Below, one piece after another: positions 1-64,000 of a stretch of DNA of 64,000 nt. The stretch lies in contig JAUCBJ010009152.1 in assembly GCA_032718475.1 (NCBI GenBank), positions 8,542 to 72,541 on the forward strand. Reading direction: 5' to 3'. The translations under genes and the position numbers were made by a program. Under the pieces are notes generated by a model. The model saw nothing but the letters and a program-made list of their open reading frames with translations, had not been told where the DNA came from and did not search any database. Source of the DNA: Nemertoderma westbladi (lineage: Eukaryota > Animalia > Xenacoelomorpha). The stretch's first letter is position 1. Every line of letters starts with the position of its first letter.

Positions 1-1432
1 CTCCATTTGACGCAACACCGCCGCGGCCGCTATGAGGGAGGTGAATACCGCGGCCGCTCCTAAAGCCGCAGGCCCTCGCTAACTATATAGGTTAACTTGG
101 GATTCTGGGGGACTTTTCGATGAAGGAACTGACCAAATTTTTTTATTTTCTCACCAGGGGAGCGGCTCGGAATTCTAAGATATTAGCAACTCTAACATTA
201 TGAAATATGACCCTTCGACGACACGGCGGACAAAAAACCGTCATTTTTTCGACAATTTTAAAATTTTTTTGAAAGGCGCTCTACAGTGGCTCGAAAAAAC
301 CCTAGGTTATTGCTTAGCCGACGCCGGGATACGATAGAAGGGATTAATTAGTGAATTCGTTTTTTTTTTCAAAAAAGATTACCACGCCTTTTTTCCGAAA
401 ATGTCCGTCAAAGTTGGAAAAACGGATAAAATTACTTTGCGGGATCGGCTATAACTCGGCTAATATTAATCGTACGGGGACGAAAGTAACGCGGTTGGAA
501 AGGGGAAGAGTGGTACTACCTTCGTATCGAATGGGGGTAAGATATTTATTAAAATTTCGGGTGGAAAAAGGGGCTGTAAATTTGTACGTTTTTGTCCGTC
601 TTTTTTGGAAAACTTATTTCTGAAATGTTTAATTCGACAACGCGGGTAGGAATCCACTAATTCTTTTATGAAACTCGTAGAAGACCATTGGGGCTACGTT
701 CCTATCGAATGGGGGTACAAAAAATATGTCGGCAATAGGGGCCAAAAAGGGCCAGAATTTGTAAAGTAGTTTTTATCGAATAATTTTTTATTTTTAACTT
801 TAGTTGGTTAAGGTACATTCTATACAGTCAATATCCATACGGGGAATTCAAATATGCTATCGGTTTTGCTCCAAGGATGATATTAAAAAAATGAGGGCCA
901 AAATTATAATTTTGCGCTTCAAACTTGCTTCGCGGGAAATCGTCTAGCTCGAAAACTACTTAACTTAAGGGGGATTTGTTTACACAGACTTATAGTGCGT
1001 TAAATTATCTATCTAACAGCGTTAATCACAGCGCTGGAGGTATTATAAAACTGGAGCGGCAGGCGATCGTGTGAAATATAATATTTATAAAAAGGGACGA
1101 AAAATTTTTTTTTTAACAAATCGCTATTCCATTATAATTTAGCGTATTGCGCCAAAAGTACCTGTAAAAAGTATCAAATTAACTCCGCTATCTTTTATCT
1201 TAACATATATAATTAAAATTACGAATTTTAAGGGTCGAAAAATATCGCGTTATTTTGGCCCTATTTTTTAATTTTTTTGGGGCCAAAAATAACCCCTTCT
1301 CAAAAGATTAAGAAAAAAATTACGGCAAAGAATATACCAATTTTATTGAATTTGGACCACCAGAACCGAAGTTAGAGCGATTTTAGTGAAAAAATAAAAA
1401 TAATTTTTTTTGCAAAAAAATTAAGAATGGTC

Positions 1433-1506
1433 AGGTCAATATTGGATTTCGAACCCGCGAACTTAGGTTTCATTAACGTGATTGATAACCACTAGACTAT
1501 GTGACC
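1433..1506 (-). pseudogene. tRNA-derived (tRNA-like) sequence in 3-kb unit
   Basis: Minus strand GGTCACATAGTCTAGTGG...GCGGGTTCGAAATCC AATATTGACC: A-box, B-box and a partial GGTCA/TGACC acceptor stem, 74 nt. The anticodon arm does not pair. Confidence 0.6.
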
Positions 1507-2361
1507 AAGAGAATTTGAAATTTTCGAGTGACTATTTTTAAACATAAATAACTTCGGTTCTACAGGGCCGTTTAATCTGAAACTTTTTTCATTGGATAGA
1601 GGATAGATTGTAGTGTGTGAAATAGGATACAACTTGGGAAAAGACTTATGTGCACTTAGTGCAAAATGCACTTAAATAGTGAACATTTTTTCGATATTTC
1701 AAACACTATTATTTCCAGTTCTATTCATCGTAGAATGTTATTTTTTGGATTAAAATGTAGTTTGGAATGATTTCTAACTATAATCGTAACATTTGTTTAA
1801 CTTTTTATGTCTATAAAGTGACTTAAAATGTCCATGAATATGGTCCAAAATCGCAAATCCAGATTTATTAAATTGGATTTTTGACACTTTTAGCGACTGA
1901 CACTTGATCATACACCATCGTAGATCGGTAGAGGATAAACATAAGTTTGTTAAATAAGAGCCACCATTACGATCTGCTAAAGTGCATTTGTACAAATAAG
2001 TGTGCAAAAGTGCAAATTTTTTAATAAGGTCAAATTATATAGTATTGGGTTATTTTCTTTGCAGATACTTTATTTTCATATTAATATGTTGTTTGAACCT
2101 TACTGAGCGCATTAGGGGATATGCGTACAAATAACCGGCCCTTATGAGGCTTCGATTGGGTAAATTAATAAAACATAAGGTTGTATAGTATAATATTCTA
2201 AAAACCAGTGTGATATTAAATGCACTTTAAATAATAAATAGAAATCAAATAACAATTGGACCACACAATTAAAAACTCGCACAATTTTGTACTTATTATA
2301 TCGCTTCAAATTAATTCAACAGTGGATATTTGGGGGAAGGGGGAAGTTACAGTGTGCATTC

Positions 2362-2410
2362 GGGGGAAGTTTGGTGAACTGCATTTATGCAGTGAATCCA
2401 AACTTCCCCC
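2362..2410. other. Strong stem-loop in each 3-kb unit
   Basis: GGGGGAAGTTTGG...CCAAACTTCCCCC (13-bp perfect arms) encloses an inner ACTGCAT-TT-ATGCAGT hairpin. Conserved in every unit in the window. Confidence 0.8.
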
Positions 2411-4447
2411 TTTGATATATCATATACTTAAGACATGCTAGGGTGACGGGGAAATATTTGTTACTGTCACACTTTGCTTCCATTTATCCTATCCTTTATT
2501 ATTACCCCAGTCAGATAAGAGATAATAAATCAGTAAAAACTAAACTAAACTGTCTTTCATGCAAACAAATTTCTAACTAAAGACGGGTGAATGACCATGA
2601 CCATGGAAATAATTTTAAATATAATTGTATATCAACTATTTGGGGAGGCTTCCAAGTTAAACCCGAAAACAATTATTTTGTTACATAGTAAATAACGTTG
2701 TATGTTCTTCTTCCTCTCATAATAAAATATAAATGAAATATCTCAGATCGCTATGCCCTGTAACATTTCACAACCAAAATATTTAAGTGTGAAAAGTGTA
2801 GGCCTACCACACTCCGCCCAAACAACCGCAAACGCATAGCCAACAAATTTAACAAAAGGTTACATACATGTTGGGTTCATGACGAGATGAGTGAAAATTG
2901 ATCGCGTAATATAAAGTAAAAAATTAAGAGACGGGCTGGCTCTCCTCCACTTTCTTACCCAATGGATATGTTGTTGTAATAATCTAATTTTGGAGCGGCT
3001 TTCTCTCGGTGGGATAAATATTTCTCCATTTGACGCAACACCGCCGCGGTCGCTATGAGGGAGGTGAATACCGCGGCCGCTCCTAAAGCCGCAGGCCATC
3101 GCTAACTATATAGGTTAACTTGGGATTCTGGGGGACTTTTCGATGAAGGAATTGACCAATTTTTTTTATTTTCGCACCAGGGGAGCGGCTCGGAATTCTA
3201 AGATATTAGCAACTCTAACATTAGCAAATCTATCCCCTCGACGGACACGGCGGACAAAAAACCGTCATTTTTTCGACTTTTTTAAAAAATTTTTGAAAGG
3301 CGCTCTACAGTGGCTCGAAAAAACCCTAGGTTATTGCTTAGCCGACGCCGGGATACGATAGAAGGGATTAATTAGTGAATTCGATTTTTTTTTCAAAAAA
3401 GATTACCACGCCTTTTTCCCGAAATTGTCCGTCAAAGTTGAAAAAACGGACAAAATGGCTTTGCGGGATCCACTCTAACTCGGCTAATATTAATCGTACG
3501 GGGACGAAAGTAACGCGGCTGGAAAGGGGAAGAGTGGTACTACCTTTGTATCGAATGGGGGTAAGATATTTATTAATATTTCGGGTGTAAAAAGGGGCCG
3601 TAACTTTGTCCGTTTTTTCCATATTTTTTACATAATTAATATTTCCAAAATTTTTAATTCGACAACGCTAGTAGGAATCTGCCAATTCTTTTTCGGAAAG
3701 CGTAGAAGACCACAGGGGCTACATTCCTATCGAATGGGGGTACAAAAAATATGTAGGCAAAGGGGTCCAAAAAGGGCCAGAAAATAATAAAAAGTTTATA
3801 ACTATAACAACTTTTTTATTTTAGACTCTAGAAGGTTAAAGTACATTTTATACGGTTAATATCGATACGGGGAATCCAAATATTCGATTGGTTTTGCCGC
3901 GCAAACGATATTAAAAAAATGAGGGCCCAAATTAAAATTTCACGCTTCAAACTCGCTTCGCGGGAACTCGTCTAGCTCGAAAAATACATAAGGTCTGGGA
4001 GACTTATTTAAACAGTCTTATAGAGCGTCAAATTATCTATCTTTCAACGGTAGTTACAACGCCATAGCTATTATATAACTGGAGCGGCAGACGATCGTGT
4101 GAAATATACTACTTATAAAAAAGGGACGAAAAAATTTTTTTTTAATAAATCGCCATTACATTATAATTTAACTTTTTGCGACAAAAGTTCCTGTAAAATG
4201 TAGCAAATTAACTCCACTATCTTTTTTCTTAACATTAATAATTAAAATAACGAGTTTTAAGGGTCGAAAAATATCGTGTAATTTTGGCCCTTTTTTTTCA
4301 TTTTTTTTGGGGCCAAAAGTACCCCCTCTCAAAAGATAGAAAAAAAAAATTACGGCAAAGAATATACCAATTTTATTGAATTTGGAGCACCAGAACCGAA
4401 GTTAGAGCGAATTTAGTCAAAAATTAAAAATATTTTTAAATTAAGAA

Positions 4448-4521
4448 TGGTCAATATTGGGTTTCGAACCCACGAACTTAGGTATCGTTAACGTGATTGA
4501 TAACCACTAGACTACGTGACC
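4448..4521 (-). pseudogene. tRNA-derived (tRNA-like) sequence in 3-kb unit
   Basis: Minus strand GGTCACGTAGTCTAGTGGTTATCAATCACGTTAACGATACCTAAGTTCGTGGGTTCGAAACCCAATATTGACCA: A-box TAGTCTAGTGG, B-box GGTTCGAAACC, T-arm TGGG/CCCA. Confidence 0.62.
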
Positions 4522-7461
4522 AAGAGAATTCGAAATTTTCGAGTGATTATTTTTAAACATCAATAACTTCTGTTCTACAGGACCGTTTGATCTGAAACTT
4601 TTTTCATTGGATAGAGGATAGATTGTAGTGTGTGAAATAGGATACAACTTGGGAAAAGACGCATGTGCACTTAGTGCATAATGCACTTAAAAAGTACACA
4701 TTTTTTCGATATTTTAAACACTGTTATTTCCAGTTCTATTCATCGTAGAATGTTATTTTTTGGATTAAAATGTAGTTTGGAATGATTTCTAACTATAATC
4801 GTAACATTTGTTTAACTTTTTATGTCTATAAAGTGACTTAAAATGTCCATGAATATGGTCCATAATCGCAAATCCAGATTTATTAAATTGGATTTCTGAC
4901 ACTTTTAGCGACTGACACTTGATCATACACCATCGTAGATCGGTAGAGGATAAACATAAGTTTGTTAAATAAGAGCCACCATTACGATCTGCTAAAGTGC
5001 ATTTGTACAAATAAGTGTGCAAAAGTGCAAATTTTTTAATAAGGTCAAATTATATAGTATTGGGTTATTTTCTTTGCAGATACTTTATTTTCATATTAAT
5101 ATATTGTTTGGACCTTACTGAGCGCATTAGGGATAAGTGTACAAATAACCGGCCCTTATGAGTCTTCGATTGGGTAAATTAATAAAACATAAGGTTGTAT
5201 AGTATAATATTCTAAAAACCAGTGTGATATTAAATGCACTTTAAATAATAAATAGAAATCAAATAACAATTGGACCACACAATTAAAAACTCGCACAATT
5301 TTGTACTTATTATATCGCTTCAAATTAATTCAACAGTGGATATTTGGGGGAAGGGGGAAGTTACAGTGTGCATTCGGGGGAAGTTTGGTGAACTGCATTT
5401 ATGCAGTGAATCCAAACTTCCCCCTTTGAGATATCATATACTTAAGACATGCTAGGGTGACGGGGAAATATTTGTTACTGTCACAGTTTGCTTCCATTTA
5501 TCCTATCCTTTATTATTACCCCAGTCAGATAAGAGATAATAAATCAGTAAAAACTAAACTAAACTGTCTTTCATGCAAACAAATTTCTAACTAAAGACGG
5601 GTGAATGACCATGACCATGGAAATAATTTTAAATATAATTGTATATCAACTATTTGGGGAGGCTTCCAAGTTAAACCCGAAAACAATTATTTTGTTACAT
5701 AGTAAATAACGTTGTATGTTCTTCTTCCTCTCATAATAAAATATAAATGAAATATCTCAGATCGCTATGCCCTGTAACATTTCACAACCAAAATATTTAA
5801 GTGTGAAAAGTGTAGGCCTACCACACTCCGCCCAAACAACCGCAAACGCATAGCCAACAAATTTAACAAAAGGTTACATACATGTTGGGTTCATGACGAG
5901 ATGAGTGAAAATTGATCGCGTAATATAAAGTAAAAAATTAAGAGACGGGCTGGCTCTCCTCCACTTTCTTACCCAATGGATATGTTGTTGTAATAATCTA
6001 ATTTTGGAGCGGCTTTCTCTCGGTGGGATAAATATTTCTCCATTTGACGCAACACCGCCGCGGTCGCTATGAGGGAGGTGAATACCGCGGCCGCTCCTAA
6101 AGCCGCAGGCCATCGCTAACTATATAGGTTAACTTGGGATTCTGGGGGACTTTTCGATGAAGGAATTGACCAATTTTTTTTATTTTCGCACCAGGGGAGC
6201 GGCTCGGAATTCTAAGATATTAGCAACTCTAACATTAGCAAATCTATCCCCTCGACGGACACGGCGGACAAAAAACCGTCATTTTTTCGACTTTTTTAAA
6301 AATTTTTTGAAAGGCGCTCTACAGTGGCTCGAAAAAACCCTAGGTTATTGCTTAGCCGACGCCGGGATACGATAGAAGGGATTAATTAGTGAATTCGATT
6401 TTTTTTTCAAAAAAGATTACCACGCCTTTTTCCCGAAATTGTCCGTCAAAGTTGAAAAAACGGACAAAATGGCTTTGCGGGATCCACTCTAACTCGGCTA
6501 ATATTAATCGTACGGGGACGAAAGTAACGCGGCTGGAAAGGGGAAGAGTGGTACTACCTTTGTATCGAATGGGGGTAAGATATTTATTAATATTTCGGGT
6601 GTAAAAAGGGGCCGTAACTTTGTCCGTTTTTTCCATATTTTTTACATAATTAATATTTCCAAAATTTTTAATTCGACAACGCTAGTAGGAATCTGCCAAT
6701 TCTTTTTCGGAAAGCGTAGAAGACCACAGGGGCTACATTCCTATCGAATGGGGGTACAAAAAATATGTAGGCAAAGGGGTCCAAAAAGGGCCAGAAAATA
6801 ATAAAAAGTTTATAACTATAACAACTTTTTTATTTTAGACTCTAGAAGGTTAAAGTACATTTTATACGGTTAATATCGATACGGGGAATCCAAATATTCG
6901 ATTGGTTTTGCCGCGCAAACGATATTAAAAAAATGAGGGCCCAAATTAAAATTTCACGCTTCAAACTCGCTTCGCGGGAACTCGTCTAGCTCGAAAAATA
7001 CATAAGGTCTGGGAGACTTATTTAAACAGTCTTATAGAGCGTCAAATTATCTATCTTTCAACGGTAGTTACAACGCCATAGCTATTATATAACTGGAGCG
7101 GCAGACGATCGTGTGAAATATACTACTTATAAAAAAGGGACGAAAAAATTTTTTTTTAATAAATCGCCATTACATTATAATTTAACTTTTTGCGACAAAA
7201 GTTCCTGTAAAATGTAGCAAATTAACTCCACTATCTTTTTTCTTAACATTAATAATTAAAATAACGAGTTTTAAGGGTCGAAAAATATCGTGTAATTTTG
7301 GCCCTTTTTTTTCATTTTTTTTGGGGCCAAAAGTACCCCCTCTCAAAAGATAGAAAAAAAAAATTACGGCAAAGAATATACCAATTTTATTGAATTTGGA
7401 GCACCAGAACCGAAGTTAGAGCGAATTTAGTCAAAAATTAAAAATATTTTTAAATTAAGAA

Positions 7462-7535
7462 TGGTCAATATTGGGTTTCGAACCCACGAACTTAGGTATC
7501 GTTAACGTGATTGATAACCACTAGACTACGTGACC
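7462..7535 (-). pseudogene. tRNA-like sequence in 3-kb unit
   Basis: Copy of 4448-4521. Confidence 0.6.
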
Positions 7536-8777
7536 AAGAGAATTCGAAATTTTCGAGTGATTATTTTTAAACATCAATAACTTCTGTTCTACAGGACCGT
7601 TTGATCTGAAACTTTTTTCATTGGATAGAGGATAGATTGTAGTGTGTGAAATAGGATACAACTTGGGAAAAGACGCATGTGCACTTAGTGCATAATGCAC
7701 TTAAAAAGTACACATTTTTTCGATATTTTAAACACTGTTATTTCCAGTTCTATTCATCGTAGAATGTTATTTTTTGGATTAAAATGTAGTTTGGAGTGAT
7801 TTCTAACTATAATCTTAACATTTGTATATCTTTTTATATCTATAAAGTGACTTAAAATGTCCATGAATATGGTCCAAAATCGCAAATGTCGCGATTTATT
7901 AAATTGGATTTTTTACACTTTTAGTGACTGACACTTGATCATACACCATCGTAGATCGGTAGAGGATAAACATAAGTTTGTTAAATAAGAACCACCATTA
8001 CGATCTGCTAAAGTGCACTTGTACAAATAAATGTGCAAAAGTGCAAATTTTTTAATAAGGTCAAATTATATAGCATTGGGTTCTTTTCTTTGCAGATACT
8101 TTATTTTCATATTAATATGTTGTTTGGCTCATACTGAGCGCATTAGGTATATGCGTACAAATAACCGGCCCTTATTAAGGCTTCGATTGGGTTAATAAAT
8201 AAAACATAAGGTTGTAATATTCTAAAAAACCAGTGTGATATTAAATGCACTTTAAACAATAAATAGAGATCAATTAACAAATGGACCACACAATAAAAAA
8301 CTCGCACAATTTTGTACTTATTATATCGCTTCAAATTAATTCAACAGTGGATATTTGTGGGAAGGGGGAAGTTACAGTGTGCATTCGGGGGAAGTTTGGT
8401 GAACTGCATTTATGCAGTGAATCCAAACTTCCCCCTTTGAGATATCATATACTTAAGACATGCTAGGGTGACGGGGAAATATTTGTTACTGTCACACTTT
8501 GCTTCCATTTATCCTATCCTTTATTATTACCCCAGTCAGATAAGAGATAATAATCAGTAAAAACCAAACTAAACTGTCTTTCATGCAAACAAATTTCTAA
8601 CTAAAGACGGGTGAATGACCATGACCATGGAAATAATTTTAAATATAATCGTATATCAACTATTTGGGGAGGCTTCCAAACCCAAAAACAATTATTTCGT
8701 TACATATAATATAGTAAATAACGTTGTATGTTCTTCTTCCTCTCATAATAAAATGTATATGAAATATCTCTGATCGC

Positions 8778-8877
8778 NNNNNNNNNNNNNNNNNNNNNNN
8801 NNNNNNNNNNNNNNNNNNNNNNNNNNNNNNNNNNNNNNNNNNNNNNNNNNNNNNNNNNNNNNNNNNNNNNNNNNNNN
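8778..8877. other. Assembly gap (100 N)
   Basis: Run of exactly 100 N; the repeat phase is discontinuous across it. Confidence 0.99.
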
Positions 8878-9014
8878 CTTCTCAAAAGATTAAGAAAAAA
8901 ATTACGGCAAAGAATATACCAATTTTATTGAATTTGGACCACCAGAACCGAAGTTAGAGCGATTTTAGTGAAAAAATAAAAATAATTTTTTTTGCAAAAA
9001 AATTAAGAATGGTC

Positions 9015-9088
9015 AGGTCAATATTGGGTTTCGAACCCACGAACTTAGGTTTCATTAACGTGATTGATAACCACTAGACTATGTGACC
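9015..9088 (-). pseudogene. tRNA-like sequence in 3-kb unit
   Basis: Variant copy of 1433-1506. Confidence 0.6.
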
Positions 9089-10587
9089 AATAGAAATTGA
9101 AATTTTCGAGTGACTATTTTTAAACATAAATAACTTCGGTTCTAGAGGGCCGTTTAATCTGAAACTTTTTTCATTGGATAGAGAATAGATTGTAGTGTGT
9201 GAAATAGGATACAACTTGGGAAAAGACGCATGTGCACTTAGTGCAAAATGCACTTAAATAGTGAACATTTTTTCGATATTTCAAACCCTATTATTTCCAG
9301 TTCTATTCATCGTAGAATGTTATTTTTTGGATTAAAATGTAGTTTGGAATGATTTCTAACTATAATCGTAACATTTGTTTAACTTTTTATGTCTATAAAG
9401 TGACTTAAAATGTCCATGAATATGGTCCAAAATCGCAAATCCAGATTTATTAAATTGGATTTTTGACACTTTTAGCGACTGACACTTGATCATACACCAT
9501 CGTAGATCGGTAGAGGATAAACATAAGTTTGTTAAATAAGAGCCACCATTACGATCTGCTAAAGTGCATTTGTACAAATAAGTGTGCAAAAGTGCAAATT
9601 TTTTAATAAGGTCAAATTATATAGTATTGGGTTATTTTCTTTGCAGATACTTTATTTTCATATTAATATGTTGTTTGAACCTTACTGAGCGCATTAGGGG
9701 ATATGCGTACAAATAACCGGCCCTTATGAGGCTTCGATTGGGTAAATTAATAAAACATAAGGTTGTATAGTATAATATTCTAAAAACCAGTGTGATATTA
9801 AATGCACTTTAAATAATAAATAGAAATCAAATAACAATTGGACCACACAATTAAAAACTCGCACAATTTTGTACTTATTATATCGCTTCAAATTAGTTCA
9901 ACAGTGGATATTTGTGGGAAGGGGGAAGTTACAGTGTGCATTCGGGGGAAGTTTGGTGAACTGCATTTATGCAGTGAATCCAAACTTCCCCCTTTGATAT
10001 ATCATATACTTAAGACATGCTAGGGTGACGGGGAAATATTTGTTACTGTCACACTTTGCTTCCATTTATCCTATCCTTTATTATTACCCCAGTCAGATAA
10101 GAGATAATAAATCAGTAAAAACTAAACTAAACTGTCTTTCATGCAAACAAATTTCTAACTAAAGACGGGTGAATGACCATGACCATGGAAATAATTTTAA
10201 ATATAATTGTATATCAACTATTTGGGGAGGCTTCCAAGTTAAACCCGAAAACAATTATTTTGTTACATTAGTAAATAACGTTGTATGTTCTTCTTCCTCT
10301 CATAATAAAATATAAATGAAATATCTCAGATCGCTATGCCCTGTAACATTTCACAACCAAAATATTTAAGTGTGAAAAGTGTAGGCCTACCACACTCCGC
10401 CCAAACAACCTCAAACGCATAGCCAACAAATTTAACAAAAGGTTACATACATGTTGGGTTCATGACGAGATGAGTGAAAATTGATCGCGTAATATAAAGT
10501 AAAAAATTAAGAGACGGGCTGGCTCACGTCCACTTTCTTACCCAATGGATATGTTGTTGTAATAATCTAATATTGGGGCGGCTTTCT

Positions 10588-11231
10588 CTCGTTCTAACTT
10601 CTGATTGATGGACTCCATATAGGAGTACTGGTTCTAACTGCTGTATGATGGACTCCATATAGGAGTACTGGTTCTAACTGATGTATGATGGACTCCATAT
10701 AGGAGTACTGGTTCTAACTGATGTATGATGGACTCCACATAGGAGTACTGGTTCTAACTTTTGTATGATGGACTCCATATAGGAGTACTGATTCTAACTG
10801 CTGTATGATGGACTCCATATAGGAGTACTGGTTCTAACTTCTGATTGATGGACTCCATAAAGGAGTACTAGTTCTAACTTCTGATTGATGGACTCCATAT
10901 AGGAGTACTGGTTCTAACTGCTGTATGATGGACTCCATATAGGAGTACTGGTTCTAACTTCTCATTGATGGACTCCATATAGGAGTACTGGTTCTAACTT
11001 CCCATTGATGGACTCCATATAGGAGTACTGGTTCTAACTTCTGATTGATGGAATCCATATACGAGTACTGGTTCTAACTGATGTATGATAGACTCCACAT
11101 AGGAGTACTGGTTCTAACTTTTGTATGATGGACTCCATATAGGAGTACTGATTCTAACTGCTGTATGATGGACTCCATATAGGAGTACTGGTTCTAACTT
11201 CTGATTGATGGACTCCATAAAAGAGTACTAG
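10588..11231. repeat. 16 monomers of the 40-bp satellite separating the two 3-kb arrays
   Basis: 10591-11230 is 640 bp, which is 16 x 40 bp of GTTCTAACT(G/T)CTG..GATGGACTCCATATAGGAGTACTG. Confidence 0.97.
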
Positions 11232-12678
11232 GTGGGATAAATATTTCTCCATTTGACGCAACACCGCCGCGGCCGCTATGAGGGAGGTGAATACCGCGGC
11301 CGCTCCTAAAGCCGCAGGCCATCGCTAACTATATAGGTTAACTTGGGATTCTGGGGGACTTTTCGATGAAGGAATTGACCAAATTTTTTTATTTTCTCAC
11401 CAGGGGAGCGGCTCGGAATTCTAAGATATTAGCAAGTCTAACATTATTAAATCTAACCCTTCGACGGACACGGCGGACAAAAAACCGTCATTTTTTCAAC
11501 AATTTTAAAATTTTTTTGAAAGGCGCTCTACAGTGGCTCGAAAAAACCCTAGGTTATTGCTTAGCCGACGCCGGGATACGATAGAAGGGATTAATTAGTG
11601 AATTCGTTTTTTTTTTCAAAAAAGATTACCACGCCTTTTTTCCGAAAATGTCCGTCAAAGTTGAAAAAACGGACAAAATGACTTTGCGGGATCCGCTATA
11701 ACTCGGCTAATATTAATCGTACGGGGACGAAAGTAACGCGGTTGGAAAGAGGAAGAGTGGTACTACCTTCGTATCGAATGGGGGTAAGATATTTATTAAA
11801 ATTTCGGGTGGAAAAAGGGGCTGTAAATTTGTACGTTTTTGTCCGTCTTTTTTGGAAAACTTATTTCCGAAATGTTTAATTCGACAACGCGGGTAGGAAT
11901 CCACTAATTATTTTATAAAACTCGTAGAAGACCATTGGGGCTACGTTCCTATCGAACGGGGGTACAAAAAATATGTCGGCAATAGGGGCCAAAAAGGGCC
12001 AGAATTTGTAAAGTAGTTTTTATCGAATAATTTTTTATTTTTAACTTTAGTTGGTTAAGGTACATTCTATACAGTCAATATCCATACGGGGAATTCAAAT
12101 ATGCTATCGGTTTTGCTCTAAGGATGATATTAAAAAAATGAGGGCCAAAATTATAATTTCGCGCTTCAAACTTGCTTCACGGGAAATCGTCTAGCTCGAA
12201 AACTACTTAACTTACGGGAGATTTGTTTACACAGACTTATAGTGCGTTAAATTATCTATCTAACAGCGTTAATCACAGCGCCGGAGGTATTATAAAACTG
12301 GAGCGGCAGGCGATCGTGTGAAATATAATATTTATAAAAAGGGACGAAAAATTTTTTTTTTAACAAATCGCTATTCCATTATAATTAAGCGTATTGCGCC
12401 AAAAGTACCTGTAAAAAGTATCAAATTAACTCCGCTATCTTTTATCTTAACATATATAATTAAAATTACGAATTTTAAGGGTCGAAAAATATCGCGTTAT
12501 TTTGGCCCTTTTTTTAATTTTTTTGGGGCCAAAAATAACCCCTTCTCAAAAGATTAAGAAAAAAATTACGGCAAAGAATATACCAATTTTATTGAATTTG
12601 GACCACCAGAACCGAAATTAGAGCGATTTTAGTGAAAAAATAAAAATAATTTTTTTTGCAAAAAAATTAAGAATGGTC

Positions 12679-12752
12679 AGGTCAATATTGGATTTCGAAC
12701 CCGCGAACTTAGGTTTCATTAACGTGATTGATAACCACTAGACTATGTGACC
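12679..12752 (-). pseudogene. tRNA-like sequence in 3-kb unit
   Basis: Copy of 1433-1506. Confidence 0.6.
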
Positions 12753-15692
12753 AAGAGAATTTGAAATTTTCGAGTGACTATTTTTAAACATAAATAACTT
12801 CGGTTCTACAGGGCCGTTTAATCTGAAACTTTTTTCATTGGATAGAGGATAGATTGTAGTGTGTGAAATAGGATAAAACTTGGGAAAAGACTTATGTGCA
12901 CTTAGTGCAAAATGCATTTAAATAGTGAACATTTTTTCGATATTTCAAACACTATTATTTCCAGTTCTATTCATCGTAGAATGTTATTTTTTGGATTAAA
13001 ATGTAGTTTGGAATGATTTCTAACTATAATCGTAACATTTGTTTAACTTTTTATGTCTATAAAGTGACTTAAAATGTCCATGAATATGGTCCATAATCGC
13101 AAATCCAGATTTATTAAATTGGATTTCTGACACTTTTAGCGACTGACACTTGATCATACACCATCGTAGATCGGTAGAGGATAAACATAAGTTTGTTAAA
13201 TAAGAGCCACCATTACGATCTGCTAAAGTGCATTTGTACAAATAAGTGTGCAAAAGTGCAAATTTTTTAATAAGGTCAAATTATATAGTATTGGGTTATT
13301 TTCTTTGCAGATACTTTATTTTCATATTAATATATTGTTTGGACCTTACTGAGCGCATTAGGGATAAGTGTACAAATAACCGGCCCTTATGAGTCTTCGA
13401 TTGGGTAAATTAATAAAACATAAGGTTGTATAGTATAATATTCTAAAAACCAGTGTGATATTAAATGCACTTTAAATAATAAATAGAAATCAAATAACAA
13501 TTGGACCACACAATTAAAAACTCGCACAATTTTGTACTTATTATATCGCTTCAAATTAATTCAACAGTGGATATTTGGGGGAAGGGGGAAGTTACAGTGT
13601 GCATTCGGGGGAAGTTTGGTGAACTGCATTTATGCAGTGAATCCAAACTTCCCCCTTTGAGATATCATATACTTAAGACATGCTAGGGTGACGGGGAAAT
13701 ATTTGTTACTGTCACAGTTTGCTTCCATTTATCCTATCCTTTATTATTACCCCAGTCAGATAAGAGATAATAAATCAGTAAAAACTAAACTAAACTGTCT
13801 TTCATGCAAACAAATTTCTAACTAAAGACGGGTGAATGACCATGACCATGGAAATAATTTTAAATATAATTGTATATCAACTATTTGGGGAGGCTTCCAA
13901 GTTAAACCCGAAAACAATTATTTTGTTACATAGTAAATAACGTTGTATGTTCTTCTTCCTCTCATAATAAAATATAAATGAAATATCTCAGATCGCTATG
14001 CCCTGTAACATTTCACAACCAAAATATTTAAGTGTGAAAAGTGTAGGCCTACCACACTCCGCCCAAACAACCGCAAACGCATAGCCAACAAATTTAACAA
14101 AAGGTTACATACATGTTGGGTTCATGACGAGATGAGTGAAAATTGATCGCGTAATATAAAGTAAAAAATTAAGAGACGGGCTGGCTCTCCTCCACTTTCT
14201 TACCCAATGGATATGTTGTTGTAATAATCTAATTTTGGAGCGGCTTTCTCTCGGTGGGATAAATATTTCTCCATTTGACGCAACACCGCCGCGGTCGCTA
14301 TGAGGGAGGTGAATACCGCGGCCGCTCCTAAAGCCGCAGGCCATCGCTAACTATATAGGTTAACTTGGGATTCTGGGGGACTTTTCGATGAAGGAATTGA
14401 CCAATTTTTTTTATTTTCGCACCAGGGGAGCGGCTCGGAATTCTAAGATATTAGCAACTCTAACATTAGCAAATCTATCCCCTCGACGGACACGGCGGAC
14501 AAAAAACCGTCATTTTTTCGACTTTTTTAAAAAATTTTTGAAAGGCGCTCTACAGTGGCTCGAAAAAACCCTAGGTTATTGCTTAGCCGACGCCGGGATA
14601 CGATAGAAGGGATTAATTAGTGAATTCGATTTTTTTTTCAAAAAAGATTACCACGCCTTTTTCCCGAAATTGTCCGTCAAAGTTGAAAAAACGGACAAAA
14701 TGGCTTTGCGGGATCCACTCTAACTCGGCTAATATTAATCGTACGGGGACGAAAGTAACGCGGCTGGAAAGGGGAAGAGTGGTACTACCTTTGTATCGAA
14801 TGGGGGTAAGATATTTATTAATATTTCGGGTGTAAAAAGGGGCCGTAACTTTGTCCGTTTTTTCCATATTTTTTACATAATTAATATTTCCAAAATTTTT
14901 AATTCGACAACGCTAGTAGGAATCTGCCAATTCTTTTTCGGAAAGCGTAGAAGACCACAGGGGCTACATTCCTATCGAATGGGGGTACAAAAAATATGTA
15001 GGCAAAGGGGTCCAAAAAGGGCCAGAAAATAATAAAAAGTTTATAACTATAACAACTTTTTTATTTTAGACTCTAGAAGGTTAAAGTACATTTTATACGG
15101 TTAATATCGATACGGGGAATCCAAATATTCGATTGGTTTTGCCGCGCAAACGATATTAAAAAAATGAGGGCCCAAATTAAAATTTCACGCTTCAAACTCG
15201 CTTCGCGGGAACTCGTCTAGCTCGAAAAATACATAAGGTCTGGGAGACTTATTTAAACAGTCTTATAGAGCGTCAAATTATCTATCTTTCAACGGTAGTT
15301 ACAACGCCATAGCTATTATATAACTGGAGCGGCAGACGATCGTGTGAAATATACTACTTATAAAAAAGGGACGAAAAAATTTTTTTTTAATAAATCGCCA
15401 TTACATTATAATTTAACTTTTTGCGACAAAAGTTCCTGTAAAATGTAGCAAATTAACTCCACTATCTTTTTTCTTAACATTAATAATTAAAATAACGAGT
15501 TTTAAGGGTCGAAAAATATCGTGTAATTTTGGCCCTTTTTTTTCATTTTTTTTGGGGCCAAAAGTACCCCCTCTCAAAAGATAGAAAAAAAAAATTACGG
15601 CAAAGAATATACCAATTTTATTGAATTTGGAGCACCAGAACCGAAGTTAGAGCGAATTTAGTCAAAAATTAAAAATATTTTTAAATTAAGAA

Positions 15693-15766
15693 TGGTCAAT
15701 ATTGGGTTTCGAACCCACGAACTTAGGTATCGTTAACGTGATTGATAACCACTAGACTACGTGACC
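15693..15766 (-). pseudogene. tRNA-like sequence in 3-kb unit
   Basis: Copy of 4448-4521. Confidence 0.6.
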
Positions 15767-18706
15767 AAGAGAATTCGAAATTTTCGAGTGATTATTTTTA
15801 AACATCAATAACTTCTGTTCTACAGGACCGTTTGATCTGAAACTTTTTTCATTGGATAGAGGATAGATTGTAGTGTGTGAAATAGGATACAACTTGGGAA
15901 AAGACGCATGTGCACTTAGTGCATAATGCACTTAAAAAGTACACATTTTTTCGATATTTTAAACACTGTTATTTCCAGTTCTATTCATCGTAGAATGTTA
16001 TTTTTTGGATTAAAATGTAGTTTGGAATGATTTCTAACTATAATCGTAACATTTGTTTAACTTTTTATGTCTATAAAGTGACTTAAAATGTCCATGAATA
16101 TGGTCCATAATCGCAAATCCAGATTTATTAAATTGGATTTCTGACACTTTTAGCGACTGACACTTGATCATACACCATCGTAGATCGGTAGAGGATAAAC
16201 ATAAGTTTGTTAAATAAGAGCCACCATTACGATCTGCTAAAGTGCATTTGTACAAATAAGTGTGCAAAAGTGCAAATTTTTTAATAAGGTCAAATTATAT
16301 AGTATTGGGTTATTTTCTTTGCAGATACTTTATTTTCATATTAATATATTGTTTGGACCTTACTGAGCGCATTAGGGATAAGTGTACAAATAACCGGCCC
16401 TTATGAGTCTTCGATTGGGTAAATTAATAAAACATAAGGTTGTATAGTATAATATTCTAAAAACCAGTGTGATATTAAATGCACTTTAAATAATAAATAG
16501 AAATCAAATAACAATTGGACCACACAATTAAAAACTCGCACAATTTTGTACTTATTATATCGCTTCAAATTAATTCAACAGTGGATATTTGGGGGAAGGG
16601 GGAAGTTACAGTGTGCATTCGGGGGAAGTTTGGTGAACTGCATTTATGCAGTGAATCCAAACTTCCCCCTTTGAGATATCATATACTTAAGACATGCTAG
16701 GGTGACGGGGAAATATTTGTTACTGTCACAGTTTGCTTCCATTTATCCTATCCTTTATTATTACCCCAGTCAGATAAGAGATAATAAATCAGTAAAAACT
16801 AAACTAAACTGTCTTTCATGCAAACAAATTTCTAACTAAAGACGGGTGAATGACCATGACCATGGAAATAATTTTAAATATAATTGTATATCAACTATTT
16901 GGGGAGGCTTCCAAGTTAAACCCGAAAACAATTATTTTGTTACATAGTAAATAACGTTGTATGTTCTTCTTCCTCTCATAATAAAATATAAATGAAATAT
17001 CTCAGATCGCTATGCCCTGTAACATTTCACAACCAAAATATTTAAGTGTGAAAAGTGTAGGCCTACCACACTCCGCCCAAACAACCGCAAACGCATAGCC
17101 AACAAATTTAACAAAAGGTTACATACATGTTGGGTTCATGACGAGATGAGTGAAAATTGATCGCGTAATATAAAGTAAAAAATTAAGAGACGGGCTGGCT
17201 CTCCTCCACTTTCTTACCCAATGGATATGTTGTTGTAATAATCTAATTTTGGAGCGGCTTTCTCTCGGTGGGATAAATATTTCTCCATTTGACGCAACAC
17301 CGCCGCGGTCGCTATGAGGGAGGTGAATACCGCGGCCGCTCCTAAAGCCGCAGGCCATCGCTAACTATATAGGTTAACTTGGGATTCTGGGGGACTTTTC
17401 GATGAAGGAATTGACCAATTTTTTTTATTTTCGCACCAGGGGAGCGGCTCGGAATTCTAAGATATTAGCAACTCTAACATTAGCAAATCTATCCCCTCGA
17501 CGGACACGGCGGACAAAAAACCGTCATTTTTTCGACTTTTTTAAAAAATTTTTGAAAGGCGCTCTACAGTGGCTCGAAAAAACCCTAGGTTATTGCTTAG
17601 CCGACGCCGGGATACGATAGAAGGGATTAATTAGTGAATTCGATTTTTTTTTCAAAAAAGATTACCACGCCTTTTTCCCGAAATTGTCCGTCAAAGTTGA
17701 AAAAACGGACAAAATGGCTTTGCGGGATCCACTCTAACTCGGCTAATATTAATCGTACGGGGACGAAAGTAACGCGGCTGGAAAGGGGAAGAGTGGTACT
17801 ACCTTTGTATCGAATGGGGGTAAGATATTTATTAATATTTCGGGTGTAAAAAGGGGCCGTAACTTTGTCCGTTTTTTCCATATTTTTTACATAATTAATA
17901 TTTCCAAAATTTTTAATTCGACAACGCTAGTAGGAATCTGCCAATTCTTTTTCGGAAAGCGTAGAAGACCACAGGGGCTACATTCCTATCGAATGGGGGT
18001 ACAAAAAATATGTAGGCAAAGGGGTCCAAAAAGGGCCAGAAAATAATAAAAAGTTTATAACTATAACAACTTTTTTATTTTAGACTCTAGAAGGTTAAAG
18101 TACATTTTATACGGTTAATATCGATACGGGGAATCCAAATATTCGATTGGTTTTGCCGCGCAAACGATATTAAAAAAATGAGGGCCCAAATTAAAATTTC
18201 ACGCTTCAAACTCGCTTCGCGGGAACTCGTCTAGCTCGAAAAATACATAAGGTCTGGGAGACTTATTTAAACAGTCTTATAGAGCGTCAAATTATCTATC
18301 TTTCAACGGTAGTTACAACGCCATAGCTATTATATAACTGGAGCGGCAGACGATCGTGTGAAATATACTACTTATAAAAAAGGGACGAAAAAATTTTTTT
18401 TTAATAAATCGCCATTACATTATAATTTAACTTTTTGCGACAAAAGTTCCTGTAAAATGTAGCAAATTAACTCCACTATCTTTTTTCTTAACATTAATAA
18501 TTAAAATAACGAGTTTTAAGGGTCGAAAAATATCGTGTAATTTTGGCCCTTTTTTTTCATTTTTTTTGGGGCCAAAAGTACCCCCTCTCAAAAGATAGAA
18601 AAAAAAAATTACGGCAAAGAATATACCAATTTTATTGAATTTGGAGCACCAGAACCGAAGTTAGAGCGAATTTAGTCAAAAATTAAAAATATTTTTAAAT
18701 TAAGAA

Positions 18707-18780
18707 TGGTCAATATTGGGTTTCGAACCCACGAACTTAGGTATCGTTAACGTGATTGATAACCACTAGACTACGTGACC
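18707..18780 (-). pseudogene. tRNA-like sequence in 3-kb unit
   Basis: Copy of 4448-4521. Confidence 0.6.
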
Positions 18781-20275
18781 AAGAGAATTCGAAATTTTCG
18801 AGTGATTATTTTTAAACATCAATAACTTCTGTTCTACAGGACCGTTTGATCTGAAACTTTTTTCATTGGATAGAGGATAGATTGTAGTGTGTGAAATAGG
18901 ATACAACTTGGGAAAAGACGCATGTGCACTTAGTGCATAATGCACTTAAAAAGTACACATTTTTTCGATATTTTAAACACTGTTATTTCCAGTTCTATTC
19001 ATCGTAGAATGTTATTTTTTGGATTAAAATGTAGTTTGGAGTGATTTCTAACTATAATCGTAACATTTGTTTAACTTTTTATGTCTATAAAGTGACTTAA
19101 AATGTCCATGAATATGGTCCAAAATCGCAAATGTCGCGATTTATTAAATTGGATTTTTTACACTTTTAGTGACTGACACTTGATCATACACCATCGTAGA
19201 TCGGTAGAGGATAAACATAAGTTTGTTAAATAAGAACCACCATTACGATCTGCTAAAGTGCACTTGTACAAATAAATGTGCAAAAGTGCAAATTTTTTAA
19301 TAAGGTCAAATTATATAGCATTGGGTTCTTTTCTTTGCAGATACTTTATTTTCATATTAATATGTTGTTTGGCTCATACTGAGCGCATTAGGGATATGCG
19401 TACAAATAACCGGCCCTTATTAAGGCTTCGATTGGGTTAATAAATAAAACATAAGGTTGTAATATTCTAAAAAACCAGTGTGATATTAAATGCACTTTAA
19501 ACAATAAATAGAGATCAATTAACAAATGGACCACACAATAAAAAACTCGCACAATTTTGTACTTATTATATCGCTTCAAATTAATTCAACAGTGGATATT
19601 TGGGGGAAGGGGGAAGTTACAGTGTGCATTCGGGGGAAGTTTGGTGAACTGCATTTATGCAGTGAATCCAAACTTCCCCCTTTGAGATATCATATACTTA
19701 AGACATGCTAGGGTGACGGGGAAATATTTGTTACTGTCACACTTTGCTTCCATTTATCCTATCCTTTATTATTACCCCAGTCAGATAAGAGATAATAATC
19801 AGTAAAAACCAAACTAAACTGTCTTTCATGCAAACAAATTTCTAACTAAAGACGGGTGAATGACCATGACCATGGAAATAATTTTAAATATAATCGTATA
19901 TCAACTATTTGGGGAGGCTTCCAAACCCAAAAACAATTATTTCGTTACATATAATATAGTAAATAACGTTGTATGTTCTTCTTCCTCTCATAATAAAATG
20001 TATATGAAATATCTCTGATCGCTGTGCCCTGAACATTTCACAACCAAAATGTTTCAGTGTGAAAAGTGTAGGCCTACCACACCCCGCCCAAACAACCGCA
20101 AACGCATAGCCAACAAATTTAACAAAAGGTTACATACATGTTGGGTTCATGACGAGATGAGTGAAAATTGAGCGCGTAATATAAAGTAAAAAATTAAGAG
20201 TCGGGCCTGGCTCTTCTCCACTTTCTTACCCAATGGAAATGTTGTTGTTTTAATCTAATATTGGGGCGGCTTTCT

Positions 20276-20467
20276 CTAGTTCTAACTGCTGTATGATGGA
20301 CTCCATATAGGAGTACTGATTCTAACTACTGTATGATAGACTCCATATAGGAGTACTGGTTCTAACTGCTGTATGATGGACTCCATATAGGAGTACTGAT
20401 TCTAACTGCTGTATGATAGACTCCATATAGGAGTACTGGCTCTAACTTCTGATTGATGGACTCCATA
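20276..20467. repeat. ~4.7 monomers of the 40-bp satellite; ends in the left TSD (TCCATA, 20462-20467)
   Basis: Same 40-bp monomer as the main array. Confidence 0.97.
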
Positions 20468-20806
20468 AGTAGTAGGGTCTTGGGCGGCTCTGTGACAGTT
20501 AGACCTCACTGACACCCATTGGGTGTCATATGACACCCAATTATCACCCCATGGGTGTCATTGGGTGTCATTGGCGCCAGACTGTCTGGGTGACACCTCC
20601 CAATTAGGCTAATTAGACCCTAATTGACAGGTGTCATCAATTAATTAGTACAATTAAACCCTAACAGGTATCATTTAGGGTTTAATTGATTATCCTAATT
20701 AATCAGACTGATTAGCGCCCTGACACACAATGGGTCATCAGTGATGTCTAACTGTCACAGAGCCGGCTCAAGAGGGTGTCATAAGTGACACCGCAGCTCT
20801 TTTATT
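20468..20806 (+). repeat. Left terminal inverted repeat (339-bp core)
   Basis: Reverse complement of 29148-29486 with one visible mismatch (CAGGTATCA vs CAGGTGTCA). Degenerate similarity continues inward. Confidence 0.95.
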
Positions 20807-21233
20807 CATTAATACTTATTTATATTTAATTTTAATTAATTATTTGCATTTTATTTTATATTCGTATTTATTCATTTGTACTTTATTTTATATTAATTAT
20901 TCATTTATACTTTATGGGTATACAGCTCCCTTACTGGTAACTAATTACTCTTATCTATATCCAGACAGCTTTTTCGTTGACCTTTGACCTTTGACCCCTC
21001 AATTAGCTTTAACCAAGCAACAGCATATTAATGATAGTTGTATCCAAGCGCCCCTGCCCCCCACCCCGTGACAGCTCTGATTACTAATTACTCTTACATA
21101 TATCCAACCGCCTGCAGTTCCATAGTCTGCCGCTAGAGGGCGTATTATCTGAAAATTAACATCTTCTCTAACTTTGTTATTTTTCAATTTAACTATTTAT
21201 ATATCCAGGCAGCCCCTATCATAACAACCAGGG

Positions 21234-21285
21234 ACCGGCAGGACACATGGAAACGATTTTATTACTATGAAATACATTGAAATAT
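21234..21285 (-). pseudogene. Short duplicated fragment of the TBP-like gene 3' end
   Basis: CCGGCAGGACACATGGAAACGATTTTATTACTATGAAATACATTGAAATAT closely matches ~22343-22393 and encodes YFNVFHSNKIVSMCPAG. Confidence 0.8.
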
Positions 21286-21774
21286 ATTCTCACATTAACT
21301 CCCAAGGTTGCATACTATCACTATAGCTGGGAGAGTCAAAGCTAGAGTGTATGCTAGAGTTATCCAAGAGCTAGGAAAAAGAATAATGCTCTTCTAGGGT
21401 CCAAACTCACATCCATCCAATTAGAGAACTAAGCAAATGACCAGCTTGAAGGCCTTAGACCCTTAATCTGAGGCATCGAGCAGCCAATGAGAGAGCAGAT
21501 GTGAGTACAGTGGTAAAGCCCACCCATGGTGAGATAACGTCACACTAACTCTCAAGGATAGTTATACTCACCGTTCAAATATCCCTCGCAAACCAGTTTC
21601 CCCCCAACATCTAAAGTAATCCACTTCAATGTAAAATATATAATGCAATATAACTCGAATATTTCTGTTTTTATAATATAAATAATAATTGTAACATAAA
21701 TTTATAATTTAACACAAATATAAGGTGAAAATTCACTTTAACATAGAGTAACTAAACTAAACATAAAATAGGAT

Positions 21775-22230
21775 AAAAACAGATGGTCATACTGTAGGCT
21801 CAATCCCTACTCGTGTCCGTTTTATGAAAAATATAAAAAGTAAACATAGAATAACTAGAGTACCTAAACTAAACACAAAATAGGAAAAACAGAAGGTCAC
21901 GGGCTCAATCCCTACTCGTATCCCGTTTTATGGAAAATAAACAGGAGGTCATAGGTTCAATCCCTACTCGCGACCATTATAAATCCAACACGAAATAAGT
22001 TAAACCAGGGTTCGAATCCTAATCATGAAAATATAAAAAGTAAACATAGAATAACTAGAGTAACTAAACTAGACATAAATTAGGAAAAACAGAAGGTCAG
22101 GGGTTCAATCCCTACTCGCGACCATTATAAAACCAACACAAAATAAGTTAAACCAGGGTTCGAGTCCTACTAATGCAATTATAAAAAGTAGGTAACACGG
22201 ATGGTCACGGATTCAAACCCTACTCACGGA
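21775..22230 (+). repeat. Cluster of seven tRNA T-arm/B-box-like motifs in degenerate direct repeats
   Basis: GTAGGCTCAATCCCTAC, GGGCTCAATCCC, ATAGGTTCAATCCCTACTCGCGACCA, GGGTTCGAATCCT, GGGGTTCAATCCCTACTCGCGACCA, GGGTTCGAGTCCT and GGATTCAAACCC, compared with the B-box consensus GGTTCRANTCC. Confidence 0.7.
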
Positions 22231-22293
22231 AAAATAAAAACCAACACAAAATAAATAATATAGTAAACTTTCATGTATACCATAGTAAATAAT

Positions 22294-22809
22294 CTAATTT
22301 AATAATAAAGTTTGTAAAATAGATAATGATTCGGGGAATTCACCGGCTGGACACATGGAAACGATTTTATTACTATGAAATACACTGAAATATGCACGTC
22401 CTATATATATTCTAATCGCGCAAAATAATTCGGGGGTATAGCTAATAAATATTGCTTTATTATTAATTGTATGATGTCCACATTTTTTCATTAATAATTT
22501 AAAATTAACACTTGGAAAAATAATAGTTTGTGTTTCGGTATTAAGTTTCAAATTTTGTAATTGCATACCAATAGTTTGTTTTAAATAAAGCAATTCACTA
22601 GCTAAATTATTGCAAAGGCCTACAATTGTTACTGCGCCGCTGGGAAATAGCATTATAGTTGAATCGTCACCTTTGTAGATAAACATGTTTGGTTTTAAGC
22701 AACTTTGACCTGTAGTTTGCTGTGAAATTTTCTCTAGTTCAAATTTGGCAATGTTTTTTCCGGTAAACTGTTTATTGGTTATTTCTATTTTGTAGCTCAA
22801 TTTCTTATT
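22294..22809 (-). CDS. Divergent TATA-binding protein (TBP)-like protein; no ATG at the 5' end, probably a spliced 3' exon
   Basis: ~170 aa with two TBP-like repeats. STIMLFPSGAVTIVG resembles TBP TTALIFSSGKMVCTG, and SYTPELFCAIRIY...FSVFHSNKIV resembles SYEPELFPGLIYR...LLIFVSGKVV. The ORF-track start is a TTG, preceded by the acceptor-like TTTAATTTTTCTAG (AG at 22811-22810). Confidence 0.72.
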   Translation of the reverse strand, partial: NKKLSYKIEITNKQFTGKNIAKFELEKISQQTTGQSCLKPNMFIYKGDDSTIMLFPSGAVTIVGLCNNLASELLYLKQTIGMQLQNLKLNTETQTIIFPSVNFKLLMKKCGHHTINNKAIFISYTPELFCAIRIYIGRAYFSVFHSNKIVSMCPAGEFPESLSILQTLLLN

Positions 22810-22823
22810 CTAGAAAAATTAAA

Positions 22824-25800
22824 TTAAATCCTAGTAGGGGGGATTACTACTCGTTTCGCCGGTCTAACAAGCTTAGTGCTATAGTGCCCGTATGGTTTGC
22901 TGCTATATTTACTACTCCAATATGATTTCGTATCCCAGAGCGTTAGTGCCTTCTTATAGACATGACCAGTAAAAATTTGATGCTTACTAGAAGTGAAGGT
23001 AGAGTTATAGCGGAAGAGCATTGCCTCGTTTACAAAACAGTCTGCATAATCCTCGTGTGTTAGTTGCTTAGCGACAACCGATCTAGATACACCTTTGGCG
23101 GTTTTCTTGATTGGGGCATCATAGGATTGAAAACTGTAGACCTTTGGTTTAAGGAAAACCCACTGTTTATACTGCAAACCGCAGCTCTCATCTTTTATGA
23201 AGCCGAGAGCCGCTTTGTGTTTAATGGTATAGAGTGGATGTGTTGTACTGTAGTTGGAAGTATCTAGGAAACCACCCTCAAACATTGCCCGTAGAAAGGT
23301 TAGCTGTGGTGTATTAGTTACGCTTAGCATTAGAGAATCCGTGTCACCGGCTAGACAGCGAATCTGGCAACCCAGTTTTTGTTCTAGAGGCTTCAGTTTG
23401 TTGTAAAATAGGTCGTACATCTGTAGCTTAGATAGATCTAGTATAGTGCAACCGATGAACACGCCCTGATTTAGGCAAACAGCCTCTTTAGTGAAAGTAT
23501 GACCACTCAAGTTGGGGGTAAATACAACAAACGATTCGTGATTGGGCTTGGCTAAGAGCAAATCGCATTGTTCGTCGCTATTGCATAACCTGAAAGAAAC
23601 GCGGTCTCTAACCTTTTGGAGGCATTTCCCATACAAGGCATTGTTCATCAACTTATAAAATAGGACCTCGAATGGGTTATTTGCCGACTGTCTTTTATTG
23701 GTATTAAAACTAATGTAGTCCTTGAAAATATATTTTTGTGAGAAAGAGTAGACCCTATGTACTTGTGTAAGTTTAAGACCGAGCTTCAAATAGAGTTGAA
23801 GTAGCTTAATATGGATACCGTATTCAACCTTATTAAACTGATGTAGTAGTAGCTTAGTACAGGTATCGTTGTATGGTCTACAGGTGGCCGTATCGGTGAG
23901 ATTGTAATGCTCCCAAAGATCTTCCATGTATTCGCTAAGAAAGGATTTAGGGACTGACATCTTCTCCGCTCCTAGAGGCAGATCGGCGGTCAAATCATGA
24001 ATTTCTTTCGGGTAATGTAGATCAACTATGCAATAATAACCAGTATCCCCACTCGCGTCTACTGTAGCTAGGTCTATGGGGGTAGTTACGAGTTTAATAT
24101 TAGCGTAGGGAAGTTTCTGGCTCAGGGCGCAGCCGTAAAGGTTATTCGCATCGATGGGAATTAGATATTTCTCGGGGAGACTGGAGTCATAGTCGGGTTT
24201 ATCGGGAATATTTGCGTCTACGGAATGTGTATTCAAGAATACTAGACCACCCCTAATATTTGTTTCAAAGTCCGAGTAGATGGAAGCGTCTGATAGTAAT
24301 TGAATTTCTGATTGCGTGAATTTCAGCGCCGCGTCGTAAGTTAATCCAGGGGCAGTGAAGTACATTACGGGCTCGAGTCCATAATTAGTAAGACAGAGGG
24401 ATCGGAACTGCTCGAAAGTATCAGCCAATAGGGTAACATCTAGAACCAAATAGCCAATCATATAGTCAAAGATTGTTGCGCAGTTTAATTCATCCCAAGT
24501 AGTAAGCGCGCGCTGATAGTTTTCTGCGCTACATTGTTCCAATTTGAGATCATTATAGAAGCTTTCTAATGGGGGGAGTGTAGTTTCGTGTAGGTTTGAA
24601 ATATTTTGAATGTAGGAATATGGGAATACACCCTTGTTTTTTATTGTGTTATCGCTAATGTTGGGATAGAGTTGGGTCATTTGAGCTAGTGTATGGGGTA
24701 TGGCTGTTGCTAGGTTACTGTTATTTTTAGTGAGATAACTACTAAGATTATCTAGGCTGGCAGTCATAAACTGATAGGAATCTAGAAAATTAATGGAGAT
24801 ACTTTCTTTAGCGTTGGCTGTTGGTGTACTCGGATCGATTGGGAAGCTAACTTTAAGGTGAATATAAGTTTCGGTGTTTTTTGGTATTACGGTCATTTTC
24901 CAGTGTGTTCTAGAACTATCGGTCATTCCTTCTTTTAGTAGTAAATGCATATCGAATTTCCTCAGGTTATGAAATATAATATAAAAATTATTCCGTTTTA
25001 GGGAAAGTTTCCTGTTGCAGCTGACGCAAGCAGCCCCCCGATACTCCCCGCTATAATGATCGTGATCGCGGACTTTGGTGCTGAGATTGTCATTGAGGTT
25101 TAAATTATGAGAATCGGGGGTTAAATTACAGTTGCAGACGTAGCATTGTGTAGCGTTATTAAAGTCAGTTTGTTGGCTAGTAGTGAGTTGCATGGGGGCG
25201 TGCGTGTTTGTACTAGAAATGGACCAATCGTATAACTCCCTACAATGACTTTCCATAGCGGTTAGAAAGTCGCGCATTACGTGGTTACTGCCATCGTCGC
25301 GGAAAATTTGAACATCTGTTTTAGGAGGGTTAATTAATTTCTGATTTGGTACTGTATAAAAGGCTGCCGCGCTAGCTATATGTTTCTGTGGGAGTTTAAT
25401 ATTGTTTGTAGGTTCTAGAATAGTTTCAATGTCGGCGTATATACAGAAAGGTGGGGATAGAGTCTTATCGTACCTATCAAATTTAACCAAGAGATTTTCG
25501 GGCATATACTCGAGTTGGCGTTTACCCGTATAGCACCGCTCTCGATGTTCTTCCAATGATTTGTCAGTGTAAAAGGCTCTGAGACAGCGTTCGCAGTGCG
25601 TCTTGTTGCCTTTAGAAGTAGCTTTAGTATTTATTAATCTATCTATGTTAGTAATAGCTACGTAGTGGGCGGGGTTTTTGCTTGTGGCTTCGATAAATAA
25701 TAAGTTTAGTACAGTTTTACCGGAACAGTGCGCGCTATCTGGTTGACTTAGGATGGAGAGTTCTTCCGTATTACTCCAATAAAGAAGGTTTATGCAGTAT

Positions 25801-26879
25801 ATAGGGTTGGCTTTCAGAAACTGGGGAATACCAGTTACTCTGTCCACCGGAAAACTTAAATTCGAAAAATCAAACATGTTTAGGAAAGGAGTATAGGTTG
25901 AAATTCTTTTGATATTATTTTGTTTTCTATCAATTTTCTTATAATTTGCGGCGGCCAAAACTGCGTATTTAAAGCATTCCCCCAGCGGGCAGTCTACGCT
26001 TACGGTACATTTTTTATTTAATAATAATTTAGAATTATTGAACCCTTGACCCTTTAAATAGGGGTTGCGTTGGGACCGCACAATCTCAATAGTTATTCGC
26101 TCGATGGCTATTATGCGCCAACCCGAGCCGAGACAGAGAAACACGCTTAACAGTTGATCGATACGATTGACGGCGCCAGAAAACCAGTTATTAAAGTCGC
26201 TATTATTCAGAATTTGATTATTGTTACCGCTAGATTTAAAACAGAATGATTCAATTTGAAATCCCTCGCTGGTTTCACGCTCCATTACGATGTTGATTGT
26301 AAGCCAGACTCTTAAAAAAGTTCCCATGGCACTACGTAAATGGCTACTAACGTGTTCGTGAATGTGTGGAAAATTTTCATTTAATGTTAATTCTGCGTCG
26401 AGTCTTGTTTCTGTGAGGTCGTTGTTATAGGTAAACAGTCGTCCGTGTGCGCTTCCGTTAGAGGGTGGTTGAAATGGATTGTTTGGGGAAATAGAATCTC
26501 GCGAAGTTGAAGGTTCGTTATTGGAGCCGCCGCCGCCGACTTGTTCTGGAGTAGAGTTGATGGGGGATGAGTGTGAGGTAGTCGGAGTTTTGCGTTTCCG
26601 CGAAAAAAGTCGAGTATAGCATTCATGCTCAGTAAAGGAAGATAGGGTGAGCGAATCCCCGCAGCGGCAATCGGCTGGCTCGTTTACGTAACTAAATCCT
26701 GTTCCCCCCTGAGGACACGAAACAAGATGGCCAACCAGCGTCTTCTTTTCCGAAGACCAAGTCGGACAGCAGTCGCATCTATATTGCGCGAAATGAGTTT
26801 TAATATGACGAGATAAATTATCACTCCGCGTCTCTTTGTTGCAGATGGGGCAGCTAACTTTATTGCTAGACATAGGCAT
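22824..26879 (-). CDS. polB: Protein-primed family B DNA polymerase (Polinton/adintovirus type), 1351 aa, intact
   Basis: ExoI YADIE, ExoII FHNLRKFD, KGVFPY, ExoIII YLVLDV, IRGG, motif A DANNLYG, motif B KLMNNALYGK, motif C GDTDS and KVY. It also has an endonuclease VII-like HNH insert (CYVC...RDHDH...GAACVSCN), a TP-like region ending GSGW, vOTU-like CFKYAV...HYV and N-terminal zinc fingers. Confidence 0.96.
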   Translation of the reverse strand: MPMSSNKVSCPICNKETRSDNLSRHIKTHFAQYRCDCCPTWSSEKKTLVGHLVSCPQGGTGFSYVNEPADCRCGDSLTLSSFTEHECYTRLFSRKRKTPTTSHSSPINSTPEQVGGGGSNNEPSTSRDSISPNNPFQPPSNGSAHGRLFTYNNDLTETRLDAELTLNENFPHIHEHVSSHLRSAMGTFLRVWLTINIVMERETSEGFQIESFCFKSSGNNNQILNNSDFNNWFSGAVNRIDQLLSVFLCLGSGWRIIAIERITIEIVRSQRNPYLKGQGFNNSKLLLNKKCTVSVDCPLGECFKYAVLAAANYKKIDRKQNNIKRISTYTPFLNMFDFSNLSFPVDRVTGIPQFLKANPIYCINLLYWSNTEELSILSQPDSAHCSGKTVLNLLFIEATSKNPAHYVAITNIDRLINTKATSKGNKTHCERCLRAFYTDKSLEEHRERCYTGKRQLEYMPENLLVKFDRYDKTLSPPFCIYADIETILEPTNNIKLPQKHIASAAAFYTVPNQKLINPPKTDVQIFRDDGSNHVMRDFLTAMESHCRELYDWSISSTNTHAPMQLTTSQQTDFNNATQCYVCNCNLTPDSHNLNLNDNLSTKVRDHDHYSGEYRGAACVSCNRKLSLKRNNFYIIFHNLRKFDMHLLLKEGMTDSSRTHWKMTVIPKNTETYIHLKVSFPIDPSTPTANAKESISINFLDSYQFMTASLDNLSSYLTKNNSNLATAIPHTLAQMTQLYPNISDNTIKNKGVFPYSYIQNISNLHETTLPPLESFYNDLKLEQCSAENYQRALTTWDELNCATIFDYMIGYLVLDVTLLADTFEQFRSLCLTNYGLEPVMYFTAPGLTYDAALKFTQSEIQLLSDASIYSDFETNIRGGLVFLNTHSVDANIPDKPDYDSSLPEKYLIPIDANNLYGCALSQKLPYANIKLVTTPIDLATVDASGDTGYYCIVDLHYPKEIHDLTADLPLGAEKMSVPKSFLSEYMEDLWEHYNLTDTATCRPYNDTCTKLLLHQFNKVEYGIHIKLLQLYLKLGLKLTQVHRVYSFSQKYIFKDYISFNTNKRQSANNPFEVLFYKLMNNALYGKCLQKVRDRVSFRLCNSDEQCDLLLAKPNHESFVVFTPNLSGHTFTKEAVCLNQGVFIGCTILDLSKLQMYDLFYNKLKPLEQKLGCQIRCLAGDTDSLMLSVTNTPQLTFLRAMFEGGFLDTSNYSTTHPLYTIKHKAALGFIKDESCGLQYKQWVFLKPKVYSFQSYDAPIKKTAKGVSRSVVAKQLTHEDYADCFVNEAMLFRYNSTFTSSKHQIFTGHVYKKALTLWDTKSYWSSKYSSKPYGHYSTKLVRPAKRVVIPPTRI

Positions 26880-27400
26880 CTTGAATCTAGAAAAATAAGT
26901 TGATTATTCATAAAAAAATAAAAAATACTGTATACTTGCTAAAAATAAGGTAAAACAGTAGGTATTAATCGGTTACTAGGCAACAATACTGTGTTTGTAC
27001 AGTTAGGCCTATTGCTGTATTGTAGCATTCAGGCAGTGAAACATAAAGCAGACAGTCAGCAGTGTCTAGTGTAGTAGTGTTAGTGTACCAGCGGTCAGAT
27101 AGTGGCGATAACCAAGACACAATAGCGATGGCAGTTATTATTCGTGGAAAGAGGGTCTATAAACAGCAGTCAGTCAGTGCAGTAGTGCTAGTGAAATAGT
27201 CTGCCAGAAGTCAGACGTACCGGTAGCGTTAACCAATAGAAATCAACGATAGGCTTAGCTAATCGCTGTGTGAGAACTCAGTTAGTCAGTAGGATATATA
27301 ATGAAAACTGCAGTATTCAGTGTTGTTCAGTAGGGTCTATATCGCTACTATGATGGCATTAGGCTAACTCGAATGATCCGGTAGCGCTAGTTGGGTAGAC

Positions 27401-28212
27401 AAGCAGATAGACAGATGTAGGCCTATTGATCGAATGCTTCGATCACGGTTTAGGCTATCGGTACCACCACAGTCTGACAGTAATTAATAATGAGCCTACT
27501 GCAATACTGTTGTACCGGTAGACATTAAATGTAAATTGTTTGCTAGCGGCATCGATAGTACAGTCAGATGGTGGAAGGGAAGGCAGATTTTACTTACGGT
27601 GTTAGTAAATATTCACGGAAAGAAGAAGTTTGGAAGTTTGTTGGCGATGAGGAAGTTGGTTGACGTGGACGACGAGAGAGTTTATTAACCGATAGAACGG
27701 AATGGTATCGGAAATTAGAAATAATGGAATATTACGCGACGAATACGCGGAAAGTTTGTTGTCGACAATGAGCGTTAACGCGGCGAAATTACACTAGAAA
27801 AATAAGTTGATTATTTGTAAAAAGATAAAAAATACAGTAAGCAGATAGGCGGATGTAAGCCTATTGATCGAATGCTTCGATCACGGTTTAGGCTATCGGT
27901 ACCACCGCAGTCTGACAGTAATTAATAATGAGCTTACTGCAATACTGTTGTACCGGTAGACATTAAATGTAAATTGTTTGCTAGCGGCATCGATAGTACC
28001 GTCAGATGGTGTAAGGCAGATTTTACTTACGGTGTTAGTAAATATTCACGGAAAGAAGAAGTTTGGAAGTTTGTTGGCGATGAGGAAGTTGGTTGACGTG
28101 GACGACGAGAGAGTTTATTTACCGATAGAAGGGAATGGTATCGGAAGAATATTACGCGACGGATACACGGAAAGTTTGTTGTCGACGATGAATGATAACG
28201 CGGCGAAATGAC
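27401..28212 (-). repeat. ~390-bp direct repeat pair (27401-27792 and 27839-28212) containing putative non-coding leader exons
   Basis: Near-identical copies. On the minus strand each has a donor ACC|GTAAGT (28030 and 27597). The acceptor AACTTATTTTTCTAG occurs at 27794 and again at 26887, 7 nt before the polB ATG. Confidence 0.75.
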
Positions 28213-28259
28213 AATAATACAACTCTACAAGTGGGTTGTTGATCGATGATAACAAATAA

Positions 28260-28460
28260 ATATTCTTAAATAAATAATATTAAATTCGAAAACAAAATAA
28301 TGGTAAATGATGTTAATCGTAACTTGCAATTGAAATAATGACCTAATATATTAGTGGGGATGTATTAAATAGCAATTCGGTTAGTAGGGGAGGCCCTTGT
28401 CTCTTAAATGAGCCAATCAGAGCGCAGCAGCAGAAATGACGCCCGCTGATTGGCTGTTCG
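28260..28460 (-). promoter_or_regulatory. Putative Pol II promoter of the element (paired CCAAT boxes, AT-rich TATA-like region)
   Basis: AGCCAATCAG (28411-28420) and its exact inverse CTGATTGGCT (28446-28455) flank TGACG. TATTTAAG lies on the minus strand at ~28265-28272, just upstream of the putative leader exon. Confidence 0.5.
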
Positions 28461-29147
28461 CGCAAAAGCGGTTACCAGGGCAACTTCTCGTGTTGATTCT
28501 ATATTAGAAAACTCTTGTAAGCATCTTGACTAATTATGTTGAGTTGGTTGTATAACAGAAGCAGGTCTGGTGCAAAGGAAAGGGATTAGTAGAGAGGAAT
28601 GCGTGATTAGTGGCGCTTCATTGTTATGATAGGGGCTGCCTGGATATAGGAAAGGGACAAAGCGACGCCGGCTATAGTGGGAACAATGGAGGGCCGCTTG
28701 AGCATTAGCCTTGGGCGATATACGGATTTGTTGTAGTCAAGGCCGCCTGGCGCCATTGAATAATGAAGACAAAGGGGCTGCTAACAGACGGGACCGCTCA
28801 TTTATATTTGCCTTGGGGGTATACGTGTAGATTCACTGCCTGTTGTATCTAGTTAATGAATAATGAGGACAGAGGAGGGGCCCCCCGCCGATGAACGCAG
28901 TTGATAGTTGCCAGTAGGGAGCCGTATACCATAGCCATTATAAAGTTAAAAATAGATATTATGTCATAGTGATCTCGTTGGTAATATAAAAACTAATTAA
29001 TCTAAAAATAGAAATCAATGTATAAAGTTTATACAATTAATTAATTTAAAATAAAGTACAAATGAATAATTAATTTAAAATTAAATACAAATAAAATAAA
29101 ATACAAATAATTAATTAAAATTAAATATAAATAAATAGGTATTAATA

Positions 29148-29486
29148 AATAAAAGAGCTGCGGTGTCACTTATGACACCCTCTTGAGCCGGCTCTGTGAC
29201 AGTTAGACATCACTGATGACCCATTGTGTGTCAGGGCGCTAATCAGTCTGATTAATTAGGATAATCAATTAAACCCTAAATGACACCTGTTAGGGTTTAA
29301 TTGTACTAATTAATTGATGACACCTGTCAATTAGGGTCTAATTAGCCTAATTGGGAGGTGTCACCCAGACAGTCTGGCGCCAATGACACCCAATGACACC
29401 CATGGGGTGATAATTGGGTGTCATATGACACCCAATGGGTGTCAGTGAGGTCTAACTGTCACAGAGCCGCCCAAGACCCTACTACT
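29148..29486 (-). repeat. Right terminal inverted repeat (339-bp core)
   Basis: Reverse complement of 20468-20806; ends CCCTACTACT, followed by the TSD TCCATA. Confidence 0.95.
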
Positions 29487-32400
29487 TCCATATAGGAGTA
29501 CTGGTTCTAACTGATGTATGATGGACTCCATATAGGAGTACTGGTTCTAACTTCTGTATGATGGACTCCATATAGGAGTACTGGTTCTAACTTCTGATTG
29601 ATGGACTCCATATAGGAGTACTGGTTCTAACTGCTGTATGATGGACTCCATATAGGAGTACTGGTTCTAACTTCTGTATTGATGGAATCCATATAGGAGT
29701 ACTGGTTCTAACTTCTGATTGATGGACTCCATAAAGGAGTACTGGTTCTAACTTCTGATTGATGGACACAATATAGGAGTACTGGTCCTATATAGGTGTA
29801 CTGATTCTAACTGCTGTATGGTGGACTCCATATAGAAGTACTGGATCTGACTGCTGTATGATGGACTCCATATAGGAGTACTGGTTCTATCTGCTGTATG
29901 ATGGACTCCATATAGGAAGGAGTACTGGTTCTAACTGCTGTATGATGGACTCCATATAGGAGTACTGGTTCTAACTTATGACTGATGGACTGACTCCATA
30001 TAGGAGTACTGGTTCTAACTTCTGATTGATGGACTCCATATAGGAGTACTGGTTCTAACTGATGTATGATGGACTCCATATAGGAGTACTGGTTCTAACT
30101 GCTGTATGATGGAATCCATATAGGAATACTGGTTCCTGGTTCTATCTGCTGATTGATGCTCCATATAGGAGTACTGGTTCTAACTGCTGTATGATGGACT
30201 CCATATAGGAGTACTGGTTCTAACAGCTGTATGATGGACTCCATATAGGAGTACTGGTTCTAACTGCTGTATGATGGACTCCATATAGGAGTACTGGTTC
30301 TAACTGCTGTATGATGGACTCCATATTGGAGTACTGGTTCTAACTTCTGATTCTGATTGATGGACTCCATATAGGAGTACTGGTTCTAACTGCTGTATGA
30401 TGGACTCCATATAGGAGTACTGGTTCTAACTGCTGTATGATGGACTCCATATAGGAGTACTGGTTCTAACTGCTGATTGATGGACTCCATATAGGAGTAC
30501 TGGTTCTAACTGCTGATTGATGGACTCCATAAAGGAGTACTGGTTCTAACTGCTGATTGAGGAGTACTGGTTCTAATTACTGTATGATGGACTCCATAAA
30601 GGAGTACTGGTTCTAACTTCTGATTGATAGACTCCATATAGGAGTACTGGTTCTCACTGCTGATTGATGAACTCCATATAGGAGTACTGATTCTAACTGC
30701 TGTATGATGGACTCCATATAGGAGTACTGGTTCTAACTGCTGTATGATGGACTCCATATAGGAGTACTGGTTCTAACTGCTGCATGATGGACTCCATATA
30801 GAAGTACTGGTTCTAACTGCTGTATGATGGACTCCATATAGGAGTACTGATTCTAACTGCTGTATGATGGACTCCATATATGAGTTCTAACTGCTGTATG
30901 ATGGACTCCATATAGGAGTACTGGTTCTAACTTTTGTATGATGGACTCCATGTAGGAGTACTGATTCTAACTGCTGTATGATGGACTCCATATAGGAGTA
31001 CTGGTTCTAACTTCTGATTGATGGACTCCATATAGGAGTACTGGTTCTAACTTCTGATTGATGGACTCCATATAGGAGTACTGGTTCTAACTGCTGTATG
31101 ATGGACTCCATATAGGAGTACTGGTTCTAACTGCTGTATGATGGACTCCATATAGGAGTACTGGTTCTAACTGCTGTATGATGGAATCCATATAGGAGTA
31201 CTGGTTCCTGGTTCTATCTTCTGATTGATGCTCCATATAGGAGTACTGGTTCTAACTGCTGTATGATGGACTCCATATAGGAGTACTGGTTCTAACTGCT
31301 GTATGATGGACTCCATATTGGAGTACTGGTTCTAACTTCTGATTCTAATTGATGGACTCCATATAGGAGTACTGGTTCTAACTGCTGTATGATGGACTCC
31401 ATATAGGAGTACTGGTTCTAACTGCTGTATGATGGACTCCATATAGGAGTGGACTCCATATAGGAGTACTGGTTCTAACTTCTGATTGATGGACTCCATA
31501 AAGGAGTACTGGTTCTAACTGCTGATTGAGGAGTACTGGTTCTAACTACTGTATGATAGACTCCATAAAGGAGTACTGGTTCTAACTTCTGATTGATGGA
31601 GTACTGGTTCTAACTGCTGATTGATGAACTCCATATAGGAGTACTGATTCTAACTGCTGTATGATGGACTCCATATAGGAGTACTGGTTCTAACTGCTGT
31701 ATGATGGACTCCATATAGGAGTACTGATTCTAACTGCTGTTTGATGGACTCCATATAGGAGTACTGGTTCTAACTGCTGTATGATGGACTCCATATAGGA
31801 GTACTGGTTCTAACTGCTGTATGATGGACTCCATATAGGAGTACTGGTTCTAACTTCTGATTGATGGACTCCATAAAGGAGTACTAGTTCTAACTTCTGA
31901 TTGATGGACTCCATATAGGAGTACTGGTTCTAACTGCTGTATGATGGACTCCATATAGGAGTACTGGTTCTAACTTCTGATTGATGGAATCCATATAGGA
32001 GTACTGGTTCTAACTTATGATTGATGGATTCCATAAAGGAGTACTGGTTCTAACTTCTGATTGATGGACTCCATATAGGAGTACTGGTCCTATATAGGTG
32101 TACTGATTCTAACTGCTGTATGATGGTCTCCATATAGAAGTACTGGTTCTGACTGCTGTATGATGGACTCCATATTGGAGTACTGGTTCTATCTGCTGTA
32201 TGATGGACTCCATATAGGAAGGAGTACTGGTTCTAACTGCTGTATGATGGACTCCATATAGGAGTACTGGTTCTAACTTATGATTGATGGACTGACTCCA
32301 TATAGGAGTACTGGTTCTAACTTCTGATTGATAGACTCCATATAGGAGTACTGGTTCTAACTGCTGTATGATGGACTCCATATAGGAGTACTGGTTCTAA

Positions 32401-35400
32401 CTGCTGTATGATGGAATCCATATAGGAATACTGGTTCCTGGTTCTATCTGCTGATTGATGCTCCATATAGGAGTACTGGTTCTAACTGCTGTATGATGGA
32501 CTCCATATAGGAGTACTGGTTCTAACAGCTGTATGATGGACTCCATATAGGAGTACTGGTTCTAACTTCTGATTGATGGACTCCATAAAGGAGTACTAGT
32601 TCTAACTTCTGATTGATGGACTCCATATAGGAGTACTGGTTCTAACTGCTGTATGATGGACTCCATATAGGAGTACTGGTTCTAACTTCTGATTGATGGA
32701 ATCCATATAGGAGTACTGGTTCTAACTTATGATTGATGGATTCCATAAAGGAGTACTGGTTCTAACTTCTGATTGATGGACTCCATATAGGAGTACTGGT
32801 CCTATATAGGTGTACTGATTCTAACTGCTGTATGATGGTCTCCATATAGAAGTACTGGTTCTGACTGCTGTATGATGGACTCCATATTGGAGTACTGGTT
32901 CTATCTGCTGTATGATGGACTCCATATAGGAAGGAGTACTGGTTCTAACTGCTGTATGATGGACTCCATATAGGAGTACTGGTTCTAACTTATGATTGAT
33001 GGACTGACTCCATATAGGAGTACTGGTTCTAACTTCTGATTGATAGACTCCATATAGGAGTACTGGTTCTAACTGCTGTATGATGGACTCCATATAGGAG
33101 TACTGGTTCTAACTGCAGTATGATGGAATCCATATAGGAATACTGGTTCCTGGTTCTATCTGCTGATTGATGCTCCATATAGGAGTACTGGTTCTAACTG
33201 CTGTATGATGGACTCCATATAGGAGTACTGGTTCTAACAGCTGTATGATGGACTCCATATAGGAGTACTGGTTCTAACAGCTGTATGATGGACTCCATAT
33301 AGGAGTACTGGTTCTAACAGCTGTATGATGGACTCCATATAGGAGTAGTGATTATAACTGTTGTGGACTCCATATAGGAGTACTGGTTCTAACTTCTGAT
33401 CGATGGACTCCATATAGGAGTACTGGTTCTAACTGCTGTATGATGGACTCCATATAGGAGTACTGGTTCTAACTGCTGTATGATGGACTCCATATAGGAG
33501 TACTGGTTCTAACTTCTGATCGATGGACTCCATATAGGAGTACTGGTTCTAACTGCTGTATAATGGACTCCATATAGGAGTACTGGTTCTAACTGCTGTA
33601 TGATGGACTCCATATAGGAGTACTGGTTCTAACTTCTGATCGATGGACTCCATATAGGAGTACTGGTTCTAACTGCCGTATGATGGACTCCATATAGGAG
33701 TACTGGTTCTAACTTCTGATTAATGGACTCCATATAGGAGTACTGGTTCTAACTGATGTATGATGGACTCCATATAGGAGTACTGGTTCTAACTTCTGTA
33801 TGATGGACTCCATATAGGAGTACTGGTTCTAACTTCTGATTGATGGACTCCATATAGGAGTACTGGTTCTAACTGCCGTATGATGGACTCCATATAGGAG
33901 TACTGGTTCTAACTTCTGATTGATGGACTCCATATAGGAGTACTGGTTCTAACTGATGTATGATGGACTCCATATAGGAGTACTGGTTCTAACTTCTGTA
34001 TGATGGACTCCATATAGGAGTACTGGTTCTAACTTCTGATTGATGGACTCCATATAGGAGTACTGATTCTAACTGCTGTATGGTGGACTCCATATAGGAG
34101 TATTGATTCTAACTGCTGTGGACTCCATATAGGAGTACTGGTTCTAACTTCTGATCGATGGACTCCATATAGGAGTACTGGTTCTAACTGCTGTATGATG
34201 GACTCCATATAGGAGTACTGGTTCTAACTGCTGTATGATGGACTCCATATAGGAGTACTGGTTCTAACTGCTGTATGATGGACTCCATATAGGAGTACTG
34301 GTTCTAACTTCTGATCGATGGACTCCATATAGGAGTACTGGTTCTAACTTCTGATTGATGGACTCCATATAGGAGTACTGGTTCTAACTGCTGTATGATG
34401 GACTCCATATAGGAGTTCTAACTGCTGTATGATGGACTCCATATAGGAGTACTGGTTCTAACTTTTGTATGATGGACTCCATATAGGAGTACTGATTCTA
34501 ACTGCTGTATGGGGGACTCCATATAGGAGTATTGATTCTAACTGCTGTGGACTCCATATAGGAGTACTGGTTCTAACTTCTGATCGATGGACTCCATATA
34601 GGAGTACTGGTTCTAACTTCTGATCGATGGACTCCATATAGGAGTACTGGTTCTAACTGCTGTATGATGGACTCCATATAGGAGTACTGGTTCTAACTGC
34701 TGTATGATGGACTCCATATAGGAGTACTGGTTCTAACTTCTGATCGATGGACTCCATATAGGAGTACTGGTTCTAACTGCTGTATAATGGACTCCATATA
34801 GGAGTACTGGTTCTAACTGCTGTATGATGGACTCCATATAGGAGTACTGGTTCTAACTTCTGATCGATGGACTCCATATAGGAGTACTGGTTCTAACTGC
34901 CGTATGATGGACTCCATATAGGAGTACTGGTTCTAACTTCTGATTGATGGACTCCATATAGGAGTACTGGTTCTAACTGATGTATGATGGACTCCATATA
35001 GGAGTACTGGTTCTAACTTCTGTATGATGGACTCCATATAGGAGTACTGGTTCTAACTTTTGTATGATGGACTCCATATAGGAGTACTGATTCTAACTGC
35101 TGTATGGTGGACTCCATATAGGAGTATTGATTCTAACTGCTGTGGACTCCATATAGGAGTACTGGTTCTAACTTCTGATCGATGGACTCCATATAGGAGT
35201 ACTGGTTCTAACTGCTGTATGATGGACTCCATATAGGAGTACTGGTTCTAACTGCTGTATGATGGACTCCATATAGGAGTGCTGGTTCTAACTGCTGTAT
35301 GATGGACTCCATATAGGAGTACTGGTTCTAACTTCTGATCGATGGACTCAATATAGGAGTACTGGTTCTAACTTCTGATTGATGGACTCCATATAGGAGT

Positions 35401-38400
35401 ACTGGTTCTAACTGCTGTATGATGGACTCCATATAGGAGTTTTAACTGCTGTATGATGGACTCCATATAGGAGTACTGGTTCTAACTTTTGTATGATGGA
35501 CTCCATATAGGAGTACTGATTCTAACTGCTGTATGGTGGACTCCATATAGGAGTATTGATTCTAACTGCTGTGGACTCCATATAGGAGTACTGGTTCTAA
35601 CTTCTGATCAATGGACTCCATATAGGAGTACTGGTTCTAACTGCTGTATGATGGACTCCATATAGGAGTACTGGTTCTAACTGCTGTATGATGGACTCCA
35701 TATAGGAGTACTGGTTCTAACTGCTGTATGATGGACTCCATATAGGAGTACTGGTTCTAACTTCTGATCGATGGACTCAATATAGGAGTACTGGTTCTAA
35801 CTTCTGATTGATGGACTCCATATAGGAGTACTGGTTCTAACTGCTGTATGATGGACTCCATATAGGAGTTCTAACTGCTGTATGATGGACTCCATATAGG
35901 AGTACTGGTTCTAACTTTTGTATGATGGACTCCATATAGGAGTACTGATTCTAACTGCTGTATGGTGGACTCCATATAGGAGTATTGATTCTAACTGCTG
36001 TGGACTCCATATAGGAGTACTGGTTCTAACTTCTGATCAATGGACTCCATATAGGAGTACTGGTTCTAACTTCTGATCGATGGACTCCATATAGGAGTAC
36101 TGGTTCTAACTGCTGTATGATGGACTCCATATAGGAGTACTGGTTCTAACTGCTGTATGATGGACTCCATATAGGAGTACTGGTTATAACTTCTGATCGA
36201 TGGACTCCATATAGGAGTACTGGTTCTAACTGCTGTATAATGGACTCCATATAGGAGTACTGGTTCTAACTGCTGTATGATGGACTCCATATAGGAGTAC
36301 TGGTTATAACTTCTGATCGATGGACTCCATATAGGAGTACTGGTTCTAACTGCCCTATGATGGACTCCATATAGGAGTACTGGTTCTAACTTCTGATTGA
36401 TGGACTCCATATAGGAGTACTGGTTCTAACTTCTGATCGATGGACTCCATATAGGAGTACTGGTTCTAACTGCTGTATGATGGACTCCATATAGGAGTAC
36501 TGGTTCTAACTGCTGTATGATGGACTCCATATAGGAGTACTGGTTCTAACTGCTGTATGATGGACTCCATATAGGAGTACTGGTTCTAACTGCTGTATGA
36601 TGGACTCCATATAGGAGTACTGGTTCTAACTTCTGATCGATGGACTCCATATAGGAGTACTGGTTCTAACTGCTGTATAATGGACTCCATATAGGAGTAC
36701 TGGTTCTAACTGCTGTATGATGGACTCCATATAGGAGTACTGGTTCTAACTTCTGATCGATGGACTCCATATAGGAGTACTGGTTCTAACTGCCCTATGA
36801 TGGACTCCATATAGGAGTACTGGTTCTAACTTCTGATCGATGGACTCCATATAGGAGTACTGGTTCTAACTGCTGTATGATGGAATCCATATAGGAGTAC
36901 TGGTTCTAACTGCTGTATGATGGACTCCATATAGGAGTACTGGTTCTAACTTCTGATCGATGGACTCCATATAGGAGTACTGGTTCTAACTGCTGTATGA
37001 TGGACTCCATATAGGAGTACTGGTTCTAACTTCTGATCGATGGACTCCATATAGGAGTACTGGTTCTAACTGCCGTATGATGGACTCCATATAGGAGTAC
37101 TGGTTCTAACTTCTGATTGATGGACTCCATATAGGAGTACTGGTTCTAACTGATGTATGATGGACTCCATATAGGAGTACTGGTTCTAACTTCTGTATGA
37201 TGGACTCCATATAGGAGTACTGGTTCTAACTTCTGATTGATGGACTCCATATAGGAGTACTGGTTCTAACTGCTGTATGATGGACTCCATATAGGAGTTC
37301 TAACTGCTGTATGATGGACTCCATATAGGAGTACTGGTTCTAACTTTTGTATGATGGACTCCATATAGGAGTACTGATTCTAACTGCTGTATGGTGGACT
37401 CCATATAGGAGTATTGATTCTAACTGCTGTGGACTCCATATAGGAGTACTGGTTCTAACTTCTGATCGATGGACTCCATATAGGAGTACTGGTTCTAACT
37501 GCTGTATGATGGACTCCATATAGGAGTACTGGTTCTAACTGCTGTATGATGGACTCCATATAGGAGTACTGGTTCTAACTGCTGTATGATGGACTCCATA
37601 TAGGAGTACTGGTTCTAACTTCTGATCGATGGACTCAATATAGGAGTACTGGTTCTAACTTCTGATTGATGGACTCCATATAGGAGTACTGGTTCTAACT
37701 GCTGTATGATGGACTCCATATAGGAGTTCTAACTGCTGTATGATGGACTCCATATAGGAGTACTGGTTCTAACTTTTGTATGATGGACTCCATATAGGAG
37801 TACTGATTCTAACTGCTGTATGGTGGACTCCATATAGGAGTATTGATTCTAACTGCTGTGGACTCCATATAGGAGTACTGGTTCTAACTTCTGATCAATG
37901 GACTCCATATAGGAGTACTGGTTCTAACTGCTGTATGATGGACTCCATATAGGAGTACTGGTTCTAACTGCTGTATGATGGACTCCATATAGGAGTACTG
38001 GTTCTAACTGCTGTATGATGGACTCCATATAGGAGTACTGGTTCTAACTTCTGATCGATGGACTCAATATAGGAGTACTGGTTCTAACTTCTGATTGATG
38101 GACTCCATATAGGAGTACTGGTTCTAACTGCTGTATGATGGACTCCATATAGGAGTTCTAACTGCTGTATGATGGACTCCATATAGGAGTACTGGTTCTA
38201 ACTTTTGTATGATGGACTCCATATAGGAGTACTGATTCTAACTGCTGTATGGTGGACTCCATATAGGAGTATTGATTCTAACTGCTGTGGACTCCATATA
38301 GGAGTACTGGTTCTAACTTCTGATCAATGGACTCCATATAGGAGTACTGGTTCTAACTTCTGATCGATGGACTCCATATAGGAGTACTGGTTCTAACTGC

Positions 38401-41400
38401 TGTATGATGGACTCCATATAGGAGTACTGGTTCTAACTGCTGTATGATGGACTCCATATAGGAGTACTGGTTCTAACTTCTGATCGATGGACTCCATATA
38501 GGAGTACTGGTTCTAACTGCTGTATAATGGACTCCATATAGGAGTACTGGTTCTAACTGCTGTATGATGGACTCCATATAGGAGTACTGGTTCTAACTTC
38601 TGATCGATGGACTCCATATAGGAGTACTGGTTCTAACTGCCCTATAATGGACTCCATATAGGAGTACTGGTTCTAACTTCTGATTGATGGACTCCATATA
38701 GGAGTACTGGTTCTAACTGATGTATGATGGACTCCATATAGGAGTACTGGTTCTAACTTCTGTATGATGGACTCCATATAGGAGTACTGGTTCTAACTTC
38801 TGATTGATGGACTCCATATAGGAGTACTGGTTCTAACTGCTGTATGATGGACTCCATATAGGAGTTCTAACTGCTGTATGATGGACTCCATATAGGAGTA
38901 CTGGTTCTAACTTTTGTATGATGGACTCCATATAGGAGTACTGATTCTAACTGCTGTATGGTGGACTCCATATAGGAGTATTGATTCTAACTGCTGTGGA
39001 CTCCATATAGGAGTACTGGTTCTAACTTCTGATCGATGGACTCCATATAGGAGTACTGGTTCTAACTTCTGATCGATGGACTCCATATAGGAGTACTGGT
39101 TCTAACTGCTGTATGATGGACTCCATATAGGAGTACTGGTTCTAACTGCTGTATGATGGACTCCATATAGGAGTACTGGTTCTAACTTCTGATCGATGGA
39201 CTCCATATAGGAGTACTGGTTCTAACTGCTGTATAATGGACTCCATATAGGAGTACTGGTTCTAACTGCTGTATGATGGACTCCATATAGGAGTACTGGT
39301 TCTAACTTCTGATCGATGGACTCCATATAGGAGTACTGGTTCTAACTGCCGTATGATGGACTCCATATAGGAGTACTGGTTCTAACTTCTGATTGATGGA
39401 CTCCATATAGGAGTACTGGTTCTAACTGATGTATGATGGACTCCATATAGGAGTACTGGTTCTAACTTCTGTATGATGGACTCCATATAGGAGTACTGGT
39501 TCTAACTTCTGATTGATGGACTCCATATAGGAGTACTGGTTCTAACTGCTGTATGATGGACTCCATATAGGAGTTCTAACTGCTGTATGATGGACTCCAT
39601 ATAGGAGTACTGGTTCTAACTTTTGTATGATGGACTCCATATAGGAGTACTGATTCTAACTGCTGTATGGTGGACTCCATATAGGAGTATTGATTCTAAC
39701 TGCTGTGGACTCCATATAGGAGTACTGGTTCTAACTTCTGATCGATGGACTCCATATAGGAGTACTGGTTCTAACTGCTGTATGATGGACTCCATATAGG
39801 AGTACTGGTTCTAACTGCTGTATGATGGACTCCATATAGGAGTACTGGTTCTAACTGCTGTATGATGGACTCCATATAGGAGTACTGGTTCTAACTGCTG
39901 TATGATGGACTCCATATAGGAGTTCTAACTGCTGTATGATGGACTCCATATAGGAGTACTGGTTCTAACTTTTGTATGATGGACTCCATATAGGAGTACT
40001 GATTCTAACTGCTGTATGGTGGACTCCATATAGGAGTATTGATTCTAACTGCTGTGGACTCCATATAGGAGTACTGGTTCTAACTTCTGATCAATGGACT
40101 CCATATAGGAGTACTGGTTCTAACTGCTGTATGATGGACTCCATATAGGAGTACTGGTTCTAACTGCTGTATGATGGACTCCATATAGGAGTACTGGTTC
40201 TAACTGCTGTATGATGGACTCCATATAGGAGTACTGGTTCTAACTTCTGATCGATGGACTCAATATAGGAGTACTGGTTCTAACTTCTGATTGATGGACT
40301 CCATATAGGAGTACTGGTTCTAACTGCTGTATGATGGACTCCATATAGGAGTTCTAACTGCTGTATGATGGACTCCATATAGGAGTACTGGTTCTAACTT
40401 TTGTATGATGGACTCCATATAGGAGTACTGATTCTAACTGCTGTATGGTGGACTCCATATAGGAGTATTGATTCTAACTGCTGTGGACTCCATATAGGAG
40501 TACTGGTTCTAACTTCTGATCGATGGACTCCATATAGGAGTACTGGTTCTAACTTCTGATCGATGGACTCCATATAGGAGTACTGGTTCTAACTGCTGTA
40601 TGATGGACTCCATATAGGAGTACTGGTTCTAACTGCTGTATGATGGACTCCATATAGGAGTACTGGTTCTAACTTCTGATCGATGGACTCCATATAGGAG
40701 TACTGGTTCTAACTGCTGTATAATGGACTCCATATAGGAGTACTGGTTCTAACTGCTGTATGATGGACTCCATATAGGAGTACTGGTTCTAACTTCTGAT
40801 CGATGGACTCCATATAGGAGTACTGGTTCTAACTGCCCTATGATGGACTCCATATAGGAGTACTGGTTCTAACTTCTGATTGATGGACTCCATATAGGAG
40901 TACTGGTTCTAACTGATGTATGATGGACTCCATATAGGAGTACTGGTTCTAACTTCTGTATGATGGACTCCATATAGGAGTACTGGTTCTAACTTCTGAT
41001 TGATGGACTCCATATAGGAGTACTGGTTCTAACTGCTGTATGATGGACTCCATATAGGAGTTCTAACTGCTGTATGATGGACTCCATATAGGAGTACTGG
41101 TTCTAACTTTTGTATGATGGACTCCATATAGGAGTACTGATTCTAACTGCTGTATGGTGGACTCCATATAGGAGTATTGATTCTAACTGCTGTGGACTCC
41201 ATATAGGAGTACTGGTTCTAACTTCTGATCGATGGACTCCATATAGGAGTACTGGTTCTAACTTCTGATCGATGGACTCCATATAGGAGTACTGGTTCTA
41301 ACTGCTGTATGATGGACTCCATATAGGAGTACTGGTTCTAACTGCTGTATGATGGACTCCATATAGGAGTACTGGTTCTAACTTCTGATCGATGGACTCC

Positions 41401-44400
41401 ATATAGGAGTACTGGTTCTAACTGCTGTATAATGGACTCCATATAGGAGTACTGGTTCTAACTGCTGTATGATGGACTCCATATAGGAGTACTGGTTCTA
41501 ACTTCTGATTGATGGACTCCATATAGGAGTACTGGTTCTAACTGCTGTTAACTTCTGATTGATGGACTCCATATAGGAGTACTGGTTCTAACTGATGTAT
41601 GATGGACTCCATATAGGAGTACTGGTTCTAACTTCTGTATGATGGACTCCATATAGGAGTACTGGTTCTAACTTCTGATTGATGGACTCCATATAGGAGT
41701 ACTGGTTCTAACTGCTGTATGATGGACTCCATATAGGAGTTCTAACTGCTGTATGATGGACTCCATATAGGAGTACTGATTCTAACTGCTGTATGATGGA
41801 CTCCATATAGGAGTACTGGTTCTAACTTCTGATTGATAGACTCCATATAGGAGTACTGGTTCTAACTGATGTATGATGGACTCCACATAGGAGTACTGGT
41901 TCTAACTGCTGTATGATGGACTCCATATAGGAGTACTGGTTCTAACTGCTGTATGATGGACTCCATATAGGAGTACTGGTTCTAACTTCTGATTGATGGG
42001 ACTCCATAAAGGAGTACTACTAGTTCTAACTTCTGATTGATGGACTCCATATAGGAGTACTGGTTCTAACTGCTGTATGATGGACTCCATATAGGAGTAC
42101 TGGTTCTAACTTCTGATTGATGGACTCCATATAGGAGTACTGGTTCTAACTGATGTATGATGGACTCCATATAGGAGTTCTAACTACTGTATGATGGACT
42201 CCATATAGGAGTACTGGTTCTAACTTTTGTATGATGGACTCCATATAGGAGTACTGATTCTAACTGCTGTATGATGGACTCCATATAGGAGTACTGGTTC
42301 TAACTTCTGATTGATGGACTCCATATAGGAGTACAGGTTCTAACTTCTGATTGATGGACTCCATATAGGAGTACTGGTTCTATATAGGTGTACTGATTCT
42401 AACTGCTGTATGAAGGACTCCATATAGGAGTACTGGTTCGAACGTCTGATTGATGGAATTCATATAGGAGTACTGGTTCTAACTGATGTATGATGGACTC
42501 CATATAGGAGTACTGGTTCTAACTTTTGTATGATGGACTCCATATAGGAGTACTGATTCTAACTGCTGTATGATGGACTCCATATAGGAGTACTGGTTCT
42601 AACTTCTGATTGATGGACTCCATAAAGGAGTACTAGTTCTAACTTCTGATTGATGGACTCCATATAGGAGTACTGGTTCTAACTGCTGTATGATGGACTC
42701 CATATAGGAGTACTGGTTCTAACTTCTCATTGATGGACTCCATATAGGAGTACTGGTTCTAACTTCTCATTGATGGACTCCATATAGGAGTACTGGTTCT
42801 AACTTCTGATTGATGGACTCCATATAGGAGTACTGGTTCTAACTGCTGTATGATGGACTCCATATAGGAGTACTGGTTCTAACTTTTGAATGATGGACTC
42901 CATATAGGAGTACTGATTCTAACTGCTGTATGATGGACTCCATATAGGAGTACTGGTTCTAACTTCTGATTGATGGACTCCATAAAGGAGTACTAGTTCT
43001 AACTGCTGTATGATGGACTCCATATAGGAGTACTGATTCTAACTTCTGATCGATGGACTCCATATAGGAGTACTGGTTCTAACTTCTGATCGATGGACTC
43101 CATATAGGAGTACTGGTTCTAACTGCTGTATGATGGACTCCATATAGGAGTACTGGTTCTAACTTTTGAATGATGGACTCCATATAGGAGTACTGATTCT
43201 AACTGCTGTATGATGGACTCCATATAGGAGTACTGGTTCTAACTTCTGATTGATGGACTCCATAAAGGAGTACTAGTTCTAACTGCTGTATGATGGACTC
43301 CATATAGGAGTACTGATTCTAACTTCTGATCGATGGACTCCATATAGGAGTACTGGTTCTAACTTCTGATTGATGGACTCCATATAGGAGTACTGGTTCT
43401 AACTGCTGTATGATGGACTCCATATAGGAGTACTGGTTCTAACTGCTGTATGATGGACTCCATATAGGAGTACTGGTTCTAACTTCTGATTGATGGACTC
43501 CATATAGGAGTACTGGTTCTAACTGATGTATGATGGACTCCACATAGGAGTACTGGTTCTAACTTTTGAATGATGGACTCCATATAGGAGTACTGATTCT
43601 AACTGCTGTATGATGGACTCCATATAGGAGTACTGGTTCTAACTTCTGATTGATGGACTCCATAAAGGAGTACTAGTTCTAACTGCTGTATGATGGACTC
43701 CATATAGGAGTACTGATTCTAACTTCTGATCGATGGACTCCATATAGGAGTACTGGTTCTAACTTCTGATCGATGGACTCCATATAGGAGTACTGGTTCT
43801 AACTGCTGTATGATGGACTCCATATAGGAGTACTGGTTCTAACTGCTGTATGATGGACTCCATATAGGAGTACTGGTTCTAACTTCTGATCGATGGACTC
43901 CATATAGGAGTACTGGTTCTAACTGCTGTATAATGGACTCCATATAGGAGTACTGGTTCTAACTGCTGTATGATGGACTCCATATAGGAGTACTGGTTCT
44001 AACTTCTGATCGATGGACTCCATATAGGAGTACTGGTTCTAACTGCCGTATGATGGACTCCATATAGGAGTACTGGTTCTAACTTCTGATTGATGGACTC
44101 CATATAGGAGTACTGGTTCTAACTTCTGTATGATGGACTCCATATAGGAGTACTGGTTCTAACTTCTGATTGATGGACTCCATATAGGAGTACTGGTTCT
44201 AACTGCTGTATGATTAACTCCATATAGGAGTTCTAACTGCTGTATGATGGACTCCATATAGGAGTACTGGTTCTAACTTTTGTATGATGGACTCCATATA
44301 GGAGTACTGATTCTAACTGCTGTATGGTGGACTCCATATAGGAGTATTGATTCTAACTGCTGTGGACTCCATATAGGAGTACTGGTTCTAACTTCTGATC

Positions 44401-47400
44401 GATGGACTCCATATAGGAGTACTGGTTCTAACTGCTGTATGATGGACTCCATATAGGAGTACTGGTTCTAACTGCTGTATGATGGACTCCATATAGGTGT
44501 ACTGGTTCTAACTGCTGTATGATGGACTCCATATAGGAGTACTGGTTCTAACTTCTGATCGATGGACTCCATATAGGAGTACTGGTTCTAACTTCTGATT
44601 GATGGACTCCATATAGGAGTACTGGTTCTAACTGCTGTATGATGGACTCCATATAGGAGTTCTAACTGCTGTATGATGGACTCCATATAGGAGTACTGGT
44701 TCTAACTTTTGTATGATGGACTCCATATAGGAGTACTGATTCTAACTGCTGTATGGTGGACTCCATATAGGAGTATTGATTCTAACTGCTGTGGACTCCA
44801 TATAGGAGTACTGGTTCTAACTTCTGATCGATGGACTCCATATAGGAGTACTGGTTCTAACTGCTGTATGATGGACTCCATATAGGAGTACTGGTTCTAA
44901 CTGCTGTATGATGGACTCCATATAGGAGTACTGGTTCTAACTTCTGATCGATGGACTCCATATAGGAGTACTGGTTCTAACTGCTGTATAATGGACTCCA
45001 TATAGGAGTACTGGCTCTAACTGCTGTATGATGGACTCCATATAGGAGTACTGGTTCTAACTTCTGCTCGATGGACTCCATATAGGAGTACTGGTTCTAA
45101 CTGCCGTATGATGGACTCCATATAGGAGTACTGGTTCTAACTTCTGATTGATGGACTCCATATAGGAGTACTGGTTCTAACTGATGTATGATGGACTCCA
45201 TATAGGAGTACTGGTTCTAACTTCTGTATGATGGACTCCATATAGGAGTACTGGTTCTAACTTCTGATTGATGGACTCCATATAGGAGTACTGGTTCTAA
45301 CTGCTGTATGATGGACTCCATATAGGAGTTCTAACTGCTGTATGATGGACTCCATATAGGAGTACTGGTTCTAACTTTTGTATGATGGACTCCATATAGG
45401 AGTACTGATTCTAACTGCTGTATGGTGGACTCCATATAGGAGTATTGATTCTAACTGCTGTGGACTCCATATAGGAGTACTGGTTCTAACTTCTGATCGA
45501 TGCACTCCATATAGGAGTACTGGTTCTAACTGCTGTATGATGGACTCCATATAGGAGTACTGGTTCTAACTGCTGTATGATGGACTCCATATAGGAGTAC
45601 TGGTTCTAACTGCTGCATGATGGACTCCATATAGGAGTACTGGTTCTAACTGCTGTATGATGGACTCCATATAGGAGTACTGATTCTAACTGCTGTATGA
45701 TGGACTCCATATATGAGTTCTAACTGCTGTATGATGGACTCCATATAGGAGTACTGGTTCTAACTTTTGTATGATGGACTCCATATAGGAGTACTGATTC
45801 TAACTGCTGTATGATGGACTCCATATAGGAGTATGGTTCTAACTTCTGTATGATGGACTCCATATAGGAGTACTGGTTCTAACTTCTGATTGATGGACTC
45901 CATATAGGAGTACTGGTTCTAACTGCTGTTAACTTCTGATTGATGGACTCCATATAGGAGTACTGGTTCTAACTGATGTATGATGGACTCCATATAGGAG
46001 TACTGGTTCTAACTTCTGTATGATGGACTCCATATAGGAGTACTGGTTCTAACTTCTGATTGATGGACTCCATATAGGAGTACTGGTTCTAACTGCTGTA
46101 TGATGGACTCCATATAGGAGTTCTAACTGCTGTATGATGGACTCCATATAGGAGTACTGGTTCTAACTTTTGTATGATGGACTCCATATAGGAGTACTGA
46201 TTCTAACTGCTGTATGATGGACTCCATATAGGAGTACTGGTTCTAACTTCTGATTGATGGACTCCATATAGGAGTACTGGTTCTAACTTCTGATTGATGG
46301 ACTCCATATAGGAGTACTGGTTCTAACTGCTGTATGATGGACTCCATATAGGAGTACTGGTTCTAACTGCTGTATGATGGACTCCATATAGGAGTACTGG
46401 TTCTAACTGCTGTATGATGGAATCCATATAGGAGTACTGGTTCCTGGTTCTATCTGCTGATTGATGCTCCATATAGGAGTACTGGTTCTAACTGCTGTAT
46501 GATGGACTCCATATAGGAGTACTGGTTCTAACTGCTGTATGATGGACTCCATATAGGAGTACTGGTTCTAACTTCTGATTGATGGACTCCATATAGGAGT
46601 ACTGGTTCTAACTGCTGTATGATGGACTCCATATAGGAGTACTGGTTCTAACTGCTGTATGATGGACTCCATATAGGAGTACTGGTTCTAACTTCTGATT
46701 GATGGACTCCATATAGGAGTACTGGTTCTAACTGCTGTATGATGGACTCCATATAGGAGTACTGGTTCTAACTTCTGATTGATGGACTCCATATAGGAGT
46801 ACTGGTTCTAACTTATGACTGATGGACTGACTCCATATAGGAGTACTGGTTCTAACTTCTGATTGATGGACTCCATATAGGAGTACTGGTTCTAACTGCT
46901 GTATGATGGACTCCATATAGGAGTACTGGTTCTAACTTCTGATTGATGGACTCCATATAGGAGTACTGGTTCTAACTGCTGTATGATGGACTCCATATAT
47001 GAGTACTGGTTCTAACTGCTGTATGATGGACTCCATATAGGAGTACTGGTTCTAACTTCTGATTGATGGACTCCATATAGGAGTACTGGTTCTAACTGCT
47101 GTATGATGGACTCCATATAGGAGTACTGGTTCTAACTTCTGATTGATGGACTCCATATAGGAGTACTGGTTCTAACTTATGACTGATAGACTGACTCCAT
47201 ATAGGAGTACTGGTTCTAACTTCTGATTGATGGACTCCATATAGGAGTACTGGTTCTAACTGATGTATGATGGACTCCATATAGGAGTACTGGTTCTAAC
47301 TGCTGTATCATGGAATCCATATAGGAATACTGGTTCCTGGTTCTATCTGCTGATTGATGCTCCATATAGGAGTACTGGTTCTAACTGCTGTATGATGGAC

Positions 47401-50400
47401 TCCATATAGGAGTACTGGTTCTAACAGCTGTATGATGGACTCCATATAGGAGTACTGGTTCTAACTGCTGTATGATGGACTCCATATAGGAGTACTGGTT
47501 CTAACTTCTGATTGATGGACTCCATATAGGAGTACTGGTTCTAACTGCTGTATGATGGACTCCATATAGGAGTACTGGTTCTAACTGCTGTATGATGGAA
47601 TCCATATAGGAGTACTGGTTCCTGGTTCTATCTGCTGATTGATGCTCCATATAGGAGTACTGGTTCTAACTGCTGTATGATGGACTCCATATAGGAGTAC
47701 TGGTTCTAACTGCTGTATGATGGACTCCATATAGGAGTACTGGTTCTAACTGCTGTATGATGGACTCCATATAGGAGTACTGGTTCTAACTGCTGTATGA
47801 TGGACTCCATATAGGAGTACTGGTTCTAACTTCTGATTCTGATTGATGGACTCCATATAGGAGTACTGGTTCTAACTGCTGTATGATGGACTCCATATAG
47901 GAGTACTGGTTCTAACTGCTGTATGATGGACTCCATATAGGAGTACTGGTTCTAACTGCTGATTGATGGACTCCATATAGGAGTACTGGTTCTAACTTCT
48001 GATTGATGAACTCCATAAAGGAGTACTGGTTCTAACTGCTGATTGAGGAGTACTGGTTCTAATTACTGTATGATGGACTCCATAAAGGAGTACTGGTTCT
48101 AACTTCTGATTGATAGACTCCATATAGGAGTACTGGTTCTAACTGCTGATTGATGAACTCCATATAGGAGTACTGATTCTAACTGCTGTATGATGGACTC
48201 CATATAGGAGTACTGGTTCTAACTGCTGTATGATGGACTCCATATAGGAGTACTGGTTCTAACTGCTGCATGATGGACTCCATATAGGAGTACTGGTTCT
48301 AACTGCTGTATGATGGACTCCATATAGGAGTACTGATTCTAACTGCTGTATGATGGACTCCATATATGAGTTCTAACTGCTGTATGATGGACTCCATATA
48401 GGAGTACTGGTTCTAACTTTTGTATGATGGACTCCATATAGGAGTACTGATTCTAACTGCTGTATGATGGACTCCATATAGGAGTACTGGTTCTAACTTC
48501 TGATTGATGGACTCCATATAGGAGTACTGGTTCTAACTTCTGATTGATGGACTCCATATAGGAGTACTGGTTCTAACTGCTGTATGATGGACTCCATATA
48601 GGAGTACTGGTTCTAACTGCTGTATGATGGACTCCATATAGGAGTACTGGTTCTAACTGCTGTATGATGGAATCCATATAGGAGTACTGGTTCCTGGTTC
48701 TATCTGCTGATTGATGCTCCATATAGGAGTACTGGTTCTAACTGCTGTATGATGGACTCCATATAGGAGTACTGGTTCTAACTGCTGTATGATAGACTCC
48801 ATATTGGAGTACTGGTTCTAACTTCTGATTCTGATTGATGGACTCCATATAGGAGTACTGGTTCTAACTGCTGTATGATGGACTCCATATAGGAGTACTG
48901 GTTCTAACTGCTGTATGATGGACTCCATATAGGAGTGGACTCCATATAGGAGTACTGGTTCTAACTTCTGATTGATGGACTCCATAAAGGAGTACTGGTT
49001 CTAACTGCTGATTGAGGAGTACTGGTTCTAACTACTGTATGATAGACTCCATAAAGGAGTACTGGTTCTAACTTTTGATTGATGGAGTACTGGTTCTAAC
49101 TGCTGATTGATGAACTCCATATAGGAGTACTGATTCTAACTGCTGTATGATGGACTCCATATAGGAGTACTGGTTCTAACTGCTGTATGATGGACTCCAT
49201 ATAGGAGTACTGGTTCTAACTGCCGTATGATGGACTCCACATAGGAGTACTGGTTCTAACTGCTGTATGATGGACTCCATATAGGAGTACTGATTCTAAC
49301 TGCTGTATGATGGACTCCATATAGGAGTACTGGTTCTAACTGCTGTATGATGGACTCCATATAGGAGTACTGGTTCTAACTACTGTATGATGGACTCCAT
49401 ATAGGAGTACTGGTTCTAACTGCCGTATGATGGACTCCATATAGGAGTACTGGTTCTAACTGCTGTATGATGGACTCCATATAGGAGTACTGATTCTAAC
49501 TGCTGTTTGATGGACTCCATATAGGAGTACTGGTTCTAACTGCTGATTGATGAACTCCATATAGGAGTACTGATTCTAACTGCTGTATGATGGACTCCAT
49601 ATAGGAGTACTGGTTCTAACTGCTGTATGATGGACTCCATATATGAGTACTGGTTCTAACTGATGTATGATGGACTCCATATAGGAGTACTGGTTCTAAC
49701 TGCTGTATGATGGACTCCATATAGGAGTACTGGTTCTAACTGCTGATTGATGAACTCCATATAGGAGTACTGATTCTAACTGCTGTATGATGGACTCCAT
49801 ATAGGAGTACTGGTTCTAACTGCTGTATGATGGACTCCATATATGAGTACTGGTTCTAACTGATGTATGATGGACTCCATATAGGAGTACTGGTTCTAAC
49901 TGCTGTATGATGGACTCCATATAGGAGTACTGGTTCTAACTTCTGATCGATGGATTCCATATAGGAGTACTGGTTCTAACTTCTGATTGATGGACTCCAT
50001 ATAGGAGTACTGATTCTAACTGCTGTATGATGGACTCCATATAGGAGTTCTAACTGCTGTGTGATGGACTCCATATAGGAGTACTGGTTCTAACTTTTGT
50101 ATGATGGACTCCATATAGGAGTACTGATTCTAACTGCTGTATGATGGACTCCATATAGGAGTACTGGTTCTAACTTCTGATTGATGGACTCCATATAGGA
50201 GTACTGATTCTAACTGCTGTATGATGGACTCCATATAGGAGTACTGGTTCTAACTGCTGTATGATGGACTCCATATATGAGTACTGGTTCTAACTGATGT
50301 ATGATGGACTCCATATAGGAGTACTGGTTCTAACTGCTGTGTGATGGACTCCATATAGGAGTACTGGTTCTAACTGCTGTATGATGGACTCCATATAGGA

Positions 50401-52800
50401 GTACTGGTTCTAACAGCTGTATCATGGACTCCATATAGGAGTACTGGTTCTAACTGCTGTATGATGGACTCCATATAGGAGTACTGGTTCTAACTGCTGT
50501 ATGATGGTCTCCATATAGGAGTACTGGTTCTAACAGCTGTATCATGGACTCCATATAGGAGTACTGGTTCTAACTGCTGTATGATGGACTCCATATAGGA
50601 GTACTGGTTCTAACAGCTGTATCATGGACTCCATATAGGAGTACTGGTTCTAACTGCTGTATGATGGACTCCATATAGGAGTACTGGTTCTAACTGCTGT
50701 ATGATGGACTCCATATAGGAGTACTGGTTCTATCTGCTGTATGATGGTCTCCATATAGGAGTACTGGTTCTAACAGCTGTATCATGGACTCCATATAGGA
50801 GTACTGGTTCTAACTGCTGTATGATGGACTCCATATAGGAGTACTGGTTCTAACTGCTGTATGATGGACTCCATATAGGAGTACTGGTTCTAACAGCTGT
50901 ATGATGGTCTCCATATAGGAGTACTGGTTCTAACAGCTGTATCATGGACTCCATATAGGAGTACTGGTTCTAACTGCTGTATGATGGACTCCATATAGGA
51001 GTACTGGTTCTAACTGCTGTATGATGGACTCCATATAGGAGTACTGGTTCTAACTGCTGTATGATGGACTCCATATAGGAGTGCTGGTTCTAACTGCTGT
51101 ATGATGGACTCCATATAGGAAGGAGTACTGGTTCTAACTGCTGTATGATGGACTCCATATAGGAGTACTGGTTCTAACTTATGATTGATGGACTGACTCC
51201 ATATATGAGTACTGGTTCTAACTTCTGATTGATGCTCCATATAGGAGTACTGGTTCTAACTGCTGTATGATGGTCTCCATATAGGAGTACTGGTTCTAAC
51301 AGCTGTATCATGGACTCCATATAGGAGTACTGGTTCTAACTGCTGTATGATGGACTCCATATAGGAGTACTGGTTCTAACTGCTGTATGATGGACTCCAT
51401 ATCGGAGTACTGGTTCTAACTGCTGTATGATGGACTCCATATAGGAGTACTGGTTCTAACAGCTGTATGATGGACTCCATATAGGAGTACTGGTTCTAAC
51501 TGCTGTATGATGGTCTCCATATAGGAGTACTGGTTCTAACTGCTGTATGATGGTCTCCATATAGGAGTACTGGTTCTAACTGCTGTATGATGGTCTCCAT
51601 ATAGGAGTACTGGTTCTAACAGCTGTATCATGGACTCCATATAGGAGTACTGGTTCTAACTGCTGTATGATGGACTCCATATAGGAGTACTGGTTCTAAC
51701 TGCTGTATGATGGACTCCATATAGGAGTACTGGTTCTAACAGCTGTATGATGGTCTCCATATAGGAGTACTGGTTCTAACAGCTGTATCATGGACTCCAT
51801 ATAGGAGTACTGGTTCTAACTGCTGTATGATGGACTCCATATAGGAGTACTGGTTCTAACTGCTGTATGATGGACTCCATATAGGAGTACTGGTTCTAAC
51901 TGCTGTATGATGGACTCCATATAGGAGTGCTGGTTCTAACTGCTGTATGATGGACTCCATATAGGAAGGAGTACTGGTTCTAACTGCTGTATGATGGACT
52001 CCATATAGGAGTACTGGTTCTAACTTATGATTGATGGACTGACTCCATATAGGAGTACTGGTTCTAACTTCTGATTGATGCTCCATATAGGAGTACTGGT
52101 TCTAACTGCTGTATGATGGTCTCCATATAGGAGTACTGGTTCTAACAGCTGCATCATGGACTCCATATAGGAGTACTGGTTCTAACTGCTGTATGATGGA
52201 CTCCATATAGGAGTACTGGTTCTAACTGCTGTATGATGGACTCCATATCGGAGTACTGGTTCTAACTGCTGTATGATGGACTCCATATAGGAGTACTGGT
52301 TCTAACAGCTGTATGATGGACTCCATATAGGAGTACTGGTTCTAACTTCTGTATGATGGACTCCATATAGGAGTACTGGTTCTAACTGCTGTATGATGGA
52401 CTCCATATAGGAGTACTGGTTCTAACTGCTGTATGATGGACTCCATATAGGAATACTGGTTCCTGGTTCTATCTGCTGATTGATGCTCCATATAGGAGTA
52501 CTGGTTCTAACTGCTGTATGATGGACTCCATATAGGAGTACTGGTTCTAACAGCTGTATGATGGACTCCATATAGGAGTACTGGTTCTAACTGCTGTATG
52601 ATGGACTCCATATAGGAGTACTGGTTCTAACTGCTGTATGATGGACTCCATATAGGAGTACTGGTTCTAACAGCTGTATGATGGACTCCATATAGGAGTA
52701 CTGGTTCTAACTGCTGTATGATGGACTCCATATAGGAGTACTGGTTCTAACTGCTGTATGATGGACTCCATATAGGAGTACTGGTTCTAACTGCTGTCTG
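29487..52800. repeat. Main 40-bp satellite array with higher-order structure
   Basis: Uninterrupted tandem monomers, each with an ACTCC-ATATA-GGAGT hairpin and an AGTACT (ScaI) site. The two main subtypes are GCTGTAT and TCTGAT(T/C). Confidence 0.99.
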
Positions 52801-55800
52801 ATGGACTCCATATAGTACTGGTTCTAACTGCTGTATGATGGACTCCATATAGTACTGGTTCTAACTGCTGTATGATGGACTCCATATAGTACTGGTTCTA
52901 TCTTCTATATGAAGGACTCCATATAGTACTGGTTCTACTGCTGTATGATGGACTCCATATAGTACTAGTTCTATCTTCTGTATGAAGGACTCCATATAGT
53001 ACTGGTTCTATCTTCTGTATGAAGGACTCCATATAGTACTGGTTCTAACTGCTGTATGATGGACTCCATATAGTACTGGTTCTAACTGCTGTATGATGGA
53101 CTCCATATAGTACTGGTTCTAACTGCTGTGTGATGGACTCCATATAGTACTGGTTCTAACTGCTGTATGATGGACTCCATATGGTACTGGTTCTATCTTC
53201 TGTATGAAGGACTCCATATAGTACTGGATCTAACTGCTGTATGATGGACTCCATATAGTACTGGTTCTAACTGCTGTATGATGGACTCCATATAGTACTG
53301 GTTCTAACTGCTGTATGATGGACTCCATATAGTACTGGTTCTATCTTCTATATGAAGGACTCCATATAGTACTGGTTCTACTGCTGTATGATGGACTCCA
53401 TATAGTACTAGTCTATCTTCTGTATGAAGGACTCCATATAGTACTGGTTCTAACTGCTGTATGATGGACTCCATATAGTACTGGTTCTATCTTCTATATG
53501 AAGGACTCCATATAGTACTGGTTCTACTGCTGTATGATGGACTCCATATAGTACTAGTTCTATCTTCTGTATGAAGGACTCCATATAGTACTGGTTCTAA
53601 CTGCTGTATGATGGACTCCATATAGTACTGGTTCTATCTTCTGTATGAAGGACTCCATATAGTACTGGTTCTAACTGCTGTATGATGGACTCCATATAGT
53701 ACTGGTTCTAACTGCTGTATGACGGACTCCATATAGTACTGGTTCTAACTGCTGTATGAAGGACTCCATATAGTACTGGTTCTACTGCTGTATGATGGAC
53801 TCCATATAGTACTAGTTCTATCTTCTGTATGAAGGACTCCATATAGTACTGGTTCTAACTGCTGTATGATGGACTCCATATAGTACTGGTTCTAACTGCT
53901 GTATGACGGACTCCATATAGTACTGGTTCTAACTGCTGTATGATGGACTCCATATAGTACTGGTTCTATCTTCTATATGAAGGACTCTATATAGTACTGG
54001 TTCTAACTGCTGTATGATGGACTCCATATAGTACTGGTTCTAACTGCTGTATGATGGACTCCATATAGTACTGGTTCTAACTGCTGTATGATGGACTCCA
54101 TATAGTACTGGTTCTATCGTACTGGTTCTAACTGCTGTATGATGGACTCCATATGGTACTGGTTCTATCTTCTGTATGGAGGACTCCATATAGAACTGGT
54201 TCTAACTGCTGTATGATGGACTCCATATAGGAGTACTGATTCTAACTGCTGATTGATGGACTCCATATAGTACTGGTTCTAACTGCTGTATGATGGACTC
54301 CATATTGGAGTACTGGTTCTAACTTCTGTATGAAGGACTCCATATAGTACTGGTTCTATTTTCTGTATGAAGGACTCCATATAGTACTGGTTCTATCTTC
54401 TGTATGATGGACTCCATATAGTACTGGTTCTACTGCTGTATGATGGACTCCATATAGTACTGGTTCTAACTGCTGTATGATGGACTCCATATAGTACTGG
54501 TTCTAACTGCTGTATGATGGACTCCATATAGTACTGGTTCTATCTTCTGTATGAAGGACTCCATATAGTACTGGTTCTATCTTCTGTATGAAGGACTCCA
54601 TATAGTACTGGTTCTATCTTCTGTATGAAGGACTCCATATAGTACTGGTTCTAACTGCTGTATGATGGACTCCATAAGGACTCCATATAGTACTGGTTCT
54701 ATCTTCTGTATGAAGGACACCATATAGTACTGGTTCTATCTTCTGTATGAAGGACTCCATATAGTACTGGTTCTATCTTCTGTATGAAGGACTCCATATA
54801 GTACTGGTTCTAACTGCTGTATGATGGACTCCATATAGTACTGGTTCTATCTTCTGTATGAAGGACTCCATATAGTACTGGTTCTATCTTCTGTATGAAG
54901 GACTCCATATAGTACTGGTTCTATCTTCTGTATGAAGGACTCCATATAGTACTGGTTCTAACTGCTGTATGATGGACTCCATAAGGACACCATAGTACTG
55001 GTTCTATCTTCTGTATGAAGGACTCCATATAGTACTGGTTCTATCTTCTGTATGAAGGACTCCATATAGTACTGGTTCTAACTGCTGTATGGTGGACTCC
55101 ATAAGGACACCATATAATACTGGTTCTAACTGCTGTATGATGGACTCCATAGGAGTACTGGTTCTAACTGCTGTATGATGGACTCCATATAGGAGTTCTA
55201 ACTGCTGTATGATGGACTCCATATAGGAGTACTGGTTCTAACCGCTGTATCATGGACTCCATATAGGAGTACTGGTTCTAACTGCTGTATGATGGACTCC
55301 ATATAGGAGTACTGGTTCTAACTGCTGTATGATGGACTCCATATCGGAGTACTGGTTCTAACTGCTGTATGATGGACTCCATAAGGACACCATATAGTAC
55401 TGGTTCTAACTGCTGTATGATGGACTCCATATGGTACTGGTTCTATCTTCTGTATGAAGGACTCCATATAGTACTGGTTCTATCTTCTGTATGAAGGACT
55501 CCATATAGTACTGGTTCTAACTGCTGTATGATGGACTCCATATAGTACTGGTTCTAACTGCTGTATGATGGACTCCATATAGTACTGGTTCTAACTGCTG
55601 TATGATGGACTCCATATAGTACTGGTTCTAACTGCTGTATGTTGGACTCCATATGGTACTGGTTCTAACTGCTGTATGATGGACTCCATATAGTACTGGT
55701 TCTAACTGTTGTATGATGGACTCCATATATGAGTACTGGTTCTAACTGCTGTATGATGGACTCCATATAGTACTGGTTCTAACTGCTGTATGATGGACTC

Positions 55801-56600
55801 CATATAGGAGTACTGGTTCTAACTGCTGTATGATGACTGGACTCCATATAGTACTGGTTCTAAGTGCTGATTTATGGACTCCATATAGTACTGGTTCTAA
55901 CTGCTGTGTGATGGACTCCATATAGTACTGGTTCTAACTGCTGTATGATGGACTCCATATATTACTGGTTCTAACTGCTGTATGATGGACTCCATATGGT
56001 ACTGGATTATCTTCTATATGAAGGACTCCATATAGTACTGGTTCTAACTACTGTATGATGGACTCCATATAGTACTGGTTCTATCTTCTATATGAAGGAC
56101 TCCATATAGGAGTACTGGTTCTAACTGCTGTATGATGGACTCCATATAGTACTAGTTCTATCTTCTGTATGAAGGACTCCATATAGTACTGGTTCTACTG
56201 CTGTATGATGGACTCCATATAGTACTGGTTCTAACTGCTGTATGATGGACTCCATATAGTACTGGTTCTAACTGCTGTATGATGGACTCCATATAGTACT
56301 GGTTCTATCTTCTATATGAAGGACTCCATATAGTACTAGTTCTATCTTCTATATGAAGGACTCCATATAGTACTGGTTCTACTGCTGTATGATGGACTCC
56401 ATATAGTACTGGTTCTAACTGCTGTATGATGGACTCCATATAGTACTGGTTCCATCTTCTATATGAAGGACTCCATATAGTACTGGTTCTATCTTCTATA
56501 TGAAGGACTCCATATAGTACTGGTTCTATCTTCTATATGAAGGACTCCATATAGTACTGGTTCTAACTGCTGTATGAAGGACTCCATATAGTACTGGTTC
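52801..56600. repeat. 37-bp subfamily block of the satellite
   Basis: Most monomers lack GGA (CCATATAGTACTGG); many read TTCTATCTTCTGTATGAAGG. Confidence 0.95.
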
Positions 56601-59600
56601 TAACTGCTGTATGATGGACTCCATATAGGAGTACTGGTTCTAACTGCTGTATGATGGACTCCATATAGGAGTACTGGTTCTAACTGCTGTATGATGGACT
56701 CCATATAGGAAGGAGTACTGGTTCTAACTGCTGTATGATGGACTCCATATAGGAGTACTGGTTCTAACTGCTGTATGATGGACTCCATATAGGAGTACTG
56801 GTTCTAACTGCTGTATGATGGACTCCATATAGGAGTGCTGGTTCTAACTGCTGTATGATGGACTCCATATAGGAGTGCTGGTTCTAACTGCTGTATGATG
56901 GACTCCATATAGGAAGGAGTACTGGTTCTAACTGCTGTATGATGGACTCCATATAGGAGTACTGGTTCTAACTTATGATTGATGGACTGACTCCATATAG
57001 GAGTACTGGTTCTAACTTCTGATTGATGCTCCATATAGGAGTACTGGTTCTAACTGCTGTATGATGGTCTCCATATAGGAGTACTGGTTCTAACAGCTGT
57101 ATCATGGACTCCATATAGGAGTACTGGTTCTAACTGCTGTATGATGGACTCCATATAGGAGTACTGGTTCTAACTGCTGTATGATGGACTCCATATCGGA
57201 GTACTGGTTCTAACTGCTGTATGATGGACTCCATACAGGAGTACTGGTTCTAACAGCTGTATGATGGACTCCATATAGGAAGGAGTACTGGTTCTAACTG
57301 CTGTATGATGGACTCCATATAGGAGTACTGGTTCTAACTGCTGTATGATGGACTCCATATAGGAGTACTGGTTCTAACTGCTGTATGATGGACTCCATAT
57401 AGGAGTGCTGGTTCTAACTGCTGTATGATGGACTCCATATAGGAGTGCTGGTTCTAACTGCTGTATGATGGACTCCATATAGGAAGGAGTACTGGTTCTA
57501 ACTGCTGTATGATGGACTCCATATATGAGTACTGGTTCTAACTTATGATTGATGGACTGACTCCATATAGGAGTACTGGTTCTAACTTCTGATTGATGCT
57601 CCATATAGGAGTACTGGTTCTAACTGCTGTATGATGGTCTCCATATAGGAGTACTGGTTCTAACAGCTGTATCATGGACTCCATATAGGAGTACTGGTTC
57701 TAACTGCTGTATGATGGTCTCCATATAGGAGTACTGGTTCTAACAGCTGTATCATGGACTCCATATAGGAGTACTGGTTCTAACTGCTGTATGATGGACT
57801 CCATATAGGAGTACTGGTTCTAACTGCTGTATGATGGACTCCATATCGGAGTACTGGTTCTAACTGCTGTATGATGGACTCCATATAGGAGTACTGGTTC
57901 TAACAGCTGTATGATGGACTCCATATAGGAGTACTGGTTCTAACTTCTGTATGATGGACTCCATATAGGAGTACTGGTTCTAACTGCTGTATGATGGACT
58001 CCATATAGGAGTACTGGTTCTAACTGCTGTATGATGGACTCCATATAGGAATACTGGTTCCTGGTTCTATCTGCTGATTGATGCTCCATATAGGAGTACT
58101 GGTTCTAACTGCTGTATGATGGACTCCATATAGGAGTACTGGTTCTAACTGCTGTATGATGGACTCCATATAGGAGTACTGGTTCTAACTGCTGTATGAT
58201 GGACTCCATATAGGAGTACTGGTTCTAACAGCTGTATGATGGACTCCATATAGGAGTACTGGTTCTAACTGCTGTATGATGGACTCCATATAGGAGTACT
58301 GGTTCTAACTGCTGTATGATGGACTCCATATAGGAGTACTGGTTCTAACTGCTGTCTGATGGACTCCATATAGGAGTACTGGTTCTAACTGCTGTATGAT
58401 GGACTCCATATAGGAGTACTGGTTCTAACTGCTGTATGATGGACTCCATATAGGAGTACTGGTTCTAACTGCTGTATGATAGACTCCATATAGGAGTACT
58501 GGTTCTTACTTCTGATTGATGGACTCCATATAGGAGTACTGGTTCTAACTGCTGTATGATGGACTCCATATAGGAGCACTGGTTCTAACTGCTGTATGAT
58601 GGACTCCATATAGGAGTACTGGTTCTAACTGCTGATTGATAGACTCCATATAGGAGTACTGGTTCTAACTGCTATATGATGGACTCCATATAGGAAGGAG
58701 TACTGGTTCTTACTTCTGAATGATGGACTCCATATAGGAGTACTGGTTCTTACTTCTGATTGATGGACTCCATATAGGAGTACTGGTTTTAACTTCTGAT
58801 TGATGGACTCCATATAGGAGTACTGGTTCTAACTGCTGTATGATGGACTCCAGGAGTACTGGTTCTAACTGCTGTATGATGGACTCCATATAGGAGTACT
58901 GGTTCTAACTGCTGATTGATGGACTCCATATAGGAGTACTGGTTCTAACTTCTGATTGATGGACTCCATAAAAGAGTACTGGTTCTAACTGCTGATTGAT
59001 GGACTTCATATAGGAGTACTGGTTCTAACTGCTGTATGATGGACTCCATATAGGAGTACTGGTTCTAACTTATGATTGATGGCCTCCATATAGGAGTACT
59101 GGTTCTAACTGCTGTATGATGGACTCCATAAAGGAGTACTGGTTCTAACTTCTGATTGATGGCCTCCATATAGGAGTACTGGTTCTAACTGCTGTATGAT
59201 GGTCTCCATATAGGAGTACTGGTTCTAACTGCTGTATGATGGACTCCATATAGGAGTACTGGTTCTAACTGCTGATTGATGGACTCCATATAGGAGTACT
59301 GGTTCTAACTTCTGATTGAGGGACTCCATAAAGGAGTACTGGTTCTAACTGCTGTATGATGGACTCCATATAGGAGTACTGGTTCTAACTGCTGTATGAT
59401 GGACTCCATATAGGAGTACTGGTTCTAACTTCTGATTGATGGACTCCATATAGGAGTACTGGTTCTAACTTCTGATTGATGGACTCCATAAAGGAGTACT
59501 GGTTCTAACTTCTGATTGATGGACTCCATAAAGGAGTACTGGTTCTAACCTCTGATTGATGGACTCCATATAGGAGTACTGGTTCTAACTGATGTATGAT

Positions 59601-59695
59601 TGACTCCATATAGGAGTACTGGTTCTAACTTCTGATTGATGGACTCCATTAAGGAGTACTGGTTCTAACTTCTGATTGATTGACTCCATATAGGA
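56601..59695. repeat. 40-bp satellite block
   Basis: Monomers return to CCATATAGGAGTACTGG. Confidence 0.97.
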
Positions 59696-61023
59696 TTATC
59701 CACTTCCCAACACGTTCTTCAGGACTATCGGCTTTGAAGCGCCCCTTTGCACAACTTTTCCGACCAGATACCTCATTTACAGTTTACCAGGTAAGTTTTG
59801 ATTGTTGCTGTATGTGAGCAGTTGTAATTGCTTCAGTTTTATCCTGTATGTACTTTTCCTGGCTAATGTTGTAGGACAATTTAAGATCGTCCTTAGCTTT
59901 CTCGACCTTGTTAATGTTTTCGGTTTTTGGTTGTTCGGTTTTAACTTTGTAGTCGCACATACTGTTTTCGTTTGGGTTTCTGGGGGATATGCCTCTTAGC
60001 TGATTCCTTGTGGGCTGTTACTATATTCTGGTATATTGAATATATGGTAGAAGTTCAAAACCGCTTTGAAGCACTTATCCACCAATTCAATATACCTGTG
60101 ACGGGATCCGAGCGGTGTGGTTTATTTACGCGTCCCCGCCGCCAGTGATTGTTATCGTTCCGAAATTGTTAATGGATATATATAAATGAACTGAGTAAAC
60201 ACATAGCACAGTTGATGGTGAACTGAGTAAATGGTAATATAATTGGTGATGGTGGCGGCGACGGTTATAAAATGTCACCGTACTGCCCTGACTGAGTGAC
60301 TGAGTAAACTAATTGTGTTTCGGAATGTCCTTTATAAGTCCAGTCAGTTCTTCATAAAACTTGACTGCTTGTTCTGGCTCTGAGGCATTGGGTGGACTGT
60401 AGCAACATATAACTGTTGCCTTGGGATTCCCATCAAATGTTGTGATCATAACCCTGGAATTTATAGATTCGATGTTGTTTAGAGTCTTAAGTGCAAATAG
60501 GCTTGGCAGAATTCCTACTCCACCAATTGATGCATTGGCCGAGTTTCTTACTGCTGAGCTTGTTACTAACGTCCATCTATTTCCAATGTCATTGTACTTC
60601 ATGGCAGTTGGTTGATTACCTTCCGCCGACCTTGTCAGCATGTCTAGCCGTTGGTTGATTACCTTCCGCCTATCCTCCATGGCCTACAGCCCTGCTGCCA
60701 ACTGTAGGGGTCCATTTGTTACACCCTGAACCAAGTGTGCCCCCTGGGTTAGGTTACTGGTAGAGGAGTATCCAGTATAGACAGGGGGGGCGTGTATCAT
60801 CTCTAATGCAGATGCGTATCAAGCCTTTGCCTTCAATGGTGCCCTAGGCGCTATAGCCCTCAATGACTTATTTAGTTGACAGGGTTAAACCAACCCACTC
60901 TTGATCAACTAAATAATGAATAGGCTATGCTTATCGGGCCTGCCCTACTGGGCTGGCAGCTACAGGTAGTACCACATTACTGCCATAGTGGTAGCAGGAT
61001 CTGGGGACCTGACCTGACCTGAT
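59696..61023 (-). mobile_element. Decayed RTE/RTEX-like non-LTR retrotransposon fragment (5' region, APE endonuclease remnant, post-endonuclease linker; no RT)
   Basis: ORF 60309-60680 has GGVGIL...ESINSRVMITTFDGNPKATVICCYSPPN...FYEEL...IPKHN, typical of the RTE APE domain. My translation of ~59700-59920 (minus) gives ...QEKYIQDKTEAITTAHIQQQSKLTW*TVNEVSGRKS...KADSPEERVGKW, a typical linker with an in-frame stop. Confidence 0.75.
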
Positions 61024-61640
61024 ATGTATGATGGACTCCATATAGGAGTACTGGTTCCAACTTCTGATTGATGGACTCCATATAGGAGTACTGGTTCTAA
61101 CTGCTGTATGGTGGACTCCATATAGGAAGGAGTACTGGTTCTAACTGCTGTATGATGGACTCCATATAGGAGTACAGGTTCTAACTTCTGATTGATGGAC
61201 TCCATATAGGAGTACTGGTTCTAACTTCTGATTGATGGACTCCATATAGGAGTATTGGTTCTAACTGCTGTATGATGGACTCCATATAGGAGTACTGGTT
61301 CTAACTGCTGTATGAAGGACTCCATATAGTACTGGTTCTATCTTCTGTATGAAGGACTCCATATAGTACTGGTTCTATCTTCTGTATGATGGACTCCATA
61401 TAGTACTGGTTCTAACTGCTGTATGATGGACTCCATATAGTACTGGTTCTATCTTCTGTATGAAGGACTCTATATAGTACTGGTTCTAACTGCTGTATGA
61501 TGGACTTCATATAGTACTGGTTCTATCTTCTGTATGAAGGACTCCATATAGTACTGGTTCTATCTTCTGTATGATGGACTCCATATAGTACTGGTTCTAT
61601 CTTCTGTATGAAGGACTCCATATAGTACTGGTTCTATCTT
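61024..61640. repeat. Satellite (40-bp monomers, switching to 37-bp at ~61320)
   Basis: Tandem monomers. Confidence 0.96.
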
Positions 61641-62489
61641 TTTTTTTTTTTTTTACTCAAAAGCCTCCATATATTATAATATTAACAAACAATAATTCGA
61701 ATATAAAAACGCACCAAAACAAGTACAAATATAACCCACCACCAGCTGATTCAAACTGTTACCTAGCAACAATACAAACAATACAAATTGGTTCAGTACC
61801 CATCACCAGTCTGCCACTCTGCCACTGCCAGTACCCAACAAACCCGCCAGACCTCTAACTTCTAAGCCGTCCTGGGGTCCGAGTCCGCGTTTGCCCACAC
61901 AATGGACGCGTCCGCCACTGCTGCCCGCACCGGTCTTCTAGCAGCCGACCGAAACCCACGGAGGCACATCAGGGACGACCGGAGTAAGGCGAAGTTGATG
62001 CGTCGCCGCACCCACGCTACCGACTCCGGGTAGGGAACCCGTCGTTTCTCCGACAGCCTCAATGCCAGCCGCTTCACAAACTGCTTCGCAGCCGGCGCCA
62101 TGCCCCCGAAAGCGGAAAATATGAGGGGGGTGAAGGTTGAGTGCTCAACCTCACGGATCCGCTCCTCGTATCTCCGGATCTTCCTCGCCTCGTGATGGAG
62201 GTGGGCGGCATCCAGCGACATCGCTGCGTTGGTGTCCGCCAGCGGGTTGAACACCGACACGTCGATAAACATCTTCTGGAAGCGGTTGCCCCAGAATCTG
62301 CTTACCGACACGTCGAGTCTCGCCTGCTGGTCCGTCGAGGTGGACCGGAGAGTGAAGGACTCCCCCGTCAGCGGCTGGAGCATCGGCTCGACAGCCACGT
62401 TGTGGGCCACCTCAGTCAGGGAGTCGGCGACGAAATCGCGGATCTTGTTGTGTCTGATTGAGGGGAACCCCCCAGTGGGACACGACAGA
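61641..62489 (-). mobile_element. 5'-truncated CRE-clade non-LTR retrotransposon with poly(A) tail and 12-14-bp TSD
   Basis: Poly-T on + at 61639-61654. ACTGGTTCTATCTT is duplicated at 61627-61640 and 62490-62503. The interior is GC-rich and coding. Confidence 0.88.
61862..62488 (-). pseudogene. C-terminal restriction-like (PD-(D/E)xK) endonuclease domain of a CRE-type ORF, 5'-truncated but uninterrupted
   Basis: LSCPTGG...RHNKIRD...EP...RLDV...FWG...FIDVSVF...HEARKIRRY...FTPLIFSAFGGM...CLRG. The apparent N-terminus MESFIQKIEPV is translated satellite. Confidence 0.85.
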
Positions 62490-64000
62490 ACTGGTTCTAT
62501 CTTCTGTATGAAGGACTCCATATAGTACTGGTTCTATATTCTGTATGAAGGACTCCATATAGTACTGGTTCTATCTTCTGTATGAAGGACTCCATATAGT
62601 ACTGGTTCTATCTTCTGTATGAAGGACTCCATATAGTACTGGTTCTAACTGCTGTAAGATGGACTCCATAAGGACACCATATAGTACTGGTTCTAACTGC
62701 TGTATGATGGACTCCATATGGTACTGGTTCTATCTTCTGTATGAAGGACTCCATATAGTACTGGTTCTATCTTCTGTATGAAGGACTCCATATAGTACTG
62801 GTTCTAACTGCTGTATGATGGACTCCATATAGTACTGGTTCTAACTGCTGTATGATGGACTCCATATAGTGCTGGTTCTAACTGCTGTATGATGGACTCC
62901 ATATAGTACTGGTTCTAACTGCTGTATGATGGACTCCATATGGTACTGGTTCTAACTGCTGTATGATGGACTCCATATAGTACTGGTTCTAACTGTTGTA
63001 TGATGGACTCCATATGAGTACTGGTTCTAACTGCTGTATGATGGACTCCATATAGTACTGGTTCTAACTGCTGTATGATGGACTCCATATATGAGTACTG
63101 GTTCTAACTGCTGTATGATGACTGGACTCCATATAGTACTGGTTCTAACTGCTGATTTATGGACTCCGTATAGTACTGGTTCTAACTGCTGTGTGATGGA
63201 CTCCATATAGTACTGGTTCTAACTGCTGTATGATGGACTCCATATATTACTGGTTCTAACTGCTGTATGATGGACTCCATATGGTACTGGATCTATCTTC
63301 TATATGAAGGACTCCATATAGTACTGGTTCTAACTGCTGTATGAAGGACTCCATATAGTACTGGTTCTAACTGCTATATGATGGACTCCATATGGTACTG
63401 GTTCTATCTTCTGTATGAATGACTCCATATAGTACTGGTTCTATCTTCTGTATGAAGGACTCCATATAGTACTGGTTCTAACTGCTGTATGATGGACTCC
63501 ATATAGTACTGGTTCTAACTGCTGTATGATGGACTCCATATAGTACTGGTTGTAACTGCTGTGTGATGGACTCCATATAGTACTGGTTCTAACTGCTGTA
63601 TGATGGACTCCATATGGTACTGGTTCTATCTTCTGTATGAAGGACTCCATATAGTACTGGATCTAACTGCTGTATGATGGACTCCATATAGTACTGGTTC
63701 TAACTGCTGTATGATGGACTCCATATAGTACTGGTTCTAACTGCTGTATGATGGACTCCATATAGTACTGGTTCTATCTTCTATATGAAGGACTCCATAT
63801 AGTACTGTTTCTACTGCTGTATGATGGACTCCATATAGTACTAGTTCTATCTTCTGTATGAAGGACTCCATATAGTACTGGTTCTAACTGCTGTATGATG
63901 GACTCCATATAGTACTGGTTCTATCTTCTATATGAAGGACTCCATATAGTACTGGTTCTACTGCTGTATGATGGACTCCATATAGTACTAGTTCTATCTT
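62490..64000. repeat. 37-bp satellite subfamily block, runs off the window
   Basis: Tandem 37-bp monomers. Confidence 0.96.

Follow-up and report, generated by a model that had tools for sequence, protein, structure and literature searches.

The window, as we call the whole 64,000-nt stretch of Nemertoderma westbladi DNA that was analysed, contains a head-to-tail array of 3-kb units set in a satellite of 40-bp monomers. The array reaches upstream of the part described initially, covering positions 1-10591 with a gap of 100 N at 8778-8877, and its units are mosaics of two left-half variants (A and B) and two right-half variants (X and Y). The features are as follows, with coordinates in the window.

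1-3008, forward strand: unit U1, its first 15 nt beyond the window edge; a near-copy of U5 (35 substitutions)
3009-6022, forward strand: unit U2, identical to U6 (0 differences)
6023-8777, forward strand: unit U3, cut by the gap; 7 substitutions relative to U7
1-8777, forward strand: U1-U3 together, 99.5% identical to 11247-20017 (the U5-U7 trimer); a second copy of the locus or a haplotype duplicate
8778-8877, no strand: assembly gap, 100 N
8878-10591, forward strand: U4, an A-type unit of which the right 1.7 kb is present; its last bases are CTCG (10588-10591), and satellite follows directly
10592-11231, forward strand: satellite spacer of 16 monomers, with an empty CTAG site at 10868, ending in the target core CTAG (11228-11231)
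11232-14253, forward strand: U5, a full unit of 3022 bp, left variant A with right variant X, ending in CTCG (14250-14253)
14254-17267, forward strand: U6, 3014 bp, left variant B with right variant X, probably a hybrid made by duplication, ending in CTCG
17268-20279, forward strand: U7, 3012 bp, left variant B with right variant Y, ending in CTAG (20276-20279)
12955-19040, forward strand: exact tandem duplication with a period of 3014 and 3072 identical bases (12955-16026 = 15969-19040), its breakpoints mid-unit
20280-20467, forward strand: about 4.7 monomers of satellite, followed by a Polinton-like insertion that is unrelated
11235-11250, no strand: imperfect 16-bp palindrome, set 3 bp in from the left end, 88% self-complementary, not a stable hairpin
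11299 (reverse), 11405, 12300 and 14237 (all forward): repeated 8-mer GGAGCGGC, candidate protein-binding sites
13608-13655, no strand: strong internal hairpin (-17.9 kcal/mol, z -8), the best among the 60-nt windows scanned
15688-15768, reverse strand: Pol III-like cassette read from the sequence, with A-box- and B-box-like motifs and paired ends, in each unit
29488-64000, forward strand: main satellite with empty CTAG sites at 31884, 32596, 42633, 42993, 43273 and 43673; further CTAG at an irregular site (42020) and at 8 more positions in a 37-bp variant

The unit is non-coding, and no coding remnant was found in it: when two units were scanned against Pfam in six frames, stops being treated as X, no match had E below 0.04, and ORFs of 60-99 aa gave only sub-threshold noise against Pfam. 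No terminal inverted repeat (TIR), LTR or poly(A) tail was found in its sequence, and in all of this the preliminary description was right. ARAGORN detected no tRNA in the unit, and the only Rfam match to the Pol III-like cassette was Vault at E 4.5, below gathering. End fragments of 35-123 nt had fold z-scores of -0.5 to +1.3; over both ends and both strands the range was -0.5 to +1.4, and no stable hairpin formed. The 8-mer GGAGCGGC occurs four times in U5, a number reached in 0 of 200 shuffles, and three times plus one variant in U7, while the Polinton-like element and the satellite have 0 copies. Its first and last copies, which lie 9 nt and 67 nt from opposite ends, make up an asymmetric subterminal pair in inverted orientation that matches at 11/12 positions in U5 (3/300 shuffles) and over the 8-mer in U7 (26/300, not significant). 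The gene-less 3-kb unit is probably a passenger transposon whose insertion depends on a site-specific enzyme encoded elsewhere.

The earlier account had placed all three array/satellite junctions at one position of the monomer, and this holds: the cores in the window, at 10588-10591 (CTCG), 11228-11231 (CTAG) and 20276-20279 (CTAG), occupy the same four bases of AGTA-NNNN-TTCTAAC in 3/3 cases, one being a left junction and two right junctions. Equally sound were its spacer of exactly 16 monomers (10588 to 11228 is 640 bp, or 16 monomers of 40 bp; TRF gives 16.0 copies) and its single CTCG at unit-unit junctions, seen at all four of those ending at 3008, 6022, 14253 and 17267. The same phase and strand would be expected by chance for two independent insertions with p about 1/80, and three other insertions into this satellite lie in three different phases. 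What needs refining is the account of the CT(A/C)G core through which the element was said to join the satellite. CTAG, the variant found at two of the three junctions, is the core of only 7 of 693 satellite monomers, and it is this rare monomer that looks like the target; CTCG is the core of none (0/693), so it was likely carried by the right end of the element, the target being entered without duplication. CTCG is also present at 5/5 complete X-type right ends, whether the next sequence is satellite (U4) or another unit. The junctions are likely asymmetric in that, judging from these counts, the left core would be the target's and the right core (CT(C/A)G) the element's own. Insertion falls between CTAG and T (CTAG/T), and the rare variant creates the near-palindrome AGTA-CTAG-TTCT.

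The flanks of these junctions are informative as well. The 76 nt after the U4 core are identical to those after four empty CTAG sites (10868, 31884, 32596 and 42633), CTAG making up 4 of the 15 cores so flanked as against 7/693 overall, and the 44 nt after the U7 core are identical to those after three (42993, 43273 and 43673), with CTAG in 3 of 10 such cores against the same overall figure. These two flank classes, both matching CTAG sites, begin to diverge 8 bp after the core. Each of the five sequences that best match the 200 nt before 11228 is an empty CTAG site, and the left flank of U5 is not assignable to a single CTAG class. Insertion appears to favour the rare CTAG monomer and not any monomer; CTAG is locally commoner in the spacer (1 of 15 internal cores) than overall, which weakens the argument from rarity to roughly p 0.01-0.02 by our estimate. 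Since an empty CTAG site is restored by joining the flanks of the U5-U7 trimer, which has CTAG at both sides, and since the flank of U4 falls in a second CTAG class, two or more insertions likely took place, and descent of all junctions from a single one, named at the outset as one outcome that would overturn the proposal, is not what the differing flanks of U4 and U7 suggest. The satellite is likely a rich and harmless source of CTAG rather than the proven sole target.

These same data bear on the proposition that there was no targeting at all, i.e., that a single chance insertion or microhomology joint gave rise to a macrosatellite when the satellite was later amplified, and that assembly duplication may account for part of the array. 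The near-identity of 1-8777 and 11247-20017 beside a gap, the identity of U2 and U6, the exactness of the 3072-bp duplication and the fit of the U5 left flank to no single CTAG class are all congenial to it, but the U4 and U7 right ends, 74 substitutions apart over 1726 columns, carry different flank classes that both match CTAG sites, and where two diverged variants meet, the joint is exact to the base at the core, so that we regard it as distinctly improbable. Improbable too, in our judgement, is a DDE-type or target-primed (non-LTR) element making a 4-bp CTAG target duplication, in which CTCG would have arisen later by one mutation and been propagated through duplication and conversion. Such an element would explain why the whole trimer lies between two CTAG whose flanks restore the empty site, and the Pol III-like cassette inside the unit fits its case; moreover, similarity among all X-type ends in the window is 98% or higher, and descent of these ends from one ancestor is possible. 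It is opposed by the lack of the TIRs expected of DDE elements and of the 3' tail and variable 5' truncation expected of target-specific non-LTR elements or SINEs, the left ends starting at the same base in 5/5 units, and by the presence of CTCG before both the first satellite flank class (U4) and B-type units, which under target duplication calls for extra precise deletions.

The make-up of the trimer points to how the array grew. Past alignment column 1731 U6 does not differ from U5, and ahead of column 1790 it does not differ from U7; the junction of the two diverged variants is exact to the base at the core. By sequence, the trimer is best read as a dimer of two diverged variants that underwent an exact duplication of the unequal-crossover type, with mid-unit breakpoints. 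A head-to-tail array of such origin says little in favour of circles or of copying by rolling circle, which weakens the original use of the array as a sign of circle formation; the array is not a clonal rolling-circle product, and its back-to-back copies are likely due in part to later duplication. Divergence between variants, measured per 100 columns, is 1-10% in the first 600 bp versus 10-25% in the next 900, the conserved first part being as would be expected for ends required in cis or for conversion.

A non-autonomous, TIR-less element entering at a CT(A/C)G core, with tyrosine-recombinase (YR) and HUH elements as the comparisons, was the preliminary reading, and to that extent it is upheld. 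In an HUH rolling-circle version, akin to IS91 or Helitrons, a Rep would nick after the left CTAG, copy one strand to a CT(C/A)G terminator, and the single-stranded circle would insert after another CTAG. The unit resembles IS91: in passages of PMC13181058 that element has a target tetramer at oriIS, while its terIS carries a cleavage tetramer of its own that is similar, CTCG; it makes no duplication, and it forms end-to-end junctions with one tetramer. The unit likewise has a tetramer at each end and no target site duplication, the imperfect palindrome just inside its left end also fits, and because IS91 has the same core asymmetry, this geometry does not separate YR from HUH; the CTCG common to both may be coincidence. 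IS91, however, is bacterial, targets CTTG/GTTC and has subterminal palindromes at both ends, whereas the unit has only the weak palindrome just inside its left end, none at its right, and no Rep. With Helitron1, Helitron2/Helentron (HINE, DINE-1) and Replitrons the unit has in common the lack of TIRs, abundant non-autonomous copies, tandem copies and internal diverged repeats; tandem arrays derived from Helitrons are known (PMC12001565, in part), and the asymmetric subterminal pair loosely recalls Helitron2/HINE ends, although it is not significant in U7. Yet the Helitron1 comparison fails in its particulars: neither strand starts with TC, CTCG is not CTRR, no 3' subterminal hairpin accompanies it, and insertion is not between A and T. 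The unit also lacks the 5'-T and the TT or T-rich target of Helitron2/Helentron. Replitrons, with short direct terminal repeats, a right-end hairpin and a Y1 HUQ Rep, resemble the unit in the first of these but not the second, and are known from algae, plants and stramenopiles; the sections of PMC10288648 at issue place them only in the green lineage and stramenopiles, with cryptophytes/haptophytes as likely further hosts, and not in animals, which tells against that earlier comparison, the relatives of the neighbouring pPolB likewise indicating an animal host here. The same sections state that HUH elements generally need terminal hairpins, and neither end of the unit has a stable one on either strand; nor is the two-variant mosaic with its mid-unit duplication a clonal concatemer. 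We consider an HUH origin possible but rather unlikely. A more speculative form of it, improbable in our estimation, is that the unit is the passenger of an undescribed animal superfamily with an IS91-like, hairpin-poor HUH transposase that reads CTAG, ends at an element-borne CT(C/A)G, picks the rare satellite CTAG and seeds 3-kb macrosatellites.

Our preferred, if tentative, reading, to which we give a little less than an even chance, is that the unit is a non-autonomous Crypton-like (tyrosine-recombinase) DNA transposon. As in Cryptons, there are no TIRs or long direct repeats and there is a terminal direct repeat in the 4-6 bp range (CTAG ... CT(C/A)G), with a donor core at one of the ends and an almost identical core in the target, as seen at one left and two right satellite junctions. 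Among known elements, the active CryptonF-1_cRei, which ends in CACCG and targets CAYCG (PMC9977147, in excerpt), has this asymmetry between element-borne and near-identical target core, and fungal Cryptons have imperfect terminal repeat pairs, TAACTA/TACCTA and AGGTAG/AGWTAT (PMC3212892, supplement 1). CryptonF-1_cRei differs in being an autonomous element of Chlamydomonas with a 5-bp core, whereas the unit has no YR gene and a 4-bp core and sits in stacked copies in an animal satellite. Cnidarian CryptonV, which are animal YR DNA transposons, include families specific to microsatellites (one sentence in the relevant part of PMC8869645), as compared with a rare variant of a 40-bp satellite here, a comparison made by that brief description only. 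The absence of the terminal hairpins that HUH elements generally need favours a Crypton; counting against it are the core of just 4 bp with one mismatch, the presence of a single left junction with satellite in the window, the failure to find a recombinase gene or autonomous partner, and the report of animal CryptonA and CryptonI without terminal repeats (PMC3212892, in part). Typical YR sites have inverted arms of 11-13 bp around a 6-8 bp overlap (same part of PMC3212892), and such arms are lacking here, with 1-3 of 13 matches beside the unit-unit junction that would represent the circle junction and 6 of 13 at the target; the portion of that text on Cryptons does not state arms as a requirement. 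Nor do the portions of PMC3212892 and PMC9977147 concerned describe tandem copies as typical of Cryptons, as had been supposed.

Under this Crypton-like reading, a tyrosine recombinase encoded elsewhere is predicted to excise the unit as a circle and insert it. The enzyme would bind the ends, perhaps at the GGAGCGGC sites, and join right end to left end via one core, which would then recombine with a genomic CTAG, here within the AGTA-CTAG-TTCT of the satellite's rare variant, so that the target core would stay at left and the element core at right without true duplication. With a core kept at both junctions of each insertion, a second copy could stack there; alternatively, the right end of one copy might be joined to the left end of its neighbour to give the A-X/B-Y dimer. 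Ordinary unequal crossover could then make the dimer a trimer and duplicate the block.

Sequence-specific DNA transposons are rare in animals, and Pokey, CryptonV and Dada are the only ones that PMC8869645 names in the passage concerned. Selection of a 1% satellite variant by a high-copy element without duplication would imply that a site-specific recombinase or HUH enzyme is, or was until recently, active in an animal, and for that enzyme the exact ends and core provide a direct handle. Given more junctions, the CTAG/CTCG mismatch would serve as a built-in marker to distinguish the work of a double-strand recombinase from an HUH reaction on a single strand, and the locus suggests a route from transposon to macrosatellite in which precise end-to-end joining comes first and unequal crossover after. 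Pattern searches found no autonomous partner or recombinase gene for the non-coding unit; left-end patterns had 0 matches in viral contigs and genome contigs, and 17 of 17 matches in metagenomes were chance 19-mers without further similarity to unit, satellite or neighbour. Rejected candidates were the Polinton-like neighbour as partner (its own TIRs, a 6-bp TSD, another phase and no sequence in common with the unit), Fanzor/IS607 (no GG core common with the target; right end unstructured) and IS200/IS605 (no end hairpins). A literature search, to which Repbase reports and most subscription journals were outside scope and which is not proof of novelty, gave no match to an element with these ends, and the sections of PMC10680173 and PMC5753468 concerned hold nothing on ends or targets. 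Among the matches listed (24 of 302), no contig on 12750-15750 had a loose end at a unit junction. In X4, one contig stops 2 bases past the core and another begins at the core's last base, and in X5 one begins at the first element base; these ends are compatible with branching at the junction, the flanks beyond not being visible there. The element family occurs in three studies of a single organism and also in one run of a second.

The unit is present in the window in seven 3.0-kb copies, complete or partial, as determined by reading of the sequence and by self-search:

1-3008: U1
3009-6022: U2
6023-8777: U3, which ends at a 100-N gap
8878-10591: U4, followed by 16 satellite monomers
11232-14253: U5, directly after the 16-monomer satellite spacer
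14254-17267: U6
17268-20279: U7, after which the satellite resumes

All three unit/satellite junctions lie at the tetramer (the core) that AGTA precedes and TTCTAAC follows in the 40-bp monomer, a single CTCG is shared at each of the four unit-unit junctions, and no TIRs were found in the unit, as the preliminary description had accurately recorded. Eleven short ORFs in the unit gave only sub-threshold matches to protein families, and a six-frame scan of U5 and U7, in which stop codons were treated as X, likewise matched no protein family. The unit is a real, sharply bounded non-autonomous element whose insertion signature is core-specific.

CTCG follows every complete right end of the X variant (U1, U2, U4, U5 and U6), irrespective of whether satellite or another unit is next, and the diverged Y-type right end of U7 carries CTAG. 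The 693 intact satellite cores in the window comprise CTGG (618), CTGA (49), TTGA (16), CTAG (7), CAGG (2) and TTGG (1), with no CTCG. Since the satellite has no CTCG variant, the most economical explanation is an element that terminates in its own CT(C/A)G and goes in immediately 3' of a CTAG target, or by recombination inside that CTAG, with no true duplication. An element that makes a 4-bp target duplication, one copy of which later mutated, would require extra precise events and seems improbable.

As the five best matches of the 200 nt upstream of the core at 11228 are all empty CTAG sites (CTAG monomers without the element), the CTAG there can be assigned, by similarity, to the satellite itself. 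The 44 nt downstream of U7 recur unchanged after the empty CTAG sites at 42993, 43273 and 43673 (CTAG being in three of the ten cores with that flank), and the 76 nt downstream of U4 recur unchanged after those at 10868, 31884, 32596 and 42633 (four of 15 cores). These flank classes diverge 8 bp past the core, and 74 substitutions separate U4 from U7, from which it is likely that at least two right junctions arose separately, each at a CTAG monomer. The rare CTAG monomer is likely the insertion target, with the caveats that such monomers are locally denser (one CTAG among the spacer's 15 internal cores), that the majority of the window's CTAG sites are empty, and that the left flank of U5 is not assignable to a single CTAG class. 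The CTAG variant makes the monomer near-palindromic (AGTA-CTAG-TTCT). Three further insertions in this satellite serve as a control, and they occupy three other phases. Satellite-targeting, as first proposed, is plausible, and an element with no targeting at all is quite improbable. The satellite at 29488-64000 has a higher-order structure, with CTAG variants spaced at 7, 9 and 10 monomers, and shades into a 37-bp variant; a small hairpin immediately precedes the core in every monomer.

The tandem array had been offered as support for circles and satellite targeting, but it is weaker evidence than claimed, being a two-variant mosaic with a mid-unit duplication. U5 joins left-half variant A to right-half variant X, U6 joins B to X, and U7 joins B to Y. 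U5 and U6 are identical past alignment column 1731, U6 and U7 are identical ahead of column 1790, and there is an exact repeat of 3072 bases with a period of 3014 (12955-16026). Per 100 columns, A and B show 1-10 differences over the first 600 columns and 10-25 between columns 600 and 1500. Based on the mosaic and the exact repeat, the U5-U7 trimer resolves into a dimer, made of two diverged copies, and a duplication with mid-unit breakpoints of the kind that unequal crossover, or possibly assembly, would produce, and the array, judged from its sequence, is not a clonal concatemer. Positions 1-8777, adjoining the gap, repeat 11247-20017 at 99.5%, possibly as a second copy or as a haplotype. 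Within the array, only the base-exact joint of the two variants bears on mechanism; it would be formed by a second insertion at the core of the first copy or, alternatively, by joining of the right end of one copy to the left end of its neighbour. The circle formation predicted in the preliminary description is plausible.

Two known chemistries, those of the Crypton tyrosine recombinase (YR) and of IS91, leave the core of the target at one junction and that of the element at the opposite one. CryptonF-1_cRei is described as having a CACCG terminus and a CAYCG target, with YR recombination proposed (PMC9977147); imperfect end pairs are reported among fungal Cryptons (PMC3212892), and microsatellite targets for cnidarian CryptonV families (PMC8869645). 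IS91 is described as inserting beside CTTG/GTTC, with cleavage at its own CTCG (PMC13181058). Fragments of 35-123 nt from the unit ends, on both strands, folded no better than shuffles (z -0.5 to +1.4). Due to the hairpin-less ends and the animal precedent for target specificity, we tentatively favour a Crypton-like YR mechanism, at somewhat short of an even chance. A mechanism of the HUH (rolling-circle Rep nuclease) class, which draws some support from a 16-bp imperfect palindrome just within the left end, a loose subterminal inverted pair and the parallel to IS91, is rather unlikely, and it is doubtful that the partner enzyme is an IS91-like HUH transposase of animals. The unit works like a Crypton or IS91, and its assignment to either hangs on its enzyme. 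Helitron1 or Helentron membership failed on the 5' base, hairpin and target as described for those groups (PMC3627910, PMC4067079, PMC12001565), and Replitrons, which have short end repeats, are reported outside animals (PMC10288648).

GGAGCGGC occurs four times in U5, a count reached in 0 of 200 shuffles, and is absent from the other tested parts of the window. It lies near both ends, with one internal copy in a stretch conserved between variants, and the terminal copies are mutually inverted, an arrangement reached by 3 of 300 shuffles for U5 and by 26 of 300 for U7; the copies are candidate binding sites. No dyad symmetry was found at the unit-unit junction. Two further internal features were identified:

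13608-13655: strong internal hairpin
15688-15768, minus strand: Pol III-like cassette

The segment containing the hairpin (13595-13760) has a depth peak in sequencing runs X3 and X4, and X4 contigs link it to unrelated 255-nt flanks; it is possibly a module common to another repeat family. Diverged repeats inside the unit, at 11748-12010 and 12843-13343, have spacings of 178 and 332 bp and identities of 60-67%.

Part of the window was present in six of the nine runs listed, five from organism A (three studies, one run at a 0.07 share, and one possibly the window's own source) and one from organism B. Contigs matching the unit numbered 5480, 1623, 58 and 18 in four of these six runs, covering 30, 30, 30 and 29 of 30 bins. 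Depth in run contigs is no copy number, and the depth of 1651 in one X3 contig, versus 29-39 in five of eight pieces (among the X3 pieces listed), suggests that the unit family is high-copy. At several positions the entire depth has the A/U1-type letter, which suggests that variant B is the minor one. A 1022-nt contig with 19 differences came from organism B.

The same satellite hosts a Polinton/Maverick-like element:

20468-29487: Polinton/Maverick-like element, 9 kb
22824-26903, minus strand: intact protein-primed PolB ORF, 1359 aa, with C2H2 and Endonuclease VII-like stretches
22294-22809, minus strand: 171-aa ORF after PolB, weak TATA-binding protein match (PF00352)

It has 379-bp TIRs of 97% identity and a 6-bp target duplication, TCCATA; none of the ORFs listed was recognised as an integrase or capsid gene. 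The nearest Atlas clusters with taxa to its polymerase were ctenophore, mollusc, arthropod and echinoderm, from which an animal host is inferred. The 171-aa ORF would be a TBP-like gene on a sub-threshold match (E 5e-4, 20.4 bits, under the 22.9 cut-off). At 21790-22255 a short tRNA T-arm/B-box-like motif (families D2 and D4) is scattered in four to five copies within the element, possibly representing origin repeats or a small Pol III RNA. A 1.3-kb insertion at 59697-61020, at a different satellite phase, terminates in short (CCTGA)-like repeats and replaces ~15 bp of the monomer. Within the 37-bp satellite variant, 61640-62488 (minus strand) is likely a 5'-truncated non-LTR retroelement, with a poly(A) tail and a 13-bp repeat that looks like a target duplication.

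Follow-up and report, generated by a model that had tools for sequence, protein, structure and literature searches.

Element structure and terminal repeats

The window (the whole 64,000-nucleotide stretch of Nemertoderma westbladi DNA that was analysed) contains an element of 9019 bp at positions 20468-29486, about half of it non-coding. The element is shorter than autonomous Polintons (13-25 kb). An intact gene for a protein-primed family B polymerase (pPolB) and a TBP-like gene lie between terminal inverted repeats (TIRs) rich in hairpins. Features are given by window position and strand.

20462-20467 (+): left copy of the target-site duplication, TCCATA, inside a 40-bp satellite unit
20468-20806 (+): left TIR, 339 nt
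20807-20915 (+): A+T-rich degenerate extension of the left TIR
20916-22293 (no strand): left non-coding arm, no gene remnants
~21108-21182: left arm, piece in common with another repeat family
21234-21285: left arm, 52-nt stretch duplicated from the TBP-like gene
21954-22167: left arm, short repeats with four B-box-like motifs
22294-22809 (-): TBP-like gene, open from 22809, homology from ~22788, first AUG at 22686 (130 aa)
22810-22823 (-): pyrimidine-rich motif resembling a splice acceptor, immediately before the TBP-like frame
22824-26879 (-): pPolB, intact frame of 1351 aa
26880-29021 (no strand): right non-coding arm, upstream of pPolB, no gene remnants
27401-27796 and 27839-28216: right arm, duplication of ~430 nt
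28411-28485: right arm, promoter-like motif cluster
29022-29486 (-): right TIR with A+T-rich extension (TIR proper 29148-29486)
29487-29492 (+): right copy of the target-site duplication, TCCATA

The near-perfect TIRs and clean 6-bp duplication reported in an earlier sequence-only reading were both confirmed. The TIRs (20468-20806 and 29148-29486) were identical at 338/339 positions, with a single mismatch at position 203; with gaps allowed, the inverted repeat extended to ~20915/29022 at 94%. TCCATA was present on both sides and kept the phase of the 40-bp satellite unit, which marks it as a true duplication and no by-product of the array. Both lengths fall within the Polinton/Maverick ranges (TIRs of 100-1500 bp, duplications of 5-8 bp). 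AG...CT termini are what the Polinton integrase leaves.

The computed DNA fold of the left TIR had ~10 unpaired terminal bases followed by a branched hairpin of nested palindromes (-111.6 kcal/mol, z = -20.8). When a single script was applied to all, z was -15 for the window and -5 and -2 for two TIR-bearing relatives. Candidate flip/flop isomers of the hairpin in contigs of public runs were indistinguishable from assembly artefacts. The same 40-bp satellite continues for ~30 kb beyond the right duplication.

Protein-primed polymerase

The pPolB domain order, taken from PMC11161782, was C2H2 finger, predicted terminal-protein domain, vOTU, exonuclease with an HNH/EndoVII insertion, and polymerase. 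PF03175 was matched at E = 2e-18 over part of the model only, and PF02945 and the C2H2 finger were both under their cut-offs. The exonuclease, polymerase, vOTU and HNH-type motifs were all found and agreed with those of relatives, which bears out the earlier description of an intact 1351-aa polymerase. The terminal-protein domain was assigned from sequence, by its position and a conserved serine (Ser252). Cys302 and His405 of the vOTU were kept, and the Cys and His residues of the HNH/EndoVII-type domain were intact. The element thus has the polymerase expected of a Polinton, a protein-primed family B enzyme with (predicted) terminal-protein and vOTU domains. It is likely a Beta-class PolB, to judge from class motifs and from the match to PF03175, which is weak and partial.

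A pPolB phylogeny, suggested in the sequence-only reading, was built with FastTree and placed the window within a 42-row clade (support 99). The branch was long (1.06) and the best identity was ~41%, so no close relative was on hand. Of 19 variant places listed within pPolB, 13 fell on third codon positions (P = 0.002); the 19 came from the 40 of 484 variant rows that were listed and may partly stem from longer elements. Five short MAG contigs matched in a scan of prokaryotic genomes are probably binning passengers, and nothing came from scans of viral contigs, whether the query was the single pPolB or the TBP alignment.

TBP-like gene

Homology in the TBP-like frame starts near 22788, 34 codons ahead of the first AUG, with no AUG at the homologous start. 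Compared with a full-length TBP-like gene of ~165 aa, the frame is open and homologous and its first AUG lies 34 codons in. The ORF 22294-22686(-) matched Pfam TBP at E = 0.0095, under the cut-off. A TBP profile built from relatives picked out the region at 56 bits in the scan that also covered the arms; on the family profile the protein scored 48 bits (E = 5e-17) vs. 123-251 for members and retained 15/23 conserved columns. Single-sequence searches with the 130-aa protein recovered 0/3 candidates and, elsewhere, one repeat-protein match of 31 residues.

In the Atlas, TBP clusters were reached at 0.93 with low recognition. The AlphaFold model had a pLDDT of 80.5, and TBP chains made up 9 of its 10 top Foldseek rows, none of them at E ≤ 0.001; a fold predicted without an alignment (pLDDT 33) was of no use. 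Of the DNA-contacting residues, all three invariant Phe are retained, as is the first Asn, which is encoded upstream of the first AUG. Sequence, predicted fold and these Phe/Asn positions place the protein in the Polinton TBP-like family (PF00352). Given its divergence and the missing AUG at the homologous start, the gene may be decaying. The acceptor-like motif before it recurs just before the pPolB start codon (26887), with a third copy at 27794, and these motifs could be splicing signals.

Missing genes and non-coding arms

No stop-to-stop frame above 98 aa was present within the element beyond pPolB and the TBP-like gene, in agreement with the earlier statement that no other credible ORF exists. 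Remnants were sought with profiles built from relatives, in all six frames of both arms with stops as X. In neither arm did the score exceed 1.5 bits for integrase, protease, ATPase, major capsid, PLA2, a zinc-finger gene or one unnamed family, a level close to that of shuffled controls; the minor capsid protein was covered by unnamed family profiles only, without a named profile. The earlier remark that remnants of the usual genes are missing therefore stood. A retroviral-like integrase was found neither as an ORF nor as a remnant, and the packaging ATPase, maturation protease and the capsid proteins, major as well as minor, of Polintons were likewise not found in the element.

The B-box-like motif of the left arm had 4 matches vs. 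0.2 expected, but these were sited in related repeat units. Genes resembling tRNA or VA RNA were rejected for this arm (ARAGORN, 0; Rfam, nothing credible; six folds, about as shuffles).

Related loci

A TBP gene was present in 10/95 related loci, all within the 42-row pPolB clade of the window. Eight of the 10 carried integrase, ATPase, protease or capsid genes, and the other two contigs stopped just past the TBP gene; full-length relatives sharing the gene were L027, L033-L035, L037, L049, L052 and L054. Of the 21 loci that had 4 kb or more outside pPolB, 18 carried a recognisable core gene, so members of this group normally have full gene sets. The HNH/EndoVII-type domain was general in its pPolBs, at loci mostly with integrase or other core genes.

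The sequence-only reading had suggested that the element could be a satellite or a segment rather than a simple deletion product. The gene set itself stood, and the interpretation was modified: the TBP-like gene belongs to the ordinary accessory genes of this Polinton clade, and the element can therefore well be read as the end of such a Polinton that bears pPolB. pPolB and TBP were kept apart by at least one ORF in 10/10 TBP-bearing relatives and are directly adjacent in the window, so no known gene order yields the element by one deletion.

Among the TBP-bearing relatives, the five placed closest on the tree had an ATAAAC box within 90 nt upstream of 17/22 virion, packaging and integrase genes (background 6%), vs. 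1/17 in the other TBP-bearing clade. Loci of at least 5 kb were searched for a comparable minimal element bounded by TIRs, and TIRs were present only in L005 and L064, the latter full-length. L034 had a weak internal inverted match, and L094, L070 and L046 were without terminal repeats.

Reads and contigs in public sequencing runs

Four public runs of the same organism from three studies (X1-X4) were surveyed; X1 and X2 are one sample, and one run may be the source of the window itself. The runs listed as carrying the element included no RNA run. The element had depth in 30/30 bins in X1-X3 and 28/30 in X4. The junction of the TBP gene and left arm was bridged in X3 (record 18) and X4 (record 26), and in ~89%-alike variants in X1 (record 3) and X3 (record 17). 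The junction of the pPolB start and right arm was bridged by a ~94%-alike contig (X4, record 32), and that of the TIR and left arm by X4 record 25. Two X4 contigs continued beyond the right end into other flanks, unlike each other. Among the contigs listed for X1-X4, none spanned the whole element.

Near-identical contigs in X3 had depths of 1500-2030 vs. 46-56 for diverged variants, depth not being copy number. In X1 and X2 the polymerase core had less depth than the termini and arms; in X3, TIR depth (~2500-2850) was under twice that of pPolB (~1500-2000). X4 had no cover in central pPolB (~23674-24675), which by itself proves nothing. The other insertion flanks and the gene-arm junctions in diverged variants point to a multi-copy lineage, and the element has the look of an established lineage, not of a single accident.

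A deletion joint, 22816-26046, was present in one contig per study in two studies, X1 (depth 245) and X4 (depth 47), and absent among the contigs listed for X2 and X3. It ends the pPolB frame after residue 278, retains the TBP-like gene and gives a form of ~5.8 kb. Residue 278 adjoins Gly277, an invariant residue at the predicted border of the terminal-protein and vOTU domains; this fit to a domain boundary was noticed post hoc. A splice origin was rejected, as the joint was seen in DNA runs and has no splice dinucleotides. The shorter form appears to keep only the part of the polymerase predicted to serve as primer, the terminal protein.

Interpretation

We favour, with modest confidence, a replication-competent, non-autonomous Polinton lineage that is integrated in trans. 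Integration in trans is the natural inference because integrase and virion genes are gone without remnants, the polymerase is intact and the 6-bp duplication is typical of the Polinton integrase; the earlier proposal that the integrase is borrowed gains support from the same observations. The element probably copies its own excised linear form; the N-terminal terminal-protein domain would prime replication at the TIR ends and be freed by the vOTU. A retroviral-type integrase acting in trans would have produced the duplication; this enzyme, plus capsid if the element is ever packaged, would come from a related element with compatible ends, although no such helper was seen. The TBP-like gene was presumably inherited from a TBP-bearing Polinton ancestor, and its product, if still expressed, would work on the late promoters of the helper. 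The shorter form would rely on the polymerase of the 9-kb form, a nested dependence.

The element might instead be the replication-and-late-switch segment of an obligate bipartite or multipartite Polinton, complemented by a polymerase-less partner with the same ends that holds the integrase and virion genes. We regard this as possible but rather unlikely. The pPolB and TBP-like genes are the two that could act in trans on a structural segment, the ATAAAC box lies upstream of most virion, packaging and integrase genes in the nearest relatives while the window has no genes of these kinds, and the TBP-like gene is retained in the shorter form too. The deeper termini and arms in X1 and X2 fit such an arrangement, as do the shared-end segments with pPolB of bidnaviruses and Vesanto virus and the polB-less polinton insertions reported in a butterfly. 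Set against these, no partner was observed, X3 gave no clear surplus of ends (a weak objection), the TBP-like gene may be degenerate, and the box is lacking in the other TBP-bearing clade. A multipartite integrating animal DNA virus is a slightly more tentative proposal still; it would comprise the 9-kb polymerase and late switch, a same-end integrase/capsid segment (unseen) and the ~5.8-kb terminal protein and switch, all with hairpin ends in common. It is improbable that the element is a dead-end deletion product, a Polinton that lost its interior, whose helper is gone or inactive, copied mostly by duplication with satellite DNA and carrying the TBP-like gene as a decaying passenger. The large satellite block around the insertion, the divergence and missing AUG of that gene, and arms with the internal duplications and captured fragments typical of decay are consistent with this, and C. 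elegans strains have pPolB1 with TIRs and no INT at 10 loci reported as remnants (10.1101/2024.01.15.575659). The 338/339 TIRs and clean duplication, the intact 4-kb ORF with third-position bias, the other flanks at the terminus, what looks like the same layout in ~10% diverged variants and the zero remnants of lost genes all speak against it.

Mobility independent of an integrase was also weighed, in which the HNH/EndoVII-type domain of pPolB would make the cut, either at the hairpin TIR or in the target, and repair by the host would finish the insertion. EndoVII-family nucleases cut branched DNA, the Cys and His residues of the domain are intact, and the TIR is an unusually stable branched hairpin. 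However, the domain is common to the pPolBs of a group that mostly has integrase or other core genes, and a clean 6-bp duplication with AG...CT ends is the outcome of a Polinton integrase, which makes this explanation very improbable.

Comparison with known systems

Polintons are regarded as single-piece, and reduced forms such as this escape surveys, which demand polymerase and integrase together. If it is true that a replication-only lineage is stable and has a smaller form cut at the predicted terminal-protein boundary, the functions of Polintons would be shown to complement one another in trans in vivo. The predicted border between terminal protein and vOTU would thereby gain natural support, and the lineage could stand as an intermediate between Polintons and pPolB viruses with segments. 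Should there be a full-length helper, the lineage would be an unusual but unsurprising non-autonomous family.

The element resembles Polintons/Mavericks (adintoviruses) with HNH-containing pPolB2 (PMC8502044; 10.1101/2023.08.22.554363) in its long TIRs, 6-bp duplication and pPolB with terminal-protein, vOTU and HNH domains; it differs in measuring 9 kb rather than 13-25 kb, in lacking integrase, ATPase, protease and capsid, and in the direct adjacency of pPolB and TBP. Non-autonomous or remnant Polintons of the C. elegans strains and of Pieris (polB-less insertions; 10.1101/2025.02.07.637071) likewise combine Polinton ends with a partly missing gene set, whereas the present element has retained its polymerase, both TIRs and the duplication intact, and its layout seems to recur in diverged copies. 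Bidnaviruses and the Drosophila Vesanto virus (PMC8363768; PMC8502044) also encode pPolB on a small segment that ends in inverted terminal repeats. Their other functions lie on further segments with similar ends, whereas a single element was seen here, and descriptions present them as ssDNA viruses rather than as elements that integrate with a 6-bp duplication. The bidnavirus vOTU is inactivated, unlike that of the window (Cys302/His405), which sets the element apart from bidnavirids.

Herpesvirus TBP mimics such as KSHV ORF24 (PMC12529657) are virus-encoded TBP-like proteins for which a role in recognising a non-standard box in late promoters has been proposed. The Polinton protein is small, with a predicted TBP fold of two repeats, and the window copy may be degenerate. 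A separate terminal-protein gene is found in adenoviruses and a coral Polinton (PMC11161782), and the shorter form would have one too, although there the remainder of the polymerase is deleted instead of lying in a neighbouring gene. Fungal linear pPolB plasmids (pGKL type) are also capsid-less linear replicons based on a terminal-protein-pPolB fusion, whereas the window element is integrated in apparent nuclear satellite and encodes no RNA polymerase.

Structure and termini of the element

The insertion spans 20468 to 29486 and is real and well formed. As the sequence-only reading had described, the terminal inverted repeats (TIRs) are near-perfect (338/339 positions identical between the inverted ends), and a clean 6-bp duplication lies on both sides; it is in register with the 40-bp satellite at the insertion site. 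A degenerate A+T-rich stretch lengthens the inverted repeats to about 450-465 nt. About ten bases stay unpaired, and the TIR then forms a single branched hairpin (-111.6 kcal/mol, z = -20.8):

20478-20773 and 29181-29476: branched hairpin of nested palindromes, far stabler than shuffles

Our guesses for its role are a replication origin or an excision substrate. In relatives with TIRs (n = 2) the hairpin was far weaker (z = -5 and -2, vs. -15 for the window with the same script). A perfect 28-nt inverted pair (21200-21227/28621-28648), at a similar distance from either end, is perhaps a relic of longer TIRs.

Gene content

The polymerase, read earlier as intact, proved so: a 1351-aa pPolB on the minus strand with a partial PF03175 match; an EndoVII/HNH-type domain is present, as is a C2H2 finger. 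Residues of the exonuclease, polymerase, vOTU and HNH parts agreed with those of 20 aligned relatives, and the nearest database pPolBs were 37-40% identical. For the 40 variants shown of 484, 19 fell in pPolB, 13 of these at third codon positions (P = 0.002).

The second gene, TBP-like, is also on the minus strand. Its protein model (10-sequence alignment) had a pLDDT of 80.5, and the best Foldseek matches were TBP chains, none reaching E = 0.001. A TBP-family profile search returned 137 members, the best matches mostly about 165-170 aa; the window protein scored 48 bits, vs. 123-251 for the 87 members that built the profile, and retained 15/23 conserved columns. Homology starts 34 codons upstream of the first AUG, therefore the gene would be decaying unless it is spliced or begun at a non-AUG codon. 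Immediately before both genes stands an acceptor-like motif rich in pyrimidines, which makes splicing plausible and hints at splicing or trans-splicing of the element's genes:

22810, 26887 and 27794, minus strand: acceptor-like motif, the third copy within a duplicated stretch from upstream of pPolB

The element held no further frame above 98 aa, and a profile search of both non-coding arms (37 ORF clusters from related loci plus 7 hand-picked profiles) found nothing above shuffled controls, so the earlier claims of no other credible ORF and no remnants of the usual Polinton genes stand; very old remnants could escape, since the source relatives are only 30-40% identical in pPolB. The TBP profile served as a positive control and picked out the TBP region with a score of 56 bits.

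Four plus-strand B-box motifs, similar to a tRNA T arm, lie in short repeats at 21740-22260; these are not tRNAs and could be Pol III elements, boundary elements or SINE debris. A 75-nt piece (21108-21182), common to another dispersed repeat family, had loose ends in 4/4 sequencing runs and contains a CTCF-like motif. Upstream of pPolB (28411-28485 and 26972) are two opposed CCAAT boxes, with E2F-like and RFX-like motifs, resembling cell-cycle promoters.

TBP-bearing relatives

An alignment-based scan yielded 95 related loci, with 80/224 metagenome matches kept. A TBP-family gene was present in ten, seven with an rve integrase and an eighth with capsid and protease; the other two contigs stop just past the TBP gene. 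The pPolB tree (FastTree, 67 rows) comprised the window, loci of at least 5 kb and 24 proteins with coverage of 700 residues or more, with shorter loci and lower-ranked proteins omitted. All ten sat in a 42-row clade containing the window, itself a long branch of unsure exact placement; the TBP-like gene is thus a regular accessory gene in the window's Polinton group. TBP lay directly beside pPolB in 0/10 of these relatives. The element resembles the pPolB end of a TBP-bearing Polinton. Another locus of the group, L094, carries pPolB and two small ORFs (849-6009); no recognisable core gene was found across 11 kb downstream of pPolB, and no TIR.

An ATAAAC late-promoter box occurred within 90 nt upstream of 17/22 virion, packaging and integrase genes in five TBP-bearing relatives (L033, L037, L051, L052, L054), compared with 6% of random windows and only 1/17 such genes in L027, L034, L035 and L049. 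The five fall within the smallest well-supported set containing the window. As the window has no such genes, the usual targets of the TBP-like protein, if it works, would be on another molecule.

Copies in sequencing runs

The element's words were present at 0.30-0.56 in four runs (X1-X4; one organism, three studies), X1 and X2 being a single sample and one of the runs possibly the window's own source. Depth covered 30/30 bins in X1-X3 and 28/30 in X4. Contigs bridged the junctions of TBP gene and left arm, pPolB start and right arm, and TIR and left arm; variants 89-94% alike were among them, so the attachment of the gene-less arms to these genes is old enough for divergence to have set in. 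Past the right end, two X4 contigs ran into other flanks, and no contig in the four runs spanned a whole copy. Depth in X3 (1500-2030 for near-identical contigs, 46-56 for diverged ones) points to free DNA or to copies in the tens, depth itself being no measure of copy number. The TIR/polymerase depth ratio varied by run (<2 in X3, 2-3 in X2, higher in X1), a spread compatible with the presence of a partner element as well as with its absence.

The most surprising result, on one contig per study and a post hoc fit, was a shorter form, in which 22816 is joined to 26046 (depth 245 in X1, 47 in X4; an X4 contig reading through the joint site had depth 19). The vOTU, exonuclease, HNH and polymerase domains are lost, a stop falls directly after pPolB residue 278, and the acceptor-like motif and TBP-like gene are left intact. 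At about 5.8 kb, this form would retain the TBP-like gene and, of pPolB, nothing beyond the predicted terminal-protein part. Gly277 is invariant (16/16 relatives covering the position) and lies between a conserved Gly-Ser-x-Trp loop, whose Ser252 is Ser or Thr in 16/16 relatives, and the vOTU cysteine at 302. According to PMC11161782, the priming residue sits in a loop of this kind, and vOTU cuts between the terminal-protein and vOTU domains. What the shorter form encodes would thus nearly match a mature terminal protein.

Proposed life cycle

As had been proposed, the element is not an autonomous Polinton. Its anatomy, intact motifs, missing genes and recurrence were observed, and it works like the replication module of a Polinton. 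Protein-primed replication would start from the TIRs, the shorter form would rely on the polymerase of the 9-kb form, and another element would supply a retroviral-type integrase for integration. For the donor we lean slightly towards a complete Polinton; a partner element without a polymerase is an unlikelier source. The element may also be a segment of a multipartite system.

Among the matches listed, with subscription literature mostly outside the scope, no pPolB+TBP-only Polinton, bipartite Polinton or terminal-protein-only derivative was described; reduced or TBP-bearing elements may appear in the genome maps that supplement the adintovirus paper. In the available portions of PMC8502044 and its preprint, TBP appears only as a label in a figure legend. 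Comparison extended to parts of 10.1101/2023.08.22.554363, PMC8363768, 10.1101/2025.02.07.637071, 10.1101/2024.01.15.575659 and PMC3014272; the sections available of 10.1101/2022.07.12.499685 and 10.64898/2026.10.13.758929 held nothing relevant.

Remainder of the window

Positions 1-20270 are a tandem repeat (units about 3.0 kb) with no genes or Rfam matches, broken at 8778-8877 by a gap of Ns and also by a block of the 40-bp satellite 16 copies long. One further frame, with no Pfam match, was noted:

61862-62533, minus strand: 223-aa open frame inside a satellite block

This frame is similar to the nuclease region at the C-terminal end of CRE-type non-LTR retrotransposons.

What the first reader, a model, noticed from the sequence alone, without database searches (positions are those of the whole stretch)
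21775..22230. Array of seven tRNA T-arm/B-box mimics next to the TBP-like gene
Seen: repeated GGTC..RGGTTCRANTCC-type motifs, several with T-arm geometry (TAGG-TTCAATC-CCTA, 7-nt loop). Two continue CTCGCGACCA, like a tRNA 3' acceptor strand ending in CCA. No A-box or 5' tRNA half is evident. Established: B-boxes recruit TFIIIC; isolated B-boxes can act as chromatin barriers; TBP is a TFIIIB subunit; adenoviruses, which also use pPolB, make Pol III VA RNAs. Inference: this is an insulator or Pol III small-RNA module that, with the TBP-like protein, could let the element be expressed inside satellite heterochromatin.
Basis: partly seen in the sequence, partly recalled or inferred. Interest (0 to 1): 0.72.

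Follow-up and report, generated by a model that had tools for sequence, protein, structure and literature searches.

The report
B-box array inside a reduced Polinton
A stripped-down 9-kb virus-like transposon (Polinton) carries seven tandemly duplicated copies of a tRNA-gene promoter motif, which likely work as DNA docking sites for the host factor TFIIIC rather than as tRNA-mimicking RNA; a link to the neighbouring TBP-like gene is not supported.

Summary
Observation partly confirmed. Seven same-strand B-box motifs lie at 21797-22220 (4 exact, 3 with one mismatch; shuffles about 0.1). They are duplicates of one tRNA 3'-half fragment in a variable-number tandem array, not seven independent features. 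The 'T-arm/CCA mimic' reading fails: stems have 2-5 pairs, and the CCA sits 11 nt after the loop against 13 in 15 of 15 reference tRNAs. There is no A box. The array lies 64 bp past the stop of a confirmed TBP-fold gene, in a 9,019-bp pPolB element with inverted ends and a 6-bp target duplication but no integrase or capsid. Across other copies in this organism, free motif positions vary (7 of 23) and fixed ones hardly do (1 of 51), yet fixed positions are no quieter than the spacers (12 of 390). Three related Polinton loci with the TBP-like gene show no array in the DNA held; one has two tRNA genes. Best reading (0.42): a TFIIIC-binding DNA platform acting as boundary or roadblock. Rivals: neutral repeat (0.27), Pol III small-RNA genes (0.25; TATA-to-B-box spacing is canonical in another unit form). 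Neither factor binding nor RNA could be tested.

The parts
20468..29486 (.). Reduced Polinton/Maverick-type element, 9,019 bp, inserted in a 40-bp satellite
   Evidence: Ends and 6-bp duplication TCCATA at 20462-20467 and 29487-29492; satellite on both sides
20468..20915 (.). Left terminal inverted repeat, with nested palindromes
   Evidence: 379 nt at 97% (I1); 460-column alignment at 94%
29022..29486 (.). Right terminal inverted repeat
21740..22260 (+). Variable-number tandem array built from a tRNA 3'-half fragment plus A-rich spacers
   Evidence: Repeat offsets; joints in other copies
21797..21807 (+). B box 1 (one core mismatch, 5-bp stem, T4 run 14 nt after the loop)
21902..21912 (+). 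B box 2 (one core mismatch, variable-loop GTC kept, T4 run 15 nt after the loop)
21954..21964 (+). B box 3 (exact; full GTCnnnnGTTCRAnYC)
   Evidence: tRNA profile positions 37-70 of 77, E 1.8e-4
22009..22019 (+). B box 4 (exact; variable-loop part absent)
22102..22112 (+). B box 5 (exact; full GTCnnnnGTTCRAnYC)
   Evidence: E 4.8e-4
22157..22167 (+). B box 6 (exact; variable-loop part absent)
22210..22220 (+). B box 7 (one core mismatch)
21832..22185 (+). Five TATAAA words interleaved with the B boxes (21832, 21978, 22032, 22126, 22180; a sixth at 21677)
   Evidence: 5 against 1.4 in shuffles, copies not independent
22294..22809 (-). TBP-fold open frame, 171 codons stop to stop. First ATG at 22686; homology starts about 35 codons upstream of it, right behind a pyrimidine-AG acceptor-like site (splicing inferred)
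22824..26879 (-). Protein-primed B-family DNA polymerase, 1351 aa, open
   Evidence: PF03175 E 2.3e-18; 752 relatives, best 38% identical
21130..21143 (+). CTCF-like motif (consensus recalled, one mismatch), inside a piece of about 75 bp that also occurs in other sequence contexts
   Evidence: 0.005 expected; loose ends at 21108-21183
28413..28453 (.). Two opposed CCAAT boxes; likely Pol II promoter region for the minus-strand genes (inferred)

Best explanation
The array is a tRNA 3'-half fragment, multiplied in tandem inside a reduced Polinton, that likely persists as a DNA landing pad for the host factor TFIIIC and would act as a chromatin boundary or transcription roadblock just past the pPolB-TBP genes. 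Shown: tRNA origin (variable loop plus T-loop), tandem amplification, unit-number differences among copies, no A box, loss of T-stem pairing, and position 64 bp past the TBP-like stop and a poly(A)-like ATTAAA at 22298. Inferred: selection on the B-box letters, TFIIIC binding, and the boundary or roadblock effect. The TBP-like protein is probably the clade's ordinary transcription factor, older than the array and not its partner (inferred).
For: (1) A profile of 29 bacterial tRNAs matches only model positions 37-70 of 77 in the array (E 1.8e-4, 4.8e-4, 0.024). The motif at 21954 matches a real tRNA-Asn at 25 of 29 positions; that tRNA was found by searching with the motif, so it is a selected match. 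(2) Against the published isolated-B-box consensus GTCnnnnGTTCRAnYC (PMC3159450, passages), two motifs are exact and two have one mismatch. The free n positions differ between motifs and break the T stem, while GTC and GTTCRA stay. (3) Among contigs of other copies (4 runs, 3 samples), 7 of 23 free positions vary against 1 of 51 fixed ones (Fisher P 0.0009; 0.007 without CpG sites). Both changes at the purine position stay purines. At two of the three places where this copy departs from the consensus, other copies match it. (4) Contigs laid on the array do not run on into unlike sequence (share 0 in 4 of 4 runs), so it belongs to the element rather than to a dispersed host SINE. (5) Precedent: five B boxes in 327 bp are needed for full boundary activity in S. 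pombe (PMC4502379); A-box-less ETC sites bind TFIIIC in yeast (PMC3395662) and cluster with CTCF in Drosophila (PMC4226948). (6) A CTCF-like motif lies 670 bp away (consensus recalled).
Against: (1) Fixed motif positions are no less variable than spacers: 1 of 51 against 12 of 390, P 1.0. The free-position excess may come partly from paralogous units mapping onto each other; the variants are not independent events. (2) Three of 7 motifs in this copy carry a core mismatch, and one array form in other copies has a broken central cytosine (table 5c). (3) No array in 100 related pPolB loci: at most 3 near-matches per 500 bp. The 12 loci of the same clade hold only about 17 kb outside long ORFs, so this is a weak negative. 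(4) One-sided position: no B box on the right arm, which holds the likely promoter and touches 30 kb of satellite. (5) The CTCF-like motif sits in a piece shared with other contexts and may be a passenger. (6) No binding data.
Confidence: 0.42

Rival explanations
1. Neutral variable-number tandem repeat: a tRNA or SINE fragment was captured once and spread by slippage and unequal recombination during pPolB replication. The B boxes are passengers.
For: All seven motifs descend from one fragment. The element has other tandem duplications (438 bp at 27401-28216; 52 bp at 21234/22342). Three of 7 motifs are degraded. Fixed positions are no quieter than spacers. No array was seen in relatives.
Against: The within-motif contrast of 7 of 23 against 1 of 51. 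The shorter motif class has lost the sequence just upstream yet keeps an exact B box in 2 of 2 copies. The 5' strand of the T stem drifts while the B box stays.
Confidence: 0.27
2. An array of Pol III small-RNA genes, the Polinton analogue of adenovirus VA RNAs. An upstream TATA box would place TFIIIB in place of a working A box, the B box would hold TFIIIC, and A-rich RNAs of about 75-80 nt or multimers would end at T4 runs.
For: Joints in other copies (22148 to 21841 in X1 and X4, 22000 to 21841 in X3 and X4) imply a 108-bp head-to-tail unit. In it TATAAA lies 84 bp before the next B box, the spacing of a TATA-like box at -31/-24 and box B at +54 (PMC7279448, passages). T4 runs follow 2 of 7 motifs at a tRNA-terminator distance. 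All motifs face one way. The TBP-bearing relative L014 has two tRNA-type genes about 1 kb past its pPolB, one with a shortened anticodon arm but both boxes.
Against: No A box: the best relic lacks the conserved Gs, P 0.10-0.14. In this copy the TATA-to-B distances are mostly 70 or 30-31, and 84 occurs once, at a degraded motif. The 84-bp match was noticed after the fact; by my estimate it has about a 1 in 15 chance in a 108-bp unit. The predicted RNAs have no stable fold. Five of 7 motifs have no nearby terminator.
Confidence: 0.25
3. Minus-strand target sites: read on the mRNA strand, the motifs are complementary to tRNA 3' ends, so they would be primer-binding sites or targets of tRNA fragments in a long 3' UTR.
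For: The minus strand is the coding strand, and a second AATAAA at 21258 could give a 1-kb 3' UTR across the array.
Against: The CCA is out of register. The element encodes no reverse transcriptase. An ATTAAA at 22298 would end the mRNA before the array.
Confidence: 0.04

Closest known systems
S. pombe IR boundary elements (COC sites) and ETC sites of yeast, fly and mammals
   Same: Clustered B boxes without A boxes. Five within 327 bp in IR-L (PMC4502379, passages) against seven in 424 bp here, next to repeat DNA.
   Different: Here the cluster is carried by a mobile virus-like element, lies on one arm only, arose by tandem duplication of a tRNA fragment, and TFIIIC binding is untested.
Isolated B boxes on the Dictyostelium extrachromosomal rDNA palindrome
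   Same: The same extended consensus GTCnnnnGTTCRAnYC, with no tRNA gene, on a linear element (PMC3159450, passages).
   Different: There, 22 boxes are spread over 40 kb and show no further tRNA homology. Here they are tandem and keep the start of the acceptor strand.
Viral type 2 Pol III genes (adenovirus VA RNA, EBV EBER)
   Same: Box B in a pPolB or DNA-virus context, with TATA-like words upstream (PMC7279448, passages).
   Different: Those have box A and make structured RNAs (structure recalled). Here there is no A box, no stable fold and no RNA evidence.
Polinton/Maverick (adintovirus) elements, and PLVs with tRNA genes
   Same: pPolB, long inverted ends, 6-bp target duplication (10.1101/2023.08.22.554363, passages). 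A TBP-like gene is labelled in a MELD-virus figure legend (PMC8502044, section 3.4). Whole tRNA genes occur in PLVs (558 Rfam hits in 8,300 genomes; PMC12220804, passages).
   Different: 9.0 kb against 13-25 kb; no integrase, capsid, ATPase or protease. It carries half-tRNA B-box repeats, not whole tRNA genes.

Membership tests
tRNA gene or tRNA mimic | Cloverleaf or 5' half with A box | tested here: not met
   ARAGORN 0; Rfam none; profile matches only positions 37-70
tRNA gene or tRNA mimic | 5-bp T stem | tested here: not met
   1 of 7 motifs has 5 pairs, 1 has 4, the rest 2-3
tRNA gene or tRNA mimic | CCA 13 nt after the T-loop | tested here: not met
   11 nt in both motifs; 13 in 15 of 15 references
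Type 2 Pol III gene (VA RNA, EBER type) | Box B GGTTCRAnYCY | tested here: met
   4 exact and 3 with one mismatch (consensus from PMC7279448)
Type 2 Pol III gene (VA RNA, EBER type) | Box A about 42 bp upstream of box B | tested here: not met
   Scores below the real-tRNA range; P 0.10 or more
Type 2 Pol III gene (VA RNA, EBER type) | TATA-like box at -31/-24 and a T4 terminator | tested here: inconclusive
   84-bp spacing in the 108-bp unit implied by joints and once in this copy; T4 after 2 of 7 motifs
Type 2 Pol III gene (VA RNA, EBER type) | Pol III transcript | not testable with these tools
   No RNA holder listed
ETC/COC TFIIIC boundary site | B box without A box or tRNA gene | tested here: met
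ETC/COC TFIIIC boundary site | TFIIIC occupancy without Pol III | not testable with these tools
   Needs ChIP or CUT&Tag
ETC/COC TFIIIC boundary site | Motif conserved relative to its surroundings | tested here: inconclusive
   1 of 51 fixed against 7 of 23 free, but 12 of 390 in spacers; no array in 100 related loci, most of them partial
ETC/COC TFIIIC boundary site | Placed between repressed chromatin and the protected promoter | tested here: not met
   Left arm only; none on the promoter-side arm. The promoter position is inferred.
Dispersed tRNA-derived SINE | Copies in unrelated genomic contexts | tested here: not met
   Share running on into unlike sequence is 0 in 4 of 4 runs; no blastn hit to the window's flanks
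Polinton/Maverick | pPolB | tested here: met
Polinton/Maverick | 100-1500 bp inverted ends and 5-8 bp target duplication | tested here: met
   definition
Polinton/Maverick | Integrase, capsid, ATPase and protease genes; 13-25 kb | tested here: not met
   Two long ORFs only; 961 ORFs from related loci give no tblastn hit in the arms; 9,019 bp. Filed as a reduced, non-autonomous derivative.
TBP family (PF00352) | Two-repeat TBP saddle fold | tested here: met
   Profile of relatives without this protein, E 2.2e-11; model pLDDT 89.8; all listed PDB hits down to E 7e-5 are TBP chains, best TM 0.74. The Pfam score alone is under the cut-off.
TBP family (PF00352) | Binds TATA DNA and TFIIB or Brf1 | not testable with these tools
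   The protein keeps 15 of 33 family-conserved columns; no eukaryotic partner was available for a complex job

The most novel reading that the evidence does not exclude
A Polinton lineage has built, from half a tRNA gene, a tunable tandem promoter in which its own TBP-fold protein reads the TATA boxes and host TFIIIC holds the B boxes. This gives A-box-independent Pol III small RNAs (a VA-RNA equivalent) and a self-insulating boundary, the first Pol III or TFIIIC device in a Polinton.
Probability: 0.12. Interest if true: 0.8.

Novelty: new variant of a known kind. Interest (0 to 1): 0.48.

Why it matters
How Polintons regulate themselves and avoid silencing once integrated is nearly unstudied. 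A TFIIIC platform carried by the element would be a concrete, testable cis-device, and it would tie Polintons to the Pol III use of their adenovirus relatives. The element is multicopy in its host and the array varies in unit number, so occupancy or RNA could be compared among natural copies. I found no report of B-box arrays or TFIIIC sites in Polintons in six full-text searches (listings only, and only 25 of 239 papers were listed, none holding 'TFIIIC'). The library lacks most subscription papers, and supplements were not read. If neutral, this is an ordinary repeat inside a reduced Polinton.

Tried and rejected
No whole genome is held for the window, so copy number, full-length copies and preference for satellite could not be counted. 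No RNA holder listed. Single-sequence searches with the 130-aa ORF found no relative: 0 hits, 0 loci, 1 spurious repeat protein. The single-sequence fold failed (pLDDT 31.5). TBP-like alignments on viral contigs gave 0 loci and 1 locus, a giant-virus contig, set aside. Relaxed ARAGORN (-ps85) on the loci gave scattered calls in most of them; treated as noise. Rfam hits in the array were all far below their cut-offs. Phage blastn gave 5 short chance matches. A 19-mer scan of prokaryote genomes gave 3 hits, none in a tRNA. The 17-mer scan of viral contigs gave 7 hits: 1 in an ARAGORN tRNA, 2 between tRNA calls, 4 elsewhere. The rest of the L003 and L014 contigs could not be searched. Summed contig depth is higher over the array than over the TBP-like gene, but the tool says it is no copy number, so it is not used as evidence. 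A first test on B-box 11-mers alone was not significant: 0 of 39 core positions broken, 1.95 expected, P 0.14. Of the 5 listed variants in the TBP-like frame that I classified, 2 were synonymous and 3 not; 56 variant rows were not shown, so no selection claim is made. L003 capsid, protease and penton labels rest on recalled resemblance; Pfam and PHROGs gave no fitting family. No complex prediction was run. Earlier scan findings: nothing in 5 look-ups.

Full report
SETTING. The interval lies inside a 9,019-bp element (20468-29486) inserted in a 40-bp satellite. The element starts AGTAGT, ends with the complement, and is flanked by a 6-bp duplication. Its inverted ends are 379 nt at 97%. It has two long ORFs, both on the minus strand: a protein-primed polymerase of 1351 aa (PF03175, E 2.3e-18) and a TBP-like frame. 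No integrase, capsid, ATPase or protease was found: 961 ORFs from related loci give no tblastn hit in the non-coding arms. Against the definition in 10.1101/2023.08.22.554363 (passages) it is a reduced, non-autonomous Polinton derivative. Contigs from 4 runs (3 samples, one coded organism) cover 20950-23000 with many variants, so it is a multicopy family there. Named pPolB relatives are from animals; an animal host is an inference.

OBSERVATION. Seven + strand B-box-like 11-mers lie at 21797-22220. Four are exact and three carry one mismatch, far above shuffles. They are duplicates at offsets of 52, 105, 108, 148 and 200 bp. Five have a GGTC variable-loop word upstream (in the first, displaced by a 5-nt insert); two lack it. 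A loose end from another copy bridges the two classes, so one origin is likely. A profile of 29 bacterial tRNAs matches positions 37-70 of 77 and nothing of the 5' half in the array. A real tRNA-Asn in a viral contig agrees with the motif at 21954 at 25 of 29 positions; it was found with the motif itself, as 1 of 7 hits, so it fixes the register rather than the source. In that register the 'CCA' is positions 72-74, two short of a CCA tail: 11 nt after the loop against 13 in 15 of 15 references. T stems have 5, 3, 4, 3, 3, 3 and 2 pairs, and only the first motif folds better than shuffles. No A box scores in the range of real tRNAs, while the host's own tRNA-like repeat in the flank does. The motifs are therefore B boxes of tRNA origin, not T-arm or CCA mimics.

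VARIATION AMONG COPIES. Laying the contigs on 21700-22300 listed 24 variant places. I scored them against the published consensus for isolated B boxes, GTCnnnnGTTCRAnYC (PMC3159450, passages). Seven of 23 free positions vary against 1 of 51 fixed positions (P 0.0009; 0.007 without CpG sites). Both changes at the purine position stay purines, and at two of the three mismatched places other copies match the consensus. The free positions are the 5' strand of the old T stem, and they drift while the 3' strand stays, so pairing is not what is kept. Against this: fixed positions are no quieter than the spacers (12 of 390, P 1.0); a first test on the 11-mers alone was not significant; units map onto each other, so the variants are not independent; and one array form has a broken central cytosine. 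The contigs do not run on into unlike sequence (share 0 in 4 of 4 runs), and they show ten joints that skip or repeat units. The array is a variable-number repeat of the element, not a dispersed SINE.

POL III GEOMETRY. Two joints imply a 108-bp head-to-tail unit in other copies, with TATAAA 84 bp before the next B box. That equals the spacing from a TATA-like box at -31 to box B at +54 in type 2 promoters (PMC7279448, passages). In this copy the distances are mostly 70 or 30-31, and 84 occurs once. T4 runs follow the first two motifs at 14 and 15 nt after the loop. TATAAA is enriched, 5 against 1.4, but the copies are not independent. This was noticed after the fact, and the A box is missing, so it supports a rival rather than the main reading.

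THE TBP-LIKE GENE. Pfam alone is weak: E 0.0095 for 130 aa and 4.7e-4 for the 171-codon frame. Single-sequence searches failed. Two Polinton loci gave weak tblastn hits. Their three-sequence profile found 433 proteins, 118 of the 120 listed carrying PF00352. A profile without the window's protein hits it at 2.2e-11. The alignment-based model has pLDDT 89.8, and its PDB matches down to E 7e-5 are all TBP chains. The Atlas gave TBP for 30 of 30 hits, with a low recognition value. Homology begins about 35 codons before the first ATG, directly behind an acceptor-like site like the one before pPolB; a spliced start is inferred. The protein keeps only 15 of 33 family-conserved columns. TBP-like genes were found in 3 of 100 pPolB loci (L002, L003, L014). 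All three fall in the window's pPolB clade (support 1.0 in a tree of 51 sequences; 49 of 84 usable loci were left out by score). None of the 100 loci has a B-box cluster, although most are short and the 12 clade loci hold about 17 kb outside long ORFs. L014 has two tRNA-type genes about 1 kb past pPolB, the only tRNA hits among 7 loci scanned with Rfam. The TBP-like gene is thus a clade trait that occurs without a visible array. A 'TBP' label already appears for MELD viruses (PMC8502044, section 3.4 figure legend).

MECHANISM. The most likely history is one capture of a tRNA 3' half, then tandem expansion, then retention of the letters TFIIIC reads. TFIIIC binds B boxes without Pol III at ETC sites (PMC3395662, passages). 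Five B boxes in 327 bp are needed for full boundary activity in S. pombe, redundantly with Epe1 (PMC4502379, passages). TFIIIC clusters with CTCF in Drosophila (PMC4226948, passages), and a CTCF-like motif (recalled consensus) lies at 21130, though inside a piece shared with other contexts. The array starts 64 bp past the TBP-like stop and a poly(A)-like word at 22298. That fits a boundary or roadblock at the 3' end of the unit. It fits poorly with shielding the promoter: the right arm has the CCAAT boxes, touches 30 kb of satellite and has no B box. I put this reading at 0.42, a neutral repeat at 0.27, Pol III small-RNA genes at 0.25 and tRNA-fragment targets at 0.04. Binding and transcription are untested.

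NOVELTY. Whole tRNA genes in PLVs are known (PMC12220804, passages). I saw no B-box array or TFIIIC site in a Polinton in the listings. Term look-ups for TBP, TATA and tRNA were blank in three papers, and for TATA and tRNA in a fourth. Subscription papers and supplements were not seen and could hold such a description. It is a new variant of a known kind: a known cis-device, in sequence at least, in a new carrier. Interest 0.48.

Noticed in passing
window 1-20279, minus strand, B boxes at 1455, 4470, 7484, 9037, 12701, 15715, 18729: The left flank is a tandem of units of about 3.0 kb with an 11.25-kb higher-order repeat. Each unit carries a tRNA-like sequence with both an A box and a B box that ARAGORN and Rfam miss. 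It also has CCA 11 nt after the loop. No blastn similarity to the element's array.
   Followed up: partly
window 22810, 26887, 27794 (minus strand): Both genes are preceded by near-identical pyrimidine-rich AG acceptor-like sites, and a third copy lies upstream. This suggests one promoter on the right arm with alternative splicing, which would also supply the start for the TBP-like frame (inferred).
   Followed up: partly
window 21234-21285 and 22342-22393: A 52-nt piece of the TBP-like gene's 3' end, holding AATAAA on the minus strand, is duplicated next to the left inverted end. The array lies between the two copies.
   Followed up: no
window 21417-21720: CCAAT, CRE-like and TATA-like words upstream of the array resemble a rightward promoter, perhaps left from deleted genes.
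   Followed up: no
L014 10000-10061 (-) and 10156-10227 (+): A TBP-bearing Polinton contig has two divergent tRNA-type genes about 1 kb past pPolB, one with a shortened anticodon arm. It is not known whether they are native or a host insertion.
   Followed up: partly
L002, L003, L014; P0122-P0241: A family of TBP-like proteins of about 170 aa (433 hits). The three Polinton loci that carry it fall in one pPolB clade with the window's enzyme (support 1.0). Most of the 433 have no known context, and some may be giant-virus or cellular TBPs.
   Followed up: partly
window 20478-20773 and its mirror at the right end: The inverted ends contain nested palindromes that could fold into branched hairpins.
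   Followed up: no
window 27401-28216: A tandem duplication of about 435 bp in the right arm, without long ORFs.
   Followed up: no
window 59693-61020 and 61640-62490: Two insertions in the satellite that look like truncated non-LTR retrotransposon pieces, the second with a poly(A) tail (resemblance recalled; Pfam gave nothing).
   Followed up: no

Follow-up and report, generated by a model that had tools for sequence, protein, structure and literature searches.

What does a homologue of the TATA-binding protein (TBP) do in a mobile element that carries only one other sizeable gene? The 64-kb window (the whole stretch of DNA analysed here) contains a Maverick/Polinton-derived element in which only two ORFs exceed 100 codons, one encoding a protein-primed DNA polymerase B (pPolB) and the other a TBP-like protein. 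The explanation that we favor, at roughly even odds and from sequence features, is that a spliced TBP of altered specificity would recruit host Pol II to the element promoters of a helper-dependent Maverick derivative. The features on which the argument draws are collected in Table 1.

Table 1. Features of the element and its borders, in window coordinates
Feature	Position	Strand	Remarks
Target-site duplication TCCATA, left copy	20462..20467	+	6 bp; inside 40-bp satellite
Left terminal inverted repeat	20467..20915	+	379 bp at 97%; 449 bp at 94% including AT-rich part
Maverick/Polinton-derived element	20468..29486		9,019 bp; ends AGTAGTAGGG...CCCTACTACT (AG..CT)
CTCF-like site	21113..21142	+	core and upstream motif; pattern written after the sequence was seen
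Second copy of TBP C-lobe piece	21234..21285	minus	52 bp, 96%; adjoins 28-bp inverted copy of right-arm 28621-28648; rearrangement scar
Seven Pol III B-box-like motifs, three perfect	21797..22220	+	short repeated units just past the TBP stop; no tRNA
TBP-like coding frame	22294..22809	minus	171 codons stop-to-stop; no ATG before residue 42
Predicted splice acceptor ending TTTTTCTAG	22810..22823	minus	14 nt between pPolB stop and first TBP codon; phase 0
pPolB	22824..26879	minus	1351 aa, intact; N-terminal C2H2 finger, EndoVII-like insert
Predicted acceptor TTTTTCTAG	26887..26895	minus	7 nt before pPolB ATG
Predicted non-coding leader exon B	27598..27793	minus	acceptor 27794, donor GTAAGT 27597; no ATG; within 438-bp tandem duplication
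Predicted non-coding leader exon A	28031..28380	minus	donor GTAAGT 28030; no ATG in 350 nt
Predicted promoter	28400..28470	minus	motif matches only, which we take to be E2F-like 28467, CCAAT 28453 and 28417, CRE half-site 28441 and non-canonical TTAAGA 28407
Right terminal inverted repeat	29022..29487	minus
Target-site duplication, right copy	29487..29492	+	6 bp

The element and the satellite around it

Mavericks and Polintons have AG..CT ends and generate a 6-bp target duplication, and the borders of the element follow this rule. Four DNA-type sequencing runs from one organism (X1–X4) contain the stretch, and the empty-site joint 20461–29487 is present in run X1. The pPolB matches PF03175 with an E-value of 2.3e-18 and has 104 relatives at 26–40% identity, the best-scoring of which lie at 33–35%; in its first 277 amino acids Pfam detects C2H2 fingers only and no OTU domain. 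Together with the long inverted repeats, the ends and the duplication, this polymerase bears out the claim of a first-pass annotation that the TBP gene is carried by an element of the Polinton/Maverick type. GC3 is 0.23 in the TBP gene (22297–22809) and 0.42 in pPolB (22827–26879), which suggests separate origins of the two.

Neither ORF nor Pfam searches of the element revealed an integrase, packaging ATPase, adenain protease, hexon or penton, and comparison with 1115 ORFs from related loci disclosed no remnant of them in the arms. Measured against the gene list for complete Mavericks and adintoviruses in section 3.1 of PMC8502044, the part of that source used here, the element has the pPolB, the inverted repeats, the ends and the duplication and is without the integrase and the particle genes. 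Because it combines Maverick ends and a polymerase with an incomplete gene set, we file it as a helper-dependent derivative. Adintoviruses and animal Mavericks-Polintons, as portrayed in part of PMC8502044, share with it a pPolB of the pfam03175 type, inverted terminal repeats and integration into the host; the element differs from them in its length of 9 kb, in the absence of integrase, packaging ATPase, adenain, hexon, penton and a Pfam-visible OTU domain, and in a TBP gene that has no start codon. Its own polymerase and missing integrase and particle genes lead us to propose that integration would be supplied by a helper copy, a step suggested by the clean 6-bp duplication.

The surrounding 40-bp satellite occupies 10591–11229, 20280–20474, 29487–59693 and 61025–64000; its main array holds about 740 copies and shifts to a 37-bp variant at the right end. 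The window's copy of the element sits in the CATATAG loop of this satellite, a position in keeping with the idea that the TBP-like protein binds the loop and steers insertion there. We consider such targeting highly improbable. Satellite makes up about half of the window, CATATAG does not conform to the TATAWAW consensus of a TATA box, and the element has no integrase to steer. Moreover, beyond the element end at 29486 two X4 contigs carry DNA other than satellite, so copies also insert elsewhere.

Other repeats fill much of the remaining window. Positions 1–20280 consist of a tandem repeat with a 3-kb unit, of which an 8.8-kb block is present twice at 99.5%; a minus-strand B-box-like motif is found in most of the units, and neither Rfam nor tRNA searches gave a match in this repeat. 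Two inserts lie within the satellite. The one at 61640–62488 ends in poly(T) and contains a minus-strand ORF of 219 codons that has no Pfam match and looks like a non-LTR retrotransposon's C-terminal end, and the other, at about 59700–61020, contains an ORF of 123 codons.

Homology and residues of the TBP-like protein

An open frame as long as the TBP-like frame was reached in none of 20,000 composition shuffles. Among 24,736 Pfam families, TBP (PF00352) is its sole match, in two stretches and with an E-value of 4.7e-4; the score of 20.4 bits lies below the curated cut-off of 22.9. The two lobes also match separately, with E-values against Pfam TBP of 0.037 for the N-half alone (first 83 residues) and 0.0095 for the 130-amino-acid C-terminal part alone, whose match falls within the C-lobe. 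A lobe profile built from 135 giant-virus TBPs, with the query left out, scored the C-half at 1.4e-6 and the N-half at 1.5e-3, levels reached by 0 and 3 of 1000 shuffles, respectively. In the ESM Atlas, TBP clusters lie at 0.95 with 205–214 of 256 features in common, and the unnamed neighbors are giant-virus clusters at 0.91–0.92; the recognition value of 1783 is under the 2300 level, which makes this line of evidence weak when taken alone. Two AlphaFold models, with pLDDT of 31.5 and 35.8, were too poor for use, and fold searches with them gave no meaningful match; a single-sequence AlphaFold model of low confidence has strands and then a helix, twice, as in the lobes of TBP.

Close relatives of the TBP-like protein did not emerge from the collections searched, which contain few animal genomes. 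A word-indexed search for close homologues yielded no matches from 43 candidates, none of 26 and none of 392 candidates held up in scans of viral and metagenome contigs, the PDB sequence search returned nothing significant, and NCBIfam and PHROGs returned nothing below an E-value of 0.1. The sole phmmer match over 1.84 billion representatives was a bacterial-type protein with 17 repeats, which we rejected as an artefact. Judged from its sequence, the frame running from 22809 to 22294 is a real, distant and strongly remodelled TBP homologue, and the earlier description of a divergent homologue with two TBP-like repeats agrees with the single family match and the separate matches of the lobes.

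We placed the protein on yeast TBP by way of a viral TBP and took the list of DNA contacts from part of PMC12529657. LFPSG occupies residues 54–58 in the N-lobe and YTPELF residues 124–129 in the C-lobe, which reads VFHSN in place of FxSG. The LFxSG and YxPELF motifs that had been reported are both present, one per lobe rather than both in each; the erosion attributed to the first repeat is real but extends to both lobes, which are eroded in complementary ways. The intercalating phenylalanines had been described as partly kept, and three of the four positions are indeed retained: F55, F129 and F144 align with yeast F116, F190 and F207. The aromatic residue at L5.1 of both lobes (yeast F116 and F207), a signature taken from part of PMC7221094, is accordingly present as F55 and F144. 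P40 falls at the place of yeast F99, an apparent loss in a hand alignment of a shortened and poorly aligned stretch, which leaves the protein with three of the four phenylalanines that characterize a canonical eukaryotic TBP. N12 may correspond to yeast N69, again by hand alignment in a poorly aligned stretch. Yeast L189 and V213 are also retained, and substitutions are found at P191 (to Cys), L205 (to Ser), T215 (to Met), L114 (to Met), V122 (to Thr) and T124 (to Val). In yeast TBP, L205 influences TATA specificity.

The surfaces that contact protein partners are altered as well. The TFIIB contacts in the C-lobe stirrup read T125 and E127, one of the two acidic residues of a canonical TBP. 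Helix 2 of the N-lobe is about five residues shorter and has one Lys, and the basic patch for TFIIA, TAF1, BTAF1/Mot1 and Brf1 is absent. By alignment, then, the protein is non-canonical and fits the pattern of viral TBPs, with DNA contacts kept and partner surfaces lost; viral TBPs retain the DNA-binding positions and lose the regulator and TFIIB signatures (PMC7221094, in part). TBPs of this kind occur in several families of large DNA viruses, as the first-pass annotation states, and have in common with the protein described here two lobes, an L5.1 Phe in both and diverged signatures for regulators and TFIIB (PMC7221094 and PMC11410667, each in part). The giant-virus TBPs that we compared are 23–26% identical to it and are therefore not close relatives. 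The dsDNA viruses that bear TBPs are large and many have their own TFIIB, whereas this element encodes neither TFIIB nor RNA polymerase.

Three phenylalanines, a basic computed pI of 9.3 and a half-lost TFIIB surface make up a profile of DNA binding with poor recruitment. Such a protein could serve as a decoy, sitting on host TATA boxes or titrating TFIIB/Brf or the regulators of TBP, and thereby dampen host transcription. We regard a role of this kind as improbable: the basic N-lobe patch to which host regulators bind (PMC7221094, in part) is shortened and lost, which is wrong for a sponge, and a gene toxic to the host would be hard to retain in a multicopy resident element.

If the protein instead recruits host Pol II to the element's promoters, as we favor and as the first-pass annotation had offered among its options, the alignment offers a rationale. 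Three phenylalanines are kept, and F99, P191, L205, one TFIIB glutamate and the basic N-lobe helix are changed or shortened; the altered saddle would still bend minor-groove DNA, would prefer a word other than TATAAA and would escape host TBP regulators. Herpesvirus ORF24 provides a comparison, being likewise a TBP-like viral protein that has no full pair of TFIIB glutamates and has Ser at yeast L205 (PMC12529657, in part). According to the same part of that source, this TBP mimic of beta- and gammaherpesviruses reads a non-canonical box, and ORF24 of KSHV, with Ser at L205, activates viral promoters without the TFIIB glutamates. ORF24, as described there, possesses all four Phe and both Asn, is 752 amino acids long, contains Pol II-binding and extra DNA-binding domains and belongs to a six-protein complex, whereas the protein considered here is a bare 171 amino acids with three Phe and no Pol II-recruiting domains; this difference counts against our explanation. 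If it does read a private box with host Pol II, it would rank as a viral activator of the TBP type much smaller than the herpesvirus protein and would reveal which TBP contacts are dispensable.

A missing start codon and a predicted transcription unit

The frame had been presented as an ORF of about 170 amino acids, but its first ATG is located only at residue 42, so it does not stand alone as an ORF. Residues 1–66 match TBP with an E-value of 0.03 and residues 42–66 give no match, which indicates that the part upstream of the first ATG is coding. For this reason we rejected the 130-amino-acid, ATG-initiated form as the full protein, since it loses TBP-homologous residues. Readthrough from pPolB was rejected as well, because several stops lie upstream in the TBP frame. 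The missing ATG suggests that ATG-based annotation would overlook such genes and that Maverick TBPs may be under-counted.

The first base of the frame directly follows TTTTTCTAG. This nine-letter motif has three occurrences when both strands of the 64-kb window are counted, at 27794, 26887 and 22810, all on the minus strand of the element, where 0.1 occurrences would be expected. The copies at 27794 and 26887 stem from one duplication, so the three represent two independent cases only. The leader regions contain no ATG, compared with 3.8 and 1.9 expected, and coding leader exons were rejected in view of this absence and of the lack of a Pfam match.

From these signals we infer one transcription unit in which non-coding leaders and alternative acceptors would serve both pPolB and TBP. 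Transcription would begin at the right-arm promoter and pass through the ATG-free leader exons, which the sequence signals suggest are joined to the acceptor ahead of pPolB; an additional splicing step, predicted from the same kind of signal and using the 22810 acceptor, would give rise to the TBP message. Translation of TBP could start in a short in-frame piece of the pPolB 5' end or at a non-AUG codon. Phase-0 GT sites in pPolB follow codons 7, 48, 176 and others. Two findings count against the splice model: none of the phase-0 donors in the 5' part of pPolB is strong, and the TBP acceptor ranks 13th among 439 AG sites by a simple pyrimidine score. The 15 read joints listed, out of 42 in these DNA-type runs, include no canonical splice. 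We considered the X4 joint 22809–22987 as an intron and rejected it, as it is one base off GT-AG and fits a 6-bp microhomology deletion.

In the E2 unit of adenoviruses, replication genes are reached from non-coding leaders by alternative acceptors, and the E2 promoter contains E2F, ATF/CRE and CCAAT motifs and a TTAAGA box. The element resembles this unit in its leaders, alternative acceptors and promoter motifs, with the reservation that splicing here is predicted only. To our knowledge, adenoviruses encode no TBP and do not integrate. We would guess from the motif match that the spliced TBP acts on the TTAAGA box of the element itself and on promoters in complete helper copies. Against recruitment of Pol II stands the observation that a private TBP would have neither late genes nor an element-encoded TFIIB to serve. 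With one predicted promoter, two arms and one small protein, the element isolates the question of how Maverick transcription is controlled.

A different role is conceivable for a protein that accompanies a polymerase, namely that it bends the AT-rich inner parts of the terminal repeats and thereby helps the polymerase to start. This would explain co-expression with pPolB in an element that only replicates. The TBP gene is the only companion of pPolB and belongs to the same predicted unit, TATAWAW matches lie in the AT-rich left arm (20824–20909), and the loss of one TFIIB glutamate is compatible with such a task. In adenoviruses, the host proteins NFI and Oct-1 aid the start of the polymerase at the origin. 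We nevertheless think this role unlikely. The search around the 104 related pPolB loci, though of limited sensitivity, found no TBP beside them, which argues that this class of polymerase needs none; a derivative described below keeps TBP without an active polymerase; and we know of no precedent for a TBP at a protein-primed origin.

Neighboring genes, copies and retention of the TBP gene

The neighborhood of related polymerases was surveyed in three ways. Home-made profiles found no TBP in 7,676 frames beside the 104 pPolB loci, Pfam TBP was absent from the 139 frames searched out of 702 of 110–320 amino acids near pPolB loci, and a family search was negative in the 6 searchable records out of 50. 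At least 700 nt downstream of pPolB are available in only 69 of the 104 loci. Because flanks are limited and the window's own TBP-like protein is borderline in such searches, this absence is weak; within that sensitivity, it accords with the earlier statement that TBP is not a core Polinton gene. Conversely, no pPolB was found beside 32 viral TBP loci. Cargo near related pPolB genes included a matrixin-type metallopeptidase (E 3e-35; L098:1027–1779, minus strand) and a TET/JBP-like oxygenase (E 3e-7; L016:5874–6749, minus strand).

A TBP has been listed among the genes of MELD viruses with an adintovirus-like PolB, in a figure legend only (Starrett et al. 2021, PMC8502044). In the text of that article the term "TBP" appears once, its function is not discussed, and one supplementary file has no mention of it. 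Our literature searches found no functional study of a Polinton TBP. A Polinton TBP is hence not without precedent, having been named in that 2021 legend. The novelty lies in an element with two genes, in a TBP frame that has no start codon and follows an acceptor motif shared with pPolB, and in the retention of this gene in a derivative deleted for the polymerase.

The sequencing runs provide a view of other copies. In X1 the interior of the element has a depth of 3,700–7,300, against 14–37 for contigs of minor variants, which points to a multicopy family, with the caveat that depth is no copy number. The variants listed number 40 of 454, and 19 of those listed fall in pPolB. Between this copy and the runs, 12 of these 19 are synonymous where the neutral share is 0.27 (P 9e-4), and pPolB is under purifying selection among copies. 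None of the 40 listed variants (of 454) falls in the TBP gene, compared with about 2.2 expected, a difference that is not significant, and the 12 indels listed out of 61 include none in either ORF. In X3, the main copies show 1 difference in 225 bp of the TBP gene at a depth of 2034. Older, decayed TBP copies exist, as illustrated by an X1 contig in which the segment 22156–22406 shows 28 differences and 2 gaps. A derivative joint, 22816–26046, is found in runs X1 and X4, which come from two studies; most of pPolB is lost across it, and what survives includes the TBP gene with its acceptor and the first ~277 pPolB codons.

These copies bear on the possibility that the gene is a passenger, a TBP that served late promoters in a complete parent Maverick and is jobless in the deleted derivative. 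Its frame would then be intact only through the youth of the family and its adjacency to pPolB, and the absence of an ATG could reflect damage. Neither integrase nor capsid genes are left to regulate, the main copies are near-identical over the TBP gene in X3, and the left arm bears rearrangement scars. Three observations are harder to reconcile with such idleness: the frame begins exactly at an acceptor motif common to pPolB, the derivative retains TBP though pPolB is mostly lost, and an AT-rich frame of 171 codons would close fast. We treat the passenger explanation as possible but doubtful.

In X1 and X3, read depth over the arms (20707–21627 and 28689–29302) exceeds that of the interior several-fold, a hint that many more elements share these ends and differ inside. 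One could imagine a divided Maverick in which this element takes care of replication and transcription, with the polymerase and the spliced TBP acting in trans on partners that share its repeats and carry the integrase and particle genes; we offer this tentatively and give it a minor chance. Drosophila Vesanto virus likewise has a PolB on a small unit with inverted terminal repeats (bioRxiv 10.1101/2020.10.16.342956, in part). In the same part of that source, Vesanto virus is an exogenous, segmented, bidna-like virus with segments of 3.3–5.8 kb and terminal repeats shared among the units, whereas the element described here is integrated with a 6-bp duplication and is known as a single unit. 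Should the divided arrangement hold true, it would constitute a minimal orthogonal system of promoter recognition, made up of one 171-residue protein and host Pol II, with no viral TFIIB.

Coverage in X4 has a different profile. Over 20400–29600, the satellite ends are read to a depth of 143–183, compared with 48,000–546,000 in X1 and X3. Coverage in X4 peaks in the leader region and almost vanishes in the middle of pPolB. This run may represent a different type of library or a population dominated by deleted copies.

Two further features lie in the left part of the element. The B-box motifs at 21797–22220 lie in tandem-duplicated, tRNA-like 3' halves that have no A-box and face the end of the TBP gene. 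We rejected tRNA or known RNA genes in this region, for which there was no match; the units may be remnants of SINEs, act as TFIIIC barriers or form small Pol III units. The core of the CTCF-like site at 21113–21142 is the only core match in the window, and this patch is joined to other sequence in many read contigs. The nine upstream letters and the 5-nt spacing of the site match binding sites given in part of bioRxiv 10.1101/2023.12.05.569896, and the predicted site, which would point to a bilaterian host, may insulate the element from satellite chromatin.
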